Of a DNA stretch of 64,000 bases, positions 1-64,000 are shown one piece after another (within the stretch, counting starts at the first letter, position 1; each line of letters begins with the position of its first letter). Under the pieces are notes generated by a model. It did no database searches. It worked only from the letters and a program-made list of their open reading frames with translations, and had not been told where the DNA came from. This DNA is from Gammaproteobacteria bacterium (lineage in GTDB: Bacteria; Pseudomonadota; Gammaproteobacteria; SZUA-229), in NCBI GenBank assembly GCA_015488885.1, contig WFMW01000020.1, positions 221-64,220 of the forward strand, read 5' to 3'. The translations under genes were made by a program, and so were the position numbers.

Positions 1-1
1 G

Positions 2-2044
2 TTGTGCTCGGAAAAAGAACTGGGGCTGGCCGAACAGGCTGACGGTTTAATGGAACTGGCTGCTGATGCTCCGCTGGGCGAGGATCTGCGTGATTACCTG
101 TCGCTGGATGATACGATTATTGACATTGATTTAACCCCCAACCGGGGTGACTGTCTGAGTATTGCCGGTATTGCCCGCGAGCTGGCGGTATTGAATGAAT
201 GCAGTGTTAATCGTCCGCCCATGGAAGCCGTCATACCCCGCCTGGATGATTCTTTCAGTGTTGAACTGGAGGCAGAAACAGCCTGTAGTCATTATGCCGG
301 GCGTATTATCAAAGGTGTTGATACACAGGCCAGATCACCGGTCTGGCTGACTGAACGTCTGCGCCGCAGTGGTATCCGCAGTAACGGGCCGGTGGTGGAT
401 ATTACCAATTATGTGATGCTGGAACTGGGGCAGCCGATGCATGCTTTTGACCTGGACAGGCTGCACGGTAGCCTGCATATCCGTTATGCCCAATCCGCCG
501 AGAAAATGACCCTGCTCGATGGTAAGCCGGTAACACTGGATGCTGATACCCTGGTGGTTGCCGATGATGATCGACCGCTGGCGATCGCGGGGATTATGGG
601 CGGGGAAGATTCTGGCGTTAGTCAGACCACAAACGATATCTTTCTTGAGAGTGCATATTTCAGGCCTGAAGTGATTGCCGGTAAAGCACGTTCCTATGGT
701 TTGCATACCGATTCCTCACACCGGTTTGAACGCGGGGTGGATACTGGCTTACAGGTGGTGGCGCTGGAACGTGCCAGTGAGCTGATTATGCAGATATGCG
801 GTGGTGAAGCCGCCAAAGTGCAGGAATACATCACCCGCGCACATCCCCTGCATAATCCACAAATCCACGTAAGACGGCAGCGAATTAAACGGGTGCTCGG
901 TATTGCCATGGAGGATTCGGCTATTGAAGCCATCTTTACACGACTTGGTTTTGATGTGCAAACGACGGATGAAGGCTGGCAGGTACAGGCACCAGGTTAC
1001 CGTTTTGATATTAATATTGAAGCTGATCTACTGGAAGAACTGGTGCGTGTTTATGGTTATAACAATATTCCACGCATTCATGCCAGTTACCCCGGCATTA
1101 TCCAGCCACGTAAAGAAACCCATATTAGTCTGGTTAGCCTGAAAAACAGGCTGGTTAATCGTGGTTACTTCGAGGTGGTTACCTACAGTTTTGTTGATCC
1201 AGCCATGCAGGCCATCTTTGATCCACCGCTCACACCGGTGGCACTGGCCAATCCTATTTCATCAGAAATGTCAGTGATGCGCACCACCCTGTGGATCGGT
1301 TTATTGCAGGCAATGAAATACAATTTAAACCGACAGCAAACCCGGGTACGCCTGTTTGAAGCCGGGCTGTGTTTTTACCCGGATCATACTGAGGGGGCTA
1401 CCAGCTTACAGGCAGGCATTACCCAGCAGCCGATGTTTGCCGGTGTCATTGCAGGCGATCATCTTCCACAGCAATGGGGCAGTGAAACTCGAAAAGTTGA
1501 CTATTTCGACCTGAAAGCTGATGTTGAAGCCTTACTGGAAAAATCCCGTTATATTACAGAATTCAAAGCCGCTGAGCATCCGGTTTTACACCCTGGGCAA
1601 TCAGCCTGTCTGATGCAGAACGGTCAGCTTGTCGGCTGGCTGGGTGCGTTACATCCATCCATACAGAAACAGCTGGGTATTGACCCGCAGGTTTATCTAT
1701 TTGAAATTCAGCAATCGGCGATAAATGAATCAACGTTACCGGCGTTTAAGTCACTATCACGCTATCCCGAAGTGCGTCGAGATATCGCTATTTTAGTGGA
1801 TGTTGACATTAGTGCCGCTGATTTATTGCAAACGATTCATCAAAATGCGTCTCGTTTACTTGTGGATTGCGAATTATTTGATATATATCAGGGTAAAGGG
1901 GTGGAGAAAGGCATAAAAAGTGTCGCTTTCGGCTTGATTTTACAGGATTTATCCTGCACTCTTACGGATCAGGATGTGGAAACTGAAATTGAAAACATTG
2001 TATCTGCACTAAATCAGCAATTTGCTGCTACACTTCGGGAGTAG
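2..2044 (+). CDS. pheT: phenylalanine--tRNA ligase beta subunit (5' end cut by window edge)
   Basis: 680-aa ORF running off the window start. The body is PheT-like and it is followed 3 bp later by ihfA, as in the conserved pheST-ihfA operon. Confidence 0.9.
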
Positions 2045-2046
2045 GT

Positions 2047-2349
2047 ATGGCATTAACAAAAGCCGATATGGCTGAAAATTTGTACGAAGAACTGGGTTTA
2101 AATAAACGTGAAGCTAAAGAGCTGGTCGAACTTTTCTTTGGGGAAATTCGTACTGCTTTAGGCGACGCTAATCATGTCAAACTTTCAGGCTTTGGGAATT
2201 TTGTATTACGCAATAAAACTGAGCGTCCCGGACGTAATCCTAAAACCGGTGAAGAGATACCCATTTCAGCGCGGCGTGTCGTCACCTTCAGACCTGGACA
2301 AAAACTGAAGCAAAGAGTAGAAGCTTATGCTGGAAGCGAGCAACAATAA
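2047..2349 (+). CDS. ihfA: integration host factor subunit alpha
   Basis: 100-aa HU/IHF-family protein (…GFGNF…RNPKTGEEI…) immediately after pheT. Confidence 0.9.
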
Positions 2350-2683
2350 TGAATTGCCGGTAATACCCGGAAAACGCTATTTTACCATTGGAGAAGTCAG
2401 TGAACTGTGCGGGGTTAAATCCCATGTGCTGCGTTACTGGGAGCAGGAATTTTCACAGCTTAAACCGGTAAAACGCCGTGGTAACCGACGCTATTACCAA
2501 CGTCATGATGTTCTCCTGATTCGGCAGATTCGTAGTCTGCTGTATAATGAAGGTTATACCATTGGTGGTGCACGGCAAAAACTGACGGGCGAAGAAGTCG
2601 CCGAAGATAATAATCAGAGTCAGCAAATTATTCGCCAGGTTCGTGATGAACTTGAAGGACTGTTATCAATTTTAAAAAGATAA
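2327..2683 (+). CDS. MerR-family transcriptional regulator
   Basis: 118-aa ORF with an N-terminal MerR-type HTH ([25 protein letters not shown]). It overlaps the ihfA 3' end, matching the conserved ihfA-merR-like pairing. Confidence 0.75.
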
Positions 2684-2707
2684 TACAGGTTTAACAGGGA
2701 TATAAAG

Positions 2708-2734
2708 AAACCGGCATGAGCCGGTTTTTTTGTT
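2708..2734. terminator. rho-independent terminator (hairpin aaccggc-atga-gccggtt + T-run), possibly bidirectional between the MerR-like gene and tRNA-Pro
   Basis: A perfect 7-bp stem and 4-nt loop followed by ttttttt, seen directly in the sequence. Confidence 0.7.
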
Positions 2735-2748
2735 TTTATAAGATAAAC

Positions 2749-2825
2749 TGGTCGGGACGACAGGATTTGAACCTGTGACCACTACACCCCCAGTGTAGTG
2801 CGCTACCAGACTGCGCTACGCCCCG
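2749..2825 (-). tRNA. tRNA-Pro (anticodon GGG)
   Basis: The reverse complement reads cggggcgtagcgcagtctggtagcgc-actaca-CTGGGGG-tgtagt…ggttcaaatcc…gtcccgacca. It has a 7-bp acceptor stem, D and T arms, a 5-bp anticodon stem with a 7-nt loop carrying GGG, and an encoded CCA. Confidence 0.85.
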
Positions 2826-2896
2826 AAGGCGGTAAAGGATACACTATTTTATCCATTTTTAACATATAAAACGCATACACAGACGAAAAATAACCG

Positions 2897-5530
2897 ATGA
2901 AAAACGCCATACCAAAAACCATTTATTTAAAAGACTATACGCAACCGGCATTCTGGATTGATAAGGTTGATTTAATATTCGAACTGGGTGAAAAACAGAC
3001 AGACGTTTTTTCCTGTTTGCAGATAAGGAAAAACGCCCATGTCGATGCACAGAAACTGGTACTTGATGGTGAACAGCTTGAATTGATTGAAGTGAAAATG
3101 GATGGTCAGCCTTTGTCGGCGGTAGACTATTGTCACGATGATGTTTCACTGACCATTATGCAGCCACCGGCATCCTGCAAACTTGAAATCCATACCGTTA
3201 TCAAACCCCAGGAAAATTTTTCGCTGGAAGGCCTGTATAAATCCAGTGGTAATTTCTGTACGCAATGTGAAGCTCAGGGGTTCAGAAAGATCACCTATTT
3301 TATTGACCGGCCCGATGTTATGGCTGTATTTAGCAGTCGAATTATTGCCGATAAAAATCGCTACCCGGTATTATTATCCAACGGTAATCCGGTCGAAGCA
3401 GGTGACTATGATGATGGTCGGCACTGGGCTTTGTGGCGTGACCCGTTTAAAAAGCCCTGTTATTTATTTGCACTGGTTGCCGGTAAGCTGGATTATATCG
3501 AGGATCATTTTACTACCCTGTCAGGTCGTCGGTTACCACTGCGTATTTATGTTGAACCGCATAATATTAAAAAATGTGATCATGCGATGGCTTCATTGAT
3601 CCATGCGATGCAGTGGGATGAGCAGACTTTCGGTCGTGAATACGATCTGGATGTATACAATATTGTGGCCGTCGATGATTTTAATATGGGCGCCATGGAA
3701 AACAAGGGGCTGAATATTTTTAATTCCAAATATGTCCTGGCACAGCAGGATACGGCGACGGATACCGATTTTATTGGCATAGAAGGTGTCATTGCACATG
3801 AATATTTTCATAACTGGAGCGGTAACCGGGTTACCTGTCGTGACTGGTTTCAGCTAACCCTGAAAGAGGGCCTGACCGTGTTTCGCGATCAGCAGTTCAG
3901 CGCCGATATGAATGCTGCCGGGCCGAAACGTATAGATGATGTCAATGTTTTGCGTACGGTGCAATTTGCCGAAGATGCCGGGCCCATGGCACACCCGATT
4001 CAGCCCGATTCCTACCAGGAAATCAATAATTTTTATACGGCCACCGTGTATAACAAGGGCGCGGAAGTGATCCGTATGATTCATACCCTGCTGGGTGAGG
4101 CAAATTTTCGTCGCGGTATGGATGGTTATTTTGATCGTTTTGACGGCCAGGCAGTAACCACTGAAGATTTTGTCTGTGCTATGGAGGATGCCTCAGGGTT
4201 TGATTTAACGCAGTTCAGGCGTTGGTACCACCAGGCTGGTACACCGACTCTAACCGTTAGCGAAGCATATGATGAAAGCAGGCAGCAATACACACTAAGC
4301 CTGTCGCAAACCACCCCGGCTACCCCTGCACAGGATAATAAAGCTGCTTTTTATATTCCGGTTAAGGTGGGTTTAATGGATCATCATGGTGAGCTGATGG
4401 CGGTACAACACCAGTCGGACAATCAGTGTGCCCACGCAAACACCTTTGTTCTCGCTTTAACCGGTCAAAAACAGCAATTTGTTTTTAATGAGGTGCGGGA
4501 AAAGCCGGTTTTATCTATTTTGCGAGGTTATTCTGCACCGGTTAAGCTTGATTTTCCCCGTAGTGATAACGAACTGGCTTTCAGTCTGGCGCATGAAAGC
4601 GATGATTTTAATCGTTGGGATGCAGGGCAACAACTGGCAACCCGTATAATTTTACAGCTTGTTAATGCCATTCAACATAAGCAGCCACTGGTTTTACCCG
4701 ATTATTTTATTGATGCCTGTCGGGCAACATTAAATGATAAAACACTGGATAAGGCATTGCTGGCGCGTGCACTGGCATTACCTTCGTTGTCTTATATTGG
4801 CGAAATGATGGACATCATTGATGTTGATGCCATTTTTCAGGCACGTGAATTTATTCATCAGCAACTGGCTTTACATTTGCAGGCTGACTGGTTGCAGATG
4901 TACCAGCAAAACACACTTCAGCATTTCGATTTAAGCCCGGCATCCATGGGTAAACGGTTTGCTTGTAACCTGGCTTTATCCTATCTGATGTATATGCCTG
5001 ATCTGGGTGTAGAGCTGGCACAGAAACAATTTAAACATGCCAGTAATATGACCGATCAACTGGCCGCATTCAAGGCGATGGTTCATCACCAGACAGCGGT
5101 ATCGACTGAGGCTATTGAAGCATTTTATACACAGTGGAAAGATGATAATCTGGTTATGGATAAATGGTTTATGGTACAGGCAAGTGCGCCAGGTGAAACG
5201 ACATTAAAACGCATGGAAGCGCTGTTTAAGCATCCTGATTTTGATATTAAAAATCCCAACCGTGTCCGTGCCTTGCTGGGTACTTTCTGTTCAGCAAATC
5301 CACCATGTTTTCATCACCGTAGTGGTTTTGGCTATCAACTGCTGGGTAGATATATTGAAAAAATAGACCCGTTGAACCCACAGATTGCTGCCCGACTTTG
5401 CATGCCGTTAACGCGCTGGAAACGTTATGATCAGAATCGTCAACGGTTAATGCAGACAGAGTTACAACGTCTGCAGGCGTTACCACATCTGTCGGCTGAT
5501 GTTATTGAACTGGTAAGTAAAAGTTTGTAA
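2897..5530 (+). CDS. pepN: aminopeptidase N (M1 family)
   Basis: 877 aa with an HEYFHNW…E zinc-binding motif (HExxH + E) and the GAMEN motif (NMGAMENKG). Confidence 0.92.
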   Translation: MKNAIPKTIYLKDYTQPAFWIDKVDLIFELGEKQTDVFSCLQIRKNAHVDAQKLVLDGEQLELIEVKMDGQPLSAVDYCHDDVSLTIMQPPASCKLEIHTVIKPQENFSLEGLYKSSGNFCTQCEAQGFRKITYFIDRPDVMAVFSSRIIADKNRYPVLLSNGNPVEAGDYDDGRHWALWRDPFKKPCYLFALVAGKLDYIEDHFTTLSGRRLPLRIYVEPHNIKKCDHAMASLIHAMQWDEQTFGREYDLDVYNIVAVDDFNMGAMENKGLNIFNSKYVLAQQDTATDTDFIGIEGVIAHEYFHNWSGNRVTCRDWFQLTLKEGLTVFRDQQFSADMNAAGPKRIDDVNVLRTVQFAEDAGPMAHPIQPDSYQEINNFYTATVYNKGAEVIRMIHTLLGEANFRRGMDGYFDRFDGQAVTTEDFVCAMEDASGFDLTQFRRWYHQAGTPTLTVSEAYDESRQQYTLSLSQTTPATPAQDNKAAFYIPVKVGLMDHHGELMAVQHQSDNQCAHANTFVLALTGQKQQFVFNEVREKPVLSILRGYSAPVKLDFPRSDNELAFSLAHESDDFNRWDAGQQLATRIILQLVNAIQHKQPLVLPDYFIDACRATLNDKTLDKALLARALALPSLSYIGEMMDIIDVDAIFQAREFIHQQLALHLQADWLQMYQQNTLQHFDLSPASMGKRFACNLALSYLMYMPDLGVELAQKQFKHASNMTDQLAAFKAMVHHQTAVSTEAIEAFYTQWKDDNLVMDKWFMVQASAPGETTLKRMEALFKHPDFDIKNPNRVRALLGTFCSANPPCFHHRSGFGYQLLGRYIEKIDPLNPQIAARLCMPLTRWKRYDQNRQRLMQTELQRLQALPHLSADVIELVSKSL

Positions 5531-5733
5531 TACCGGTATGGATGATATTTGCGGGATATTCTTTATCCTGTAGTATTGACTCAACGGTGTACTTTATAAA
5601 GTATATTATTGTTTTAGCAGGTAAAAAATGGCTAATTTTCTGCCGATCTGGCATATACCGTCTACACTTAAGTAAGTATTATCTAAAGTGGAAATAAAAA
5701 TAAGTTGTTACCAATAACCGGGAGCAGTAATTT

Positions 5734-7470
5734 ATGTCAAATGTTGTATCTCTTTTCAGCAATATCGAGCAATATGAGGAGCGTCCTGTTGTCGTACTGG
5801 CAGATGATGACCCTTCTATTCGTCTGATGGTTCGCCATGTGCTCGAATCAGAAGAGTTTGACATAGTTGAAGCTAATGATGGTCTGGAAGCCATTAAAGC
5901 CGTGGAAAAACATCATCCTGCACTGATTTTGCTTGATGCTGTGATGCCAGGCATTGATGGTTTTACTACCTGTCAGCATCTTAAGGAAAAAGGCTATAAG
6001 GACATTCCGGTAATGATGATTACCGGTCTTGATGACGATGCTTCGGTAGAACGTGCTTATGATGTGGGGGCAATTGATTTTATTACTAAACCAATTAAAT
6101 GGGCGGTACTAAAGCATCGGGTTAAATCGGTGGTTGCCAAGGTTGTTGCGGAACGCAAGGTTAATATGCTGGCCTACAGGGATAGCTTAACCGATTTACC
6201 TAATCGCCTGTTATTTGCTGATCGACTTGAACAGGCGGTTATGCGGGCACAACGCAGCCGTACATCGATGGCATTAATGCTCATTGATATTGATGATTTT
6301 AAACTGGTTAATGACTCCTTTGGTCATGATGCTGGTGATAAACTCATTCAGGCTGTGGGTAAGTTGATCGCACGCTCATTACGTCGTGCTGATACGATCG
6401 CACGTTTAGGTGGTGATGAATTTGCGGTAATCATCGAAGGCATCGAAACGGCAGATGATGTGATTTCAATTGCCGATAATCTGACCACCATTCTGGAACA
6501 CAATGTCAGGCTGGATGAGCAGGAAACCTATACCAGTGCAAGTATTGGTATTGCTGTTTACCCTGATGATGGTGACGATGCCACTCAACTATTAAAAAAT
6601 GCTGATACCGCCATGTATCGTGCAAAGGAAAACGGCAAACATTGTTTTCAGTTTTATAAGCCTGAAATGAGTGTTACCGCCATGGCGCGTCTGGAGCTGG
6701 AGAACAGTCTGCGCGCTGCTTTTGAAGCCGATGAGTTTCAGGTATATTATCAGCCAATTATCGATTTACACAAAAATGAAGTTTATTGTGTGGAAGCTTT
6801 ATTACGCTGGCATCATCCTGACAAAGGTATGATTCAGCCGGAAGATTTTGTTTCAGTAATAGAAGATAGCAGCCTGATAGTTGCTCTGGGAGAATGGCTT
6901 ATTACCAGTGTCTGCAAACAGATTAAAGCCTGGAATCAGGCGGGGCTAGGCCAACAACTGGTTTCCATCAATCTGGCACCAAAGCAGTTTAAGGAACAGG
7001 ATCTGGTCGGTTTATTTACCCGGGCAATGACTGAGTATAATGTCGATGGCGAGTCACTGGCAGTAGAAATTACCGAGCGTACTTTAATTGATAATATCGG
7101 CGAAGTAGAAAGTACCTTAATTAAACTTCGTGAGATGGGGTTTGGAATTTCACTCGATGATTTTGGCACCGGTTATGCCTCACTGGCTTATTTAAAAGAA
7201 TTTCCAGTAGATATTGTAAAAATTGATCAGGTCTTCATTGAAGGCATGCCCGATAATGAAGAAGATACGGCTATTGTTAATGCGATTGCCGGGTTAACTC
7301 GTGGACTTAAACTGAAATTACTGGCTGAAGGTGTGGAAAATGACCGCCAACTAGCCGTTTTAAAAGGTCTTGGTTGCCAGTATGCACAGGGCTTTTACTG
7401 GAGTAAAGCATTACCTGGTGATGAGTTTGAACAGTTCTATTTAAATCAGGTTTATAATATTAGTCAATAA
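5734..7470 (+). CDS. response-regulator receiver / GGDEF / EAL protein (c-di-GMP turnover)
   Basis: REC domain (LLDAVMPGIDG), GGDEF domain (RLGGDEFAV) and EAL domain (EALLRW…DDFGTGYASL…KIDQ). Confidence 0.88.
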   Translation: MSNVVSLFSNIEQYEERPVVVLADDDPSIRLMVRHVLESEEFDIVEANDGLEAIKAVEKHHPALILLDAVMPGIDGFTTCQHLKEKGYKDIPVMMITGLDDDASVERAYDVGAIDFITKPIKWAVLKHRVKSVVAKVVAERKVNMLAYRDSLTDLPNRLLFADRLEQAVMRAQRSRTSMALMLIDIDDFKLVNDSFGHDAGDKLIQAVGKLIARSLRRADTIARLGGDEFAVIIEGIETADDVISIADNLTTILEHNVRLDEQETYTSASIGIAVYPDDGDDATQLLKNADTAMYRAKENGKHCFQFYKPEMSVTAMARLELENSLRAAFEADEFQVYYQPIIDLHKNEVYCVEALLRWHHPDKGMIQPEDFVSVIEDSSLIVALGEWLITSVCKQIKAWNQAGLGQQLVSINLAPKQFKEQDLVGLFTRAMTEYNVDGESLAVEITERTLIDNIGEVESTLIKLREMGFGISLDDFGTGYASLAYLKEFPVDIVKIDQVFIEGMPDNEEDTAIVNAIAGLTRGLKLKLLAEGVENDRQLAVLKGLGCQYAQGFYWSKALPGDEFEQFYLNQVYNISQ

Positions 7471-7655
7471 ACCCCTGATGACCGTGATTCGGTTCAGGCA
7501 AGCGTTATTTATCGCAATAACCCACCAACTTAGCTGTATTCCACGTCATGGATCAGACTGTTTCCATCTCTTTTTTATTTTCATTGCCCGGCCATTTACA
7601 TGTAAAATCACTTTATACTGTAAAATAAGCGATACCCCGAATATTTTGATGGTCA

Positions 7656-8489
7656 ATGATGCCGATAACTGAACAAATTTTACCCGATCTGAAACAGCTT
7701 GAAACACTGGTGCGCAAGGCAGCAAAAGAAGAACTGTTAAGCCAGTTTGGCCATGCTGAATATCATTACAAGGATGATGGCAGTGTGGTTACCCCGGCTG
7801 ATTTTGCCATGCAGGAACGGCTGAAACAGGAACTGTTATTATTGTGGCCCCAATATGCTCTACTGGGTGAAGAAATGAGTGAACCACAGCAGCGTGCTGT
7901 GCTGGAAAGCCATGTCGCTTACTGGTGTATCGACCCACTTGATGGTACCAGTAACTTTGCTGCTGGTTTACCCCTGTTTGCCGTATCCATTGCGCTAATT
8001 ATCAACCATCAACAGCAACTTGGGCTGATTTATGATCCGCTTCGTGATGAAATGTTTACCGCGATAAAAGGTCAGGGAGCATGGTTGAACGGAAACCGAT
8101 TAAGTTACAGGCAATCGGATACATCATCAACAGGGCAAAAGGATAAGCATATTGTCGCTGAAATTGATATAAAGCGCCTGCCCCGAGCATTATCAATAAA
8201 GCTGATAGAAAATGATCTGTTTATTTCACAACGAAATCTGGGGGCTGCCACCCTGGAGTGGTGCTGGTTAGCGGCTAACCGTTTTGATCTATATTTGAAG
8301 GGTGCCCAGAAACTCTGGGATTATGCTGCTGGCAGCCTTATATTTGCCGAAGCTGGTGGTTACGCGCTTTCTCTGGATAATCAGCCGGTTTTTAAAGAGC
8401 AACTGGGTAGTCGTTCGGTTCTGGCAGCGCTAGATGAAGATTTATTTAAACACTGGTATAACTGGCTTGATATCCCCGTCAAAGGATAG
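7656..8489 (+). CDS. inositol monophosphatase / CysQ-SuhB family phosphatase
   Basis: WCIDPLDGTSNF motif typical of the IMPase family. 277 aa. Confidence 0.75.
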   Translation: MMPITEQILPDLKQLETLVRKAAKEELLSQFGHAEYHYKDDGSVVTPADFAMQERLKQELLLLWPQYALLGEEMSEPQQRAVLESHVAYWCIDPLDGTSNFAAGLPLFAVSIALIINHQQQLGLIYDPLRDEMFTAIKGQGAWLNGNRLSYRQSDTSSTGQKDKHIVAEIDIKRLPRALSIKLIENDLFISQRNLGAATLEWCWLAANRFDLYLKGAQKLWDYAAGSLIFAEAGGYALSLDNQPVFKEQLGSRSVLAALDEDLFKHWYNWLDIPVKG

Positions 8490-8555
8490 CAAAAGGAATA
8501 ACCGTTGAGAGCTTGCTTGCTGATATGGCTGATAATTTTTTATTGAGAGTAAATC

Positions 8556-9260
8556 GTGGCACCTGTTTTATTTGATATACGTGGTCTTATTAAATTGGGT
8601 ATTGGTCTTATTTTATTGATATTGCTGGTATTCGTTAGTGGTTTCACCCTTGGTTATCACAAGGCTTCAAGTGATAGAATAAACGAAACCACCCGACTCG
8701 GGTTGAAACTACCGTTATCAAAAAGTGTTTCGGCGGCTGCTCTAGCACCTCAAATACCACTGAAAATTGCCCCGGGTATAGATATCGATGTTGATGAGCC
8801 TGATCGTGGTTCAGTGCAAAAACCGGAAGAAAAATTTGAATCTGTGGCGGCTAATGCGCTAGCCGTGACAAAAAAGCTAATTAACCCGATACAACCGGTT
8901 GGTATATCAGCTAAAGCAAAAAAGGCTTTATCTCATACAGAAGAACTTGTGTCACAAACCAGAATATATACTGTTCAGGTGGGTGTTTATCAGCATCATC
9001 GAAATGCAGAAAATTTGCTTAAATCATTACAGGCACGGGGTTTGAATGCTTACCTGGCTGATTTTTTGACTAAAAATCATCAACGACGCTATAACGTACG
9101 TTTCGGTTATTATGCTAATAAAAAGCAGGCCCGGCAGGCATTAAAAGTTTATCGTAAAGAATCAGGCGGAACGGGGTATCTGCTTAGAAGAGAAGCGATT
9201 TTTCATGCAAAAAATAACATAATTATTAATGCAAACACCGATAAAACTACTGAGTTTTGA
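8556..9260 (+). CDS. SPOR-domain protein (septal peptidoglycan binding)
   Basis: N-terminal TM segment and a C-terminal SPOR-like repeat (YTVQVGVYQ…NAENLLKSLQARGLNAY…RFGYYANKKQARQAL). Confidence 0.65.
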   Translation: MAPVLFDIRGLIKLGIGLILLILLVFVSGFTLGYHKASSDRINETTRLGLKLPLSKSVSAAALAPQIPLKIAPGIDIDVDEPDRGSVQKPEEKFESVAANALAVTKKLINPIQPVGISAKAKKALSHTEELVSQTRIYTVQVGVYQHHRNAENLLKSLQARGLNAYLADFLTKNHQRRYNVRFGYYANKKQARQALKVYRKESGGTGYLLRREAIFHAKNNIIINANTDKTTEF

Positions 9261-9930
9261 TTTAGACGATACCCTGTGGCCCTGTTTACCAACCATCATG
9301 GCAGCTGAGAAGGCACACTACCGATGGATGCAACAACATGTTCCAGTTATCTGTTTACATTACACCATAACACAACTAGCTGAAAAACGGCGTGCGTTGA
9401 TGGCAGCTAACCCGCAATGGGCGCATGACCTGAGCCGAGTGCGAATGGAGTCTTTACGTTCATTAAGTCTTGAGTTTGGTCTTGATTTTAACTGGGTTCA
9501 GCCAGCTTTTAATGTTTTTTATCAGGCTCGTCAACAGGTAAAGATGTTCGATGATGTTGCCCCTGCACTGGATAAGCTGGCACAACATTATCGTCTGGTT
9601 GCATTGACAAACGGTAACTCGGATATGCAAAAAACAGGCATACAACCATGGTTTGAGTTTGCGCTGAGTGCCGCAGATGTCGGCGAAAAAAAATCACAGC
9701 CAGCTATTTATGCCATGGCGATGGCTCGTGCGGGTGTCACAGCCAGCCAGTGTGTGCATATTGGTAATGACCCGGAACAGGATGTACTGGGTGCGCAACG
9801 TGCCGGTATTTATAGTATCTGGTTAAACAGAACCGATATAGTATGGACGCAGACAGATTATTGGCCTGATGCACAAATAGGCAGTTTATATGAATTACCC
9901 GATTTGCTACTGAGTTTTTGTAATGTATAG
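9229..9930 (+). CDS. HAD-superfamily hydrolase
   Basis: DxDxT-type motif I (LSFDLDDTLW) plus downstream HAD motifs. The true start may lie slightly downstream of the overlapping ATG. Confidence 0.7.
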   Translation: MQTPIKLLSFDLDDTLWPCLPTIMAAEKAHYRWMQQHVPVICLHYTITQLAEKRRALMAANPQWAHDLSRVRMESLRSLSLEFGLDFNWVQPAFNVFYQARQQVKMFDDVAPALDKLAQHYRLVALTNGNSDMQKTGIQPWFEFALSAADVGEKKSQPAIYAMAMARAGVTASQCVHIGNDPEQDVLGAQRAGIYSIWLNRTDIVWTQTDYWPDAQIGSLYELPDLLLSFCNV

Positions 9931-10012
9931 CGCCGCCAGCTAATGCAAATTTTATTGCCGGTTGAAATTACTATATAATTATCCCTTTTCGCCTTCTTTT
10001 GAGACAGCCCAG

Positions 10013-11077
10013 ATGATTTTTAAAACTGATGATGTTCGTATAACCGGCATTCAGGAAGTTATTGCCCCCAGAGTTCTGCATGAAGAACTGCCGCTCAATG
10101 AACAGATATCAGAAACGGTTTTTCACGCACGCTCAGCGATTCATCACATTCTTCATGGCGATGATGACCGGCTGGTTGTTGTCGTTGGTCCCTGTTCGGT
10201 TCATGACCCGGATGCAGCAAGAGAATATGCGAGTCGTCTAAAAAAATTAATGAATGAACTCAATGAAAACCTGTGTATTATCATGCGGGTTTATTTTGAG
10301 AAACCGCGTACCACCGTTGGCTGGAAAGGGCTGATTAATGACCCGGATCTGGATGAGAGTTTTCAGATTAATAAAGGCCTTAAGCTGGCACGTCAATTAT
10401 TACTTGATCTGGCACAGCTGGGGGTGCCAACAGGCACGGAATTCCTGGATTTAATCAGCCCCCAGTATATCGCTGATCTGGTAAGCTGGGGCGCGATTGG
10501 TGCGCGTACCACTGAAAGCCAGGGGCATCGCGAACTGGCTTCCGGTCTGTCATGCCCGGTTGGTTTTAAAAATGGTACTGATGGTGGGTTTAAAGTAGCC
10601 ATTGATGCGGTAAAAGCTGCATCTCATCCACATGTTTTTATGTCTTTAACCAAAGAAGGCCGCTCTGGTATTTTTTCCACCAAAGGAAATAAGGACTGTC
10701 ATATTATTTTACGTGGCGGCAAACAGCCTAACTATGATACTTCGAGTATTCAATATGCGGTAGAAAAACTGGAAAAATACGGTATCAAACCACAGATGAT
10801 GGTTGATTGTTCTCATGCAAACAGCCATAAGGATTTTCGTTGTCAACGGGATGTTTGTCAGAATGTTGCACAGCAGATTAGCAGTGGAGAAACCCATATT
10901 ATGGGAGTTATGCTTGAAAGTAATCTACTTGAAGGCAGACAGGATGTCACACCAGATCAACCCCTGGCCTACGGGCAGAGTATCACCGATGCCTGTATGT
11001 CGTGGGAAAATACCGAAAACTGTTTACGTGAACTGGCTGATGCAGTCAAGCAGCGTCGCAAATTAATAAAAACATAA
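10013..11077 (+). CDS. 3-deoxy-7-phosphoheptulonate (DAHP) synthase, class I (AroG/F/H type)
   Basis: The KPRTTVGWKGLINDP motif and the overall length match class I DAHP synthases. The start was chosen at the ATG that aligns with the AroG N-terminus (MIFKTDDVRI…). Confidence 0.88.
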   Translation: MIFKTDDVRITGIQEVIAPRVLHEELPLNEQISETVFHARSAIHHILHGDDDRLVVVVGPCSVHDPDAAREYASRLKKLMNELNENLCIIMRVYFEKPRTTVGWKGLINDPDLDESFQINKGLKLARQLLLDLAQLGVPTGTEFLDLISPQYIADLVSWGAIGARTTESQGHRELASGLSCPVGFKNGTDGGFKVAIDAVKAASHPHVFMSLTKEGRSGIFSTKGNKDCHIILRGGKQPNYDTSSIQYAVEKLEKYGIKPQMMVDCSHANSHKDFRCQRDVCQNVAQQISSGETHIMGVMLESNLLEGRQDVTPDQPLAYGQSITDACMSWENTENCLRELADAVKQRRKLIKT

Positions 11078-11151
11078 AAGACACACACCTACCTGCCGCA
11101 CTCCTATGCAGAGTATGAAAACGATAAAAATCACCCTCTGAACATCCAGAA

Positions 11152-11814
11152 TCAGGGGGTAATAATCCAGAACTGTTTGCCTTCTACCCAGCGCCTTCTG
11201 GTTAAGGGGTTTTCGGTGCAATAACGGCTGTATGTATGGTCGATAAAACGGTAGGCTAGTTGCTCATCGCGTCCTGCAGGAATACCCAGACGGGTTGTCT
11301 GGATAATTTTTTCCGGTTTGTCATTAATGTCATCAATATAAAAGCGATTGGCATCAAATACCTGCTGATCCCAGCGGGTGACTTTCAGATTCAGTGCCTG
11401 GCATAACAGTGTCTGTCCACGGCATAGTTTTTCTGCCGGGCGGATATCACCTGATGCTGTGGGATTTAACTGCTGCATGATCGACAGGGCTTTTTTACTG
11501 CTCAGCGTATCGCTAAATGGAAAGGCTGATTTAATCAGTACCGCATTTCCGGTACCTTTGCTGCTTATATTTAACGAATCTTTGCCACGGGCATAATACA
11601 TATAAATCGTACCGGCAGGCATAAACAGTGCTTTACGTTTTGCCGTGTAACCGAGTGAGGCATGGCTGCCTTTCTCCTGCAGATAATACGCTTCAGTTTC
11701 GATAATACGTGCGGCTAGCCAGTGTCCGTGATAGTTTCTGCGAATGACCTTGCCGAGTAGTTTTCTGGCAAGCAGGCAGGCATCACAGTTAAAAAAAGCT
11801 GTTTGAATCATCAT
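11152..11814 (-). CDS. DNA-3-methyladenine glycosylase (Mpg/AAG family)
   Basis: 220 aa with ETEAYY and surrounding MPG-family motifs. Confidence 0.8.
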   Translation of the reverse strand: MMIQTAFFNCDACLLARKLLGKVIRRNYHGHWLAARIIETEAYYLQEKGSHASLGYTAKRKALFMPAGTIYMYYARGKDSLNISSKGTGNAVLIKSAFPFSDTLSSKKALSIMQQLNPTASGDIRPAEKLCRGQTLLCQALNLKVTRWDQQVFDANRFYIDDINDKPEKIIQTTRLGIPAGRDEQLAYRFIDHTYSRYCTENPLTRRRWVEGKQFWIITP

Positions 11815-11931
11815 CCTGAATTAAGCCGAATATTTCATGCAAACACTATAAATAGAGTAACTACTCAGCGAGTAGTCAAATGTAACAGTAACGGCATAAT
11901 AAATGGTTATATGACATTCTGATTTCAACAT

Positions 11932-12804
11932 TTACAGAAATAAAGTTTCAGCCATCACTTCAAGTTTTTCAAGTTGTTTAAATAAACGTTGATGAATTTT
12001 TGTTATTTCAGTTGAGCTGATGGCTAATGGTGTCAGTTGATCTTCAGGTATCGACACGGGCTGATTTTGTTGTAAGGCTGAAACTATCAATGTAGTGACT
12101 CTCATAATCACCGCCATGTCCTGGCTTGATTTTTCAGCATCTTCATCAATAATCTGGTAGGCCATTGCATCAATGAATATCTGTGGGAGCTGCCAGCTTT
12201 TAGCTAATAAACGACCTGCATCGCAGTGATTGAAACCAAGCATAAATTGTAATGATTCGTCAAGATGCTCATATTCTCCTCTATTCGTCAGCTTAATAGC
12301 TTCGTTGACTTCTACAGGCAACTGATCCGACAGTAATAACAAACCCAGGTTATGCATCATCCCCGCCGCGCGGGCGCTTACTGGCTTGACTTCTGTAGAT
12401 GGGCTGCTGGCACTTAATAAAGTTGCCCCCTCAGCAGCAAGCAGTGCTGTGGTCCAGAAATATTTACCATTAAATCCGGGGCAACGATTGGCATCAAAGG
12501 GCGAGGCAACAGCTAAAGCAATACCCACGCTTCTGATAATATTAAAACCCAGTCGGGCGCAGGCTATTTCCAGTGAGGTGATTTTATTGACGGGCCCCGA
12601 CCAGGCAGAATTAGCAATACCAATAAGGCGTGTGGCAATAGCAGGGTATAATTCAATTTTTTTTGCAAGCTGGGTAAAACCGATGGAATCATCAGATAAG
12701 GCCTGAATTAAACCGGTAATACCTGGAGGCAGTATAGGAATATGATTAAAATTCAGTCGTTGCAGGACTTCATTTTCACTGTGCAGGGTATTTAGTATTT
12801 TCAT
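11932..12804 (-). CDS. HDOD-domain signalling protein
   Basis: HDOD-like sequence, translationally coupled to the upstream mega-sensor (its start overlaps the sensor's stop at 12804). Confidence 0.7.
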   Translation of the reverse strand: MKILNTLHSENEVLQRLNFNHIPILPPGITGLIQALSDDSIGFTQLAKKIELYPAIATRLIGIANSAWSGPVNKITSLEIACARLGFNIIRSVGIALAVASPFDANRCPGFNGKYFWTTALLAAEGATLLSASSPSTEVKPVSARAAGMMHNLGLLLLSDQLPVEVNEAIKLTNRGEYEHLDESLQFMLGFNHCDAGRLLAKSWQLPQIFIDAMAYQIIDEDAEKSSQDMAVIMRVTTLIVSALQQNQPVSIPEDQLTPLAISSTEITKIHQRLFKQLEKLEVMAETLFL

Positions 12805-15800
12805 CAGTTTGCTTTTGATGTAGGAATGGCTGTGTCATATTCATGCGCCAGTGCCATAAAATTATTCTTTACCAGTGCCGGTATTTTATCGGCACTGACC
12901 GGTTTGCTGAAAAAATATCCCTGAATCATTTCACAACCAAAACCATCGAGCGCAATAACCTGGTCCAGTTCTTCCACACCTTCTGCAACAATTTTATAAC
13001 CAAGTGCATGAGCGACATTTACAATGGCACCGAGAATGATGGATGATTCAGGGTCGTTGAGCATATCAATAATAAATATCCGGTCTATCTTCAGGCAGTC
13101 AATAGGCAGATATTTAAGTGAAGATAATGAAGAATAACCAGTACCAAAATCATCAATAGCTATCTTCAGGCCCATGTCTCTTAGCCGGGTGAACAGTTCA
13201 ATGTTTTCACCCGTTGTCTGTACAACACTTTCGGTAACTTCCAGTTCCAGATCAGTGGCTAGCATACCGGTGTCTGCCAGCACCTGTTTAACCGTATCGG
13301 CCAGTATGGGATCCTGAAAATGGGTAGGTGAGATATTTATCGCCATCTGTAAGTGCGGTAAGCCTGATTTAGACCAGCTGACAGACTGCTTGCATGCCGT
13401 TTTTAATACCCAGTTACCAAGCGTTTTTATCAGCCCGATTCGTTCTGCGATAGGAATGAAATGGTCAGGAGAAATCAGGCCTTTTTCAGGGTGATTCCAG
13501 CGGATGAGCGCTTCAACACCCACCATTCTGCCACTGCTTAAATCCACCTGAGGCTGGTAGTAAAGTTGTAGCTGATCACGTTCAATGGCAAGGCGTAAAT
13601 CCTGTTCTATTTGCAAACGTGTTTCAGCCTGTGCTGTCAGGTCAGGATGATAGAAGGCGTAGCAGTGTCTGCCCTTTGCCTTGGCTGCATACATGGCACT
13701 ATCGGCTGCTTTTAATAGTGTCTGTAAATCTCTGCCATCTTCCGGGTAGCGGGCAATACCAATACTGCAACGTGGGCGAATACTTTGCTTATCAAGTTTT
13801 AAAGGCTGGTTGATTTCGTGCAGACAGCGTTCAGCGAGTGCGGCTGCATCATATTCGTCATAGACATTATCAATAAAAATACAGAACTCGTCACCGCTGA
13901 GGCGAGCCACAAAATCACTATCACGCATCAGGTTCTGTAAACGGCTGGCAATAGCAACCAGTAGCTTGTCGCCGGTATTGTGGCCAAGGCTGTCATTAAT
14001 ATCCTTGAAACCATCGAGATCGAGATACAGTAGATTAAATTTTTCTTCGTGTCGCAGGGCACCTTTAATCTGATTTTCAATATACTGGTAGAAATAGGCT
14101 CGACTGGCAATGCCGGTGAGTTCATCAAAATAAGCAAGCTGGCGAATTCGTTGTTCGGCCTTATGCTGTTGGGTAATATCCTGTACGGTGCCAAGTAACA
14201 CATTGCTGTTTTGGGTAAGCAGGGCAATTTCCTGATGAACAATGGTTTCGCTATTATTATCGGTGATCAGTCGAAAATCAGCTGCCTGGGTTGGTGCACC
14301 ATGCACAGCGGCCATAATACTGTCATAAATAGATTGTCTGTCATCAGGATGAATATGCTCAAGGTAGCTGTTGATGTTACTGCATGCATCACTGTGCGTG
14401 GGGGTGAGCATAGTAATTAACTGGTCAGAAACAATGAACTCATCTTTATTGGCATCCCAGCGCCAGTGGCCTAATTTTGCCATGCGTTGGGCGATAGCGA
14501 GATGTTCTTTGTTTTCATGTAAAGCGATAATGTTTTGTGCCGCTCTGAGCTGAAACTGTAAGCGATGAATTAAAACAGTATAATTAAGCGGTTTACTGGC
14601 AAAACTGTCGGCACCTGATTGAAACGCATGATTCACCGATTCAGTATCTTCCAGTCCAGTAACCATCATAATGGGAATGGCGGCGGTATCGGGCTGATCT
14701 TTTAATTGCTGACAGACTTCAAAACCATTCATATCTGGCATCAGTGCATCGAGCAGAATCAGATCTGGTAAATGTTCGTGTATTTTACCTAGCGCCTGTT
14801 TCCCACTGGCGGCTTCATTAACAATAAAACCGGCACCGCGCAATGCTTCGCCGGTGGTCAGGCGGAAACCCTCATCATCATCGACCAGTAAAATATGTGC
14901 CTTACTGAATTCTGCTTCAGTTGTTGCTGGATTTTCTGTTGTGGTGACAGGTGCTGGTGTTCTTTCAGCAGGTCTGATTGATTCAAGAGTGTTTAATAAT
15001 GAGGGAAGATTATTTTCAAGTGCGCTAATCAGATCATGCATAATATCAAGCTGATTGTTGCGAGCTGCTGTTTCAAGATGTACGCAATAATCTGAAAAAA
15101 GTGTGGCACCCAGTGTAGCGCTACTTGATTTCATGGTATGAGCAAGCATTCTGAGCTGTTCAGTATCCTGATTATTCCATGCGTAACGCAGATCTTTTAC
15201 CTGTGTCGGGGTCTGCTGTAAAAAATGATCAATCGAACGTTGCAGAATATTTCGCCCATTTTTTTCATCCAGCTGGCGTAACATGGACAGGCGTTTTGTA
15301 TCCAGTTGATTAATGTCAGTGTGCTGTGGTGTATCTGTATCTGCGGGTGTTAAATCCATGGCCGCTGCTGTATTTTGTTGTACTGATGTATCGCTGTCGG
15401 GCAGCCATTTTAGTAGAATATCAACCAGTGCAGATTGATGAAAAGGTTTGCTCAGGTAATCGTTCATGCCGACAGCCAGACATTTTTGCTGAATACCTTT
15501 CTGTATATCTGCCGTTAATGCAATAATCGGTACACATTCATTACCGCGTAGATGTTCCAGTTCACGAATTTTTTCAGTGGCTCGATAACCATCCATCGTT
15601 GGCATATGGCAATCCATAAAAATCAGGTCATAATGTTTGCGGGTGGCTGCTTCAAGCGCCTGAATGCCATCTGCCGTTACATCGACCTTACAGCCAAGGC
15701 CATCCAGCATACCCATCGCGACTTCCTGATTAACCAGATTGTCCTCAGCAAGCAGAATATTTTTATTGAATTTAACCGGTTTATGTTCAAGCAGGTCGGT

Positions 15801-17732
15801 ATCTATATCAATAGCCAGAACGTCACATAAGCTCTGGTATAGCTCTTTTTGTTTTACTGGTTGTGGTAAAACCTGTGTGATGACAGTTTGATGCTGATTT
15901 GCAGTGGTCTGACGATAAGCCTGAGCGTTCAGTAATAGCACTGGCAGGTCAGGGATATCTGGATCGGCATCAATCGTTTTAGCCAGTTTGATACTGTCTG
16001 TTTGTGTTGCGCTCCAGTTGAATATAATAATCTGAAAGGGTCTGTTTTTAGTGGCAGCAGTGCGTAATTGCTCCAGCGTTTGTGTTGCTGTGGTAACAAC
16101 GGTATGTGGTATTTCCCAGCTGTTCAATTGCAGGTGAAGGTATTGCTGTTTGTCATTATGGTCATCAATAAGTAAAACGGGTGCTTTGGTTAACGGATCT
16201 GTATTTAATGGTTTTGCTGTCGCTGATTTTGCCTTGTCCAGACTGATTGATAACTCGAAATCAGCACCTTTACCGGGACTGCTATTTAAATGAATCTGTC
16301 CTCCCATTAATTCCGCCAGGCGTTTGGAAATGGCCAGGCCCAGACCCGTACCACCATGATGTCTAGCTGTTGTGTTATTTGCCTGACTAAATGCGTTGAA
16401 AATATTTTGCTGTTGCGATTCACTGATGCCGGAGCCAGTATCAGAGACTTTAATCAACAAGGCTATGCGATTATCGTCAGGATTGGCAAGGTTTGCATAC
16501 AGATTGACTTCACCTTTATCGGTAAATTTAATTGCATTACCCAGCAGGTTAATTAAAATCTGGCGTAGTCTTATTGGATCACCAAAAGCAAAGTCCGGGA
16601 GTTCTGGTGAAAGGTAATGATTAATGTTAAGCCCTTTTTTATGTGCCTGATCAACAACGATGTCAACCGTATCTTCAAGCAGATCCCGTAGCGGGAAATC
16701 TCTGTTATTCAGCTGTAATTTATTGGCTTCAATTTTGGAAAAATCGAGGATGTCGTTAATGACATCAAGCAGATTTTCAGCTGAACGGTATGCGGTGCTT
16801 GCCAGTCGTTTTGCACGTACATCCAGTCCACTATTGAGTAACAGTTCAGTCATACCCAGTACCCCGTTCATCGGCGTACGAATTTCATGGCTCATGGTGG
16901 CAAGAAAATTACTTTTCGCCTGGCTGGCTGCTTCAGCCTGTTCTTTAGCGGTTAATAAACTGTGTGTGCGTTGTTCAATTTTCTGTTCCAGTTTTAGCCG
17001 ATAGTCAGCCAGTTTTTTATCGCGTTGATCGAGTTGTTTTACCATGCTGTTAAAGTTATTCATGATAGTACCAATCTCGTCATTATCAGCGGCTGGTTTT
17101 AGTTGAATACTAAAATCCTGTTGATCCGAAACCTGCTGCATGGCAGCCAGTAATTCCTGAATAGGTCTGGAAAATCGTTGCTGTAAACGATTAGACAGAA
17201 AGTAAACAATGAGCATGATAGAAAACCATAGCACTGAAATAATAAGTAGATAGCGAGCTAATGTATCAAACAGGCTGGACAGGCCTGTTTCTATAAATAC
17301 AAAACCGGTATATTCGCCATGCAGATAAACAGGTTTATAGATATCAATATCATTAAATTCAATTCGGTATTGTGTATGCTCTGGTTTGTCCAGATAGTCA
17401 AGCCAGTTTCGGTCATCTTTTAATGTACTGTGCTTATAGAGCTTGTTCTGGTATGCGGCAAAAAGCCTGCCATCTGCGGTATAAAGCATAGCCGCATTAA
17501 CAGCAGGGTTAGAAGCCAGGGTTGATAGTAAATGACTGGCGGTATACGGTTCATTCCGGGTGAGTGCTGTGGTGGCATTGTCAGCAATAAAACTGGCTAA
17601 TAAATCACTTTGGGTGAGTAATATTTTACGGTGACCAAGAAATTCAAGACTAAGATAAGCCAGTGAGGCAAGCAACAATGCTGCGCCACTGGTTAGCAGA
17701 ATCATAAGACGTAATTTTTGCGCGATTTTCAT
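12804..17732 (-). CDS. multidomain hybrid sensor: TM-periplasmic-TM-HAMP-HisKA-HATPase-(degenerate REC)-REC-Hpt-REC-PAS-GGDEF-EAL
   Basis: 1642 aa. H-box SHEIRTPMN. HATPase G-boxes ([15 protein letters not shown]). REC with [11 protein letters not shown]. Hpt ([13 protein letters not shown]). Second REC ([11 protein letters not shown]). GGDEF (RLSGDEF). EAL (EALIRW…[10 protein letters not shown]). Confidence 0.88.
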
Positions 17733-18022
17733 ATTTTCTGCATATTTTCAGACAGGTTTTCAGTAAACGCCCTGTAGCAATATTATCATCTGGTGTAATG
17801 ATAAAATAAGGTATTGTAATAATTTGCCCCATTTAAGGGGGAGAATGGATGGTAAATTAAACGTTAATTTTACCGTTTTAATTTTTTTATCAATGACATC
17901 ATTTTTTCAAATCAGGCACCGATATAATAAAAACCATTATTATCAGTCTTTTCGACATACTGGTGGTTTTCTTTAGCGGTTCCTTGACCTGATACTATTT
18001 GTAAGGCTTTTCGTAAGGCTGT

Positions 18023-18565
18023 TCAGGCATCTGCCTGCTCATTTTTCAATGTTTGCAGGTAATGGAACAGCTTTCTGGCGGCGGCGGGTGGTCTGGCTTT
18101 TTCCTGCTCCTGTCGGGCACGACGGATAAGCTGGTTGATCTGTTGTCGGTTGACACTCGGATTATGCTGGATGATTTCAGTTAATACCTGTTTATCACCT
18201 TCAATTAAACGGTCACGCCAGCTTTCCAGACGTTTAAAGGCAGCGGTATTGGTGTCGTGTTGGTGTTTGATTTTATTCAGATGTTGTTCAATCTGCTGGT
18301 GGTCAATATTACGTAATAATTTGCCAATATAAAGACGTTGGCGTTTTAAACCGCTATTAGATTTGATTTTTAACGCAGTATAGACAGCCTGATTGAGTTC
18401 ATCGGGTAGATTGAGTGCGGCAATTTCGTCTTTTTTTAATGCCAGAATAGCTTCGCCCAGTTTAACCTGTTGATGAGCTTCCTGTTTTAATCTGGTTTTA
18501 CTGGGTAAAGTTTCGGCCTGGACATTTTTATTATCAGCATGGTTATCAGCATTTTTATTAGCCAT
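18023..18565 (-). CDS. yjgA: ribosome-associated protein YjgA (DUF615)
   Basis: C-terminal region is YjgA-like. The start was trimmed to the Met that avoids overlap with the upstream gene. Confidence 0.7.
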   Translation of the reverse strand: MANKNADNHADNKNVQAETLPSKTRLKQEAHQQVKLGEAILALKKDEIAALNLPDELNQAVYTALKIKSNSGLKRQRLYIGKLLRNIDHQQIEQHLNKIKHQHDTNTAAFKRLESWRDRLIEGDKQVLTEIIQHNPSVNRQQINQLIRRARQEQEKARPPAAARKLFHYLQTLKNEQADA

Positions 18566-18566
18566 T

Positions 18567-19415
18567 CTATTCATCGCTATCATCATCCGTTTTTGCATTG
18601 ATGACCGGCTGATTATCGAACTGGACTGACTCAAGTTGCATACGTGAATTAAGTTTACCGTCACGGTAATTTTCTACAATAACCGGTAAATTATGTAAAG
18701 CCGGAGCCAGCCATACATGCAGTACGCGGGTCTTGTTTTTGTTGCTGCGAACCATCTCCAGTAATTGCCAGGATTTACCGGCAAAATAATACTGTTTTTT
18801 ATTGCGCAGATTAAAAGTATATTTATCCAGTTCACCATTGATGACTGCCATATATGGATACTGATTTATTGTTTCACGAGCCTGAATCATTAAAGGAATC
18901 TGAAAAGACAGAATGTCCCATACTGGCCCCTGAGTATGGATGTTGACCGGTTTACTGCGAGAAATACCGGTGATTGTCGTACGATTGTTAGTGTGGTTCA
19001 GCCTGATATCTTCATTACGATTTTTTTCCCTGCCGGTTTGTCGGTAAGTAAATGTCTTTAGCCATAAGCGGCCATTGTGTTTATCGACAAGACTGCTGGC
19101 ATCAACGGTATCATTACGGAACAGGGCGGCGATACCATAAAGCCGGGTTTGTTGACTTATTCTGTAACCGTTAGCGGTATAGCGTAAACGATAAATGGCT
19201 TCGGCCAGTTTAATATCGTATTTTGTAATCGCATAATGGGCAATAAATTCCGGCAGTAGCCGTGCCTGTTTATTGTGTTGCTGACTGTTGGCTGCCTGCA
19301 CACTGATATTGGCAGAGAAGAAAAATAAAAATAAAATGCAAATAGACAGGCCAGGAACCTGTTCTCTATTCTCGGGCAGGCTTCTGGGAAGGCGTTTTTT
19401 CATATTATTTTTCAT
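18567..19415 (-). CDS. DUF3108-family protein (signal peptide)
   Basis: Secreted 282-aa protein sitting next to purN, as DUF3108 genes typically do. Confidence 0.55.
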   Translation of the reverse strand: MKNNMKKRLPRSLPENREQVPGLSICILFLFFFSANISVQAANSQQHNKQARLLPEFIAHYAITKYDIKLAEAIYRLRYTANGYRISQQTRLYGIAALFRNDTVDASSLVDKHNGRLWLKTFTYRQTGREKNRNEDIRLNHTNNRTTITGISRSKPVNIHTQGPVWDILSFQIPLMIQARETINQYPYMAVINGELDKYTFNLRNKKQYYFAGKSWQLLEMVRSNKNKTRVLHVWLAPALHNLPVIVENYRDGKLNSRMQLESVQFDNQPVINAKTDDDSDE

Positions 19416-19427
19416 GCTATTTTACGC

Positions 19428-20102
19428 TCATGCCTTTTCCAGCAGTTTCCCTGCGTGCCATAATAACGGTTTATGCAGTTGTCGGTTATTAAAATAGACT
19501 GAATTGTGGTTAATTTTTAATCTGCCATCAATCAGCATAGCGATGGCGAGCGGGTATATCTGATGCTCCTGTTCGAGCACGCGTGCAGCGAGTTGCTGCG
19601 CTGTATCACCGGTTTTAACTTCAACAATTGCCTGTATGACCAGCGGGCCGCTATCAAGTTCTGAACTGACAATATGTACACTGGCACCATGATGGCGATC
19701 ACCGTTTTCAAGTGCGCGTTGATGGGTATGCAGACCTTTGTACCTGGGCAGGAGGGAAGGATGAATGTTTAACAGCCGATCAGCATAATGCTGTATAAAT
19801 CCGCTGGTTAGAATGCGCATAAAACCGGCGAGGATAACCAGCACAGGCTGGCATTTATCGATAGCTGCTATTAATGCCTGGTCAAATGTTTCCCGGCTGG
19901 GGTATTGTGTATGCTCGATAACCATGGTTTTTATACCGGCCTTTTGTGCCCGTTTTAAACCACCCGCGTCGGCACGGTTGCTGATAACGGTACAGATTTG
20001 TGCTCTGATCTGCCGGTTTTCTACGGCCTCAATAATGGCCTGTAGATTACTGCCAGACCCGGAAATCAAAACCACCAGTGAAGGTAACGAAGATATCATC
20101 AT
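19428..20102 (-). CDS. purN: phosphoribosylglycinamide formyltransferase
   Basis: 224 aa with the GSGSNLQAI N-terminus and PurN motifs (HPSLLP). Directly downstream of purM. Confidence 0.92.
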   Translation of the reverse strand: MMISSLPSLVVLISGSGSNLQAIIEAVENRQIRAQICTVISNRADAGGLKRAQKAGIKTMVIEHTQYPSRETFDQALIAAIDKCQPVLVILAGFMRILTSGFIQHYADRLLNIHPSLLPRYKGLHTHQRALENGDRHHGASVHIVSSELDSGPLVIQAIVEVKTGDTAQQLAARVLEQEHQIYPLAIAMLIDGRLKINHNSVYFNNRQLHKPLLWHAGKLLEKA

Positions 20103-20120
20103 ACTGTGATTAATCCAGGA

Positions 20121-21170
20121 CTATGATGCAAAGACTACCCGTGCAGAAGTATCACTATGGGCAATTTTACCCAGCTGCCAGGCAGTTTCACCACATTGGC
20201 TGCATATTTCAAGGGTTTTTTCGGCATCCTCTGCTGCAACAATGACAACCATACCAACGCCGCAGTTAAAGGTGCGGTTCATTTCCTGCAGCTTTACATT
20301 GCCTTTTGACTGTAACCACTGAAAGACAGCAGGAAGTTGCCAGCTATTACTCTCAATGACGGCTTCGGTATTGGCTGGCAATACCCGTGGGATATTTTCC
20401 AGCAGGCCGCCCCCGGTGATATGAGCCATGGCATGAGGTCGGATCTCAGTGAGCAGTTGATGAATGGATCGTACATAGATACGGGTAGGCGCAAGCAGGG
20501 CATCACCCAGCGTCATATCAGTATCAGTAAGTTTCTGGCTCAGGTCAGCCTGGTTGACTTCAATAATTTTACGAATCAGTGAGTAACCATTAGAATGCGG
20601 GCCGCTGGAAGCCAGGGCAATCATAACATCACCTGCCTGCACCCGGCTGCCATCAATAATCTGCTGTTTTTCGACAACACCGACACAGAAACCGGCCAGG
20701 TCGTAGTCACCTTCGCTGTACATCCCCGGCATTTCTGCCGTTTCACCGCCAATCAGGGCAGCGCTGGACTGGCGGCAGCCTTCTGCAATACCTGCTACCA
20801 CATCGGCAGCGATTTGTGCATCAAGTCGGCCGGTGGCGTAATAATCGAGAAAATACAGTGGCTCGGCACCCAGTACCAGAATATCATTGACGCACATGGC
20901 AACCAGGTCTATGCCGATGGTATGGTGAATACCCAGTTCGATGGCCAGTTTCAATTTGGTGCCAACGCCGTCGGTGCCGGAGACCAGCACCGGATGCGCG
21001 TAACCCTCGGGCAATTCAAACAGCCCGCCAAACCCGCCCAGACTGCCCATGACACCGGGCCGACGGGTGCTGTCTACACTGGCTTTGATTTTTTCGATAA
21101 AAGCATTGCCGGCATCAATATTAACGCCGGCATCACGATAATTCAGGGATTTAGATGATTGACTGGACAT
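20121..21170 (-). CDS. purM: phosphoribosylformylglycinamidine cyclo-ligase (AIR synthetase)
   Basis: PurM motifs ([22 protein letters not shown]). The start was moved to the Met that matches the PurM N-terminus. Confidence 0.92.
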
Positions 21171-21411
21171 AATTGTTTGTACTTTGTTAAAAATATTCGG
21201 CTTGTCTGATTGTGTCGATGTGCTATTGTACACGTTCCTTGAAACGTGATAAAAATTATTGTTATTTTATTGTTATCATATTGGTATTTATTGTTATTAA
21301 TACAGGTGATTTTTCCAGACAGAGACTTTTGTACGCTAAAGACACCAATAAAAATGATCTGGATTATTTTCGGGCTGCATCAATAAATCGCCGCTTGCTG
21401 CTCTTGATCTT

Positions 21412-22767
21412 ATGCAAATACTTATGCAAAAACAGCTATTTATGAAACTGAAAATGTCTTTGCGAGCGTTTATTGTGATCCTGTTTGCGCTCATTTTTCC
21501 GCTTAAATCCTCTTTTGCAGGGCAAAGCCTGAATCTGTATGACGTTACGCTGCCGATCGCCGATGAATCAGTGCTAAGTAGAAACCAGGCTTTTGCTGAG
21601 GGGCTGATGCAGGTTTTTATCCGTCTTTCCGGTGACAGTATTATTGCCACAAAGTTAAAATTACCTGCTGCCAGTGCTTATGTGAAGCAATACAGCTATC
21701 AGCCAGTGGAAAATCCGCCAACCAGTGATTCGGGTGAATTACTCAATTTTCAGCTTACTGTTCATTATAATGGCAGCCGGGTTGCGGATTATCTACGTAA
21801 AAATGGTTTTCCTATCTGGGGACAATACCGTGCCCGGCTGGCTGTCTGGCTGGTTGTGCGCGATGGCCAACATCAGTATATTTTAAAAAATAGTAATCGT
21901 TCGCTTATTAAAACAGCGGTAGATAGAGCCTTGCAGCGACGTGGCGTCGCGGTGGCCTGGCCAGATTATAATAAACAGGATCAAAAATATCTGAGCTTTT
22001 CTGATATTCGTGGCGGGTTTCGTGACCCGCTTGAGAAAGCCTCAGCGAAGTATACAAACGGCCCGATATTAAGCAGCAGTTTTACCTGGAACGGGCATAA
22101 CTGGCAAACCGACTGGACACTACTGTTTAAAAATACAGAACATCGCTGGCACAGTAAAGGACAGAGTTATAATGCTTTGATTCAGCACGCTATCGATCAG
22201 ATTGTTGATACAATGGGGCAGGTTTATGCTATTCGTGAAATGGAATCAGGCCAGGAAGCTGAACCCGTTTACATTAGTGTGCGTGGTATTAATAATATTG
22301 CTGATTATAAACAGGTTAGTGATTACCTGCGATCCATGCCGGTGATAAAGCGCTTGAAAATAAAACAGGTGAATCAGACTGCGGTTGAATTTGAGCTGGA
22401 TCTGCGTAGCCGTCAACAGGCGGTACTCAGGTTGCTAAAAAATGAAGGTAGACTAATTCCGGTTACGCCGCCAGCCGATAACAGCCAGCAGGCAGCGGAC
22501 GGGGTAAATCAAGTGGAGACAGATTCAGCCATGACAGATTCAACACTTGCCAGCCAGTCATCCGCTGAACCCGCTGGGTTAGAATCCATGCCAGTCATTT
22601 CCCCGCATGTTAATACATTGCCTCAGTCTGGTGCTACGCAAAAAATTAATAATCTGGTAGCGGGTAATAATACCAGTGAAGATATTAAGCAGGTTGAAAA
22701 CGGCTCTGTTGTCACGCAAACAGCAGCTGTGATAAAACCGGTTATTTATTATTTTCGCCTGCCATAA
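21412..22767 (+). CDS. DUF2066-domain protein (signal peptide)
   Basis: Sits in the conserved purM / DUF2066-hda divergent arrangement. 451 aa. Confidence 0.6.
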   Translation: MQILMQKQLFMKLKMSLRAFIVILFALIFPLKSSFAGQSLNLYDVTLPIADESVLSRNQAFAEGLMQVFIRLSGDSIIATKLKLPAASAYVKQYSYQPVENPPTSDSGELLNFQLTVHYNGSRVADYLRKNGFPIWGQYRARLAVWLVVRDGQHQYILKNSNRSLIKTAVDRALQRRGVAVAWPDYNKQDQKYLSFSDIRGGFRDPLEKASAKYTNGPILSSSFTWNGHNWQTDWTLLFKNTEHRWHSKGQSYNALIQHAIDQIVDTMGQVYAIREMESGQEAEPVYISVRGINNIADYKQVSDYLRSMPVIKRLKIKQVNQTAVEFELDLRSRQQAVLRLLKNEGRLIPVTPPADNSQQAADGVNQVETDSAMTDSTLASQSSAEPAGLESMPVISPHVNTLPQSGATQKINNLVAGNNTSEDIKQVENGSVVTQTAAVIKPVIYYFRLP

Positions 22768-22827
22768 TTCTGGCGATAATCGTTTTCTGTAGAATTACAA
22801 TGTTGTTATAACGGTTATATTCTGTCT

Positions 22828-23538
22828 ATGTCATTCACATCAGTACATCCACAACTGCCTTTAGGCCTGGAACCTGGTGAATTATTTAACTTCGATACCT
22901 TTGTCGAAGGCGATAATACACTGGTCACAGCTGTTTTGCGTCAATGTGCACTGGGTGTAGGTGAAACACAGGTCTATATCTGGTCTGAGGGTGCGCTGGG
23001 TAAAACGCATTTATTACAGGCCTGTGGTCATCTGGCAGCCAGACATCAACGCACAGTCTGTTATCTCACCGCAACGCAAATACAGCAAAATAGCATAGAA
23101 ATATTTGATGGCCTGGAGCAATTGCAGCTTGTCTGTCTGGATGAACTGGATTGCTGGTTGAACAGTCCCGCCTGGCAGGAAGCGTTGTTTGATTTAATCA
23201 ATCGACTACGTGAACGAGGTAGCAGTCTGGTGATGGCTTCTTCGTATTCACCGGATGCCAGTGGTATACAGCTGGCCGATTTACGTTCTCGTTTAAGCTG
23301 GGGGCCGGTCTTCCAGCTTAAAACTTTGTCTGATCAGGATAAGGTGCTTGCATTGCGCGCTCGTGCTCGTCAGAGTGGACTGGAGCTGGCTGAAAATGTC
23401 GTAGATTATCTGCTGCGGCGCTATCCTCGTGACCTGGCTGATCAGTTCAGGCGGCTGGAAATACTGGATAAGGCAGCCATGTCAATGCAGCGCTCAGTCA
23501 CTATTCCTTTAATTAAAACCGTTTTTCCCGAAAATTAA
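22828..23538 (+). CDS. hda: DnaA regulatory inactivator Hda
   Basis: 236-aa DnaA-domain-III-like AAA+ protein (GALGKTHLLQA…) next to the purMN region, as in the enterobacterial purN-purM-upp-uraA-hda neighbourhood. Confidence 0.85.
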   Translation: MSFTSVHPQLPLGLEPGELFNFDTFVEGDNTLVTAVLRQCALGVGETQVYIWSEGALGKTHLLQACGHLAARHQRTVCYLTATQIQQNSIEIFDGLEQLQLVCLDELDCWLNSPAWQEALFDLINRLRERGSSLVMASSYSPDASGIQLADLRSRLSWGPVFQLKTLSDQDKVLALRARARQSGLELAENVVDYLLRRYPRDLADQFRRLEILDKAAMSMQRSVTIPLIKTVFPEN

Positions 23539-23839
23539 CTCGCCTGTTTTATAGTGGCTAACTATAGCTGAGACAAGCCAGTATTATCCATATTACGACA
23601 TAATTGTCATAAAGTGACAAAAAAAAATCACTTTTTTTCTTCCATACTTCTTTGATTTTCACGTACTTACCGTCTATTTTATTAGTATTACAAAACTTTA
23701 CAAAAAATAACTAAAGTTTTTCTGCGGTTCTATCTGCAGTTCTAAATGTACTAAATCTTCCTTTGATGAAATGTCTGCAGCCATGTTGCCCGTTATGGTA
23801 ACTGCCTCTGTGGGTTGGTTGTGGCTATAAAAAATAATA

Positions 23840-25087
23840 ATGAAGCACAAAACAGAAATGAAAATCGGGATGGGGACTGATTTAATCACGCTATACATAC
23901 CCGTGAGGCAAATAAAATGGCTCTGCCATTGGCTAGCGGTATTCTTTCGATGTTGCTGGGTACTTTTTTGTCTGCTACAAACCTCAGAGGTTTTTGCAGC
24001 GGCAGGTGACAATATTACTAATATTGCAACCATAGATTACAAAATTGCCGGTGTTAAAGCGACAGCAACAGCCAGCACAAGTTTTATTGAAGATCGGCTA
24101 ATCAATTTTATCGTCAGTAAAATAAATGACGGTATTTATGATCCGGTTATTGCCGGGATGAATGGTGCGCTGATGAGTTTTTCGGTCCTGAATACGGGCA
24201 ATAGTAGCCAGGATTTTCTGCTGGCTGCCGTCAATACCACTCCTAACCCATTCTCATCCCTGACTGACAGCTTTAATGCACAGATACCAATGCGGGTCTT
24301 TGTTGAAAGCGGGGTCACGCCCGGTTATCAGGCTGCACAGGATACTGCCACCTATATTGATGAACTTGCACCCAATACCGCAATAACAGTCTATGTCGTC
24401 GCCAATATACCTGCCGGCCTGACAAACAATGAAGTAGCTGCGGTTGCTTTAATTGCTCAGGTTGCACAGGGAGGGCGTAGTGGTTCACAGGGTAATGTAA
24501 TCACTCATGACAGTAACGGGCATATCAGTCCAGCCAGTCCACCTTCAGGGTATAGCAATGGTGCTACCAGCGTTAGTGCTGGTAGCAGCCTGAATATACC
24601 CGACACAAATGGCATGGATACTGTCTTTAATGACCCTGCCGGCAAGGCAGCTGAAGATGTGAGCAGTTCACTGGTACAGGATATAGCTGCTAACGGTCAG
24701 CATGCTGATGCCGGGGCTTTTCGTGTTACTCCGCCGGTGTCCATCAAAAAAACAGTCACGGTGATTGATTCAACTGGAGGCAGTGATCCCCGCCCGGGAG
24801 CAATCTTACGTTATCAGCTGGATGTGACTGTGCTGGGTAACAATGAAGTTAATCATCTAGTGATTCATGATGATATCCCTGCCCATACCAGTTATACCGA
24901 TGCATCAATCAGCCTGAATGGTATCGCCCAGAGTGATGCGGATGATGCCCCGGTAGATTTCTCACGTGCCATCAACATCAACAGTAAACCGGTCACGGCT
25001 ATTGAAGTCGATCTGAGCCATGGTGGCTTTTCTCCGATACTACCGGGTGTCACCAATAAAATTATTTTTGAAGTAACCATTAACTGA
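23840..25087 (+). CDS. secreted DUF11 (TIGR01451 'conserved repeat domain') protein, paralog A
   Basis: Signal peptide ending …VFA|AAGDNITNIATIDYKIAGV. The start could alternatively be the GTG at 23903. C-terminal DUF11-type domain (VSIKKTVTV…RPGAILRYQLDVTVLGNNEVNHLVIHDDIPAHTSY). The mature N-terminus is shared with the gene at 25885 and with the giant gene. Confidence 0.75.
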   Translation: MKHKTEMKIGMGTDLITLYIPVRQIKWLCHWLAVFFRCCWVLFCLLQTSEVFAAAGDNITNIATIDYKIAGVKATATASTSFIEDRLINFIVSKINDGIYDPVIAGMNGALMSFSVLNTGNSSQDFLLAAVNTTPNPFSSLTDSFNAQIPMRVFVESGVTPGYQAAQDTATYIDELAPNTAITVYVVANIPAGLTNNEVAAVALIAQVAQGGRSGSQGNVITHDSNGHISPASPPSGYSNGATSVSAGSSLNIPDTNGMDTVFNDPAGKAAEDVSSSLVQDIAANGQHADAGAFRVTPPVSIKKTVTVIDSTGGSDPRPGAILRYQLDVTVLGNNEVNHLVIHDDIPAHTSYTDASISLNGIAQSDADDAPVDFSRAININSKPVTAIEVDLSHGGFSPILPGVTNKIIFEVTIN

Positions 25088-25098
25088 GGTAATAAAAA

Positions 25099-25608
25099 AT
25101 GCCAGGTAAATACATAAGTAACAAAACCATAAAAAATATTCTGTTAATAATATCACTTGGTGGTATGAGTCTGCATGCCTATGCCGGAAAAGGAGCCATT
25201 CAGTTTAGTAATAATGCATTTAAACAGATCATGACAACAGATAAAAAAGGCAATAAAAAAATCGATTATGTTAAACCTGATCTGGTCTTGCCGGGTGATG
25301 TGATTCTGTATCAGATTAAATTCAAAAACATCAGTCATCAGGTGGTTAGCAATATTGTTATTAATAACCCGGTTCCCAACAATTCAAAATACCGGTCAGG
25401 AAGTGCCGACAGTGAAAACAGTGTGGTGACTTTCTCAGTTGATGGGAAACATTTTAAAACAGCGAAACGGTTAACAGTAACAGATAAAACAGGCAGCTCG
25501 ATAATAGCGAAACCTGAGCAATATAAGGCCATTCGCTGGGTGTATAAAAAATCATTGAAACCGGATGAAACCGCCATGGTTTCCTACAAAACACAAATTA
25601 AAAAATAA
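25099..25608 (+). CDS. small secreted single-DUF11-domain protein
   Basis: 169 aa. Signal peptide (…SLHAYA) then one DUF11-like module (LVLPGDVILYQIKFKNISHQVVSNIVINNPVPNNSKY). Only 11 bp downstream of the preceding gene. Confidence 0.7.
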   Translation: MPGKYISNKTIKNILLIISLGGMSLHAYAGKGAIQFSNNAFKQIMTTDKKGNKKIDYVKPDLVLPGDVILYQIKFKNISHQVVSNIVINNPVPNNSKYRSGSADSENSVVTFSVDGKHFKTAKRLTVTDKTGSSIIAKPEQYKAIRWVYKKSLKPDETAMVSYKTQIKK

Positions 25609-25624
25609 CCTGACAGGCTATTTC

Positions 25625-25654
25625 TATGCGTAATTTTTCTATGCGTAATTTTTC
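25625..25654. repeat. tandem duplication of a 15-bp unit (tatgcgtaatttttc x2) just downstream of the small DUF11 gene
   Basis: Seen directly in the sequence. Confidence 0.9.
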
Positions 25655-25884
25655 AATAAGGGTAGCTGTTTACCTGCGGTTGAAGGTAAACATCAATCGT
25701 GTTTTTTATTCTGGTAATACGTCGTCTTTATCCACAGGTCCGCCACGGCATGCCGATTCACCGATGGACCTGTAAGGATTTCTTCTGAAATAAAAACGGG
25801 CAGGGGATGCCCGATAAAAATGAAAAAAATAATAACAGTTAACGTTTTAACCTCGATATGAGGCTTAACAAGAGGTAAGTAATA

Positions 25885-27201
25885 ATGAAAACAAGTACCA
25901 AGAACAGGCTTATTGGTCTGGCACTGGCAGGCAGTTTTGCGCTGTTAAATGCACCTGATGTACTCGCCGCCGCCGGTGATCCCATCAGTAATACCGCAAC
26001 ACTGGGTTACAAGGTTGGTGGTGTGACCCAAACGGTTATTGAATCGGGAACAGGAACGGGTAATTCTACACCGGGTGTCGGCAAGGGGACAGCAACCACG
26101 TTTAAGGAAGACCGTCTGGTTAACTTTACCGTAACGCGTGGTGGGGCAACGTCAAGTGCTACACCAGGTGGTTCTTTGCAGGTGGTGACATACACATTAA
26201 AAAATACCGGTAATGCGCCCCAGGGGTTTTTATTAAAGGGACTTAATAATGCCGATGCAACGGTCGATCCTTTTGGCGGTAGTGCCGATGTGTTTGATGC
26301 AGCAACGGTACAGACTTTTGTGGAAAGTGGTACCACACCAGGCTTTCAGTCTACACAGGATACGCAGGCCTATGTAGCGACCCTGGCGCCGAATACCACA
26401 AAGACAGTCTATGTGGTATCAACCCTGCCTACAACACGTACGGATGGTGTTACGGCACTGGTTAATGGTGATGTTGCGGTGATGTCATTAGTGGTACAGA
26501 TCGCCAAAAACAACACTACCGGTATTGCCGCGGATGCTATTGTTACCGATGATAACGGTCATGCCAGTCCCGGTGGTAGCGGCTTCAGCAATGGTAGCGT
26601 GTCGATTACTGCCGGAACGCCAGTGGCCGCAATTGCTGATGATCCTGCTACCGTGCAGACCGTATTTGGTGATGCGGCAGGAACCAAAGATGGTACTGGT
26701 GCAGCCGACACCGCCAGTAATGGTCAGGATTCAGATAATAGTTCCTATACGATTCAATCAGCATCGTTAACTGTTAAGAAGAGCTCGACTGCGTTATGGG
26801 ATCCGGTGAATTTGAATGCCAACCCTAAAGCGTTTCCTGGTGCTTATGTGCGTTACACCATCACCATTAGCAATGCGACTGGTACTGCGGCAGCTGATCT
26901 GACGACATTGTCTGATGTACTAACTAATGCTCTGGCTCTGGATCCAGACTTCGCTGATGGAAGCTCAGCAAATATCCCGACCATTGGTGCAGGTAAAGCG
27001 ATTCAGATAAGCAATGTCAGTCATGGCGTTACAAAATACTGTACTGGCGATATTGGCGATGCTGATGGGGATGGTTGTAAGTATAGCGGTGGTGCCGGTG
27101 GAACAGTCAGTGCCAATATCGCAACCCTGATGGGTGCGACTGATGCGAAACTGGCTGCTGGTGAATCATTGACGATCACCTTTAATGCCATTATGCAGTA
27201 A
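25885..27201 (+). CDS. secreted DUF11 protein, paralog B
   Basis: Signal peptide …VLA|AAGDPISNTATLGYKVGGV. Collinear similarity to the 23840 gene (e.g. FVESGTTPGFQSTQDTQAYVATLAPNTTKTVYVVSTLP vs FVESGVTPGYQAAQDTATYIDELAPNTAITVYVVANIP). C-terminal DUF11 module. Confidence 0.8.
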   Translation: MKTSTKNRLIGLALAGSFALLNAPDVLAAAGDPISNTATLGYKVGGVTQTVIESGTGTGNSTPGVGKGTATTFKEDRLVNFTVTRGGATSSATPGGSLQVVTYTLKNTGNAPQGFLLKGLNNADATVDPFGGSADVFDAATVQTFVESGTTPGFQSTQDTQAYVATLAPNTTKTVYVVSTLPTTRTDGVTALVNGDVAVMSLVVQIAKNNTTGIAADAIVTDDNGHASPGGSGFSNGSVSITAGTPVAAIADDPATVQTVFGDAAGTKDGTGAADTASNGQDSDNSSYTIQSASLTVKKSSTALWDPVNLNANPKAFPGAYVRYTITISNATGTAAADLTTLSDVLTNALALDPDFADGSSANIPTIGAGKAIQISNVSHGVTKYCTGDIGDADGDGCKYSGGAGGTVSANIATLMGATDAKLAAGESLTITFNAIMQ

Positions 27202-27408
27202 CGGCTGTTGCAACGCTTGATTAACATGCAGCAGGTAACAGGCAGACTATTCTCAGGCTGTCCGGGGTGTTTTACCCGGGCAGTTCTGTCTGTGTGTATT
27301 ATCTACCTGTATTATTGCTTAGTAACCATTCTGGCAGTAATTTTTAATCAATCATGCAACAAAAATAAAACGTCTTATACCGGTAATTGTATAAGGCGTT
27401 TTCTGCTA

Positions 27409-30400
27409 ATGTTCGACAACTACCAAACCGTCAGTCATTACCGGAAAACGTTAATAAAGTATCTAACCACATTCATTTGTCTATTAACCGGGTTTAATGT
27501 ATTTGCGATAACGCCACCTGGTACACTGATTAGCAATACCGCAACTGCCAGTTTTAATTATCTGGCTAATGCAGCAACCGCCAGCAGTAACACGGTAAAT
27601 GTAAGCAGTACCATTATTAAAACACCATCATCCATTCAGTTATATCAATACGCACCTGGTGGCGGTGAGATTGCTATTCCTGTTGTCACGCAATATGCAA
27701 ACAGTGGCTCAACCAGTGCCAGTTTTATTGTCTCCCCGGATCCACAGGTTCCTCAACCGGGTGCTGCACCTGTAACCATAAATCCACATACCCCAGTGGC
27801 TTTAAATAAAGTTAATGCCTACAGCACCGGCGAACCGGTATTTATACAGTTGACTGATAAGGATCAGAATTTAAACCCGGCACAGAAAGAAACCGTTACT
27901 CTCGAAGTGAGTAGTTCAGCGGGTGACAGGGAAGTGATTAAATTAACCGAAACCACCGTTAACAGCGGTGAGTTTAGCGGCTATATTCAATCGACAGCAA
28001 ACCCTGTCACCCAATATGACGGCTTATTAACCCTGGGCGAAGGCACTAAGGTAACGGCAAAATATACCGATAAATATGATAGTACAGATATAAGTATTGC
28101 CGATTCACAGGCCGATCCGTTTGGCCGGGTGTTCAGTAGTGTGGATGGCAGCTTGCAGAACGGAGCAGTGGTAACACTGTTTGATAGCAACGGTATTCCG
28201 GCCAGGGTATTTGGTGATGACGGGGTAAGCACTTTCAGTAATCCGGTTGTCACTGGTAGCACAGTAACCGATAGTGGTGGAACGATTTATCATTTTCCAG
28301 AAGGTGAATACCGTTTCCCGCGTCTTGCAGCCGGTCATTATATCTTGAAGGTGACACCACCACCAGGGTTTGCTGCGCCATCACAGAGCAATGAACAGGC
28401 ATTACAGAAACTTTCTGGTGCACCCTATGCGCTGGTTGCCAGTGCCTCATTTGCGCAATCCTTTAATCTTGTTGCCGGGCCGCCATTACATGTGGATATA
28501 CCCATTGACCCATTGACATCCATACTGGCGATTGAAAAAACTGCTGCAAAGGAAAATGTAGCCAGGGGTGAATTTGTTGCCTATACATTAAAACTGGATA
28601 ATATTGATGCTACTGCAGCATCGCATAATATTGTTGTCACCGATACTCTGCCACCGGGGTTACGTTATCAACGCGGTTCGGTTACTTATGACGGTACAGG
28701 TGGAAACGATCCGATTGTTTCCGCGGATGGGCGTACCCTGGCGTTTACTATCGGCTCACTGGCACCAAAATCTTCGACACAGATAAAGTATGTAACAGAA
28801 ATTACGGTTGCGACACCATTGGGCAAAGCAGTCAATCATGTGTTTGCAGAAGATGATCGGCACATAAAATCGAATACTGCATTAGCTGCTATTATGGTAA
28901 ACGAAGACTTATTTTCCAGCCATAGTTTTATTGCTGGACGTGTCATTGTCGGTGGTTGTAATACACAGAGTGTTACCGCTGATCCTGGATTGCCAGCAGC
29001 TCGTGTGTTAATGGAGGATGGTCGTTATGCGGTAACCGATGATAACGGGCGTTTTCATTTTGAAGGGATAACACCTGGCAGCCATGTTGTACAACTGGAT
29101 AAGGATAGCATTCCAGATAATTACCAGGTGATAGATTGTGTTAAAAACACTCGGTTTGCCGGTACCCCTTATTCACAGTTTGTTGATATCCAGGGTGGGT
29201 CACTATGGCGTACCGATTTTCATATTAAACAAAAGCCTCCCTTAATCGGCACCAGTTCTGTTTATATACAGAGTAACGTGACGGCTGAAAATAATATTCA
29301 ATACACAGTTAATATGCAGAATGGAAAAATACCGGTGAAAAATTATCGGTTAATTATTAATTTACCTGCAGGCATGACGTATATTCCAGCCAGCAGTCAG
29401 CTTGATGGGCATAATATAAAAGAACCTTATGTGAACGATAATATTCTCATTTATCGCCTCGGCGATCCTGGTAGTAACTGGCAGAAAAAACTGGTATTTC
29501 GTGGGCATGTAAAAAACGGGGCAGAGGGCGGTCTGATAACCACAGCAGTAGTTATGCTGGATACTTCATTGAAGAAAAATATTCGTTCAATACCCGTTAA
29601 AAATAAATTACAGGTGGAACCTGGTCATATTGATAAAAAATCCATTTCCTATCGCACCTACTTCGAACCCATGGGTGCTGCGCTATCCACTACATCAAGA
29701 AAGGATTTGCAGCTGGTAATAAAAAAACTGGGTGATGTACGTATCAGTCATAGTGAAGTAAAAGCTTATACGGATAATAAGCCAGTTAAACCCCGCAGCC
29801 AGTGGTTATATAAAAATAATAAAACCCTGTCGATGGCACGTGCCAGAGTGCTTGGCGATTATTTGACTAAAAAGTTAAATATAGATAAAAAAGCCATTAC
29901 CCTGATGCCGGAAGGTAGTAGCCACCCGTTAATGAAAAATGATTCCATGGAAGGTCGTGCCAGGAATCGTCGCGCCGATTTAATTTTACATACCAGTAAA
30001 ATTACCGATCCAGAAAAAATTGACCTGCTTCGTTCAAAAAGTGAGATAGGAAAAATAAACTTAAAGGGGCAGCCAAATTATAAAGGGGAACCAAATTATA
30101 AAGGGGAACCAAATTATAAAGGGGAACCAAATTATAAAGGGGAACCAAATTATAAAATCAATAAAAACTATAAAATCAATAAACTGATTGAAACGCCTGA
30201 TATTTCCCAGCAACGTGATATCAGTAATTTTGATGAGATATGGATAAAAACTCAGAAGCCGGGTTATAAATGGTTAATGCCGGATGTAAATTTTTCACCT
30301 TCGCAGTCTTCAGTCAATATTGCTATTAAACATAAACCTGCTGATCATTTTGAGATGCGCTTAAATGGTAAATTAATCAATCCGTTATTTTACTTTGGTG

Positions 30401-33342
30401 CAATAAAAAATAAACAGGGTACGGTTGCTCGTAGTTACTGGCAGGGGGTGTATTTGAATGCGGGAAATAATCACTTTGAATTTATAGTAAAGGACAATAA
30501 CGGTAAAGTTATTCGTCGTATGCAACGTGATATTGTGTTTGCTGGTGTTCCTGTGCGCGCACAACTGGCGGAGAAATATTCCCGTTTAATTGCTGATGGT
30601 CGTCATAGCCCGGTTATTGCCATAAAGGTATTTGATAAAAACGGCTTCCCGGCCAGGCCTGGTTCGCGCGGTAAATTCGCAGTAGCACCGCCATTCTTAC
30701 CACAACAGGAAGTTAAAGCGCTTCAGTTTAACCGTTTGTCAGGGCTGAATCGGAAACTGCCTGAATATGTTGTCGGGGCTAATGGGCTGGCATATATTGT
30801 GTTAGAGCCAACAACCACAACAGGTAAGGTGGATATAAAACTACCTTTTAGCGGACGTAGGAAAGTTCATATTCAAACCTGGTTGCAGCCTGAAGTACGC
30901 GACTGGGTGATGGTGGGGCTAGTAGAAGGGACAGCTGGATATAACCATATTTCGGGTCATCAGCAATCACCTGTCGGCAGCGATATAAAAGACGGTTATT
31001 ATAGCAATGGAAAAATGGCATTTTATGCTAAGGGAAGAATAAAAGGCAAATGGTTGTTAACTACAAAATACAATACATCAAAGCATCGTATCGCTGGTAA
31101 CAATCGACTTAATCAGTTAATTGATCCGAACACGTATTACACTATTTATGGTGATACTTCGCGCCAGCGTTTTGATGCCTCAAGTGCAGATAAACTGTAT
31201 ATAAAAATAGAGCGTGAAAAGTTTTATGCTTTATATGGCGATATGGATACCGGACTTAATGTCACCGATTTATCTAAATTTAGCCGACCTATGACCGGGT
31301 TTAAGTCAGCAGGTGATTTCAAAACATTATCTTATACAGCCTTTGCAGCAGAAAATAAAAATAACTTTGTTAAAGATGAAATACAGGGACAGGGAATTTC
31401 AGGTCTGTACCATCTGTCGGCCAGAAATATTACTATCAACAGTGATACCATTACCATTGAAACCCGTGATCGTTTTCGCAGTGAAATTATTCTTAATACA
31501 CAAACATTACGGCGTTATCTCGATTACACTATTGATTATCAGGCTGGAACCATTTACTTTCGGCACCCGATAGCAAGCCGTGATGAAAACTTTAACCCTG
31601 TTTTTATTGTTGCTGATTACGAAGTTGAAACCCCGGTAACAGGTGCTATAACCGCAGGTGGACGTGTTGCCGGTAAATTTGCCCAGGGTCGGCTTGACGT
31701 CGGTGGCAGTATTATCCATGATGGCAGTTATCAGGCAAAAGGTAATTTATATGGTGTTGATGCAAAAATTGAACTGGATAAGCAAACCGAAATAAAACTG
31801 GAAGTGGCAAGCAGTAAGGTTAATCACAGGCGTAAATCCGTAACCGGGAGTGCTTATTCCGCACAGATTGTCCATGGTGGTGACCGGCTTAAAGCTCGTG
31901 CCTATGCAAAATTACAGGATACAGATTTTGGCCTGGGGCAACAATCAATAAGTCAGTCTGGAACCAGGAAAATGGGTGTGGAAGGGAGTTACCAACTACA
32001 CGGGAATGCCTCACTAGATGCAACTTTTTATCATGAAAACAATCTGGCTACTGCGGCCAGTCGCAATGTTGCACAAACCGGTATTCGTTATGGTAATAAC
32101 AGCTACGCATTAAACGCAGGCGCAAAAATAGCCCATGATAAAGATAGCACTGGCAAAATCAGTGATTCAAATCTACTGATTCTGGGAGCCTCAAAAAATC
32201 TGCTGGATAATGTAATGAAACTGCACGGTGCAGCTGAAATTGCACTGGGCCAGAATAATGCCAACCCCGATCATCCATCACGTTATATTCTGGGGGCAGA
32301 TTATTTTGTTACACCTAAGGTTGATCTGTTTGCGGATAATGAGTGGACATTTGGCAAAAAACAGAACACCCAGATGAGTAAAGCCGGGCTGCGTTCGACC
32401 CCATGGACAGGCGCACAGCTGAACACTGCCATCAACCAGCAGAATAATGAAAATGGCATCCGTTCCTTTGCGACCATGGGTTTGACACAGTCATTCACGC
32501 TTAATAAACGTTGGAGTGGTGATGTGGCCATTGACCAGTCGAGAACGATACGTCATCCAGGTGCTAAACCGTTCTATAAAAATGTACCCATAGCACAGGG
32601 GGCGAAGGATGATTTTGTTGCGGTTTCGGTGGGTACTACCTATCATGCCGAAACGTATACCGTCAATGACCGGCTGGAATTTCGTCATGCCGACACCGAA
32701 AATAAAGTTGGTCTGCTGGCCAACTGGGAACATTATCTAAATCAGGGTACAGGCTATTCTGCCAGTACCAGACTGTTTCAGACGAAACGTGCTAATGGCA
32801 GCAAACTACTCGATGGTGATGTGCGCTTTTCACTTGCTTTTCGCCCACTGCTATCTGCGTGGATAGTATTTAACCGGCTGGATTTTAAATTTAATTCTAC
32901 AACAGATTTCACCGGTCTGACTAACCGCCAGCGAAAACTAATTGATAACCTTGCAGCCAATTATCTGGTCGATCAGCGTAATCAGCTGGCCTTTAATCTT
33001 GGCATAAAATACGTTGTTGATAATATCGATGCGAAAGAATATAACGCGATGACGTATCTATTTGGCAGTGAGTATCGTCACGACCTGAATGATCGGTTTG
33101 ACGCGGGTATTCATGCAAATGCCCTGTACTCAGCAAATTCATCGATATTGAAATATGCCAATGGTGTATCGCTGGGCTGGAATATGAAACGTAATATCTG
33201 GTTGAGCGTGGGTTACAATATCAGCGGTTTTGATGATAACGATTTTAGTGCAGCGGGTTACAGTGCACGCGGCCCCTATATCCGCTTTCGCATGAAATTT
33301 GATCAGGATACAGCAGCCAGTATTAAACACTGGCTTAATTAG
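27409..33342 (+). CDS. giant (~1980-2044 aa) cell-envelope protein: signal peptide, DUF11/CnaB-like repeats, OmpA-like peptidoglycan-binding domain, hexapeptide tandem repeats, ~1000-aa beta-rich C-terminal region
   Basis: The ORF track gives 27208..33342 with a TTG start. ATG 27409 is preferred because it yields a classical signal peptide (MFDNYQTVSHYRKTLIKYLTTFICLLTGFNVFA|ITPPGTLISNTATASFNY) and the same mature N-terminus as the two upstream paralogs. DUF11 motifs (…VAYTLKLDNIDATAASHNIVVTDTLPPGLRYQRGSVTYDG). A CnaB/prealbumin-like module (…ARVLMEDGRYAVTDDNGRFHFEGITPGSHVV). OmpA_C motif (…SMEGRARNRRADLIL). The C-terminus ends with an OMP-like amphipathic strand (YIRFRMKF) plus a short tail. 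Confidence 0.85.
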   Translation: MFDNYQTVSHYRKTLIKYLTTFICLLTGFNVFAITPPGTLISNTATASFNYLANAATASSNTVNVSSTIIKTPSSIQLYQYAPGGGEIAIPVVTQYANSGSTSASFIVSPDPQVPQPGAAPVTINPHTPVALNKVNAYSTGEPVFIQLTDKDQNLNPAQKETVTLEVSSSAGDREVIKLTETTVNSGEFSGYIQSTANPVTQYDGLLTLGEGTKVTAKYTDKYDSTDISIADSQADPFGRVFSSVDGSLQNGAVVTLFDSNGIPARVFGDDGVSTFSNPVVTGSTVTDSGGTIYHFPEGEYRFPRLAAGHYILKVTPPPGFAAPSQSNEQALQKLSGAPYALVASASFAQSFNLVAGPPLHVDIPIDPLTSILAIEKTAAKENVARGEFVAYTLKLDNIDATAASHNIVVTDTLPPGLRYQRGSVTYDGTGGNDPIVSADGRTLAFTIGSLAPKSSTQIKYVTEITVATPLGKAVNHVFAEDDRHIKSNTALAAIMVNEDLFSSHSFIAGRVIVGGCNTQSVTADPGLPAARVLMEDGRYAVTDDNGRFHFEGITPGSHVVQLDKDSIPDNYQVIDCVKNTRFAGTPYSQFVDIQGGSLWRTDFHIKQKPPLIGTSSVYIQSNVTAENNIQYTVNMQNGKIPVKNYRLIINLPAGMTYIPASSQLDGHNIKEPYVNDNILIYRLGDPGSNWQKKLVFRGHVKNGAEGGLITTAVVMLDTSLKKNIRSIPVKNKLQVEPGHIDKKSISYRTYFEPMGAALSTTSRKDLQLVIKKLGDVRISHSEVKAYTDNKPVKPRSQWLYKNNKTLSMARARVLGDYLTKKLNIDKKAITLMPEGSSHPLMKNDSMEGRARNRRADLILHTSKITDPEKIDLLRSKSEIGKINLKGQPNYKGEPNYKGEPNYKGEPNYKGEPNYKINKNYKINKLIETPDISQQRDISNFDEIWIKTQKPGYKWLMPDVNFSPSQSSVNIAIKHKPADHFEMRLNGKLINPLFYFGAIKNKQGTVARSYWQGVYLNAGNNHFEFIVKDNNGKVIRRMQRDIVFAGVPVRAQLAEKYSRLIADGRHSPVIAIKVFDKNGFPARPGSRGKFAVAPPFLPQQEVKALQFNRLSGLNRKLPEYVVGANGLAYIVLEPTTTTGKVDIKLPFSGRRKVHIQTWLQPEVRDWVMVGLVEGTAGYNHISGHQQSPVGSDIKDGYYSNGKMAFYAKGRIKGKWLLTTKYNTSKHRIAGNNRLNQLIDPNTYYTIYGDTSRQRFDASSADKLYIKIEREKFYALYGDMDTGLNVTDLSKFSRPMTGFKSAGDFKTLSYTAFAAENKNNFVKDEIQGQGISGLYHLSARNITINSDTITIETRDRFRSEIILNTQTLRRYLDYTIDYQAGTIYFRHPIASRDENFNPVFIVADYEVETPVTGAITAGGRVAGKFAQGRLDVGGSIIHDGSYQAKGNLYGVDAKIELDKQTEIKLEVASSKVNHRRKSVTGSAYSAQIVHGGDRLKARAYAKLQDTDFGLGQQSISQSGTRKMGVEGSYQLHGNASLDATFYHENNLATAASRNVAQTGIRYGNNSYALNAGAKIAHDKDSTGKISDSNLLILGASKNLLDNVMKLHGAAEIALGQNNANPDHPSRYILGADYFVTPKVDLFADNEWTFGKKQNTQMSKAGLRSTPWTGAQLNTAINQQNNENGIRSFATMGLTQSFTLNKRWSGDVAIDQSRTIRHPGAKPFYKNVPIAQGAKDDFVAVSVGTTYHAETYTVNDRLEFRHADTENKVGLLANWEHYLNQGTGYSASTRLFQTKRANGSKLLDGDVRFSLAFRPLLSAWIVFNRLDFKFNSTTDFTGLTNRQRKLIDNLAANYLVDQRNQLAFNLGIKYVVDNIDAKEYNAMTYLFGSEYRHDLNDRFDAGIHANALYSANSSILKYANGVSLGWNMKRNIWLSVGYNISGFDDNDFSAAGYSARGPYIRFRMKFDQDTAASIKHWLN
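30066..30191. repeat. seven in-frame 18-bp tandem units (GQPNYK, GEPNYK x4, INKNYK x2). Four GEPNYK units are nucleotide-identical.
   Basis: The unit gggcagccaaattataaa is followed by ggggaaccaaattataaa repeated four times, then atcaataaaaactataaa twice. Confidence 0.95.
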
Positions 33343-33529
33343 GGAAACGCCGAATACCCTTTGCTCATAAAAAAAACTTATCGAAATATACAAGACACTT
33401 AGGTTTTTCAGGGGCGGTTTTATAGAGAAATTGCTCTGAAAAGAGTATAGTACGCACACTCTGCACGCATGGTCTATATAAATATCGATGACCGAGCTGC
33501 GCAATAAGATTTTTTTATATAGAATAAAT

Positions 33530-33576
33530 TATTGATTTATCTATTGATTTATCTATTAATTCATATCTATTAATTT
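33530..33576. promoter_or_regulatory. AT-rich direct repeats (tattgatttatc x2, tattaatt x2) about 30-80 bp upstream of the qmoA-like start; candidate operator/promoter element
   Basis: Direct repeats seen in the sequence. Their position relative to the operon start suggests a regulatory role. No consensus match is claimed. Confidence 0.3.
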
Positions 33577-33608
33577 AAACCTGACACAAGATCCTTTGGA
33601 GGAATAAG

Positions 33609-34895
33609 ATGTCGGATATCGTTGCAACCAATCAGACTATTCTGGTTGTCGGTGGTGGCATTAGCGGCATGACGGCTGCATTAGAAGCTGCTGAAATCGG
33701 CAAACAGGTCATCGTCATTGAAAAATCACCATCAATCGGCGGTCGAGTGACCAGGCTCTATAAATATTTCCCTAAATTATGTTTTCCGACCTGTGGTCAG
33801 GAAATTAATCAACGGCGTATGGCGGCTAATCCGAACATCACTGTGCTGACCATGGCCGAAGTCACCGATCTGCAGGGCGATGCCGGAAATTATACGGCAA
33901 CAGTAAAAATCAGCCCGCGTTATGTGAATGCAAACTGTACGGCCTGCGGTGATTGTGCCAGTGTTGTCGAAGCGGAGCTTGATGACCCTCACAATTATAA
34001 TATGAGCAAACACAAAGGCGCTTATCTGCCACATAATATGGCGATGCCAAAACGTTATGTGCTGGCACCGGAAATTATTGCTACCGATGATGCCGAAAAA
34101 GCCAAAGCAGCCTGCAAATTTGATGCCATTGATCTCGATATGCAGGAAGAGACACTGGAACTGAAAGCCGGTGCTGTGGTCTGGGCAACAGGCTGGCGTC
34201 CATTTGATGCCGCAAAAATACAGCCCTATGGTTATGACCGCATTGATAATGTAATTTCCAGCGTTGAGTTTGAACGTATGATGGATCCATTTGGCCCTAC
34301 TGGCGGTAAACTGGTTCGTCCTTCCGATGGTAAAGAGGCTAAAAATATCGCCTTTATTCAATGTGCTGGTTCACGTGACCGTAATTACCTGAAACACTGC
34401 TCACGCATCTGCTGCATGGCCTCTTTGAAACAGAGTACCTATGTCACCGAAAAATTTGGCGATGAAGCCGATGTCAGCATTTATTATATTGATATTCGCG
34501 CCATTGACCGGTTTGATAATTTTTATCAACGGGTTAAGGAAAATCCCAACGTCACCTTTATCAAGTCGAAAGTGGCGAATATTGTCGAAAATAAAAAGAA
34601 CGGGAATCCGGTTCTTAACGGGGTTAATGTAGAAGGTTATCATCGTTATGCCAATGAACATGACATGGTGGTACTGGCCGTGGGTATGCAACCGAGTGTG
34701 GATAAAAACGCATTCCCGATAGAACTTAAATTAAACGATGAAGGTTTCATTGAAAGTGATGAAGCCAATGGTGGTATCTTTGCGGCAGGCTGTTCAGCGG
34801 ATGCGCTCGATGTGAATCGCGCCGTCCAGAGTGCAACCGCATCTGCATTAAAAGCCATTCAGGTTGTTAATCGTGTAGCACAGGCGGAGGGTTAA
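33609..34895 (+). CDS. HdrA-like FAD flavoprotein, QmoA-type
   Basis: 428 aa. N-terminal FAD fold (VVGGGISGMTAALEAAE). HdrA cysteine signature C-x-G-x-R-D-x6-C-S-x2-C-C (IQCAGSRDRNYLKHCSRICCMAS). No ferredoxin or MvhD domain, i.e. the QmoA architecture. Confidence 0.8.
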   Translation: MSDIVATNQTILVVGGGISGMTAALEAAEIGKQVIVIEKSPSIGGRVTRLYKYFPKLCFPTCGQEINQRRMAANPNITVLTMAEVTDLQGDAGNYTATVKISPRYVNANCTACGDCASVVEAELDDPHNYNMSKHKGAYLPHNMAMPKRYVLAPEIIATDDAEKAKAACKFDAIDLDMQEETLELKAGAVVWATGWRPFDAAKIQPYGYDRIDNVISSVEFERMMDPFGPTGGKLVRPSDGKEAKNIAFIQCAGSRDRNYLKHCSRICCMASLKQSTYVTEKFGDEADVSIYYIDIRAIDRFDNFYQRVKENPNVTFIKSKVANIVENKKNGNPVLNGVNVEGYHRYANEHDMVVLAVGMQPSVDKNAFPIELKLNDEGFIESDEANGGIFAAGCSADALDVNRAVQSATASALKAIQVVNRVAQAEG

Positions 34896-34898
34896 ACG

Positions 34899-37154
34899 AT
34901 GGCTGATGAAAAGAAGATAGCTGTTGAAAAGAAGATTGGTGCTTATATCTGTAATGGATGTGGCATTGGTGAACGTCTGGATTCCAGCCAGCTGGAAACA
35001 ACAGCTAAACGTGATGGCAAAGCCGCTATCTGCCAGCAACATGATTTTTTATGTTCCGAAGCGGGTGTAAAAATGATTCAGGATGATATCGATAATGAAG
35101 GCGTCAATCGTGTGGTTATTGCCGCCTGTTCACGACGGGCGAAAACCGAAGCCTTTGCCTTCAAAGATGTGGTCGTTATTCGTAGCAACCTGCGTGAAGG
35201 TGTTATCTGGGTGCGGCCTGATGAAGATGATCAGCGTGAAACCACGCAGGAAATGGCTGACGACTATATCCGCATGGGTTGTGCTGAAGCAAAATATGCC
35301 AATATACCTTCAGCCAGTGGCCAGCAGAGTGTGAATAAAAATATTCTGATTGCCGGTGGTGGTATTTCTGGTATGACCGCCGCGCTGGAAGCATCCAAAG
35401 CCGGTTATCCCTGTACGATAGTCGAGAAATCTTCGGCACTCGGTGGTGCAACGGCACAGCTGTATAAAAAGATTCCAACCAGAGCGCCTTATGCCGACCC
35501 GGAAGATACCGGTGTTGATGCAATGATTGCTGCCGTCGAAGCGGATAGCAATATTACTGTTTTTCTGAATTCAACCTTAACCAATACAGCAGGTGCACCG
35601 GGTCGCTTCACTGCCGACATTAGTACCGAAAGTGGTAGCACCGAAACAAAAGAATTTGGTGCGATTGTTCAGGCATCGGGTTTCACCCCTTATGATGCGA
35701 ATAATTTACCCGAATTTGCCTACGGTAAAAATAAAGATGTGGTCACCCAGATGGAACTGGAAGCCCTGGCTAAAACGGCCAATGGTGGTGCCATTAAACG
35801 TCCATCCGATGGTAAGGAAGTATCCAGTGTATTATTTATTCAATGTGCCGGTCAACGCAGCACGAAGGCAGGACATTTAGAGCACTGTTCCGGTTATTGT
35901 TGCAGTGCGTCCATCAAGGAAGCCATGTACTTTAAAGATCAGAATACTGCTATTGATACCACTGTGTTATATACCGACTTACGTACACCGGGTGCCGGTG
36001 GTGAAAACTTTTACCGTAGCGGGCAAAACAAAGGCGTTATATTTACCAAAGGTATTGCCTCAGAAGTTGTCGATGGGGCTAACCCGACCGTTAAGTTCAA
36101 GGATTTAATTCTTGATGAAGACGTGAGTATGGAGGTTGACCTGGTGGTGCTGGCGACAGGAATGGTGGCTAATGCTGGTCAGCCAACACGTGCTGAAATT
36201 ACCCTTAGCGAAAATGAAGCCAAGGAAGCGGGCACAGAATATAAAGTCTCGGTCGAATCCATATTGAATCTGGATTATCGTCAGGGTAAAGATGTGCCGC
36301 ATATGACAAACGGTTTTGCGGATTCACATTTTATCTGTTTCCCTTATGAAACCCAGCGTACCGGTATTTATACTGCTGGCCCCACCCGTCGCCCTATGGA
36401 TACCAGACAGGCGATGGACGATGCAACCGGTGCTGCAATGAAAGCTATATCCGAAGCGGAAAATGCAGGCCTGGGTAAAGCCGCGCATCCACGTGTTGCA
36501 GATCTGAGTTTCCCCAGTTTCCGTCAGGAAGGTTGCACCCAGTGTAAACGTTGCACGGTTGAATGCCCGTTCGGTGCTATCAATGAAACGGAAGATGGTT
36601 ATCCAGAGTTTAATGAATCACGTTGTCGTCGTTGCGGCACCTGTATGGGCGCCTGTCCGGTAAGGGTGATTTCATTTGAAAACTATTCTATTGATACTGT
36701 CGGGCAACAGTTGAAAGCGGTGGATATTCCTGATGAATTTGATGAAAAACCGCGTATTCTGGTGCTTGCCTGTGAGAATGATGCTTATCCGGCTCTGGAT
36801 ATGGCAGCACAAAATCGGCTTGAATACAGTGCCTTTACCCGTATTATTCCGGTTCGTTGTCTGGGGTCAGTCAGTTTAAGCTGGATTACCGATTCCATGA
36901 ACAGCGGTTATGATGGTGTCATTTTAATGGGTTGTCCGAGTGGTGATGATTATCAGTGTCACTTTGTGAAAGGTTCAGCCATGGCGCAGGAACGGATGAG
37001 TAAAGTGGGGGATACACTGGAAACCTTAAGTCTGGAAAAAGAACGTGTACAGACTTATGAAATATCCATTACCGATATTCAGAAAGTTCCACAGTTAATT
37101 AATGAAATGGCCGAAACCATCGAGAAGATTGGTATGAGCCCATTCAAGTTTTAG
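34899..37154 (+). CDS. HdrA-like flavoprotein fused to two [4Fe-4S] ferredoxin motifs and a C-terminal MvhD-like domain, QmoB-type
   Basis: 751 aa. Second FAD fold (IAGGGISGMTAALEASK). HdrA signature (IQCAGQRSTKAGHLEHCSGYCCSAS). CTQCKRCTVECP and CRRCGTCMGACP. MvhD/FlpD-like C-terminus (ILVLACENDAYPALD…IPVRCLGSV…DGVILMGCPSGDDYQCHFVKG). Confidence 0.82.
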   Translation: MADEKKIAVEKKIGAYICNGCGIGERLDSSQLETTAKRDGKAAICQQHDFLCSEAGVKMIQDDIDNEGVNRVVIAACSRRAKTEAFAFKDVVVIRSNLREGVIWVRPDEDDQRETTQEMADDYIRMGCAEAKYANIPSASGQQSVNKNILIAGGGISGMTAALEASKAGYPCTIVEKSSALGGATAQLYKKIPTRAPYADPEDTGVDAMIAAVEADSNITVFLNSTLTNTAGAPGRFTADISTESGSTETKEFGAIVQASGFTPYDANNLPEFAYGKNKDVVTQMELEALAKTANGGAIKRPSDGKEVSSVLFIQCAGQRSTKAGHLEHCSGYCCSASIKEAMYFKDQNTAIDTTVLYTDLRTPGAGGENFYRSGQNKGVIFTKGIASEVVDGANPTVKFKDLILDEDVSMEVDLVVLATGMVANAGQPTRAEITLSENEAKEAGTEYKVSVESILNLDYRQGKDVPHMTNGFADSHFICFPYETQRTGIYTAGPTRRPMDTRQAMDDATGAAMKAISEAENAGLGKAAHPRVADLSFPSFRQEGCTQCKRCTVECPFGAINETEDGYPEFNESRCRRCGTCMGACPVRVISFENYSIDTVGQQLKAVDIPDEFDEKPRILVLACENDAYPALDMAAQNRLEYSAFTRIIPVRCLGSVSLSWITDSMNSGYDGVILMGCPSGDDYQCHFVKGSAMAQERMSKVGDTLETLSLEKERVQTYEISITDIQKVPQLINEMAETIEKIGMSPFKF

Positions 37155-37163
37155 GAGTCTTCC

Positions 37164-37781
37164 ATGAGTAATCTTAATACCGGCATGGTTGAAAAATACC
37201 GCAATAATTTCCTTAACGAAGTTGAGGCCAATGTTGAAGAAGGTGAATGGGTAAAAATGTGTATGCAGTGTGGTGTGTGCTCAGGCTCATGCCCACTTGG
37301 TCCATACTGGGATCATCCACCTCAGGAACTGTTTATGATGATTCGTGCAGGCAAGCGCGAAGAAGTTCTTGAATCAACATCAATGTGGATGTGTACCTCC
37401 TGCTATAACTGTCTGGTACGTTGTCCTCGTGAGTTGCCTATTACCCATATCATGCATGGGCTGGCGCATTATGCTACGCGTCTGGGTATCGAACCCAAAG
37501 GTCAGCCTACCCGGCAGTTTGCCCAGTTATTCTGGGATAATCTGGCTAAAAATGGCCGTGTCAATGAGCTTTGGTTAGGCGTGAATCTGTATTTCATGAA
37601 CGGTTTTGTCAATGGCATTAAAGTAGCCATGGGAATGGCGGGTATTGGTCTTGGTATGTATAAATCGGGCAGGCTGAGTATTAAAGAACTGATTGGTGGT
37701 CACACAGTTAAAGACAAGAGCGGCTTTAAAGCAATGATCAAAAAAGCACAGGAGCTGGAATCAGCTCGTGTAGACAAATAA
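37164..37781 (+). CDS. heterodisulfide reductase subunit C-like (2x[4Fe-4S])
   Basis: 205 aa with CMQCGVCSGSCP and CTSCYNCLVRCP motifs. Starts 10 bp after the upstream gene. Confidence 0.8.
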   Translation: MSNLNTGMVEKYRNNFLNEVEANVEEGEWVKMCMQCGVCSGSCPLGPYWDHPPQELFMMIRAGKREEVLESTSMWMCTSCYNCLVRCPRELPITHIMHGLAHYATRLGIEPKGQPTRQFAQLFWDNLAKNGRVNELWLGVNLYFMNGFVNGIKVAMGMAGIGLGMYKSGRLSIKELIGGHTVKDKSGFKAMIKKAQELESARVDK

Positions 37782-37794
37782 GGCAGGTATAGTA

Positions 37795-38691
37795 ATGTCA
37801 AAAGAATATTCATTTTATCCGGGTTGTTCCTCACAGGAAGGTGCATCTTCCTCGAATTATCTGAAGTCCGTCCAGTCTATGTGTGATGTGCTGGACATTA
37901 AACTTAACGTGATTCCAGACTGGAACTGCTGTTCTGCATCCATCGGTTATTGTGGTGGTGGTGAATTACCCCGACTGGCCCTGTCAGCACGTAATATCGC
38001 ACTTTCAGAAAAGCATAATCAGGGGCAGGATATTGTTGCTACCTGTGCCGCCTGCTGGTTAGCTACCAAAGAAACCCAGGAACGTCTGGATGATGATGCT
38101 GGATTAATGGATGAAACTAATCAGGCACTGGCCGAAGCAGGTCTGAAAATTGAAAATAAAACCAAAATTCGTCACATGGTTGAGGTGTTAATTGAAGACA
38201 TCGGCTATGAAGAAATGGGCAAACATGTCAGCAAACCTCTGGACGGCATTAAAATAGCCGGTTATGTAGGTTGCCAGACTAATCGTCCATTCGGTATTGA
38301 AGGTGAGTCGTTTGAAAATCCTAAATATCTGGATAAATTTATTGAAACTCTGGGGGCTGAGCCGGTTGAAAAATACGACAAAAAAGTGTCCTGCTGCGGC
38401 GGTGCACTGGCATTCTCCGAACCGGAAAAATCTCAGGCATTGATTAAAGACATTATTGAAGCCGCCTACGATGGTGGTGCAGATATGATTGTTACGCCGT
38501 GTCCGGTCTGTCAGATGAATGTCGAAGTGTATCAGGATAAGATTAATGCTACCTATGGTACTAAATTTAATATGCCGGTTACCTATTACAGCACCCTGAT
38601 GTCAGTCGCCTACGGTAAAAACAGCAAGCAGTCTGGTCTGAACGGGCAGATTATTAAAGCTAAAAAACTCGAGGAAGTTGCCAGTAAGTAA
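37795..38691 (+). CDS. heterodisulfide reductase subunit B-like (two CCG cysteine-rich domains)
   Basis: 298 aa with two Cys…CC…CxxC modules (GCSS…NCCSAS…ATCAAC and VGCQTN…SCCGGALAF…PCPVCQ). Confidence 0.8.
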   Translation: MSKEYSFYPGCSSQEGASSSNYLKSVQSMCDVLDIKLNVIPDWNCCSASIGYCGGGELPRLALSARNIALSEKHNQGQDIVATCAACWLATKETQERLDDDAGLMDETNQALAEAGLKIENKTKIRHMVEVLIEDIGYEEMGKHVSKPLDGIKIAGYVGCQTNRPFGIEGESFENPKYLDKFIETLGAEPVEKYDKKVSCCGGALAFSEPEKSQALIKDIIEAAYDGGADMIVTPCPVCQMNVEVYQDKINATYGTKFNMPVTYYSTLMSVAYGKNSKQSGLNGQIIKAKKLEEVASK

Positions 38692-38734
38692 TAGCCTTAC
38701 TGTTAATAGCCTTACTGTTAATAGCCTTACTGTC
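38690..38734. repeat. three tandem copies of a 15-bp unit (aatagccttactgtt) starting at the hdrB-like stop codon
   Basis: Seen directly in the sequence. The third copy has one substitution. Confidence 0.9.
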
Positions 38735-38746
38735 CAATAAATAAAA

Positions 38747-38770
38747 AACCCGGTTAGCCGGGTTTTTTTA
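38747..38770 (+). terminator. rho-independent terminator closing the qmoAB-hdrCB-type operon
   Basis: aacccgg-ttag-ccgggtt hairpin (7-bp perfect stem) followed by ttttttt. Confidence 0.85.
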
Positions 38771-38857
38771 TGCCTTTTATTTTGGCCTGACAACGGTTTG
38801 TGTTACCTTTCTATTGCAGGCGTCTGAAATATTCGGGTTAGGGGTAAAAAGGGTAGT

Positions 38858-40330
38858 ATGAAAGTTATCGATACGCTAGTTTATCGTAGTTTATTGATCG
38901 CCGATGATCAGTTACTTACCGCACGCCTGTTTATTAAATTAATTGCAATAGTCTATTTCATTGCATTCGTATCCATGTCTGTTCAGGTGACCGGTCTGGT
39001 TGGTCATCAGGGAATTTTACCCTATACCGAATTACTGGCTAATATTTATCATCAATATGGTTTTCTGGGCTGGTTTCTGCAGCCAACCGTATTCTGGTTT
39101 AACAGCAGTGATAATGCGCTTACTTTAGTGACCTGGGCAGGGTGTTTGCTGTCGGTGTTATTATTGTTTGGTTATCGCGAAAAGCTTATCCTTGTCCTGC
39201 TGTTTATTTTATATTTGTCCATTTTTCATGCAGGGCAGATATTTTTTGCCTTCCAGTGGGACAGTCTGTTACTGGAAGCCGGATTTCTGTCAATTTTTCT
39301 GGTTGGTGGCCCCAGTCGTCTGCTTATCTTTCTATTTCACTGGCTGCTGTTTCGGCTACGTTTTATGTCGGGTCTGTCAAAACTGGCCAGCGGTGATCCT
39401 TCCTGGTTAAATCTGACCGCGCTTGACTATTATTTTCAGACCCAGCCACTACCGCATATCGGTTCCTGGTATTATCAGCAATTACCCATGTGGATTCACC
39501 ACAGTGGTGTGGTGTTTATGTTTATCACCGAATTAATCATTCCGTTGTTTATCTTTCTACCACGTAAATTTCGTCTGACAGCAGCCGGGGTCACGGTATT
39601 TATGCAGTTATTGATTATAAGCAGCAGTAATCATAACTGGATAAATATTTTAACGATTTTTCTATGCCTGTTTTTACTTGATGACAGGGCAGTGGCATAT
39701 TTGCTGCCAGCAAATATTATTGCCCGAGTAAAAGCCAGGGCGCAACGAGAACTGGGTACTTATCATAAAATAAATAAAATTTTACCGGTGTTTGCCGTAC
39801 TCATTATTGTTGCCAGTATAACTATGTTTACCCCACGTTTAATCCGACACGATTTACCTGAACCTGCCATGTTTGCAGCGCGCATGGTGAATGCCTGGGG
39901 TCTGGGTTTTGATTACCATGTGTTTCCAACCATGCAGACCGAACGGCAGGAATTGCAGGTAGAAGGCTCTTACGATGGTAAAATATGGAAGGCTTATGAG
40001 TTCCGTTATAAACCGGGGCCGCTTAGTGAGGCACCACGCTGGAATGTTCCGCACCAGCCCAGGCTGGACTGGATGATGTGGTTCGTGCCGCCGCAATTTG
40101 ACTCAATGATGGACTGGTTCTGGAAGTTTCTCGATCGCCTGCATGAAGGCAGTAAAGATGTGACAAACCTGCTTGCCTATAATCCTTTTCCAGCAAGACC
40201 ACCTACCTATATTCGCGTACTGGCCTTTGATTATCGTTTTACTACTTTTGCTGAACACAAGGCAACAGGAAACTGGTGGAAAGCAAAGTATCTGGGTGAG
40301 TTTCCTTATGTAAAACGGCGTTACCCCTGA
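38858..40330 (+). CDS. lipase maturation factor (LMF1/HTTM-like) family polytopic membrane protein
   Basis: 490 aa, multi-TM, with the N-terminal pattern typical of bacterial LMF homologs (…FIKLIAIVYFIAFVSMSVQVTGLVGHQGILP…) and a Trp-rich C-terminal domain. Confidence 0.6.
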   Translation: MKVIDTLVYRSLLIADDQLLTARLFIKLIAIVYFIAFVSMSVQVTGLVGHQGILPYTELLANIYHQYGFLGWFLQPTVFWFNSSDNALTLVTWAGCLLSVLLLFGYREKLILVLLFILYLSIFHAGQIFFAFQWDSLLLEAGFLSIFLVGGPSRLLIFLFHWLLFRLRFMSGLSKLASGDPSWLNLTALDYYFQTQPLPHIGSWYYQQLPMWIHHSGVVFMFITELIIPLFIFLPRKFRLTAAGVTVFMQLLIISSSNHNWINILTIFLCLFLLDDRAVAYLLPANIIARVKARAQRELGTYHKINKILPVFAVLIIVASITMFTPRLIRHDLPEPAMFAARMVNAWGLGFDYHVFPTMQTERQELQVEGSYDGKIWKAYEFRYKPGPLSEAPRWNVPHQPRLDWMMWFVPPQFDSMMDWFWKFLDRLHEGSKDVTNLLAYNPFPARPPTYIRVLAFDYRFTTFAEHKATGNWWKAKYLGEFPYVKRRYP

Positions 40331-40481
40331 GATTAAAATAAACTATTAATAATGCATGCGTTATGATTTTTATTGTGAATGTATTGTGAAGAAACTCACT
40401 ATACCTTCCCAAACTGGTTTGGTGGATATCAATGTTTGCGAGTCGGCAGGTTGTACTTTTTAGGTGAGTTAGAACAGAAGT

Positions 40482-41348
40482 CTATGAGCTTATATATAAC
40501 ATAGGGGGAGTTAGCTTATTTATACTAACCGGACGACAGAGTAAAAATCCCTGTCCCTGATCACATCCCTGATCCTGAATAAATTGATACTGTCTTCTGG
40601 TTTCGATACCTTCAGCGACAATTACTATATTCATTTCCCTGGCCATTTGTGTTAACAGTCGAATCATAGATTCACAACGTTTTGAATGACCAATATTCTG
40701 GATAAAACTTTTATCAATTTTTAGTGTTTTAATGGGTAATGTACATAAATTAATTAGTGGCGACTGGCTGGTACCAAAGTCATCAAGGCTGAATTTTGCA
40801 CCATATTGAATTAACGTTTTACAGAAAGCAATCACCTTTCTAATATCGTGAGTATGAGTGGTTTCTGTAATTTCAAATTCAAAATCAGCGAGATTAATCC
40901 TGTGTTTTTCACTTATTTCAATAATTTTCTGCGCATAAAACAAGCTTTCACAGGCGAGTACTGAAATATTCACTGCAATTTTTGCAGAGGAATTTATTTT
41001 CTGGTGAAAAATCTTCAAGTCTTTACAGCATTGCTCAAATACCCATAAATCCAGCGTATAAATAAGGCCATTATTCTCCGTGTCACTAATAAAGACCTCT
41101 GGATAAAATAAACCTATCCCCGGTTTATTCCAACGAACCAGTGCTTCAAAAATATCAGCTTTACCAGATGCCAGATTAAACCTGGGTTGAAAGTGTATCC
41201 TCATCTCATTATTATTTATTGCATGACTAAAATGGTGTACGAATTCAATGGCTTGATCTGTTGAAACATTTTTATGGGTTAAGCCAACTTCATTATGGCT
41301 CCCAGGATTAATTTTCATCATTTTTATTACCTGATAGTTAGATAGCAC
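40482..41348 (-). CDS. stand-alone EAL-domain protein (putative c-di-GMP phosphodiesterase)
   Basis: 288 aa. EALVRW, DDFGT and KIDKSF motifs. No sensor or GGDEF partner. Confidence 0.7.
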   Translation of the reverse strand: MLSNYQVIKMMKINPGSHNEVGLTHKNVSTDQAIEFVHHFSHAINNNEMRIHFQPRFNLASGKADIFEALVRWNKPGIGLFYPEVFISDTENNGLIYTLDLWVFEQCCKDLKIFHQKINSSAKIAVNISVLACESLFYAQKIIEISEKHRINLADFEFEITETTHTHDIRKVIAFCKTLIQYGAKFSLDDFGTSQSPLINLCTLPIKTLKIDKSFIQNIGHSKRCESMIRLLTQMAREMNIVIVAEGIETRRQYQFIQDQGCDQGQGFLLCRPVSINKLTPPMLYISS

Positions 41349-41619
41349 TAAACCAGTGTTTCATTGGTTTAACTTATCTAACGATTGCTGGTTAAAAAAG
41401 GTTCCCTGAAATGATATGCATCCTTGATATAAGGTAGGTGAGTATGTTGGAGAACGTAGACGCGTGAAGCTTATTATGTTGTTATAGATAACTTCTGACA
41501 AAGTACCATGCATCCACCTTGCAGGAATAGTGATATAGTAGGCATTCGGGTTAACAGGGCTATGTTGATGATATTTGTATGTTGCTATATTCTATGTCTG
41601 CCTCAATAATTTAGCTATT

Positions 41620-43164
41620 ATGTCAGAGATTGTTCTTGCCACTTTAAACGCGCGTTATATTCATACCGCTTTTGGTTTGCGTTATCTTTACGCCAACCTG
41701 GGTGAACTGCAATCGCGGTCGATGATAATGGAATTTACTATTCATCAGCGGCCACTGGATGTCGCGGAAAAACTGCTGGATCAAAATCCATCAATTATCG
41801 GTTTTGGTGTTTACATCTGGAATGTCGAGCAAATCAGTCAGGTCGTGGTGATTTTAAAACAGATCACGCCACAGATTATTATTGTATTGGGTGGTCCGGA
41901 GGTGAGCCACGGCAATGATTTGCCTGCGATGGCTGAAAGTGTCGATTATATTGTTCAGGGAGCAGGCGAAGTTGCATTGAGTGACCTGTGTCGGCAGATT
42001 CTATCCGGGCAACAGTCATCCATCAATACCTTCCCGGTTATCATTAAGGCGGCAGATATTTCTCTGGCACAGCTTGAGCTGCCATACCGGTTTTATAATG
42101 ATGAAGATATACAAAATCGTTTGATTTATGTGGAAGCGTCGCGAGGCTGTCCGTTCAAATGTGAATTCTGCCTGTCTTCGCTGGATAAAACTTCCCGGCC
42201 TTTTGAATTAGCGCGTTTTTTGCGCGAAATGGATAATCTGTATCAACGCGGTGCGCGTAATTTCAAATTTATCGACCGTACTTTTAACTTAAAAGTAAAT
42301 ACCAGCGTTAGCATACTGGAATTTTTTCTGCAGCGTTTGAGCGATGATCTGTATCTGCATTTCGAGGTTATTCCCGATAATCTGCCGGACAGGCTTAAAG
42401 CAGTTATTAGCAGGTTTCCCCGCCACTCCCTGCAGTTTGAAATAGGGGTACAGACTTTTGATCCACAGATTCAACAGCGTATCAGTCGGCGCCAGGATAA
42501 TGAAAAAACCCGGGCCAATCTGCGCTGGTTAAAACAATACACGCAGGCCTATATTCATGCCGACCTGATTTTTGGGCTGCCCGGCGATACGCTGGAAAAT
42601 TTCGCACAAAGTTTTGATCAACTGGTCGCCCTGCAGCCGGATGAAATTCAGCTGGGTATTCTGAAACGTCTGCGTGGCGCACCCATTAACCGGCATAGTG
42701 AGGCGTATCAACTAAAATACAATCCGCAGGCACCGTATAATATTTTAAGTACCAGCCTGATTAGCTATAAAACCATGCAGCGTGTGAACAGGTTTGCTTT
42801 CTACTGGGACAGAATCGCAAATTCAGGCCGTTTTCCGCATTGTCTGCCATTGATTTTACAGCAGCAGGCTTTTAACAATTTTCTGACTTTCAGCGATGCG
42901 ATCTATGACATCATTGGTAATAACTGGAAAATTTCATTGAAACGCTGGTTTATACTGATTAACAACTGGCTGGAACAGTCTGAGTCTGTCACGGAACAAC
43001 AGCGTTTGTCGGCACTGGAACGTGACTATCAACATTCGGGTGAGCGGGCTGCACTGCATACCCTGATCGAGCAAACCGAGAATGGGAAAACTGTCAGAAA
43101 ATCAAAAATCGGTGTGGCCAATAAACGTCAGCAACGGCAAATAACCGGTTCAGGCAGTGGCTGA
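41620..43164 (+). CDS. B12-binding-domain radical SAM protein (DUF4080 type)
   Basis: N-terminal B12-binding-like domain and a radical SAM CxxxCxxC (ASRGCPFKCEFC). A C-terminal extension typical of the DUF4080 family. The start was placed at MSEIVLAT…. Confidence 0.75.
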   Translation: MSEIVLATLNARYIHTAFGLRYLYANLGELQSRSMIMEFTIHQRPLDVAEKLLDQNPSIIGFGVYIWNVEQISQVVVILKQITPQIIIVLGGPEVSHGNDLPAMAESVDYIVQGAGEVALSDLCRQILSGQQSSINTFPVIIKAADISLAQLELPYRFYNDEDIQNRLIYVEASRGCPFKCEFCLSSLDKTSRPFELARFLREMDNLYQRGARNFKFIDRTFNLKVNTSVSILEFFLQRLSDDLYLHFEVIPDNLPDRLKAVISRFPRHSLQFEIGVQTFDPQIQQRISRRQDNEKTRANLRWLKQYTQAYIHADLIFGLPGDTLENFAQSFDQLVALQPDEIQLGILKRLRGAPINRHSEAYQLKYNPQAPYNILSTSLISYKTMQRVNRFAFYWDRIANSGRFPHCLPLILQQQAFNNFLTFSDAIYDIIGNNWKISLKRWFILINNWLEQSESVTEQQRLSALERDYQHSGERAALHTLIEQTENGKTVRKSKIGVANKRQQRQITGSGSG

Positions 43165-45444
43165 GGTAACCAGTTTTACACTTTCCACACTGTCGGTATC
43201 ATCCGTCACTGTTCCAATGATGACACTGTCGGGATAGCCCAGCTCAAGCAATTCATTCAGGCAGGTCTGCGCGTGACTGGCAGGGATGGCGGCCAGCAGG
43301 CCACCCGAGGTTTGCGGGTCGAACAGCATGGAAAAATGCAGGTGTTCACGTAAATGGCCGGGGTCTTTGATGGCCCGGCGCAGGCGCACATTCTGTTCCT
43401 GCAGGGAACTGAAAATACCGGCTTTTATCATCTCAAGTGCGCCATCCATAATCGGCAGGCTATCAAGATTGATGGTCACACTTTTTCCCGATGCGCGGGT
43501 CATTTCAACCAGGTGACCAAGCAGGCCGAAACCGGTTACATCGGTGCAGGCTGTGGCACCATGACGATGTAGGCAATGTCCGCCACGCTGGTTGGATAAC
43601 AACATGCTTTGCAAAGCGCGGTCAATCCAGCGGCCTTTTGCCTGCAGACGCATATCTGCTGCAAACAGGGTACCGGTACCCAGAGCCTTGGTTAATATCA
43701 ATACATCGCCGGCCTGCATACCGCTTTTGCGCATCACCTGTTCCGGCGTCACCAGGCCGGTAACTGACAGCCCGAAGGCGAGTTCTGCGCCTTCGCTGGA
43801 ATGACCGCCAACCAGTGCAGTATTGCTGGCATTTAATACATTTAAAGCACCTGACATAGTCTGAAACAGCTGGTCTTCTATCTGGCTTTCAATGCCATAG
43901 GGAATGGTGGCAATGGCCATCGCAGACTGGGTTTCGGCACCCATGGCAAAAATATCGCTTAACGCATGATTGGCTGCAATCTGGCCGAAAACATACGGGT
44001 CGTCGATAAAGCTGCGGAAATAATCGACACTTTGTACCACCAGCCTGCCTGGCGGGACTGAGGTGACAGCCGCATCATCCGGGTCTGCCAGGCCGATTAC
44101 AATATCATCACGCGAAACCGGTTGCAGGCGATTCACCACGCGGGATAAAACACTGCTGCCTACTTTGGCACCGCAACCGCCGCAACGCATGGCAATGGCA
44201 GAAATTTCATGTAATGTTTGGGTGTCCGTCATGGCCGCATTAATTACCGGCGGGGTGGTTTGCGACATGGCGGGCAGATCACTGAATTTTTTCATAAAAC
44301 GACGGTCAATCCAGTCTTTTATTTTCCATAGCCAGGCACCTTCCAGTGACCAGAAACTGTGCGAGGCAATCACATATTGATTACCTGTGGTAATAAGACC
44401 AAGAAAATTTTTCTGTGGAATATAGGCCTTCAGCGGTTTCCCCTGAATCATCTGTGCCAGATTATGTGCCAGTGGCGGCCCCTGACGCACCGCAAACACG
44501 CCTGATTTTGGTCGTGGGTGATGGACTGACGAGGCGATATCACCGGCGGCAAATACCTGCTTGTGCGAGGTTGATTGCAGGTAGTCATTAACACAGATAA
44601 AACCTTTATCATCGACATCGAGTTCGGCTTCGGCCAGCCATGCTGGTGCGCTGGCACTGGTTACCCATAACACGGCATTTGCCGGGTAGGACTGGTGATG
44701 CCTGCAGACCAGGGTATCGGCATTGACCTGTTCGACAAAATGTCTGAGGTGAAGCTGAATACCGCGTTGTTTGAGAATGCGGTTAAAACGTTTTCTCACC
44801 TGTTTATTGTGGGTGGGCAGAATGGTTTCACTGTCACAATATAAATCGATATGTAAAAACTGATCGCTACGTTTGTTTGCCTTTAATAAATGTTGCAGGC
44901 GATATTGTGTTGCCAGCGCCATTTCCACCCCACCGGCACCACCGCCAACAATGGCCAGATGAAACGGTTGTTCAGCATTGATATCAGCGTGAGTAATGGC
45001 ATCGCTGAGGCTTTGCCACTGTGTTAAAAATCGGTCAATCGGTTTAACCGGCAGGGTATAACGGTCGGCACCGGGGATATGTAAAGTGCCCGGGCGTGAG
45101 CCGATATTGATGGAGACAATATCAAAATGAATCGGCGGGCGGTCAGGGCAGATAAGCTGCTGGTTGGCCAGATCCAGTTGTTCAACTTCAGCGTGGTAAA
45201 TCCGCGCATGGGCAAACTGTGCCAGCGGACGTAAATCAATATGGGTTTCGTCGTAACTGTAATGACCGGCAATATAGCCCGGTAACATACCTGAATAAGG
45301 GGTATGGATATCACGCGTAATCAGCGTGAGGCGCAATCCGGGAACCGGACGCATGGCAAACTGTTTTAATACCGAAAGGTGGCTATGACCACCACCGACC
45401 AGAACAAGGTCTTTAACAACGGGGATGCTACTGGTCGTTTGCAT
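43150..45444 (-). CDS. selD: fusion of an FAD/NAD(P)-dependent pyridine-nucleotide-disulfide oxidoreductase with selenide, water dikinase (SelD)
   Basis: 764 aa. N-terminal Rossmann motifs (LVLVGGGHSH…, IVGGGAGGVE). C-terminal SelD with the MRCGGCGAKVG active-site segment (Cys, not Sec) and the PurM-like ATP-binding fold. Confidence 0.8.
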   Translation of the reverse strand: MQTTSSIPVVKDLVLVGGGHSHLSVLKQFAMRPVPGLRLTLITRDIHTPYSGMLPGYIAGHYSYDETHIDLRPLAQFAHARIYHAEVEQLDLANQQLICPDRPPIHFDIVSINIGSRPGTLHIPGADRYTLPVKPIDRFLTQWQSLSDAITHADINAEQPFHLAIVGGGAGGVEMALATQYRLQHLLKANKRSDQFLHIDLYCDSETILPTHNKQVRKRFNRILKQRGIQLHLRHFVEQVNADTLVCRHHQSYPANAVLWVTSASAPAWLAEAELDVDDKGFICVNDYLQSTSHKQVFAAGDIASSVHHPRPKSGVFAVRQGPPLAHNLAQMIQGKPLKAYIPQKNFLGLITTGNQYVIASHSFWSLEGAWLWKIKDWIDRRFMKKFSDLPAMSQTTPPVINAAMTDTQTLHEISAIAMRCGGCGAKVGSSVLSRVVNRLQPVSRDDIVIGLADPDDAAVTSVPPGRLVVQSVDYFRSFIDDPYVFGQIAANHALSDIFAMGAETQSAMAIATIPYGIESQIEDQLFQTMSGALNVLNASNTALVGGHSSEGAELAFGLSVTGLVTPEQVMRKSGMQAGDVLILTKALGTGTLFAADMRLQAKGRWIDRALQSMLLSNQRGGHCLHRHGATACTDVTGFGLLGHLVEMTRASGKSVTINLDSLPIMDGALEMIKAGIFSSLQEQNVRLRRAIKDPGHLREHLHFSMLFDPQTSGGLLAAIPASHAQTCLNELLELGYPDSVIIGTVTDDTDSVESVKLVTSATA

Positions 45445-45473
45445 AGTAAAGCGTAATCCACATAAATTGAAGA

Positions 45474-45887
45474 CTAAAGTTTACACGGTATTAGTGTGCT
45501 TTTCACGATAGGGGTAAACGTACTTTTCGCCTGATTAATATTTAAGCAGCCTTCTTCATAATAATGATTGTAATATTTATTATTCCACCCACGCTGCGTT
45601 TGACCACTAGGAAGGGTTCCTTTCACCCTTAATACAGGCTTCCGATACCAGGGCGGCGAGTTCTCTGGAATGTTATTCTTTTCTAGTATAAACAGGTAGT
45701 TACCCAGGAAACGCTCGATAGAAGAATGATAGGTGGGTGTTTTGGTTGATGATATGACAAGCCCTCCGTGACAATGTAATATATAGTCCATAAACAAGAA
45801 AAATATTAACAGAGTTTTACAGAGCTGACTATCTCTCTGATAGCAAAGCTTCCGTCTATCTACCTGAAAATCGGGAGTGTTGCACAA
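45474..45887 (-). CDS. hypothetical protein (137 aa), possibly a gene remnant
   Basis: ORF only. Rich in Tyr, Asn and Cys with no recognisable motif. It lies at the edge of a region of decayed mobile genes. Confidence 0.25.
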   Translation of the reverse strand: MCNTPDFQVDRRKLCYQRDSQLCKTLLIFFLFMDYILHCHGGLVISSTKTPTYHSSIERFLGNYLFILEKNNIPENSPPWYRKPVLRVKGTLPSGQTQRGWNNKYYNHYYEEGCLNINQAKSTFTPIVKSTLIPCKL

Positions 45888-46143
45888 CTGTAGATTTAAC
45901 TGTAGAACTAATCATTTATCAGGGAGAAATCATAATGGCAAAATGTACTGCACCTGTACGAGGACATAGCTCAGCGGCTGCGGCCGCACGTTGTCCCGCA
46001 TGCCGTTACAAGAGCCACAGTTATAGTGGATCGGCTCGTCATACTCTTCGTATGGTGGTGGACGTAGTAGCTACACTAGTAGTAGTGGTGGTAGCCGCAC
46101 GAGTAGCAGTGCAAGGCCTCGCTGGTCGAGATCAGGATCATCT

Positions 46144-46961
46144 GTGTCTTACACACCTGCTCAAGTACAGTCACTCGCACCTATTAGAGAAGCCGTTGAA
46201 ATTAGTGCAGCGACCCAACCTGTTACCCTTACTCAAACGCAACAAGAAGACTATATTTGCATAACCGATATTGCAAAGTACAAAAATCCAGAAGCACCGA
46301 GAGACATCATAAAAAACTGGATGCGTAGCAAAAACACCATCGAGCTGCTGGGGCTTTGGGAGAGGTTGAACAATCCAAATTTTAAACAGGTCGAATTCGA
46401 CCTGTTTAGAAACGAGGCGGGCGGGATACAATCACTTTGTGCTATCCTCCCCAGAAATGGATTACAAACACTCATGCCATAGGCTTACAATCTAAATCTG
46501 GGCGAAACGGCGGAACTTATGCACATATTGATATTGCTCTGGAATTTGCCTCCTGAGTTTCTGTAGAGTTTAAATTTTACTTAATAAGGAAATTTCAACA
46601 TCTAAAAAAACAACAATAAAAAGACCTTGACTGGAGCATCAAACGCCAACTCACTAAAATCAACTATCACATCCATACCGATGCCATCAAGGAAAACCTG
46701 TTACCGCAAAGCTTAAGCAAACAACAAATCAGCCATGTTTACGCTTCAGAAGCCGATGTGCTTAATATGGCATTGTTTGGCAAAACCGCCAAACAATGGC
46801 GAGATGAAAATCCCGACAAAGACGGCAATATCCGTGATTATGCCAATGTCAGCCAACTGGTTTGCCTTGCCAACCTGGAAAATCTCAATGCGGTTTTTAT
46901 CAATGAAGGCTATGAGCAAAGTCAACGCCTTGAAAAACTTAATCAGATTGCCATCCAGTAG
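46144..46961 (+). pseudogene. KilA-N domain protein pseudogene (one frameshift plus two nonsense codons)
   Basis: The N-terminal 112 aa is an intact KilA-N family N-terminus (…YICITDIAKYKNPEAPRDIIKNWMRSKNTIELLGLWERLNNPNFKQVEFDLF…). The family sequence continues in the +1 frame (SPQKWITNTHAIGLQSKSGRNGGTYAHIDIALEFAS). There is a TGA at 46554 where Trp is expected and a TAA at 46617, then the match resumes (…INYHIHTDAIKENLLPQSLS…ALFGKTAKQWRDENPDKDGNIRDYA…). Confidence 0.8.
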
Positions 46962-47241
46962 ATGCGGATATTGCTGGATGATCGGGGTGTAAAAACATTG
47001 GAGGTTGGCAATGAGTGAGTGAAGGGAGGTGCAGTTAGGTAATATTTTAGAAGTGAAATATGGAAAAGATCATAAGCAACTGCAAGACGGAAAAACCCCT
47101 GCTATGGGACAGGTGGAATTATGCGGTATGTGGATAGTAAATTATATGATGATGAGTCCATCCTAATACCAAGTGATGTGGTCTAATTAACTTGTACACC
47201 TAAAAGGGATAAACTTTCCCATGAAACAAAAGGTGTAAAAC

Positions 47242-48207
47242 ATGACTAAAAAGAAATCAAGTTACTCAATACTTTTTAATGGCTTTGCTTATGAAGACTA
47301 TTTTTCAGCAGATACGGCACAAAAGCTGTCGTTAATTCTGGCGGCGGAAGATCATATTTTGGGTCTGGAAGATGGCAAGAAACGCTATGTGAACGAAGTC
47401 ACCGCTTTATCCAAAGCCTTTGCCATTGCCATACCCCATGAACAGGCAATGGATGTTAAAGATGAAGTTGCCTTTTTTCAGGCGGTAAAAGCCCGACTGG
47501 TCAAGTTTGATGCCACAGGAACAGGGCGAAGTGACGAGGCCAATTTTGATACCAGCGAAACCACCATTCGGCAGGTGATCGATCAGGCGTTGGTTTCTGA
47601 GCAGGTGATTGATGTCTTTGATGCTGCAGGAATTAAAAAACCGGATATTTCTATTTTGTCCGAAGAGTTCTTGTTGGAACTCAAAGGTATGGAACATAAG
47701 AATGTCGCGATGGAGGTGCTAAAGAAGCTGCTCAATGATGAACTAAAATCCCGCGCCAGAAAAAATCTGGTGAAAAGCAAATCGCTGATGGAAATGCTGG
47801 AAAATGCTATTAAGAAATATCATAACAAAGTGCTGACGGCTGCCGAGGTTATAGATGAGCTGATTCAGTTAAGCAAAGAAATCATCAGTATGGATGATGA
47901 GGCAAACGAACTTGGATTGACTGAATTTGAGTATGCGTTTTATACTGCCGTTGCGGATAACAAAAGTGCTAAGGATTTGATGCAGCACGATAAATTAAGG
48001 GAACTGGCAGTGGTTTTGACAGAGCGTGTAAGGCAAAACGCTTCAATTGACTGGACAATAAAAGAGAGCGTGCGAGCCAAATTGAAAGTGATTATCAAGC
48101 GAACACTACGGCAATATGGCTATCCACCCGATATGCAAAAGCTGGCAACGGAAACTGTGTTGAAGCAGGCAGAACTTATTGCAAATGAGTTCACCGTTGA
48201 GGCATAG
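47242..48207 (+). pseudogene. orphan C-terminal fragment of a type I restriction enzyme R subunit (HsdR C-terminal domain / DUF3387)
   Basis: The 321-aa ORF matches only the HsdR C-terminal region, including the hallmark …RTLRQYGYPPDMQKLATETVLKQAEL… end. The upstream ~250 bp has stops in all frames and there is no helicase domain or hsdM/hsdS nearby. Confidence 0.7.
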
Positions 48208-48504
48208 AAGGGCTTGCAAACGCATACGTTTGGACAGAATAAAGCTGCGGCACTTTAACTGTATCAGAGATGCATTATGGTGTATCTAAACAAAATATAA
48301 TTCACTAAAATTTATATCAGAATCCATTTTCTAGACGAGTGAGTTTGAAATATGAATGAGGCGGAATAATTAGATAGCTGCCTATTACATAAGAATAAAT
48401 CCCAATAGGCAGTAAAAAATTAACGCAGGCATTCTTTACTTATTGACAAATTGTAATGACAGGATTATTCTTTACTGACATGTAAATAGTAAAGGATATA
48501 TCTC

Positions 48505-48726
48505 ATGCCTAAAGTTAGCGCAAAAAGACAAATTACATTACCTGTCGATCAATGTCGCCAGGCTCATATAGAGCCAGGCGATGAATACAATAGCTATGTC
48601 GATAATAACGGTTATATCACTATAATTAAAAGCACTTCCGGGGCGGCAAAAGGCGTGTTAAAAGCTATCAAAGCTGATAAACGTTTGAGTGATGAATCTT
48701 CACTGCAAAGCGCTCTTGATTCATGA
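48505..48726 (+). CDS. AbrB/MazE/SpoVT-type antitoxin (VapB-like)
   Basis: 73 aa with the swapped-hairpin motif (RQITLPVDQ…), overlapping the downstream PIN gene by 4 bp. Confidence 0.75.
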   Translation: MPKVSAKRQITLPVDQCRQAHIEPGDEYNSYVDNNGYITIIKSTSGAAKGVLKAIKADKRLSDESSLQSALDS

Positions 48727-49157
48727 TTGCTATTGATACGAATGTATTGCTTCGATATTTACTTGATGACGATGTTAGTCAATCTAAAAAAGCGACATCT
48801 ATTATCACAGGAAAAAGTAATGTTTTAATTACCGATATAGTCCTGACGGAAACCATCTGGACGCTTAAAGGCAAGAAATACAACCTTGATAAAGCGTCGA
48901 TAATAAAAGTTATTAATACTTTATTTGCAGAACCCAATATACTATTTGAAGATAGTCAAACGGTCTGGCGGGCATTAAGCGACTATAAACAGGCAAAATC
49001 AATAAAGATGGGAAATAAGCGTAAAGAAGCTGACTTTCCTGACGCACTTATTGTTAATAAAGCTGCGTTTGTTGCAAAAAAATTAAACGATATTTTAGAT
49101 GGTGTGTATACATTTGATCTAGCCTTACAAACGATACCGGGAACGAGAAAGCCTTAA
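48723..49157 (+). CDS. PIN-domain ribonuclease toxin (VapC-like)
   Basis: 144 aa with an N-terminal IAIDTNVLLRYL PIN motif and conserved acidic residues downstream. Confidence 0.75.
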   Translation: MIAIDTNVLLRYLLDDDVSQSKKATSIITGKSNVLITDIVLTETIWTLKGKKYNLDKASIIKVINTLFAEPNILFEDSQTVWRALSDYKQAKSIKMGNKRKEADFPDALIVNKAAFVAKKLNDILDGVYTFDLALQTIPGTRKP

Positions 49158-49332
49158 CGATATTTCCGAGTTCACCACATAACGGAAGTTTAGGGCTTGC
49201 TAACATATATGCTGGCAAACGCTAAAGCTGACACCTATCGGTAGTGGCCAAGTAAATTTATACACTTTATAAGAAAATATCTTTTCTAAGATCCTGATGG
49301 CGGGTGAGTATTGCCTCGTGGGGTAATATCAT

Positions 49333-51240
49333 TCATGATACCGGCAATAGCAGTCGGATTTGAGTGCCGGATGTATCGGAATGTATTTCCAGTGTTCCGC
49401 CTGCCATACGGGCACGATGGTGCATGTTCTTAAGGCCATTTCCTAATGTGTTAGATGCGGTTATTCCATTACCATTGTCACTTATTTCAACAATAACTGA
49501 AGCATTGCCAGCTTTATGCGTAGACAGGTATGTTGACAGGCAAATACTGTTAGCCTGTGCATGTTTAATCGTATTAGTGATTGCCTCCTGCAGGATACGC
49601 AGGACATGAAGCGCCTGTTGTGGGCCAAAATTCTGTATTGGGGGTATATCATCAACCAGCCACCGGAGTGTTAGCTGGCTGTTTTTCAATCGTTGAGCAA
49701 TACGCATTCTGAACATACCCAGCAGGGTTGCCAGATCATTTTCCTGAATGTCCATTGAGTCTATCATAAGACGTAAATCATCCAGTGAATCTTTGAGTGC
49801 AGTGGCGATAGCCTGCATACTGGCATTGCCCGATTCGATCATCGCCAGTGTCGAAACCAGATGGCCACCCATGCCATCATGCATATCCCGGGTAAGACGT
49901 TCACGTTCTTCGGCCAGCACTCGCTCACTTTCCATCTGACGTAAACGGTTGTAGTTTTCTTCAAGCTGGATATGTTTTTCTTCGACGCGTTTTTCGAGAT
50001 CACGGTTTAGTGAATCAATTTCATGCAGTGATTTTGTATAACGTCGTAGCAGAACAATGCTGAACAGGGTCAGTAATACAGCAGCGGCATACTGAATAAA
50101 GTAACCGTCTTCCCAGTTAGCCAGGCCATGCATAACCATCATATCGTGGCTGGCGTAGAGCATGGTTATACCGCCGGTGGCGGTAAGGAACTGAAGTTCG
50201 ACACTCCGACGCTTCCATGCTTCTATACAGGTGTAGGTCAAAATATAGAAACCTGTACTAAAAACGATCGGGTACCATATCAGATAAACAGCAGAATAAA
50301 ACCGGGAGTCATCAAGAAACGCGAGGATAATTGAGCCAGCCAGGCCGGTTGTAATAACGGCTATCTCAATCCGTGGATGGTGTTTTCCAAGAAACCGGTG
50401 GATAAAAATCAGTGACAGGAAGGTATAAAAACCGATAGTGATATAAGCAAACCAGTCCCACAGCCGTGTACTAACAGGGATGTCGGTAATAAAAATATTA
50501 AAATTATGAATACCCCAGATGATCACCGCGAGTGCGTAATAACCGTAGTAGGTTTCCTGGCGACGAACTAACCACAATACGGCAATGAATCCACCCATAA
50601 CCAGCAACATGGTGGTGATTATCTCAATACTGGTAATGTGAAACAGGTAGTGGATATCGTAGGCTCGTACAAGGTCTTTGTATGGTGCCAGCTGTAGAAT
50701 GCAAAGCTGTCCGGAACCGGGAGGATCACTCTTTACTCGAACATGAATAATATTGTTACCGGAGTGCAGTAGCCCGTCTGGAATGGAAAATAACAGTGGC
50801 CGCATCCAGTTTCTGGCAACGGGATCTGAAAACCGCCCGCCACTACCAAGCAGTTTGCCATTGAGAAAAACCGCCGCATTCATTTTTACTGCAGGAATAA
50901 GGATTGCCCAGAGCTGCTTTGGGGTGTGATCCAGATTAACAGAAGTGCGGTACCAGATATTGGTTGCCGTCGATTTTCTTTCCTGCCAGCTATCGGGCAA
51001 GGTTGTTCTGGTCCAGTTGGTTCGCTCAAGTTCAGAGGGATTTTTTACATTCGATGATAAATAAGTAACCGATGAGAGCATCAGCCTTCCATCAGGTAAC
51101 GGTATTTCATAAAAAAAGATACTTGAGCCAATGGCCATGGTGATGGCATAGACACTAAGCCAGATAAAGGCATATCCGGTTTTTGACTGGTAGAAATTAT
51201 GCCAGTTGTGGTGCTGTTGTAATGTTATTAATCCATTCAT
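49333..51240 (-). CDS. 7TMR-DISM sensor histidine kinase (HisKA_3/HATPase, NarL-partner type)
   Basis: 635 aa. N-terminal TM, extracellular domain, seven predicted TM helices, then ERERLTRDMHDGMGGHL (HisKA_3 H-box) and a C-terminal HATPase (…NGLKNMHHRARMAGGTLEI). Confidence 0.8.
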   Translation of the reverse strand: MNGLITLQQHHNWHNFYQSKTGYAFIWLSVYAITMAIGSSIFFYEIPLPDGRLMLSSVTYLSSNVKNPSELERTNWTRTTLPDSWQERKSTATNIWYRTSVNLDHTPKQLWAILIPAVKMNAAVFLNGKLLGSGGRFSDPVARNWMRPLLFSIPDGLLHSGNNIIHVRVKSDPPGSGQLCILQLAPYKDLVRAYDIHYLFHITSIEIITTMLLVMGGFIAVLWLVRRQETYYGYYALAVIIWGIHNFNIFITDIPVSTRLWDWFAYITIGFYTFLSLIFIHRFLGKHHPRIEIAVITTGLAGSIILAFLDDSRFYSAVYLIWYPIVFSTGFYILTYTCIEAWKRRSVELQFLTATGGITMLYASHDMMVMHGLANWEDGYFIQYAAAVLLTLFSIVLLRRYTKSLHEIDSLNRDLEKRVEEKHIQLEENYNRLRQMESERVLAEERERLTRDMHDGMGGHLVSTLAMIESGNASMQAIATALKDSLDDLRLMIDSMDIQENDLATLLGMFRMRIAQRLKNSQLTLRWLVDDIPPIQNFGPQQALHVLRILQEAITNTIKHAQANSICLSTYLSTHKAGNASVIVEISDNGNGITASNTLGNGLKNMHHRARMAGGTLEIHSDTSGTQIRLLLPVS

Positions 51241-51926
51241 CAGGTCTTGATATCAACCAGTCCCATTTGCACCGCTTCAAACACAGCTTCACTACGTGAG
51301 TTGACTTCAAGTTTACGATAGATTTTCTTAATGTGAGAAGTTACCGTGTGGTATGACATACCCAGAAGACCAGCTGCTTCATTGTAGGTATAACCTTTGG
51401 CCATGCAGTCTAATACTTCTGTTTCTCTATCGGTCAACTGTGATTTTTGGGTAGCCGATCCCCGCGCTTCTGGTAGCGGGTTGTTACTGTTCTGATAACG
51501 GTTAAGCAACTGGCGGGCAATGGCGGCACTGATGGGCGATTCACCGGCCAGTAATTGCATAATGGCATCACCAATATAGTCGGTATCACCGTCTTTTAAC
51601 AGGTAACTACTGGCACCTGCCTGAATAGCAGCAAGCACATTGCGCTCATCACCAAAAACAGTGATAACCATAATTTCAATGGCTTTATCTTTTTTTCGGG
51701 CCGCATGAATCAGGTCAATACCACTGCCATCTGGCAAACCAAGGTCAGTAACCAGTACATCAGGCGTGTGTGTTGAAAGTGCCTGTAGACCCTGCTCGAG
51801 CGTCCCGCATGCAGCAATCACACAAAGTTGCGAATGCGCATCAATCGACTGTGCCAGATGTATGCGTGTTGCTTCATCATCTTCTATCAGAAGAATGGTT
51901 TTGTGATTGTCCGTGATGCCGCTCAT
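51240..51926 (-). CDS. NarL/LuxR-family response regulator
   Basis: REC domain (ILLIEDDE…VLVTDLGLPDGSG) plus a C-terminal LuxR HTH (LTDRETEVLDCMAKGYTYNEAAGLLGMSYHTVTSHIKKIYRKL). Translationally coupled to the kinase, with its stop overlapping the kinase start. Confidence 0.85.
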   Translation of the reverse strand: MSGITDNHKTILLIEDDEATRIHLAQSIDAHSQLCVIAACGTLEQGLQALSTHTPDVLVTDLGLPDGSGIDLIHAARKKDKAIEIMVITVFGDERNVLAAIQAGASSYLLKDGDTDYIGDAIMQLLAGESPISAAIARQLLNRYQNSNNPLPEARGSATQKSQLTDRETEVLDCMAKGYTYNEAAGLLGMSYHTVTSHIKKIYRKLEVNSRSEAVFEAVQMGLVDIKT

Positions 51927-52193
51927 ATTCAATAATAATGTCCGTTTGTGTTGAAAATACAACAATTTAAGAGTGAGTTAATATAACAGCCTGATTATAG
52001 ACAATATCCAGGTTTTCTGTCGGCATCCCATATTTATGGGATAGACATTTTACCCTCAGCCATCATAATTGACCACAAAGCTCAAAAAGAGACGTAACGA
52101 TTTAATCACAAGGTAGCCTGATTCATTTAGACATTGAAAATAGTTACGCCTTATTTTTTCCACAATAAACAGTTAAACAATGGAATAACGGAA

Positions 52194-52958
52194 ATGAAAA
52201 AACAACAATTATTATCAGTCCTCAGTGCCGGTTTATTAACATTAGGCATGGCAGGCAGTGCGGATGCCGCATTAGTGGGTCGTCTTCCAGCGACCACTGG
52301 CGGCACCGATTATCAGGCGTATTACGATACGGTCGCCAATTTAACCTGGCTGGCAGATGCGAATTATGCAGCAACCAGTGGGTATGCCACAGCTAATGCA
52401 GGCGGTTTAGGTTATAACCGTATTAATGCCAATGGCAGAATGGGCTGGCAAGCAGCTAATGCCTGGGCGGCACAATTAACCGTCAGTGGCGTAAGTGGTT
52501 GGCGTTTACCTGATACCATCGATGTTGGCAATGACGGTGCAACCTTCACTAATTTTTATCAAGGTGTCGATTACGCTTATAACATCACCACGCACAGTGA
52601 ACTGTCAAATATGTTTTTTAACGTGCTGGGTAATAAGTCGTATTATGATACATCTGGTGCTCAAACAGGTTGTACGTTCCCGGATTATTGTTTAACTAAT
52701 ACAGGTCTATTTAGTAATCTTCAGTCTTCTGATTATTGGTCTGCTACCGAGTATGCACCTGATAATATTACTAGCGCGTGGTTTTTTTCTATGAGCAGTG
52801 GATCCCAGATTCGCAACGTTAAGAATAAGATGTTTTATGGTTGGGCTGTTCAGTCAGGTGATGTGAGTGCAGTACCTGTGCCCGCTGCGGCATGGTTGTT
52901 TGGTAGTGGTCTGTTAGGTTTAATCGGTGTTGCCAGACGTAAGAGCACAAATTTGTAA
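52194..52958 (+). CDS. DUF1566 (Lcl C-terminal-like) protein with a PEP-CTERM-type sorting tail
   Basis: Signal peptide, a GWRLP-containing DUF1566-like region, and a C-terminal VPVPAAAWLFGSGLLGLIGVARRK (P-x-P, TM helix, basic cluster). Confidence 0.65.
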   Translation: MKKQQLLSVLSAGLLTLGMAGSADAALVGRLPATTGGTDYQAYYDTVANLTWLADANYAATSGYATANAGGLGYNRINANGRMGWQAANAWAAQLTVSGVSGWRLPDTIDVGNDGATFTNFYQGVDYAYNITTHSELSNMFFNVLGNKSYYDTSGAQTGCTFPDYCLTNTGLFSNLQSSDYWSATEYAPDNITSAWFFSMSSGSQIRNVKNKMFYGWAVQSGDVSAVPVPAAAWLFGSGLLGLIGVARRKSTNL

Positions 52959-53039
52959 AATTATTTTATGGATAATTTTAGCTCATTTGGATGTTTGTCT
53001 GTGAGTTTTATGAATGAGAATATAACGAGGAATAATACA

Positions 53040-53807
53040 ATGAAAAAAATGATAACCCCCTATGCCTGGCTGTTATTGTCGATATGCTTGATTGCTAATG
53101 TTAAAGCAGCACCTGTACCAGTAGGTTTATGGCTGGCCGATGGTAATGCGCTTGATACTATTGGGTCTAATAATGGAACATTAACGGGCACAACAACGTT
53201 TGCTGCGGGCAAGCATGGTCAGGCATTTAGTTTTGACGGTAATGGATTGGTGAAACTTCCTGATAATACATTTGATTATCTTGCAAGTGGCAATATTAGT
53301 ATATCCGCCTGGATGAAAACGAATTTAGGCAATGTGCCAGGGCCAGCCGGTGGCGATGTTACCTCTGTCATGTTTAATCGCAGCTGGATGTTATATTTTG
53401 ATTTTGCCGAAGTAGGCGTTCCTGCTCCATTATGGAATGGGTCTTTTACTAATAGGCTTTCATCGGGAATAGATATACGTGACAATCAATGGCATAACGT
53501 TACCTCAGTATTTAATAGTGGGACAGCCAATGTTTATATTGATGGCATTTTGAAGGCGACAGGTACGCGTACACTAGGAAGCGGTGATGTATCCGTCAAT
53601 GATAATCAATTTGGTGGTGGCTATTTTTCAAACTATATAGGCTTATTGGATGAGGTTGCCATTTATGATACTGCCTTATCGCAAGCAGATGTTACTGCTA
53701 TTACAAATGGTAGCCTTACAGCGGTGCCTGTTCCTGCGGCAATTTGGTTATTCGGATCAGGATTAATTGGTCTTCTTGGAATGAGAAGAAATAAACAGAG
53801 AACGTAA
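53040..53807 (+). CDS. LamG/concanavalin-like domain protein with a PEP-CTERM-type sorting tail
   Basis: Signal peptide, LamG-like body, and a C-terminal VPVPAAIWLFGSGLIGLLGMRRNK. Confidence 0.65.
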   Translation: MKKMITPYAWLLLSICLIANVKAAPVPVGLWLADGNALDTIGSNNGTLTGTTTFAAGKHGQAFSFDGNGLVKLPDNTFDYLASGNISISAWMKTNLGNVPGPAGGDVTSVMFNRSWMLYFDFAEVGVPAPLWNGSFTNRLSSGIDIRDNQWHNVTSVFNSGTANVYIDGILKATGTRTLGSGDVSVNDNQFGGGYFSNYIGLLDEVAIYDTALSQADVTAITNGSLTAVPVPAAIWLFGSGLIGLLGMRRNKQRT

Positions 53808-53873
53808 AGATTTAATTAGAAAACGAGAAAAGGGATGTTCCCTTTTGCCTTAAACTAACTTTTGGAGAAGAAA

Positions 53874-54320
53874 ATGAGGAAATATTTATTTTTAATTTTG
53901 TAGTTTTGTTCTGGAGCTGCGAATGCAGTAATTTTTGATAGTGCCGCTGATTTTAGTATCACGAATAATCCCAATGGCCCCTGGCGATATGAAAGTGTGG
54001 CAATTGGAGCCGCTAACAGTACATCAATTCCCCTTCCAACATATGGGACTTATGGATGGTATTAACCAGGCGATAGTCAATTTACTGCGGTAGCTGCAGG
54101 GTCGTTTAACTCAGGTATAGGTCGTGATACGTTAGTAACTTTTGTAGCTGGTGAATCTGGCAGATACAATATGGGTATAAATATTTTTGATGTTTTTCCT
54201 GCGCATGGTGGTAATGGTGTCATAACATCATTCTGGCTAAATGATACTAATTTAATTACTCATACGTTAAATGATGTGTTTGCATCGTTTACTGATAGTT
54301 ATACGTTAGCGTTCCCATGA
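53874..54320 (+). pseudogene. small secreted-protein ORF interrupted by two in-frame stop codons (TAG at codon 10, TAA at codon 65)
   Basis: A good Shine-Dalgarno (ggagaag) sits 5 nt upstream of the ATG. The signal-peptide-like N-terminus is MRKYLFLIL*FCSGAANA. A single 149-codon frame is otherwise open to the TGA. Confidence 0.45.
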
Positions 54321-54449
54321 AATATTCGGGTTAGCATGCCTTTTTCCTTTCCCTGTTACATGATCACGAGGAGATATCCATTGTAGTTGTTCCGACTGCA
54401 CCCATCTTGCGATATAATGCCTGCAATATTAATATTTTGAGGTATATAC

Positions 54450-57005
54450 GTGCTTGAATCCTATCGTCAACATGTTGCTGAACGTGAAACGCAGGGGATT
54501 TGTCCCTTACCATTAGATGCGGTTCAGGTGGCTGCGCTGGTTGAATTAATTAAAAATCCGCCTACCGGTGAAGAAGAATTTCTGCTTGATCTGTTAACCA
54601 ATCGGGTACCGCCGGGGGTGGATCAGGCAGCGTATGTGAAGGCGGCATTTCTGACCGATGTGGCAAAAGCGACGACTCCCTGTGCGTTGATCAGTCCGCT
54701 GCGGGCAACGGAATTACTTGGCACTATGCTGGGCGGTTATAATATTCAGCCGCTGATTGATTTGCTTGATATTGAAGAAACGGCCGCAGCAGCGGCACAG
54801 GCACTGTCACATACCTTACTGATTTATGACGCTTTTCATAATGTGGCGGAAAAGTCAAAGACCAATCCCCATGCCGCCAGGGTATTGCGTGCCTGGGCAG
54901 ATGCCGAGTGGTTTACCTCAAAACCGGCGCTGGCCGAAGAGATAACGGTGACTGTCTTCCGGGTGCCGGGTGAAACCAATACCGATGATCTGTCACCGGC
55001 CACCGAGGCCTGGAGCCGACCGGATATTCCCCTGCATGCCAAATCCATGTTGATGAACAGCATGGATAAACCGCTGGAAACGATCACCGAGTTAAAACGT
55101 AAGGGGCATCCGCTGGCTTATGTTGGCGATGTGGTGGGTACGGGTTCATCGCGTAAGTCAGCGATTAATTCGGTGCTCTGGCACATGGGTAATGAAATTC
55201 CTTTTGTACCAAATAAACACGAAGGTGGGGTCATATTGGGCAATAAGATTGCGCCAATCTTTTTTAACACCGCTGAGGATTCCGGTGCCCTGCCGATAGA
55301 ATGTGATGTTGCCAATATGGCAATGGGCGATGTGATTCGTATTCGTCCTTATGACGGACTTATTCTCAATGAAGCGGGTGAGGAACTGTGCCGGTTTGAT
55401 TTGAAGCCGGTGACCATGGCCGATGAAGTACGCGCAAATGGCCGGATTCCACTGATTATTGGTCGAGGCTTAACGGATCAGGCTCGTACCTGTCTGGGTG
55501 AAGGCACATCTGATCTTTTTTTACGACCACAGCAGGGTGATGAAACCGGTAAAGGTTATACCCTGGCGCAGAAAGTTGTTGGTGTCGCCTGCGGGGTTAG
55601 CGGGATTCGTCCGGGTACCTATTGTGAGCCCAAAATGGCTACAGTTGGTTCTCAGGATACCACCGGCGCGATGACCCGTGATGAACTCAAGGAACTCGCC
55701 TGCCTGGGTTTTTCTGCTGATTTAGTCATGCAGAGTTTTTGCCATACTGCTGCTTACCCGAAACCGGTGGATATTACCCTGCAGCATGAATTACCCGATT
55801 TTATGCAAACCCGTAGCGGGGTGGCGTTACGCCCCGGCGATGGCATTATTCACTCCTGGCTGAACCGGATGATCCTGCCCGACACCGTCGGCACTGGCGG
55901 CGATTCACACACCCGGTTTCCGCTGGGTATTAGTTTTCCTGCCGGTTCCGGGCTGGTTGCTTTTGCCGCCGCGCTGGGGGTGATGCCGCTGGATATGCCT
56001 GAATCGGTGCTGGTACGTTTCAAAGGCGACATGCAGCCCGGTATTACCTTGCGTGATCTGGTTAACGCGATTCCTTATGTGGCGATCCAGCGTGGTCTGC
56101 TCACAGTAGAGAAAAAAGGCAAAAAGAACGTGTTCAATGGCCGCGTGCTGGAAATTGAAGGTCTGCCCAATCTGAAAGTCGAACAGGCATTTGAATTATC
56201 CGATGCCTCGGCAGAACGTTCCGCCAACGGTTGCTCGGTACGGCTGGGCAAAGAACCGGTTGTCGAATATCTTAACTCCAATATCACCCTGTTAAAATGG
56301 ATGATTGCCAATGGTTATGAAGACAAACGTACCCTGGAAAGACGCATTGTTGCCATGCAGAAATGGCTGGACGAGCCGACATTACTCGAACCGGATGCCG
56401 ATGCCGAGTATGCGGAAATTATCGAAATTGACCTGGCTGAAATTACCGAACCGATACTGGCCTGTCCCAATGACCCGGATGATGTGAAAAAATTATCCGA
56501 GGTAGCCGGGGTGAAAGTGGATGAAGTCTTTATCGGCTCCTGTATGACCAATATTGGTCATTACCGTGCGGCCAGCAAGGTGCTTGAATCCGTGTCCAGT
56601 CTGCCAGTACGGCTATGGGTGGCACCACCTACAAAAATGGATGAAGCCCAGTTAAAGCAGGAAGGTATTTATAATATCTTTGGCCGTGCCGGGGCACGTA
56701 CAGAACTGCCGGGCTGTTCCTTGTGTATGGGGAATCAGGCACGCGTGGCCGATCAGTCCACGGTGGTATCAACCTCTACACGTAATTTCCCCAATCGTCT
56801 CGGTAACGGTGCCAATGTCTATCTGGCTTCGGCTGAATTGAGCGCGGTGACCGCCATGCTTGGGCATATTCCCAGCATGCAGGAATACCATGAGGCAATG
56901 GCCGGGGTGGCACCGATGGCAGACAACATTTATCGTTATCTGAATTTCGATCAGCTACCCGATTATCAACGTGTTGCAGACAAAGTGACGGTGGGCATTA
57001 GTTAA
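54450..57005 (+). CDS. acnB: aconitate hydratase B (bifunctional aconitase / 2-methylisocitrate dehydratase)
   Basis: 851 aa. GTG start with N-terminus [17 protein letters not shown]…, which aligns with the AcnB N-terminal HEAT-like domain. Aconitase catalytic motifs are present. Confidence 0.92.
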
Positions 57006-57030
57006 ATTTATTCTGGTTTAATTTATTAGT

Positions 57031-57408
57031 ATGATTAAATTACTTCTGTTTATTGCTGCTGGCGGTGCGGTGGGTGCATTGTCACGTTATGGTGCCTCGC
57101 TAGGGGTATACCGTCTGTTTGGCCGAGGTTTTCCCTATGGCACATTATTTGTGAATGTGGGTGGTTCGTTTTTAATGGGCGTTTTAAGTATTTTATTGAT
57201 CCAGCGTTATAATCTCAGCCCAGAATGGCGGGCAGCCATTCTGGTTGGGTTTCTGGGTTCGTTTACCACCTTTTCCACTTTTTCTGTCGAAACCATGAAT
57301 CTGCTGGAGCAGGGTGACCTGATGCAGGCACTGCTGAATATAACCATCAGTCTGGTTTTGTGTTTAGTCGCCGTCTGGTTTGGCCTTAGTCTGGGTCGTC
57401 AATTGTGA
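57031..57408 (+). CDS. crcB: fluoride channel CrcB/FluC
   Basis: 125-aa four-TM protein with CrcB motifs (GGxxGAxxRY, FxGGFTTFSTF). Confidence 0.88.
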   Translation: MIKLLLFIAAGGAVGALSRYGASLGVYRLFGRGFPYGTLFVNVGGSFLMGVLSILLIQRYNLSPEWRAAILVGFLGSFTTFSTFSVETMNLLEQGDLMQALLNITISLVLCLVAVWFGLSLGRQL

Positions 57409-57418
57409 GGTATGAAAA

Positions 57419-57712
57419 ATGAATGTAACCGTTGCGCGAATTTATGTGACCGAAGGTAAGCATGTTTACGAAAAAATATTCAAACGGTTGCATGATGAAC
57501 ATAAGGTGAATGGTGTTACGGTGTTTCGTGGTATCAGTGGGTTTGGTCGTTCGGGGGAAGAACACTCGGCAGACTTACTGGCTATGTCCTTTGATTTACC
57601 GGTGATTATTGAATTTTTTGATAACGATGAAAAAGTACAGGCGGTTATTCAATCGTTGAATGACATCGTACCGAAGTGTCATATAATGACTTATGCGGCG
57701 CAATTGCGCTGA
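57419..57712 (+). CDS. DUF190-family protein
   Basis: 97 aa immediately after crcB, a recurrent pairing. Confidence 0.6.
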   Translation: MNVTVARIYVTEGKHVYEKIFKRLHDEHKVNGVTVFRGISGFGRSGEEHSADLLAMSFDLPVIIEFFDNDEKVQAVIQSLNDIVPKCHIMTYAAQLR

Positions 57713-59038
<1,326 letters not shown>

Positions 59039-59084
59039 TTGACGAGGCTGATTTTTTACCTTCTTTCCCGGGCAATAAAAAACG

Positions 59085-60242
59085 ATGCAAAGACCTCCCA
59101 GCCCACTTGGCGACCTCAGCCCGAAAGCCTTTATGCAAACCTTCTGGCAGAAAAAGCCACTGCTGGTTCGTCAGGCATTTAAAAATTTTCAGTCACCGAT
59201 AAGCGCCGAAGAACTGGCCGGGCTGGCCTGTGAAGACGATGTTCCGTCACGCATTGTGCTGGAAAAAGACGGTGAACATCCCTGGTTTCCGGTGTTTGGC
59301 CCCATGAGTGAAGAAACCTATGCATCCCTGCCTGACAGTCACTGGACGCTGGTGGTCAACGATGTGGAAAAACACCTGCCCGAGTTAAGCTGGATCGTTG
59401 ACCGTTTTCGTTTTATTCCCGAATGGCGGCTCGATGATTTAATGATCAGCTACGCCGCAGATGCCGGTTCGGTAGGGCCGCATTTTGATCTCTATGATGT
59501 GTTTATTCTGCAGGGGCAGGGGCGACGGCGCTGGCAGATCAGCAGTCGTGAGGTAGCGGCTGATAACCAGGTAAAAAATACGCCATTACGCATTCAGCAG
59601 CATTTTCAGGCTGAAGAAGAATGGATTCTCGAACCCGGCGATATGCTTTATCTGCCCCCCGGGGTTTCCCATTACGGGGTTTCACTGGGCGAGAGCCTCA
59701 GTTACTCCATCGGTTTTCGAGCTACCAGCCATGCTGATCTGGTCAGTGATTTCATTGCATATCTAACCCGGGAATTATCGCCACAGCAAAGTTACCGTGA
59801 TGCGGATCAACAGGTACAGGCGTTTTCCAGTGAAATAAAACCCGATGCGTTGCAACGGGTGACAAAAATTCTACAACACTATCTGCAAGTTGAGCACCCG
59901 GCATTACCCCGCTGGTTCGGGCGTTTTGTCAGTGATAATAAAGCCGACGTGTTCAATCCACCCGATCAGCCGATTGCTACCATTGAAGCCCTGCAAAAAC
60001 GGGCTGCTCAGATACCCTTAAAACGTCATCCGGCCAGCCGCTTTGCCTTTTATCGACATCAGCACGGTAAGGCTATGCTGTTTATTGATGGCGAAGATTA
60101 TGTGGTGAGTGAAGCCTTTGCCGAAGCCTTGTGCAATCAGCGCCAGCTGGATCTGGACAGGCTGATTGCACTGGCTGATAAGGATGCGTCATTATTGATA
60201 CTTGAACTCTATAATCAGGGGAAATTATTTTGTCATGAATAA
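59085..60242 (+). CDS. JmjC/cupin ribosomal protein L16 Arg81 hydroxylase (RoxA/YcfD family)
   Basis: 385-aa cupin-fold protein with a YcfD-like N-terminus and HxD…H iron-binding residues. Confidence 0.7.
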   Translation: MQRPPSPLGDLSPKAFMQTFWQKKPLLVRQAFKNFQSPISAEELAGLACEDDVPSRIVLEKDGEHPWFPVFGPMSEETYASLPDSHWTLVVNDVEKHLPELSWIVDRFRFIPEWRLDDLMISYAADAGSVGPHFDLYDVFILQGQGRRRWQISSREVAADNQVKNTPLRIQQHFQAEEEWILEPGDMLYLPPGVSHYGVSLGESLSYSIGFRATSHADLVSDFIAYLTRELSPQQSYRDADQQVQAFSSEIKPDALQRVTKILQHYLQVEHPALPRWFGRFVSDNKADVFNPPDQPIATIEALQKRAAQIPLKRHPASRFAFYRHQHGKAMLFIDGEDYVVSEAFAEALCNQRQLDLDRLIALADKDASLLILELYNQGKLFCHE

Positions 60243-61749
60243 GCTGCCCTCCGCATTGTATTCGGTTCAGTCCGTGGTTCAGCTGGAACAACGGGCGATT
60301 CACGATTATGCTATTGCCGGTTATACCCTGATGCGTCGTGCCGGGCAGGCAGTATTTACTTTACTCCAGCAGCATTTTTCCATGGATAACAAAATTCTTG
60401 TGTTGTGTGGGGCAGGCAATAATGCCGGTGATGGTTATGTGGTTGCCCGTCTTGCACAGCAGGCAGGTTATGCCGTTCAGGTCGTTAGCCTGGTTGCTAC
60501 GGCAAAGCTCAATGGCGATGCCCGTCAGGCCTGTGAACACTGGCTGGAATGTGGTGACATTCAGACTGTCAGTGATAATAACAGGCCGTTACCACAGGCC
60601 GACGTGATCATTGATGCTCTGTTGGGAACCGGGCTGGCGCGGACGGTGTCCGCGAAGTGGGCAGCGCTTATTGAGCGGGTAAATCAGAGCACCGCTGCGG
60701 TAATAGCGGTCGATATCCCATCCGGCCTGTTTGCCGATAGTGGCGCCATCGCCGGTATCGCAGTACGTGCCGATTACACAGTAACTTTTATTGGCCTTAA
60801 AATCGGTCTGTTTACCGGCAGTGGGCGTGCCTGTGCCGGTGACATCCATTTCGATGCTTTACAACTGCCCGCAGATATCTATCACCACAGTCAAATAGAT
60901 GTGCAACTGTTAAACAGCCTTGATCCACCGCTCTTGCCGACACGACCTGCTGATGCCTACAAAAATCAGTCTGGCCATGTGCTGATTGTCGGTGGCAATA
61001 CTGCCATGGCCGGGGCGGTAATACTGGCGGGCAGGGCAGCATTGTGTTCGGGTGCCGGGCTGGTCACGATTTTTACCCGTTCAGCAAATCGCACTGCCAT
61101 CAATAGCAACTGCCCGGAACTCATGGTAGTGGGCAGTGAAGATATGTCGACAGATGAAACCGGATTGGCACCACTAATACCGGAATCTTTACTAGCGCGA
61201 ATCACGCATATTGCCATTGGTCCCGGTCTGGGCAGGGACGACTGGGCGCAACAGTGTTTGCAGCAATGTTTGCAGGCAGATAAACCTGTGGTTATTGATG
61301 CCGATGCCTTGCATTTACTTGCTGAATATAAGGCAGGTATGCCTGCTCATCTGGTGTTGACTCCGCATCCCGGTGAAGCCGCACATTTACTGCATAGCCA
61401 GACGCAGTCAGTTAATGCCGACCGTGTGAACGCAATTAAAAGGCTTTATCAGCAGTATCTGGCATCGGTGGATGAGGCGGCGGTGATTTTAAAAGGCTCG
61501 GGCACTATGATTTATAATGGTAAGCGCCTGGCTATCTGTCCGTGGGGCAATCCGGCCATGGCCACGGCGGGCATGGGGGATGTGTTAACCGGTGTGGTGG
61601 TTGCCATGCTGGCGCAGGGTTTGCCACCGGCCAAAGCTGCCGAGCTGGCTGTTGTCGCGCATGCCATGGCCGGGGATAAAGCCGCGGAGCATCAGTCACG
61701 CGGTGTGCTGGCCAGTGATGTTATTGCGGCGTTGGCACCATTTCTATAA
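60235..61749 (+). CDS. nnr: bifunctional NAD(P)H-hydrate epimerase / ADP-dependent dehydratase (YjeF)
   Basis: N-terminal YjeF_N (VLVLCGAGNNAGDGYV) and C-terminal carbohydrate-kinase-like domain (GPGLG…). Followed by tsaE, as in the yjeF-yjeE-amiB cluster. Confidence 0.88.
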   Translation: MNKLPSALYSVQSVVQLEQRAIHDYAIAGYTLMRRAGQAVFTLLQQHFSMDNKILVLCGAGNNAGDGYVVARLAQQAGYAVQVVSLVATAKLNGDARQACEHWLECGDIQTVSDNNRPLPQADVIIDALLGTGLARTVSAKWAALIERVNQSTAAVIAVDIPSGLFADSGAIAGIAVRADYTVTFIGLKIGLFTGSGRACAGDIHFDALQLPADIYHHSQIDVQLLNSLDPPLLPTRPADAYKNQSGHVLIVGGNTAMAGAVILAGRAALCSGAGLVTIFTRSANRTAINSNCPELMVVGSEDMSTDETGLAPLIPESLLARITHIAIGPGLGRDDWAQQCLQQCLQADKPVVIDADALHLLAEYKAGMPAHLVLTPHPGEAAHLLHSQTQSVNADRVNAIKRLYQQYLASVDEAAVILKGSGTMIYNGKRLAICPWGNPAMATAGMGDVLTGVVVAMLAQGLPPAKAAELAVVAHAMAGDKAAEHQSRGVLASDVIAALAPFL

Positions 61750-61768
61750 GTGATATCTCAATACCACA

Positions 61769-62257
61769 TTGATGAAAAACGCCATACACACAGCTCAACA
61801 ATCTATTATTCTGGAATCTGAAGCCGCACAACTTGCCTTTGCTGCCAGGGTGGCAGCGGCACTCAACGGGGCTTTTATCTTTTTACTCAGTGGCAATCTG
61901 GGTACGGGAAAAACCAGTTTTGCGCGTGGTTTTATTCATGCCAGTGGTTTTGACGGGGTGGTAAAAAGCCCAACCTACACACTGGTAGAAGCCTACCCGA
62001 TTTCACATCGGCGCAAGGCTTATCATTTTGATCTGTATCGGCTGGCAGATGCCGAGGAACTGGCCTATATCGGCGCGCGAGACTATTTTAATGACACCGA
62101 TGTCTGCCTGATTGAGTGGCCGGAAAAAGCCGCGGAATTTTTACCACCGGCAGACTGGTTGTGTGAATTTGCCTACCATTCATGCGGTAGAAAGATAAAA
62201 ATTTCGGCTTTAAGCGATAAAGGTAAGGACTTGATGTTACTGGTGTTTTGTGATTAA
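61769..62257 (+). CDS. tsaE: tRNA threonylcarbamoyladenosine biosynthesis protein TsaE
   Basis: 162 aa with a Walker A motif (GNLGTGKTSF) and YjeE family features. Confidence 0.85.
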   Translation: MMKNAIHTAQQSIILESEAAQLAFAARVAAALNGAFIFLLSGNLGTGKTSFARGFIHASGFDGVVKSPTYTLVEAYPISHRRKAYHFDLYRLADAEELAYIGARDYFNDTDVCLIEWPEKAAEFLPPADWLCEFAYHSCGRKIKISALSDKGKDLMLLVFCD

Positions 62258-62392
62258 TTACTATAGAAACATACTGTATGTGTATAAAATTATTAAAAAA
62301 ATACTTGCAAAATCCCCAGAATTTGCCAAACTAAACATTAAGGGCAGGGTTGCAGATAATAATTTTAACCAAAGGTGGAATAATCGCGTTCC

Positions 62393-63595
62393 TTGAAGAT
62401 GGAAAATAATCGTCGAAAATTTCTGAAAGGTCTTGCTGGCATAAGTGGTCTGGCAAGTGCTGGCCTGCCTGCTATCGCTTTAGCAAAAACATCGACTGCA
62501 CGCATTAAAGATATCCGTCTGGCGAAAATGAAAACCTATGTTCGACTGGTTTTTGAACTGGATAAAGTTGTTGATCATTCCATCTTTACCTTACATAACC
62601 CCGAACGTGTGGTACTCGATTTAAAAAAAGTGACCATGTCTCATGGCATGGTTGACCGTTTACAGGCAAATTCGTTAATTCGGGATATCCGTAGTGGGGT
62701 ACGCCATAAACATGATCTACGTATTGTCTTCGATTTAAGCGAACAGGTTAGCCCACGTAGTTTTCTGCTAGGTCCTTCAGCCAAATCTGGTCATCGTCTG
62801 GTGCTGGACTTGCACCCGGCCACACAGCATGCCCAGCTTAAAAAATCGACCCAACGTGATGTTATTGTTGCCATTGATGCAGGCCATGGTGGTAAGGATC
62901 CCGGTGCGACCGGCCATCATGGTACCCATGAAAAACAGGTAACGTTGCAAATCGCCAAACGTCTGCAAACAACCATTAATGCACAACGTGGTATGCGTGC
63001 AGTTTTAATTCGTAAAAATGACCGTTTTTTGCACTTGCGTGAACGTATTCATAAGGCCAGAGAGCTACAGGCTGATATGATGATTTCCATTCATGCCGAT
63101 GCTTTTCCTGATCCCCGGGCACGTGGTTCATCTATTTACGCGCTGTCACTGGATGGTGCCTCATCCGAAACAGCACACTTGCTGGCCGATAATGAAAACG
63201 CCTCGGATTTATTGTTTGGTGATGTCAAACTGAGCGCGAATGACAAGATGGTGAAGGAAGTTTTATTTGATCTGTCACTGACCGGTACCATTGAATCGAG
63301 TCTGGATATTGGTGGTGAAATTATCAAACAGATCAGAAGTGTCAATCGTGTGCATAAGAAGCGGGTTCAGCAGGCAGGTTTTGCTGTATTAAAAGCACCC
63401 AATATTCCTTCTGTTTTACTGGAAACAGCTTTTATCTCCAATCCAAGAGAAGAAAAAAAGCTGCGGAATATCGCCTTTCAGAAAAAAGTAGCAAAAGCCA
63501 TTACCAGGGGCGTTAATCACTATTTTGCCAGAAAAGCGCCACCGGGAACCTGGCTATCTGCGCTGGCTGAACAACGCAAACAAAAACGCGGTTAA
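62393..63595 (+). CDS. N-acetylmuramoyl-L-alanine amidase (AmiB/AmiC family, Tat signal)
   Basis: Twin-arginine motif (NRRKFLKG), AMIN-like N-domain and Amidase_3 catalytic domain (IDAGHGGKDPGA…SIHADA). Confidence 0.85.
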   Translation: MKMENNRRKFLKGLAGISGLASAGLPAIALAKTSTARIKDIRLAKMKTYVRLVFELDKVVDHSIFTLHNPERVVLDLKKVTMSHGMVDRLQANSLIRDIRSGVRHKHDLRIVFDLSEQVSPRSFLLGPSAKSGHRLVLDLHPATQHAQLKKSTQRDVIVAIDAGHGGKDPGATGHHGTHEKQVTLQIAKRLQTTINAQRGMRAVLIRKNDRFLHLRERIHKARELQADMMISIHADAFPDPRARGSSIYALSLDGASSETAHLLADNENASDLLFGDVKLSANDKMVKEVLFDLSLTGTIESSLDIGGEIIKQIRSVNRVHKKRVQQAGFAVLKAPNIPSVLLETAFISNPREEKKLRNIAFQKKVAKAITRGVNHYFARKAPPGTWLSALAEQRKQKRG

Positions 63596-63747
63596 TGAAT
63601 AGCGCTTAGCTTAAATAAATTCCAGTGGGTTAATTAAAAATACAATAACAATAATAATGAAACTCACGGATTATTACCCATGGCCCTTAAACGGGCCATT
63701 TTTTTCATAATGCAAAGGTCTCAGTATATACATCAGGCGAGAAGAAT

Positions 63748-63969
63748 ATGGCAAATCAATTAACCGCAAACCCGTCATTGCTTATCTGGGGGATGATATT
63801 TGGCGCTATCGGTCTTGGTTTTTTTATTTATGGCAAACGGCAACGTGCTGCTATCCCTCTGGTTGTTGGCATTGCATTATCGGTATTTCCGTTTTTTATA
63901 ACCAATGTTTATCTGCTGGTTCTTGTCGGTATATTACTGGTAATAGTGCCTTATTTTATCAGACTATAG
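63748..63969 (+). CDS. small two-TM membrane protein, hypothetical
   Basis: 73-aa hydrophobic ORF with no recognisable motif. Confidence 0.3.
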   Translation: MANQLTANPSLLIWGMIFGAIGLGFFIYGKRQRAAIPLVVGIALSVFPFFITNVYLLVLVGILLVIVPYFIRL

Positions 63970-64000
63970 TAAGATGAGTTGTTAAGGGATACGTCTGCTT

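Follow-up and report, generated by a model that had tools for sequence, protein, structure and literature searches.

A locus of four genes in the 64,000 nucleotides of gammaproteobacterial DNA analysed here (the window) probably, though by no means certainly, encodes a surface fibre or stalk, modular and self-contained, that is built from a split isopeptide domain and mounted on a giant outer membrane anchor. This reading rests on sequence comparison and structure prediction. The four proteins would be pieces of a single adhesin, cut inside an isopeptide-forming Ig domain and joining head-to-tail. We found no description of this pilus-like system in the literature; precedents for donor-strand exchange combined with an isopeptide lock are the archaeal threads (PMC9715654) and Clostridium perfringens BsaA (10.1101/2024.11.04.621531). 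If the reading is correct, the locus would represent a natural split isopeptide system in outer-membrane bacteria. A preliminary description of this DNA had proposed an undescribed assembly system with donor-strand-type subunits and the giant as outer membrane anchor or platform, a proposal supported by the conserved gene order and the barrel of approximately 30 strands described below.

The locus consists of four forward strand open reading frames at the positions given previously: A (23840-25087, 415 amino acids from the first ATG, with the ATG at 23870 a possible true start), B (25099-25608, 169 amino acids), C (25885-27201, 438 amino acids) and D, which ends at 33342 and starts either at a TTG at 27208 (2044 amino acids) or at an ATG at 27409 (1977 amino acids). 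Residues of D are numbered from the latter. Plausible Sec signals, read off the sequence by eye together with their cleavage sites, are present on all four proteins and end in VFA/AAGD (A), AYA/GKG (B), VLA/AAGD (C) and VFA/ITPPG (D). The open reading frames, signals and domain HMMs thus agree with the earlier view of four consecutive Sec-signal DUF11 genes, in the case of C through its paralogy with A and a profile alignment. No lipobox cysteine is present in A, B or C, and neither LPXTG, pilin motif nor sortase occurs in the four proteins or the locus. Domain searches and neighbour annotation found no chaperone, usher, sortase, T5SS or T9SS family in the locus, as had been claimed, and the flanks of 80 related loci have no recurrent gene of an assembly type.

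The neighbouring genes are also as originally stated, with hda upstream and Qmo/Hdr-like genes downstream. The non-coding leader between hda and gene A (23539-23839) is AT-rich, with 33% GC against 44.6% for the window, but is 301 bp long rather than approximately 360 bp; a promoter scan of it returned sites not above the number expected by chance. The region between B and C (25609-25884, 276 bp, 39% GC) contains a 15-bp tandem duplication, and a ribosome binding site, AAGAGG, lies ahead of C. The suggestion that the locus is an inserted accessory module was not supported, as its GC content is that of its flanks and the closest relative (locus L021) likewise lies between purN-purM-DUF2066-hda and qmo-hdr.

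Genes A and C would encode pilin-like subunits 1 and 2, judged from their sequences, and have the same layout of signal peptide, donor hairpin, middle beta domain and truncated CLIPPER-like acceptor. CLIPPER is the current name for DUF11, and its fold is CnaA-like (PMC12617251) and not CnaB-like as first described. The presence of DUF11 modules was confirmed by domain searches, and the homologs are not solitary. A scores 26.0 bits against TIGR01451 (cut-off 24) and falls below the Pfam cut-off for DUF11. C has no direct DUF11 or TIGR01451 match in the domain HMM search; A and C are paralogous (35% identity over 348 amino acids, E 5e-50), and the C-terminal domain of C aligns with the DUF11 domain of D in a profile comparison (probability 97%). 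The donor segment of A (23999-24127, forward strand, residues 54-96, AAGDNITNIATIDYKIAGV...TSFIEDR) contains the conserved Asn61 and matches the donor HMM with E 5e-17, while its acceptor domain (24719-25084, forward strand, residues 294-415) carries Lys304 and Asp344 and terminates at FEVTIN, before the Asn strand. In C the donor hairpin (25969-26139, forward strand, residues 29-85, AAGDPISNTATLGYKVGGV...TATTFKEDRLVNF) has invariant Asn36, Phe73 and Asp76, and the acceptor (26746-27198, forward strand, residues 288-438) has invariant Lys299 and Asp344 and terminates at FNAIMQ, again before the Asn strand. Among the pilin homologs the residue equivalent to Lys299 of C is kept in 106 of 109 and that equivalent to Asp344 in all 109, and the N-terminal Asn (Asn36) is invariant.

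C has no relative in the PDB by sequence or by fold; its AF2 monomer model is all-beta and compact (pLDDT 92, pTM 0.81). Coevolution across 198 A and C sequences gives a ladder of pairs in C (30-77, 33-74, 35-72 and 37-70), including the top-scoring pair of the protein, from which we infer that the N-terminal strand 30-37 and strand 69-77 are antiparallel and form a hairpin. The same analysis places residue 47 in contact with acceptor-domain residue 307, in a signal that reads the same for contacts within and between chains.

Just past the signal peptide A, C and D share the motif G-T/D-x-I-x-N-T-A. In about 110 pilin-like homologs and 68 giant ones, drawn from several phyla, it lies 7-12 residues beyond the cleavage site. 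Profile comparisons of the N-terminal segment give a probability of 96% (E 4e-9) for A against D and 92% (E 7e-7) for C against D, and on these sequence comparisons the shared mature N-terminus is real and not a product of chance. The preliminary description was right about its existence and its fixed position relative to the signal peptide, which holds even in D, a protein that resembles A and C at this motif only and is otherwise not paralogous to them; "near-identical" was too strong a term for what is a conserved motif.

The C-terminal ends of the small proteins are equally well defined. In hhalign comparisons A, B and C all end at position 101/102 of the 137-position complete CLIPPER domain of D, with A and C covering positions 1-101 (probability 97.5% and 97%) and B positions 1-102 (96-98% for the three proteins). 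A and C therefore have incomplete C-terminal Ig domains, as had been anticipated: the isopeptide Lys and catalytic Asp are kept, and the chain stops exactly at the beta7/beta8 loop, ahead of the final two strands, one of which is the Asn strand. The conserved Lys, Asp and Asn of the pilins correspond to the triad Lys715, Asp748 and Asn806 solved in PDB 9IFR (PMC12617251).

The mature N-termini of A, C and D resemble the strands that A and C lack. Within D the beta7-beta9 consensus is YVTEIT followed by AAGTRLGKAVNTAVA..GG..SSNTAS..TEDLF; the pilins stop at the strand equivalent to YVTEIT and their mature N-termini read AAG(T/D)xIxNTAT..GG....TxFxED. Against a beta8-beta9 HMM the donors of D score 5.5, compared with -0.4 (sd 3.8) for shuffled ones, and those of the pilins 2.9; the real donors lie 1 to 1.5 sd above the shuffles, and direct profile similarity between donors and the last CLIPPER strands is weak (E 0.02 to 0.18). 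In artificial fusions of acceptor and donor the DUF11 alignment crosses the junction and continues to profile position 97 with a gain of 2 to 5 bits, and joining B to the D donor raises the DUF7619 score from 14.7 to 24.9 bits (positions 19-129 of 133); none of the fusion constructs reached a Pfam gathering score. Taken at the level of sequence, the acceptors appear to be split isopeptide domains whose missing Asn-bearing hairpin is the donor, and the joints are therefore probably covalent.

B consists of one secreted CLIPPER-like domain that breaks off where the acceptors of A and C do, with a TIGR01451 score of 27.8 bits (cut-off 24) and a score below the Pfam cut-off. The 56 homologs examined have no conserved Lys, and a conserved donor and Asp are likewise lacking, the Asp position being Asn in 43 of the 56. 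An acceptor-shaped protein of this kind would hold a donor non-covalently, and as a guess B could act as a cap or a periplasmic holding factor.

D is by far the largest of the four, with more than 200 full-length homologs of approximately 2000 amino acids. It matches DUF11 (PF01345, 46 bits, cut-off 24.6), TIGR01451 (60.6 bits) and OmpA (PF00691, 41 bits), with weak matches to CarboxypepD_reg and SdrD_B, and all of its features lie on the forward strand. Directly after the signal peptide is the donor hairpin (27508-27633, residues 34-75, ITPPGTLISNTATASFNY...SNTVNVSSTII), in which Asn43 and Asn61 are nearly invariant in the homolog alignment; it matches the donor HMM with E 3.5e-20 and is also seen in the consensus of 68 giants. 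The stalk that follows (27634-28524, residues 76-372) comprises an N-terminal beta domain and an SdrD_B/transthyretin-like domain and contains no conserved Lys, the invariant positions of the D alignment including no Lys ahead of Lys377. That residue belongs to the complete CLIPPER domain (28525-28881, residues 373-491), which has its own triad of Lys377, Asp412 and Asn476 together with an SNTALA strand. A CarboxypepD_reg-like domain and a second complete CLIPPER-like domain without isopeptide residues (28900-29649) lead to the OmpA-like peptidoglycan-binding domain (29659-29970, residues 751-854), which has PDB profile matches as low as E 2.6e-19 and is missing from some D homologs.

Beyond a low-complexity linker of 18-bp tandem repeats encoding five copies of GEPNYK (30052-30183) and two Ig-like domains (30268-30891, residues 954-1161, AF2 pLDDT about 85-93) is a beta-rich region modelled with lower confidence (30907-31560, pLDDT 32-80 in parts), which is possibly a plug or additional barrel strands. 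The C-terminal part (31597-33300) is predicted by AF2 to be an outer membrane beta-barrel of about 30-32 long antiparallel strands that terminates in a conserved GPYIRFRMKFDQ motif and a short helix. No Pfam family matched the barrel; its best structural match is SlpA, an outer membrane-to-cell wall tether, at 11% identity. As the OmpA-like domain lies between stalk and barrel and should be periplasmic, the N-terminal stalk would have to pass through the barrel or else remain on the periplasmic side.

A relative of D is encoded in 501 species genomes. The order pilin-B-pilin-giant is kept in 43 of the 48 loci with enough upstream DNA to be informative, and such loci occur in Gammaproteobacteria, Desulfobacterota, Nitrospirota, Eisenbacteria, Krumholzibacteria and Rhodospirillales. 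The donor is present in 69 giants, and the sole conserved Lys of the D family is that of the complete CLIPPER domain. Other loci encode accessory proteins (28 in total, 600-2582 amino acids) with large variable heads and a C-terminal truncated acceptor but no donor. An alignment of 26 distinct acceptor domains from these proteins shows Lys in 25 and Asp likewise in 25. These head proteins look like tip adhesins. D thus has a donor without a spare acceptor while B and the accessory proteins have acceptors without a donor, so that partners in other proteins are needed, and it is hard to see, if each protein completes its own domain, why Lys and Asp should be retained in proteins that offer them no Asn. 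For D, B and the accessory proteins at least, this distribution argues for complementation between proteins, since it would make sense in no other way.

In the proposed mechanism the donor hairpin of one protein would, after Sec export, insert into the open acceptor of another by donor-strand complementation, and a Lys-Asn isopeptide bond would form autocatalytically and lock the joint. The product would be an array resembling beads on a string, comparable to a tandem-CLIPPER fibrillar adhesin except that it consists of separate polypeptides. D, having a donor hairpin and no open acceptor, would sit at the base, with its barrel in the outer membrane and, in this lineage, an OmpA-like tie to peptidoglycan. 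Acceptor-only proteins would occupy the distal end, in many other genomes a large head protein. The chain could stop at a defined stalk, B-A-C-D, or grow into a long polymer, and export may proceed through the barrel of D itself.

A different explanation, which we regard as rather unlikely, is that A and C are circularly permuted monomers whose N-terminal hairpin fills in the CLIPPER domain of the same chain, with an intramolecular Lys-Asn bond. A, B and C would then be separate monomeric Ig-like proteins of the surface or periplasm that work next to D, and D an SlpA/OmpM-like tether between outer membrane and peptidoglycan that carries a stalk, with no fibre. Self-completion would also give a compact, confident monomer model such as that of C, coevolution is blind to the difference, the CLIPPER isopeptides described so far are intramolecular (PMC12617251) and self-complementation is known for FimA-type pilins (PMC6615685). 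However, it leaves D with the same donor and conserved Asn and neither spare acceptor nor conserved Lys to receive it, 28 accessory proteins with the acceptor Lys and Asp and a donor nowhere in the protein, and B truncated at the same point without a donor.

Still less probable is a covalent A/C/D chain that remains beneath the outer membrane as a mechanically strong strut that ties the barrel to peptidoglycan by way of OmpA and possibly to the inner membrane. The position of the OmpA-like domain makes a periplasmic stalk the simplest topology, SlpA is itself a tether and the locus encodes no dedicated secretion component; yet CLIPPER domains are typical of cell surface fibrillar adhesins (PMC12617251), the heads are large and variable like those of tip adhesins, a barrel of approximately 30 strands far exceeds the needs of a mere anchor and some D homologs lack OmpA altogether. 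That D is instead a conventional autotransporter-like or OmpA-anchored adhesin, with A, B and C unrelated small DUF11 paralogs and the common N-terminus due to paralogy, is very improbable and largely refuted already by the conservation and boundary analyses. In its favour, A is paralogous to C, proteins with DUF11 are common and the CLIPPER adhesin of Acinetobacter silvestris has an OmpA-like anchor (PMC12617251), but the likeness of D to A and C is limited to a motif that is conserved in different phyla and keeps a fixed spacing from the signal peptide, gene order is maintained, and domain searches gave no match to autotransporter, TPS, T1SS or T9SS families, the barrel having approximately 30 strands and not 12-16.

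The split-domain fibre can be compared with several known systems. Chaperone-usher pili (Fim, Pap and the archaic Csu/CupE) use a PapD-like chaperone and an usher family that are absent here; the strand missing there is the G strand and not the two-strand Asn hairpin of a CnaA-like domain, and unlike those pili this locus has predicted covalent joints and a barrel fused to the base subunit. Archaeal threads (Saci_0406; PMC9715654) also combine complementation by an N-terminal tail with intermolecular isopeptide bonds, a conserved motif immediately past the Sec cleavage site and no dedicated sortase, but their fold is unrelated, their bond joins the N-terminal alpha-amine of Asp24 to Asn57 of subunit n+2 and their hosts have neither outer membrane nor barrel anchor. 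In the "exchange and lock" of BsaA, of the TasA family, an N-terminal segment similarly enters the beta sheet of the next monomer before an autocatalytic isopeptide forms, and the paralog BsaB polymerises to a limited extent; that system differs in its TasA-type jelly-roll, Gram-positive host and need for SipW and type IV pilus genes (10.1101/2024.11.04.621531). Type V pili of Bacteroidota (FimA/Mfa1) likewise polymerise by strand exchange without chaperone or usher and have an anchor subunit at the outer membrane, but from lipoprotein subunits processed by Arg/Lys proteases, with a C-terminal donor strand and non-covalent links. D resembles the Deinococcus radiodurans SlpA and OmpM-type tethers (7zgx, 8bym) at the level of fold only, with SLH there in place of the OmpA-like domain and, in D, an Ig-domain stalk of 740 residues whose N-terminus is a donor hairpin.

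Sortase-assembled Gram-positive pili are also covalent fibres of Ig domains, but depend on the LPXTG, pilin motif and sortase absent here. The engineered SpyTag/SpyCatcher pair is a man-made split CnaB2 domain that reconstitutes and ligates spontaneously, and its chemistry is that proposed here. In domain content the locus is like the CLIPPER adhesins (such as Acinetobacter silvestris B9T28_05395, PDB 9IFR; PMC12617251), which share the domain family, the Lys/Asp/Asn triad and, with D, a complete CLIPPER domain; the Acinetobacter adhesin also has an OmpA-like anchoring domain. Those adhesins are single giant polypeptides with intramolecular bonds, whereas in this locus the array appears to have been cut into genes at the beta7/beta8 loop, and the bond would join different proteins.

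The locus comprises four genes, A to D, which the ORF listing places head to tail on the + strand at 23840-25087 (A), 25099-25608 (B), 25885-27201 (C) and 27208 (TTG) or 27409 (ATG) to 33342 (D). Read from the sequence, all four products begin with a plausible Sec signal, and the cleavage regions are VFA/AAG in A, AYA/GKG in B and VLA/AAG in C, so the four consecutive same-strand Sec-signal genes of the preliminary description are indeed present. The upstream neighbours are purN, purM, a DUF2066 gene and hda. Downstream of D lies a group of qmo/hdr-type genes (33609-38691) encoding a QmoA-like protein (428 aa), a QmoB-like protein (751 aa, with an MvhD/FlpD domain), a 4Fe-4S protein and a CCG-domain (HdrB-like) protein. 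The QmoA-like and QmoB-like products are two HdrA-like flavoproteins, one with the MvhD/FlpD domain, and the gene set fits a sulfur-oxidising host of the Thiotrichaceae type. The 301 bp between hda and A have a GC content of 33%, compared with 44.6% for the whole window. In the 266 bp (32% GC) that separate D from the first qmo-like gene, a 12-bp AT-rich tandem repeat (TATTAATTTATC) occurs in 3.8 copies at 33530-33577. The preliminary description had regarded the placement of the locus as consistent with an inserted accessory module, a view that we reject: at 43.7% GC the locus shows no compositional anomaly relative to the window, and L021, the closest related locus with long flanks, has the same purN-purM-DUF2066-hda and qmo/hdr surroundings, which argues against recent insertion.

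Full-length homologs of protein D, a giant, number more than 200; each is about 2000 aa long, and none carries a functional name. When one genome per species was scanned, relatives turned up in 501 species, and the best 80 loci among them were used to list lineages and to survey flanking genes. These 80 come from Thiotrichaceae and further Gammaproteobacteria, which share 58-66% identity and are probably the lineage to which the window belongs, and from Steroidobacteraceae, Nitrospirota, Eisenbacteria, Krumholzibacteria and Rhodospirillales. Desulfobacterota contribute as well, among them Desulfosudis oleivorans Hxd3 and Geomobilimonas luticola. A gene-neighbourhood search, which the preliminary description had suggested, found the order pilin-like, B-like, pilin-like, giant on one strand at 43 of the 48 loci whose upstream DNA was long enough, across several phyla, making this a conserved operon and not a local oddity. 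The flanks vary from lineage to lineage, and the only families that recur beside the 80 loci, in a single clade, are housekeeping ones (mutL, miaA, hflX, hflKC, ligT). The four are therefore not accompanied by another dedicated assembly gene, and a hidden fifth one was ruled out on these grounds. In locus L004 and about 20 other gammaproteobacterial loci, which form one clade, the operon is fixed between an amiB-type amidase gene with tsaE and ligT-mutL-miaA-hfq-hflX-hflKC, a position different from the hda/qmo position of the window and L021.

The domain family shared by these proteins, DUF11, was recently renamed CLIPPER, and its crystal structure (PDB 9IFR) shows nine strands in a CnaA-like fold, in which a Lys715-Asn806 isopeptide bond forms autocatalytically with Asp748 as the catalyst (PMC12617251). 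The domain searches proposed in the preliminary description returned DUF11/TIGR01451 and an OmpA-like domain in D and TIGR01451 in A and B. D matches PF01345 with 46 bits (cut-off 24.6) and TIGR01451 with 60.6 bits, while A (26.0 bits) and B (27.8 bits) exceed the TIGR01451 cut-off of 24 and fall under that of Pfam. C has no direct DUF11 match and joins the family through a profile-profile match only (probability 97%); it shares 35% identity with A across 348 residues. Weaker matches in D are to the transthyretin-like SdrD_B and CarboxypepD_reg families.

The CLIPPER domain within D is complete, with its Lys, Asp and Asn at K377, D412 and N476 (numbered from ATG 27409, giving 1977 aa), but those of A, B and C are not. 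In profile-profile alignments the single domain of B, like the C-terminal ones of A and C, covers positions 1-101/102 of the 137-position CLIPPER of D, and each protein ends there. All three domains thus stop at profile position ~101 of 137, and the absent part, about 35 residues, corresponds to the Asn-bearing strand beta8 and strand beta9. In A and C an Asn is located at the N-terminus of the protein instead of within the C-terminal domain. The truncated domain, which we call the acceptor, keeps its Lys (K299 in C, K304 in A) in 106 of 109 pilin homologs and its Asp (D344 in both) in all 109.

The N-terminal Asn lies in the segment that the preliminary description had noticed directly after the signal-peptidase site, and this motif is conserved far beyond the window. 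Its consensus is xAxxTAAGTxIxNTATxxYxVGG...TxFxVD in mature pilin-like proteins and AxTPPGTxIxNTAxAxF...SNTV in mature giants, and in both it starts a few residues past the predicted cleavage site. Profile comparison identifies the N-termini of A, C and D as homologous (probability 92-96%, E 7e-7 to 4e-9); beyond the motif no similarity between D and C was detectable. The Asn, N36 in C, is invariant throughout the family of that protein. When 198 A/C sequences were analysed for coevolution, 37-70 came out as the top-scoring pair, within an antiparallel ladder 30-77/33-74/35-72/37-70, which indicates that the N-terminal strand forms a hairpin with the strand bearing the invariant Phe73 and Asp76. 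Mean-field DCA, the method used, was noisy beyond this ladder with effectively 149 sequences, and clusters at positions 62, 187, 253 and 392 were set aside since they look indel-driven. The middle beta domain of C (residues ~80-262) has an invariant polar cluster (D76, N107, N110, D135), and the equivalent region of A has N118, N121 and D168; neither has a conserved Lys, and from these residues the cluster could bind a metal instead of forming a second isopeptide.

We refer to the Asn-bearing N-terminal hairpin as the donor. Across the breakpoint the complete domain of D reads YVTEIT followed by AAGTRLGKAVNTAVA..GG..SSNTAS..TEDLF, while the pilins terminate at the YVTEIT-equivalent strand (FNAIMQ in C, FEVTIN in A) and their mature N-termini read AAG(D/T)xIxNTAT..GG....TxFxED, so that the end of one pilin and the start of another resemble a single continuous CLIPPER domain. 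Sequence comparison gives this resemblance modest support. Real donors scored 1 to 1.5 sd above shuffles with an HMM of beta8-beta9, and in artificial acceptor-donor fusions the Pfam alignment ran past the junction and gained 2 to 10 bits, staying below the gathering score in every case. Alignment of donors to the C-terminus of the D CLIPPER domain with hhalign was not significant (E 0.02 to 0.18). Ten isolated donor peptides had no Pfam match because they are too short, a negative that carries little weight given the approximate terminal residues of several of them.

The distribution of the two modules among the proteins is uneven. Both donor and acceptor are present in 113 pilin-like proteins. 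The donor is found in 69 giants, and the sole conserved Lys/Asp pair of the D family (K377, D412) is within the complete CLIPPER domain that holds its own Asn, N476. Conversely, 59 B proteins have an acceptor-shaped domain and no conserved donor; among B homologs no Lys is conserved, and 43 of 56 have Asn in place of the Asp. A further 28 accessory proteins adjoin the operon in other loci (e.g. L001:16357-18195, L003:3709-6807 and L037:4800-6917). These are 600-2582 aa long, with a signal peptide, a large variable head and sometimes complete CLIPPER domains, and they end in a truncated acceptor (...SFTLRFRVRVQ at the terminus) with no N-terminal donor. Among distinct aligned accessory acceptors the Lys and the Asp are each kept in 25 of 26. 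From their architecture these proteins look like tip adhesins; no gene for one was found within the 64-kb window.

A Lys/Asp pair kept without an Asn strand, and an Asn hairpin kept without an acceptor, are sensible only if the hairpin completes the domain of another protein. From this distribution we infer that complementation would take place between proteins. AlphaFold2 models the C monomer with confidence (pLDDT 92, pTM 0.81), and models of this type self-complement by construction. In the resulting fibre a head protein or B would be distal, A and C would form the middle and D the base. The product could be either a defined B-A-C-D stalk, which coincides with the gene order, or a long polymer.

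The C-terminal 1038 residues of D were modelled from a 63-sequence alignment (pLDDT 77) as two Ig-like domains, a lower-confidence beta-rich stretch, a barrel of about 30-32 long antiparallel strands and, at the end, the conserved GPYIRFRMKFDQ motif and a short helix. The OmpA-like domain matches PF00691 with 41 bits (cut-off 27.2), and the D-family profile matches OmpA-like domains in the PDB with E 1e-19 to 1e-15. Residues N804, R811, R850, N853, R854 and R855 are invariant; the domain has the conserved Asp/Arg peptidoglycan-contact residues and is predicted to bind. It is missing in some D homologs, while the donor hairpin and barrel are present in all. The barrel would serve as both anchor and passage for the fibre, with the OmpA-like domain passing load to the cell wall. 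Homologs P0047, P0050, P0065, P0074, P0092 and others have the donor hairpin, stalk and barrel without the OmpA-like domain, and others have extra cadherin-like or duplicated stalk modules, reaching 3026 aa. An 18-bp tandem repeat (30052-30183; 5.2 copies, 97% matches) encodes GEPNYK five times in the linker between the OmpA-like domain and the pre-barrel Ig domains, and is likely a length-variable spacer.

The absence of any chaperone, usher, sortase, T5SS or T9SS component, noted in the preliminary description, was borne out by Pfam/NCBIfam searches of the four proteins and their neighbours. To chaperone-usher pili there is an analogous arrangement, in which A and C have an incomplete domain and an N-terminal donor that would act between proteins, and the proposed roles of head or B, A and C, and D would mirror the tip/shaft/terminator logic. 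However, the fold family of A and C is unrelated and the missing element is a two-strand hairpin; neither PapD-like chaperones (PF00345/PF02753) nor ushers (PF00577) were matched in the four proteins or neighbours, and no recurrent flanking family of that kind was found at the 80 loci. Sortase-assembled pili are set apart by the C-termini, which lack LPXTG or pilin motifs (A ...FEVTIN, B ...TQIKK, C ...FNAIMQ), and by the lack of a sortase gene in the window neighbourhood. Autotransporters and other T5SS have a 12-16-strand C-terminal barrel (PF03797) or ShlB/POTRA components, whereas the barrel of D has about 30 strands and no family match. No T9SS sorting domain (Por_Secre_tail, TIGR04183/TIGR04131) was matched by Pfam/NCBIfam, and the hosts are Pseudomonadota, Desulfobacterota and Nitrospirota, not Bacteroidota. 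Type V pili are marked by a lipobox Cys and by maturation that depends on proteases, and A, B and C read without a Cys at +1. At the domain level the locus belongs to the CLIPPER family, departing from it in the incomplete domains of A, B and C.

Two systems are, by analogy, the nearest mechanistic precedents. In archaeal threads donor-strand complementation goes together with an intermolecular isopeptide bond (PMC9715654), and Clostridium perfringens BsaA uses an 'exchange and lock' mechanism (10.1101/2024.11.04.621531). For our locus a comparable bond between donor and neighbouring subunit is suggested by the conservation pattern and the module distribution. Both precedents have folds unrelated to A and C and occur in organisms without an outer membrane. 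Sequence and profile searches of the PDB with C, D and the C-family and D-family profiles returned the OmpA-like domain and nothing for the pilins or barrel, and Foldseek of the C model against the PDB gave generic tandem-Ig hits only (integrin legs, antigen I/II, RrgB, SafDAA, CupB6; TM <0.3). Literature searches on DUF11/CLIPPER, TIGR01451 with OmpA, intermolecular isopeptide with donor strand, and sortase-independent outer-membrane pili returned no description of this operon, and its protein families and outer-membrane component appear to be undescribed.

The suggestion of an undescribed cell-surface assembly system is thus supported, and sharpened, by the conserved order, the truncated acceptors and the lack of known assembly families. 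Sequence, conservation and predicted structure together point to a probable donor-strand-complemented, isopeptide-locked fibre. A more specific proposal, which we hold tentatively and consider not quite an even prospect, is a new class of pilus in outer-membrane bacteria. Its subunits, each secreted separately, would need no chaperone, usher or sortase to polymerise. They would rebuild a CnaA-like (CLIPPER) isopeptide domain that is split in nature, amounting to a natural SpyTag/SpyCatcher, and form a fully covalent fibre, and the base subunit would be fused to its own ~30-strand translocation/anchor barrel and stapled to peptidoglycan, in at least 500 species of five or more phyla. If true, sortase-free covalent Ig-domain fibres would extend beyond Gram-positive bacteria and archaea, and four genes, with Sec and presumably BAM only, would constitute a minimal, previously unrecognised pilus/adhesin assembly route in outer-membrane bacteria. 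The barrel family, with no Pfam model or solved relative, would be a new outer-membrane machine, and a natural split-isopeptide ligation with several orthogonal donor/acceptor pairs (A, C, D, B and accessory heads) would interest protein engineers. The operon's hosts include sulfur-oxidising Thiotrichaceae, sulfate and metal reducers and Nitrospirota, so that the system may have a part in attachment, aggregation or filament sheaths of organisms that are important in the environment but poorly tractable; the cultured hosts D. oleivorans Hxd3 and G. luticola JCM 17780 make it testable.

A promoter scan gave a site count exactly equal to chance expectation, and 16 terminator-like sites were found where 9.6 were expected (sd 2.8), none informative. 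Between B and C (25621-25654 and 25660-25710) there is a perfect 15-bp tandem duplication (TTTCTATGCGTAATT) and a hairpin (GTTTACC...GGTAAAC) with a T-run behind it, where transcription might partially terminate after B; C is preceded by its own strong RBS (AAGAGG). The D reading frame has 67 codons (27208-27408) upstream of the ATG that begins a normal-looking signal peptide. The annotated sequences of homologs have a comparable N-terminal extension of 60-70 aa; a few of its positions (G, C, LP, W) are semi-conserved in the D-family alignment A1, and the extension could be either an extended signal region or an artefact of longest-ORF calling.

Follow-up and report, generated by a model that had tools for sequence, protein, structure and literature searches.

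The four-gene operon at positions 33609 to 38691 of the window (the whole stretch of DNA that was analysed, 64,000 nucleotides) is the QmoAB-HdrCB ('HdrAACB') electron-transfer module of sulfur-oxidising proteobacteria. It is ordinary and already known, since the module is well described and usually lies apart from the genes for APS reductase. The operon probably represents the sulfur oxidisers' form of Qmo, with AprBA as its presumed redox partner in indirect sulfite oxidation and a presumed oxidative direction. The module is present in hundreds of sulfur-oxidiser genomes and has been discussed in the literature since 2007; the window contributes one more orthologue.

Proteobacterial sulfur oxidisers usually carry QmoAB-HdrBC (HdrAACB) (PMC10504309, PMC6397845, PMC10356861, PMC11237559), which the literature regards as functionally replacing AprM/QmoC. 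The vent gammaproteobacterium Thiolapillus brandeum, reported in 2014, carries unlinked qmoAB-hdrBC together with aprAB and sat, and has neither AprM nor QmoC (PMC4136832); in Sulfuricaulis, hdrAACB is distant from aprAB-sat (PMC5024460). AprM and QmoAB/HdrBC are complementary alternatives in symbionts (PMC11237559), and a further paper states that other sulfur-oxidising bacteria have QmoAB-HdrBC or AprM (PMC10504309).

Architecture and control elements of the operon

Open reading frames define four co-directional genes on the + strand in the order qmoA-qmoB-hdrC-hdrB, separated by 3, 9 and 13 bp. The operon is autonomous, having its own promoter-like element, ribosome-binding site (RBS) and a strong terminator. 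Its features are the following:

33423..33451, + strand: TAGAGA - 17 nt - TATAGT, a promoter-like element some 160 nt ahead of qmoA (consensus scan)
33538..33577, + strand: three tandem 12-14-nt repeats, TATCTATT(G/A)ATT(T/C)A, in the 5' leader (repeat search)
33598..33603, + strand: RBS GGAGGA, 5 nt before the qmoA ATG (read directly; conserved in relatives)
33609..34895, + strand: qmoA, 428 aa, HdrA-core FAD/[4Fe-4S] flavoprotein
34899..37154, + strand: qmoB, 751 aa, Cys-rich at the N-terminus, with an FAD core of the HdrA type, a ferredoxin domain (2 x [4Fe-4S]) and an MvhD/FlpD domain at the C-terminus
37164..37781, + strand: hdrC, 205 aa, 2 x [4Fe-4S], without a membrane domain
37795..38691, + strand: hdrB, 298 aa, two complete CCG domains
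38743..38776, + strand: intrinsic-terminator-like hairpin, 11-bp stem with 5 G-C pairs, followed by a T-run (terminator scan)

Domains, motifs and gene order uphold the identification of the products as QmoA, QmoB, HdrC and HdrB, which had been proposed from the sequence alone. None of the four proteins has lost a cofactor cysteine. QmoA has Pfam FAD/Pyr_redox domains, and its cluster motif reads C252AGSRD-x6-C264SRIC268C269 in the translation. The C-terminal part of QmoB matches FlpD/MvhD (PF02662, E 2.8e-40), in addition to Fer4 domains (2 x 4Fe-4S ferredoxin), and close homologues are annotated as QmoB by JGI. The sequence-only reading had assigned the signature C-x-G-x-R-D-x6-8-C-S-x2-C-C to both HdrA-like proteins. 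This is exact for QmoA, but QmoB reads C316AGQRS-x8-C330SGYC334C335, with R-S in place of R-D; R-S is the usual state among gammaproteobacterial relatives. The [4Fe-4S] motif of QmoB is lost in 16 of 81 relatives, so the electron path via QmoB varies across the family.

HdrC contains Fer4_8/Fer4_17 domains and scores 80 bits with CoB_CoM_SS_C; its translation shows the motifs C33xxC36xxC39xxxC43P and C77xxC80xxC83xxxC87P. HdrB matches PF02754 (CCG) in two stretches (E 3.5e-19), with the motifs C11-x33-C45C46-x37-C84xxC87 and C160-x39-C200C201-x34-C236xxC239. Cysteine conservation is complete (100%) for the ten residues of QmoA across 73 species, for the eight of HdrC, and for the ten motif residues of HdrB across 72 species; the CCG domains of HdrB, an alignment of which had been suggested as a check, are thus intact. 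The genes are 62-95% identical to their orthologues in 80 other species, and with the invariant cluster-binding cysteines of QmoA, HdrC and HdrB this places them far above chance. No membrane helix is predicted in any of the four proteins, in keeping with the earlier suggestion that the module may be soluble.

NCBIfam equivalog models are matched far below their cut-offs throughout: HdrA2 at 357 bits (QmoA, model positions 136-562) and 398 bits against 1100, HdrC at 80 against 160, and HdrB at 160 against 345. The best NCBIfam match of HdrB is MFR_anch_SdhE, with 176 bits, also under its cut-off.

The putative promoter at 33423..33451 is conserved: the regions upstream of the operon in the five nearest relatives (L005-L008 and L090) also contain the block TTTATAGAGAAA...GTATAGTAC. 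The tandem leader repeats are a possible regulator site; beyond the window they are conserved in L007 only, as a single copy. The leader was also considered as the site of a riboswitch or another known RNA; this was discarded, since an Rfam search of the whole window returned one tRNA only.

Family placement and genomic context

The QmoB tree, a quick Kimura-distance neighbour-joining tree with bootstrap rather than a maximum-likelihood tree, groups the window's protein with QmoB of Thioploca, Thiothrix, Sedimenticola, Thiosymbion and Sulfuricella with 100% bootstrap support. A wider clade, also at 100%, includes the QmoB of sulfate reducers, while HdrA2 and HdrA fall outside; the phylogenetic check thus places QmoB within Qmo and not with methanogen-type HdrA. 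The clade of the window's QmoB is distinct from a Clostridia-labelled group. Identities of QmoB are 85-89% to uncultured Thiotrichaceae-like MAGs and 63-72% to the named sulfur-oxidiser genera; the nearest other families are the QmoB proteins of sulfate reducers, at 47-48%. Among structures in the PDB, methanogen HdrA is more similar than sHdrA (6tjr), with 259 (5odc) against 107 bits for QmoA and 231 against 120 bits for QmoB.

Relatives occur in at least 598 species genomes. Loci were compared for the 80 best species, with genes mapped by all-ORF BLAST; these include Thiotrichaceae, Thiothrix, Thioploca, Sedimenticola, Thiodiazotropha, Thiosymbion and Sulfuricella. All four genes stand in this order in 72 of these 80 loci; in the others a contig end interrupts the operon. 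Within 10 kb, aprBA is found in 7 of the 80, and the operon is unlinked to apr in the other 73; the flanks searched add up to about 1 Mb, for which our own estimate of the chance expectation is about 0.5-1 locus (one or two apr loci in a genome of 3-4 Mb), so the 7 loci count in favour of the link with AprBA. Stand-alone placement is therefore the norm for the QmoAB-HdrCB family. The premise that Gram-negative sulfur metabolisers normally have QmoABC linked to aprBA, which had made the arrangement appear unusual, is contradicted by the literature, by the number of genomes and by this low frequency of linkage. For annotation, it follows that qmoAB-hdrCB without nearby aprBA in Gammaproteobacteria should not count as anomalous.

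Other neighbours recur in the compared loci. SoeAB-like genes lie upstream of the operon in 7 loci, cbbQ neighbours it in 28 and cbbO in 17; together these indicate an autotrophic sulfur-oxidiser context. Glutaredoxin and cysG are found upstream in two complete-genome relatives. In the window's own clade, made up of uncultured Thiotrichaceae-like Gammaproteobacteria whose QmoB is 85% or more identical, the operon is always isolated, and its surroundings showed no genes of the apr, soe or cbb type.

The flanks in the window are as first described, a surface-protein locus (a 2044-aa DUF11/OmpA protein) upstream and an LMF-like membrane protein of the LMF1 family downstream. Both were considered as partners and rejected. 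The terminator-like hairpin after hdrB intervenes before the LMF1 gene, and LMF1 is downstream in no relative, so a role as membrane or quinone partner was dismissed; the upstream block is common to L007 only, which points to lineage synteny. The lack of adjacent QmoC, aprBA and sat is upheld on a larger scale: genes for apr, sat, dsr, sox and qmoC are absent from the 64-kb window and from the 10 kb past either end, where the source scaffolds contain housekeeping genes only. An aprBA/sat locus immediately outside the window was thereby discarded, and aprBA and sat are also absent from the 10-kb flanks of the operon in the six closest relatives.

Proposed electron path and competing explanations

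In the most probable mode of action, the cytoplasmic APS reductase AprBA would convert sulfite and AMP to APS with release of two electrons, after which Sat would yield sulfate and ATP. AprB would dock on QmoA; the electrons would then travel along the FAD and Fe-S centres in QmoA and QmoB, cross the two [4Fe-4S] clusters of HdrC and arrive at the pair of CCG-bound clusters in HdrB, the site at which an acceptor would be reduced. The earlier statement that the electron partner is unknown was overstated, given the literature on QmoAB-HdrBC in sulfur oxidisers and the distribution in relatives; AprBA is the accepted presumptive partner. [quoted passage not shown] No biochemical study of a sulfur-oxidiser QmoAB-HdrCB complex was found in the literature.

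HdrB could pass the electrons to the quinone pool through peripheral contact with the membrane, in the manner of SdhE-type CCG subunits; the other candidate acceptor is a thiol/disulfide, for example DsrC. We lean slightly towards quinone. Membrane coupling is considered impossible without QmoC in one paper (PMC10504309). No quinone site is evident without QmoC, which counts against the main reading, as do the loss of the QmoB [4Fe-4S] motif in part of the family and the absence of aprBA and sat from the window, the 10 kb past its ends and the flanks of the closest relatives. The wider relevance lies in a question for the whole family, namely what HdrB reduces in systems without QmoC and whether energy is conserved there. 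The cultured carriers Thiolapillus, Sedimenticola, Sulfuricella and Thiobacillus denitrificans are far better suited to addressing the acceptor of HdrB.

An unlikely alternative is that the module acts without AprBA, as a soluble disulfide reductase with flavin-based electron bifurcation or confurcation. HdrB would then reduce a disulfide or trisulfide of a protein (e.g. DsrC) or of a low-molecular-weight compound, and the flavins of QmoA and QmoB would couple this to ferredoxin or NAD(P). The combination of two HdrA-type flavoproteins with complete HdrCB resembles methanogen HdrABC, and the lack of membrane helices, the lack of linkage to apr (seen at 73 of 80 loci and in the whole clade to which the window belongs) and the glutaredoxin and cysG genes of the two complete-genome relatives would all suit such an enzyme; bifurcation or confurcation has also been proposed earlier for Qmo (PMC3333476, PMC4949241). 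However, the operon has no conserved neighbour that would encode a donor or acceptor (hydrogenase, formate dehydrogenase, flx, ferredoxin), and Qmo/Hdr or AprM is reported together with AprBA in sulfur oxidisers (PMC11237559, PMC10504309). From standard potentials we estimate that APS/sulfite as donor (-60 mV) is unable, under standard conditions, to support reduction of ferredoxin or NAD+ with a quinone or disulfide as co-acceptor. The 16 of 81 relatives that have lost the cluster of QmoB also speak against a conserved site of bifurcation in that protein.

It is improbable that the window's clade operates without AprBA altogether, the operon then being a free-standing module with another donor or acceptor, which might for instance reduce quinone peripherally through an SdhE-like HdrB, or serve as a thiol/disulfide reductase with flavin-based bifurcation.

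The reverse direction, in which the module would feed electrons to AprBA for APS reduction in a sulfate reducer or sulfur disproportionator, is very improbable. The architecture does equal that of QmoAB-HdrBC in Gram-positive sulfate reducers (PMC10504309, PMC3333476), but the close relatives are all Gammaproteobacteria or Betaproteobacteria of sulfur-oxidising groups, RuBisCO activase and SoeAB-like genes occur in the neighbourhoods, and the window's QmoB stands apart from the Clostridia-labelled group.

Membership of the sHdr (hdrC1B1A-hyp-hdrC2B2 with LbpA) or Flx-Hdr (flxABCD-hdrABC) systems, both of which likewise have HdrA-, HdrB- and HdrC-type subunits, is effectively ruled out by gene order and content (a single HdrCB pair beside two HdrA paralogues, of which one carries a fused MvhD, and neither hyp nor lbpA nor flxABCD anywhere in the 64 kb of the window), by the lower PDB scores with sHdrA and by the fully supported position of QmoB, so that the original placement outside both types holds.

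Comparison with known systems

The sHdr system comprises one short HdrA (about 340 aa), two HdrC/HdrB pairs, hyp and a nearby lipoate-binding protein, a set that does not occur in the window. In Flx-Hdr, flxABCD is adjacent to a single HdrA and FlxD (MvhD) is separate, whereas the window has no flx genes and MvhD is fused to QmoB.

The SdhE-type CCG anchor of type E succinate:quinone and methylmenaquinol:fumarate oxidoreductases, the best match of HdrB (176 bits, E 1.4e-51), connects Fe-S subunits to quinone without transmembrane helices. The score compares with a cut-off of 500 and the operon is accompanied by no SdhA/SdhB genes, so the likeness may be read as a functional analogy only.

The nearest solved structures are those of methanogen HdrABC-MvhAGD (PDB 5odc, 8rvu, 7bkb). 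Common to both are the HdrA-type FAD/[4Fe-4S] core, an MvhD-like domain, HdrC with 2 x [4Fe-4S] and HdrB with two CCG domains. In the window, by contrast, HdrA is split and duplicated (QmoA, QmoB), MvhD is fused to QmoB, and both a hydrogenase and a CoM/CoB context are lacking.

QmoABC of sulfate reducers and Chlorobi (Desulfovibrio, Ca. Desulfofervidus, Chlorobaculum) has homologous QmoA and QmoB with an identical architecture, and AprBA is the presumed partner there as well. The QmoB of Ca. Desulfofervidus is 47% identical to the window's protein over its full length and shares its 100%-supported clade. Unlike QmoABC, the window operon lacks the HdrE-like haem-b membrane domain of QmoC and has separate HdrC and HdrB instead; the NF038018 qmoC model matches only residues 16-103 of HdrC, with 52 bits against a cut-off of 300. 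The sat-aprBA-qmo linkage is also missing, and the presumed electron flow is oxidative.

The closest system is QmoAB-HdrBC (HdrAACB) of proteobacterial sulfur oxidisers, with examples in Thiolapillus brandeum Hiromi 1, Sulfuricaulis limicola (SCL_2523-2520), Sedimenticola, Ca. Thiodiazotropha, Ca. Thiosymbion and Ca. Taurinisymbion. Like the window operon, it has no adjacent QmoC or AprM and is usually unlinked to aprBA. The cbbQ/cbbO, SoeAB-like and aprBA neighbours that are common in other lineages are missing from the window's clade, flanking genes being lineage-specific. The four genes, their order and tight spacing, the domains and the cofactor motifs are all shared, and the window operon shows no structural difference from this system.

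Architecture and cofactor motifs of the operon

The sequence-only reading described a tightly spaced four-gene operon, and the ORFs, domains and intergenic gaps (3, 9 and 13 bp) all bear this out.

Features of the qmoA-qmoB-hdrC-hdrB operon (protein domains from Pfam and NCBIfam)
33423–33451, +: promoter-like TAGAGA-17-TATAGT, inside a block conserved across the five closest relatives
5 nt 5′ of the qmoA ATG, +: ribosome-binding site GGAGGA, read from the sequence
33609–34895, +: qmoA, 428 aa, FAD protein with HdrA core
34899–37154, +: qmoB, 751 aa, HdrA core, two 4Fe-4S ferredoxin motifs and C-terminal FlpD/MvhD domain (E 2.8e-40)
37164–37781, +: hdrC, 205 aa, HdrC-type 2 x [4Fe-4S] protein
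37795–38691, +: hdrB, 298 aa, HdrB-type protein with two CCG domains
38743–38776, +: hairpin with 11-bp stem and T-run, 3′ of hdrB

With a ribosome-binding site, a promoter-like element and a 3′ hairpin, the four genes look like a self-contained operon, judging from the nucleotide sequence. The qmoA leader (33538–33577) also holds three tandem repeats of 12–14 nt, TATCTATT(G/A)ATT(T/C)A, present as one copy in the closest relative (L007) and absent from the other relatives; they are possibly the site of a lineage-specific regulator.

In translation, the cofactor motifs are complete in HdrC (C33xxCxxCxxxCP and C77xxCxxCxxxCP), HdrB (C11-x33-CC-x37-CxxC and C160-x39-CC-x34-CxxC), QmoA (CAGSRD-x6-CSRICC) and QmoB (CAGQRS-x8-CSGYCC). 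The C-x-G-x-R-D signature attributed earlier to both HdrA-like proteins thus holds for QmoA, while QmoB has R-S, the sole deviation from that description. No segment of the four proteins is hydrophobic enough for a transmembrane helix (highest 19-residue Kyte-Doolittle mean, 1.41). Among relatives, the cluster-binding cysteines of QmoA (10), HdrC (8) and HdrB (10) are 100% conserved, and the QmoB motif CxGxR(S/D)...CSxxCC is retained in 65 of 81 sequences. The other 16, of Sedimenticola and Thiodiazotropha types, have lost all four cysteines (L029, L031, L036, L039, L046, L047, L049, L050, L052, L054, L058, L060, L072, L073, L077 and L083); here CAGQRS...CSGxCC (residues 316–335 of the window's QmoB) becomes N.GQ.S...HSG.GD, with the remaining protein conserved.

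Family placement and distribution

Domains, motifs and family placement agree that the proteins are QmoAB and HdrCB, as first proposed. The nearest solved structures, in a PDB set containing no Qmo structure, are those of methanogen HdrA (5odc and 8rvu; 231–259 bits); sHdrA (6tjr) scores only 107–120 bits. HMMER, run exhaustively against 1.84 billion cluster representatives, gave 914 matches at E ≤ 1e-30. Beyond the window's own QmoB family, the next full-length matches (47–48% identity, 720–740 bits) include the Ca. Desulfofervidus auxilii ‘quinone-interacting membrane-bound oxidoreductase complex subunit beta’ and clusters named QmoB by JGI, followed by Desulfovibrio QmoB and Methanothrix HdrA2 at about 260–280 bits. 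In a neighbour-joining tree of QmoB (Kimura distances, 691 columns, 100 bootstraps), the window protein groups at 100% support with those of Thioploca, Thiothrix, Sedimenticola, Thiosymbion and Sulfuricella. This sulfur-oxidizer clade and sulfate-reducer QmoB together form a 100% clade, with HdrA2, Asgard HdrA and a Clostridia/Thermoproteota group outside. An sHdr or Flx-Hdr type is ruled out by this placement, by the low sHdrA scores and by gene content, there being no second HdrCB pair, hyp, lbpA or flxABCD in the window.

The family is abundant. The QmoB-like protein occurs in more than 100 database clusters (71–90% identity) from Gammaproteobacteria and Thiotrichales MAGs, many labelled QmoB by JGI, and among genomes scanned at one per species, at least 598 contain a relative. 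The best 80 loci belong to uncultured Thiotrichaceae (88%), Thiohalobacter, Thiohalomonadales, Sedimenticola, Ca. Thiodiazotropha, Ca. Thiosymbion, Thiothrix, Thioploca, Ca. Marithrix, sponge symbionts and the betaproteobacterial Sulfuricella and Sulfurimicrobium. The complete set in the same order is found in 72 of the 80 loci, the other eight being truncated by contig ends.

Genomic neighbourhood of the operon

As first noted, aprBA, sat and qmoC do not adjoin the operon; apr, sat, dsr, sox, soe and qmoC genes are all missing from the 64-kb window. Searches by tblastn with AprA, AprB, SoeAB-like, CbbQ and CxxCxxCC proteins from related loci gave no match in the window or in 10 kb past each end, taken from the source scaffolds; hence, no aprBA or sat was found immediately outside. 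On the 5′ side lie two paralogous hypothetical proteins and a 2044-aa DUF11/OmpA protein, on the 3′ side an LMF1-family membrane protein (in no relative is its gene found downstream), an EAL protein, a B12-binding radical SAM protein and a Pyr_redox_2-SelD fusion. The remainder is housekeeping and signalling (pheT, pepN, GGDEF/EAL proteins, aroG, purN/purM, hda, acnB, serS and others).

The 5′ block (23840–33342, +) comprises the paralogues (415 and 438 aa) and a 169-aa protein, all three lacking a Pfam domain, then the DUF11/OmpA/CarboxypepD_reg protein; it is conserved in L007 only (64–75% identity). The 764-aa fusion (43150–45444, −) joins a pyridine-nucleotide-disulfide oxidoreductase to an AIRS/AIRS_C pair of the selenide, water dikinase type. 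Its gene overlaps the end of the radical SAM/DUF4080 gene (41575–43164) by 15 bp, and the fusion also occurs near the operon in L008 (76% identity). The sequence derives from hydrothermal-vent metagenome assemblies (ENA ERZ23495603; NCBI MAG GCA_027071015.1). In ERZ23495603, scaffold_24 (110,941 bp) carries the left part (1–30000) and scaffold_45 (92,519 bp) the qmo part (24900–64000); by coordinates, each scaffold would overlap much of the window, which suggests two co-assembled strains or a window taken from another, more contiguous assembly.

All flanking ORFs of the relatives, drawn from a total of about 1 Mb of flanking sequence, were clustered and representatives annotated. Only seven of the 80 loci have aprB-aprA within 10 kb, never directly adjacent (about 2.4–5.9 kb away) and on the opposite strand in six; by our own estimate this is roughly ten-fold above chance proximity, for loci that are phylogenetically non-independent. 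In the window's clade (L005–L008 and two relatives with complete genomes, CP070838.1 of 2.8 Mb and a 2.5-Mb contig from ENA), the operon is isolated in every case, with flanks varying from genome to genome. For the QmoAB-HdrCB family, standing alone is thus the rule and no anomaly.

Other neighbours recur. A protein of about 310 aa (PF03692; CxxCxxCC, putatively Zn/Fe-chelating) lies 3′ of aprB-aprA in seven loci (L024 (17813–21409), L047, L050, L051, L060, L073, L032), and 1–2 kb from hdrB in L019, L043 and L072, loci in which aprBA is out of reach. Upstream in seven loci (L019, L032, L034, L038, L040, L042, L043; e.g. L040:6150–9053, −) is a cytoplasmic PhsA/PsrA-like molybdopterin oxidoreductase (967 aa, no signal peptide) with a 243-aa NrfC/DsrO-like Fe-S subunit. 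The pair fits the cytoplasmic sulfite-oxidizing SoeAB, an assignment by inference given the lack of a SoeAB model in NCBIfam. The RuBisCO activase gene cbbQ is divergent and upstream of qmoA in 28 of 80 loci (median gap about 290 bp), followed by cbbO in 17; this pairing (within L010–L084, e.g. L069:5146–5973, −) spans several orders and is absent from the window's clade. Fructose-bisphosphate aldolase and pyruvate kinase lie 3′ of the operon in five loci. In the closest complete-genome relative (L090:15733–20543, −, in CP070838.1), an Isp-type [NiFe] hydrogenase cluster (small subunit, 219-aa protein, HdrD-like CCG/Fer4 protein, large subunit) lies 2 kb 3′ of hdrB, past an NnrS gene; a glutaredoxin-cysG pair is upstream in L090 and L091.

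Proposed electron transfer and known systems

The premise that Gram-negative sulfur metabolizers normally have QmoABC linked to aprBA is outdated by published QmoAB-HdrBC/HdrAACB clusters. ‘QmoABC/QmoAB(-HdrBC)’ was already named as AprB docking partner by Meyer and Kuever 2008 (PMC2211403). The vent gammaproteobacterium Thiolapillus brandeum has AprAB and Sat and no AprM/QmoABC (Nunoura et al. 2014, PMC4136832), and in Sulfuricaulis limicola hdrAACB (SCL_2523-2520) is about 45 genes away from aprAB-sat (PMC5024460). HdrAACB/QmoABHdrCB is listed among standard sulfur-oxidation genes (Watanabe et al. 2019, PMC6397845; Neukirchen et al. also belongs to this earlier literature), and a 2024 study comparing sulfur-oxidizing symbionts treats AprM and QmoAB/HdrBC as functionally complementary (PMC11237559). 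Far from being unusual, the window operon is an orthologue of this described, very widespread module in its usual unlinked state. Novelty would remain only if the window's clade proved to be without AprBA, which is unlikely.

In the best-supported reading, QmoAB-HdrCB would take both electrons from the AprBA-catalysed oxidation of sulfite and AMP to APS. QmoA would be the docking subunit, by analogy with Desulfovibrio QmoABC, the only system where docking has been seen, as binding only (PMC3333476). Electrons would then travel via the flavins and Fe-S clusters of QmoA and QmoB to HdrC, and on to the CCG clusters of HdrB. Two flavins of the HdrA type make bifurcation possible in principle, but by our estimate from standard potentials a donor at −60 mV cannot reduce ferredoxin or NAD+ with quinone as co-acceptor, and the loss of the QmoB cluster in 16 of 81 relatives also argues against it.

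For electrons delivered to HdrB from AprBA, some papers assume the quinone pool as acceptor (PMC10356861, PMC11636981), while one deems membrane coupling without QmoC impossible (PMC10504309). The lack of membrane helices bears on this choice. So does the best-scoring NCBIfam model for HdrB, at 176 bits the SdhE-type CCG ‘anchor’ of quinone-linked type E fumarate reductases (methanogen HdrB model, 160 bits), which leaves a peripheral quinone link conceivable. Like that anchor, the window HdrB is a CCG protein, but both scores fall far below the cut-offs.
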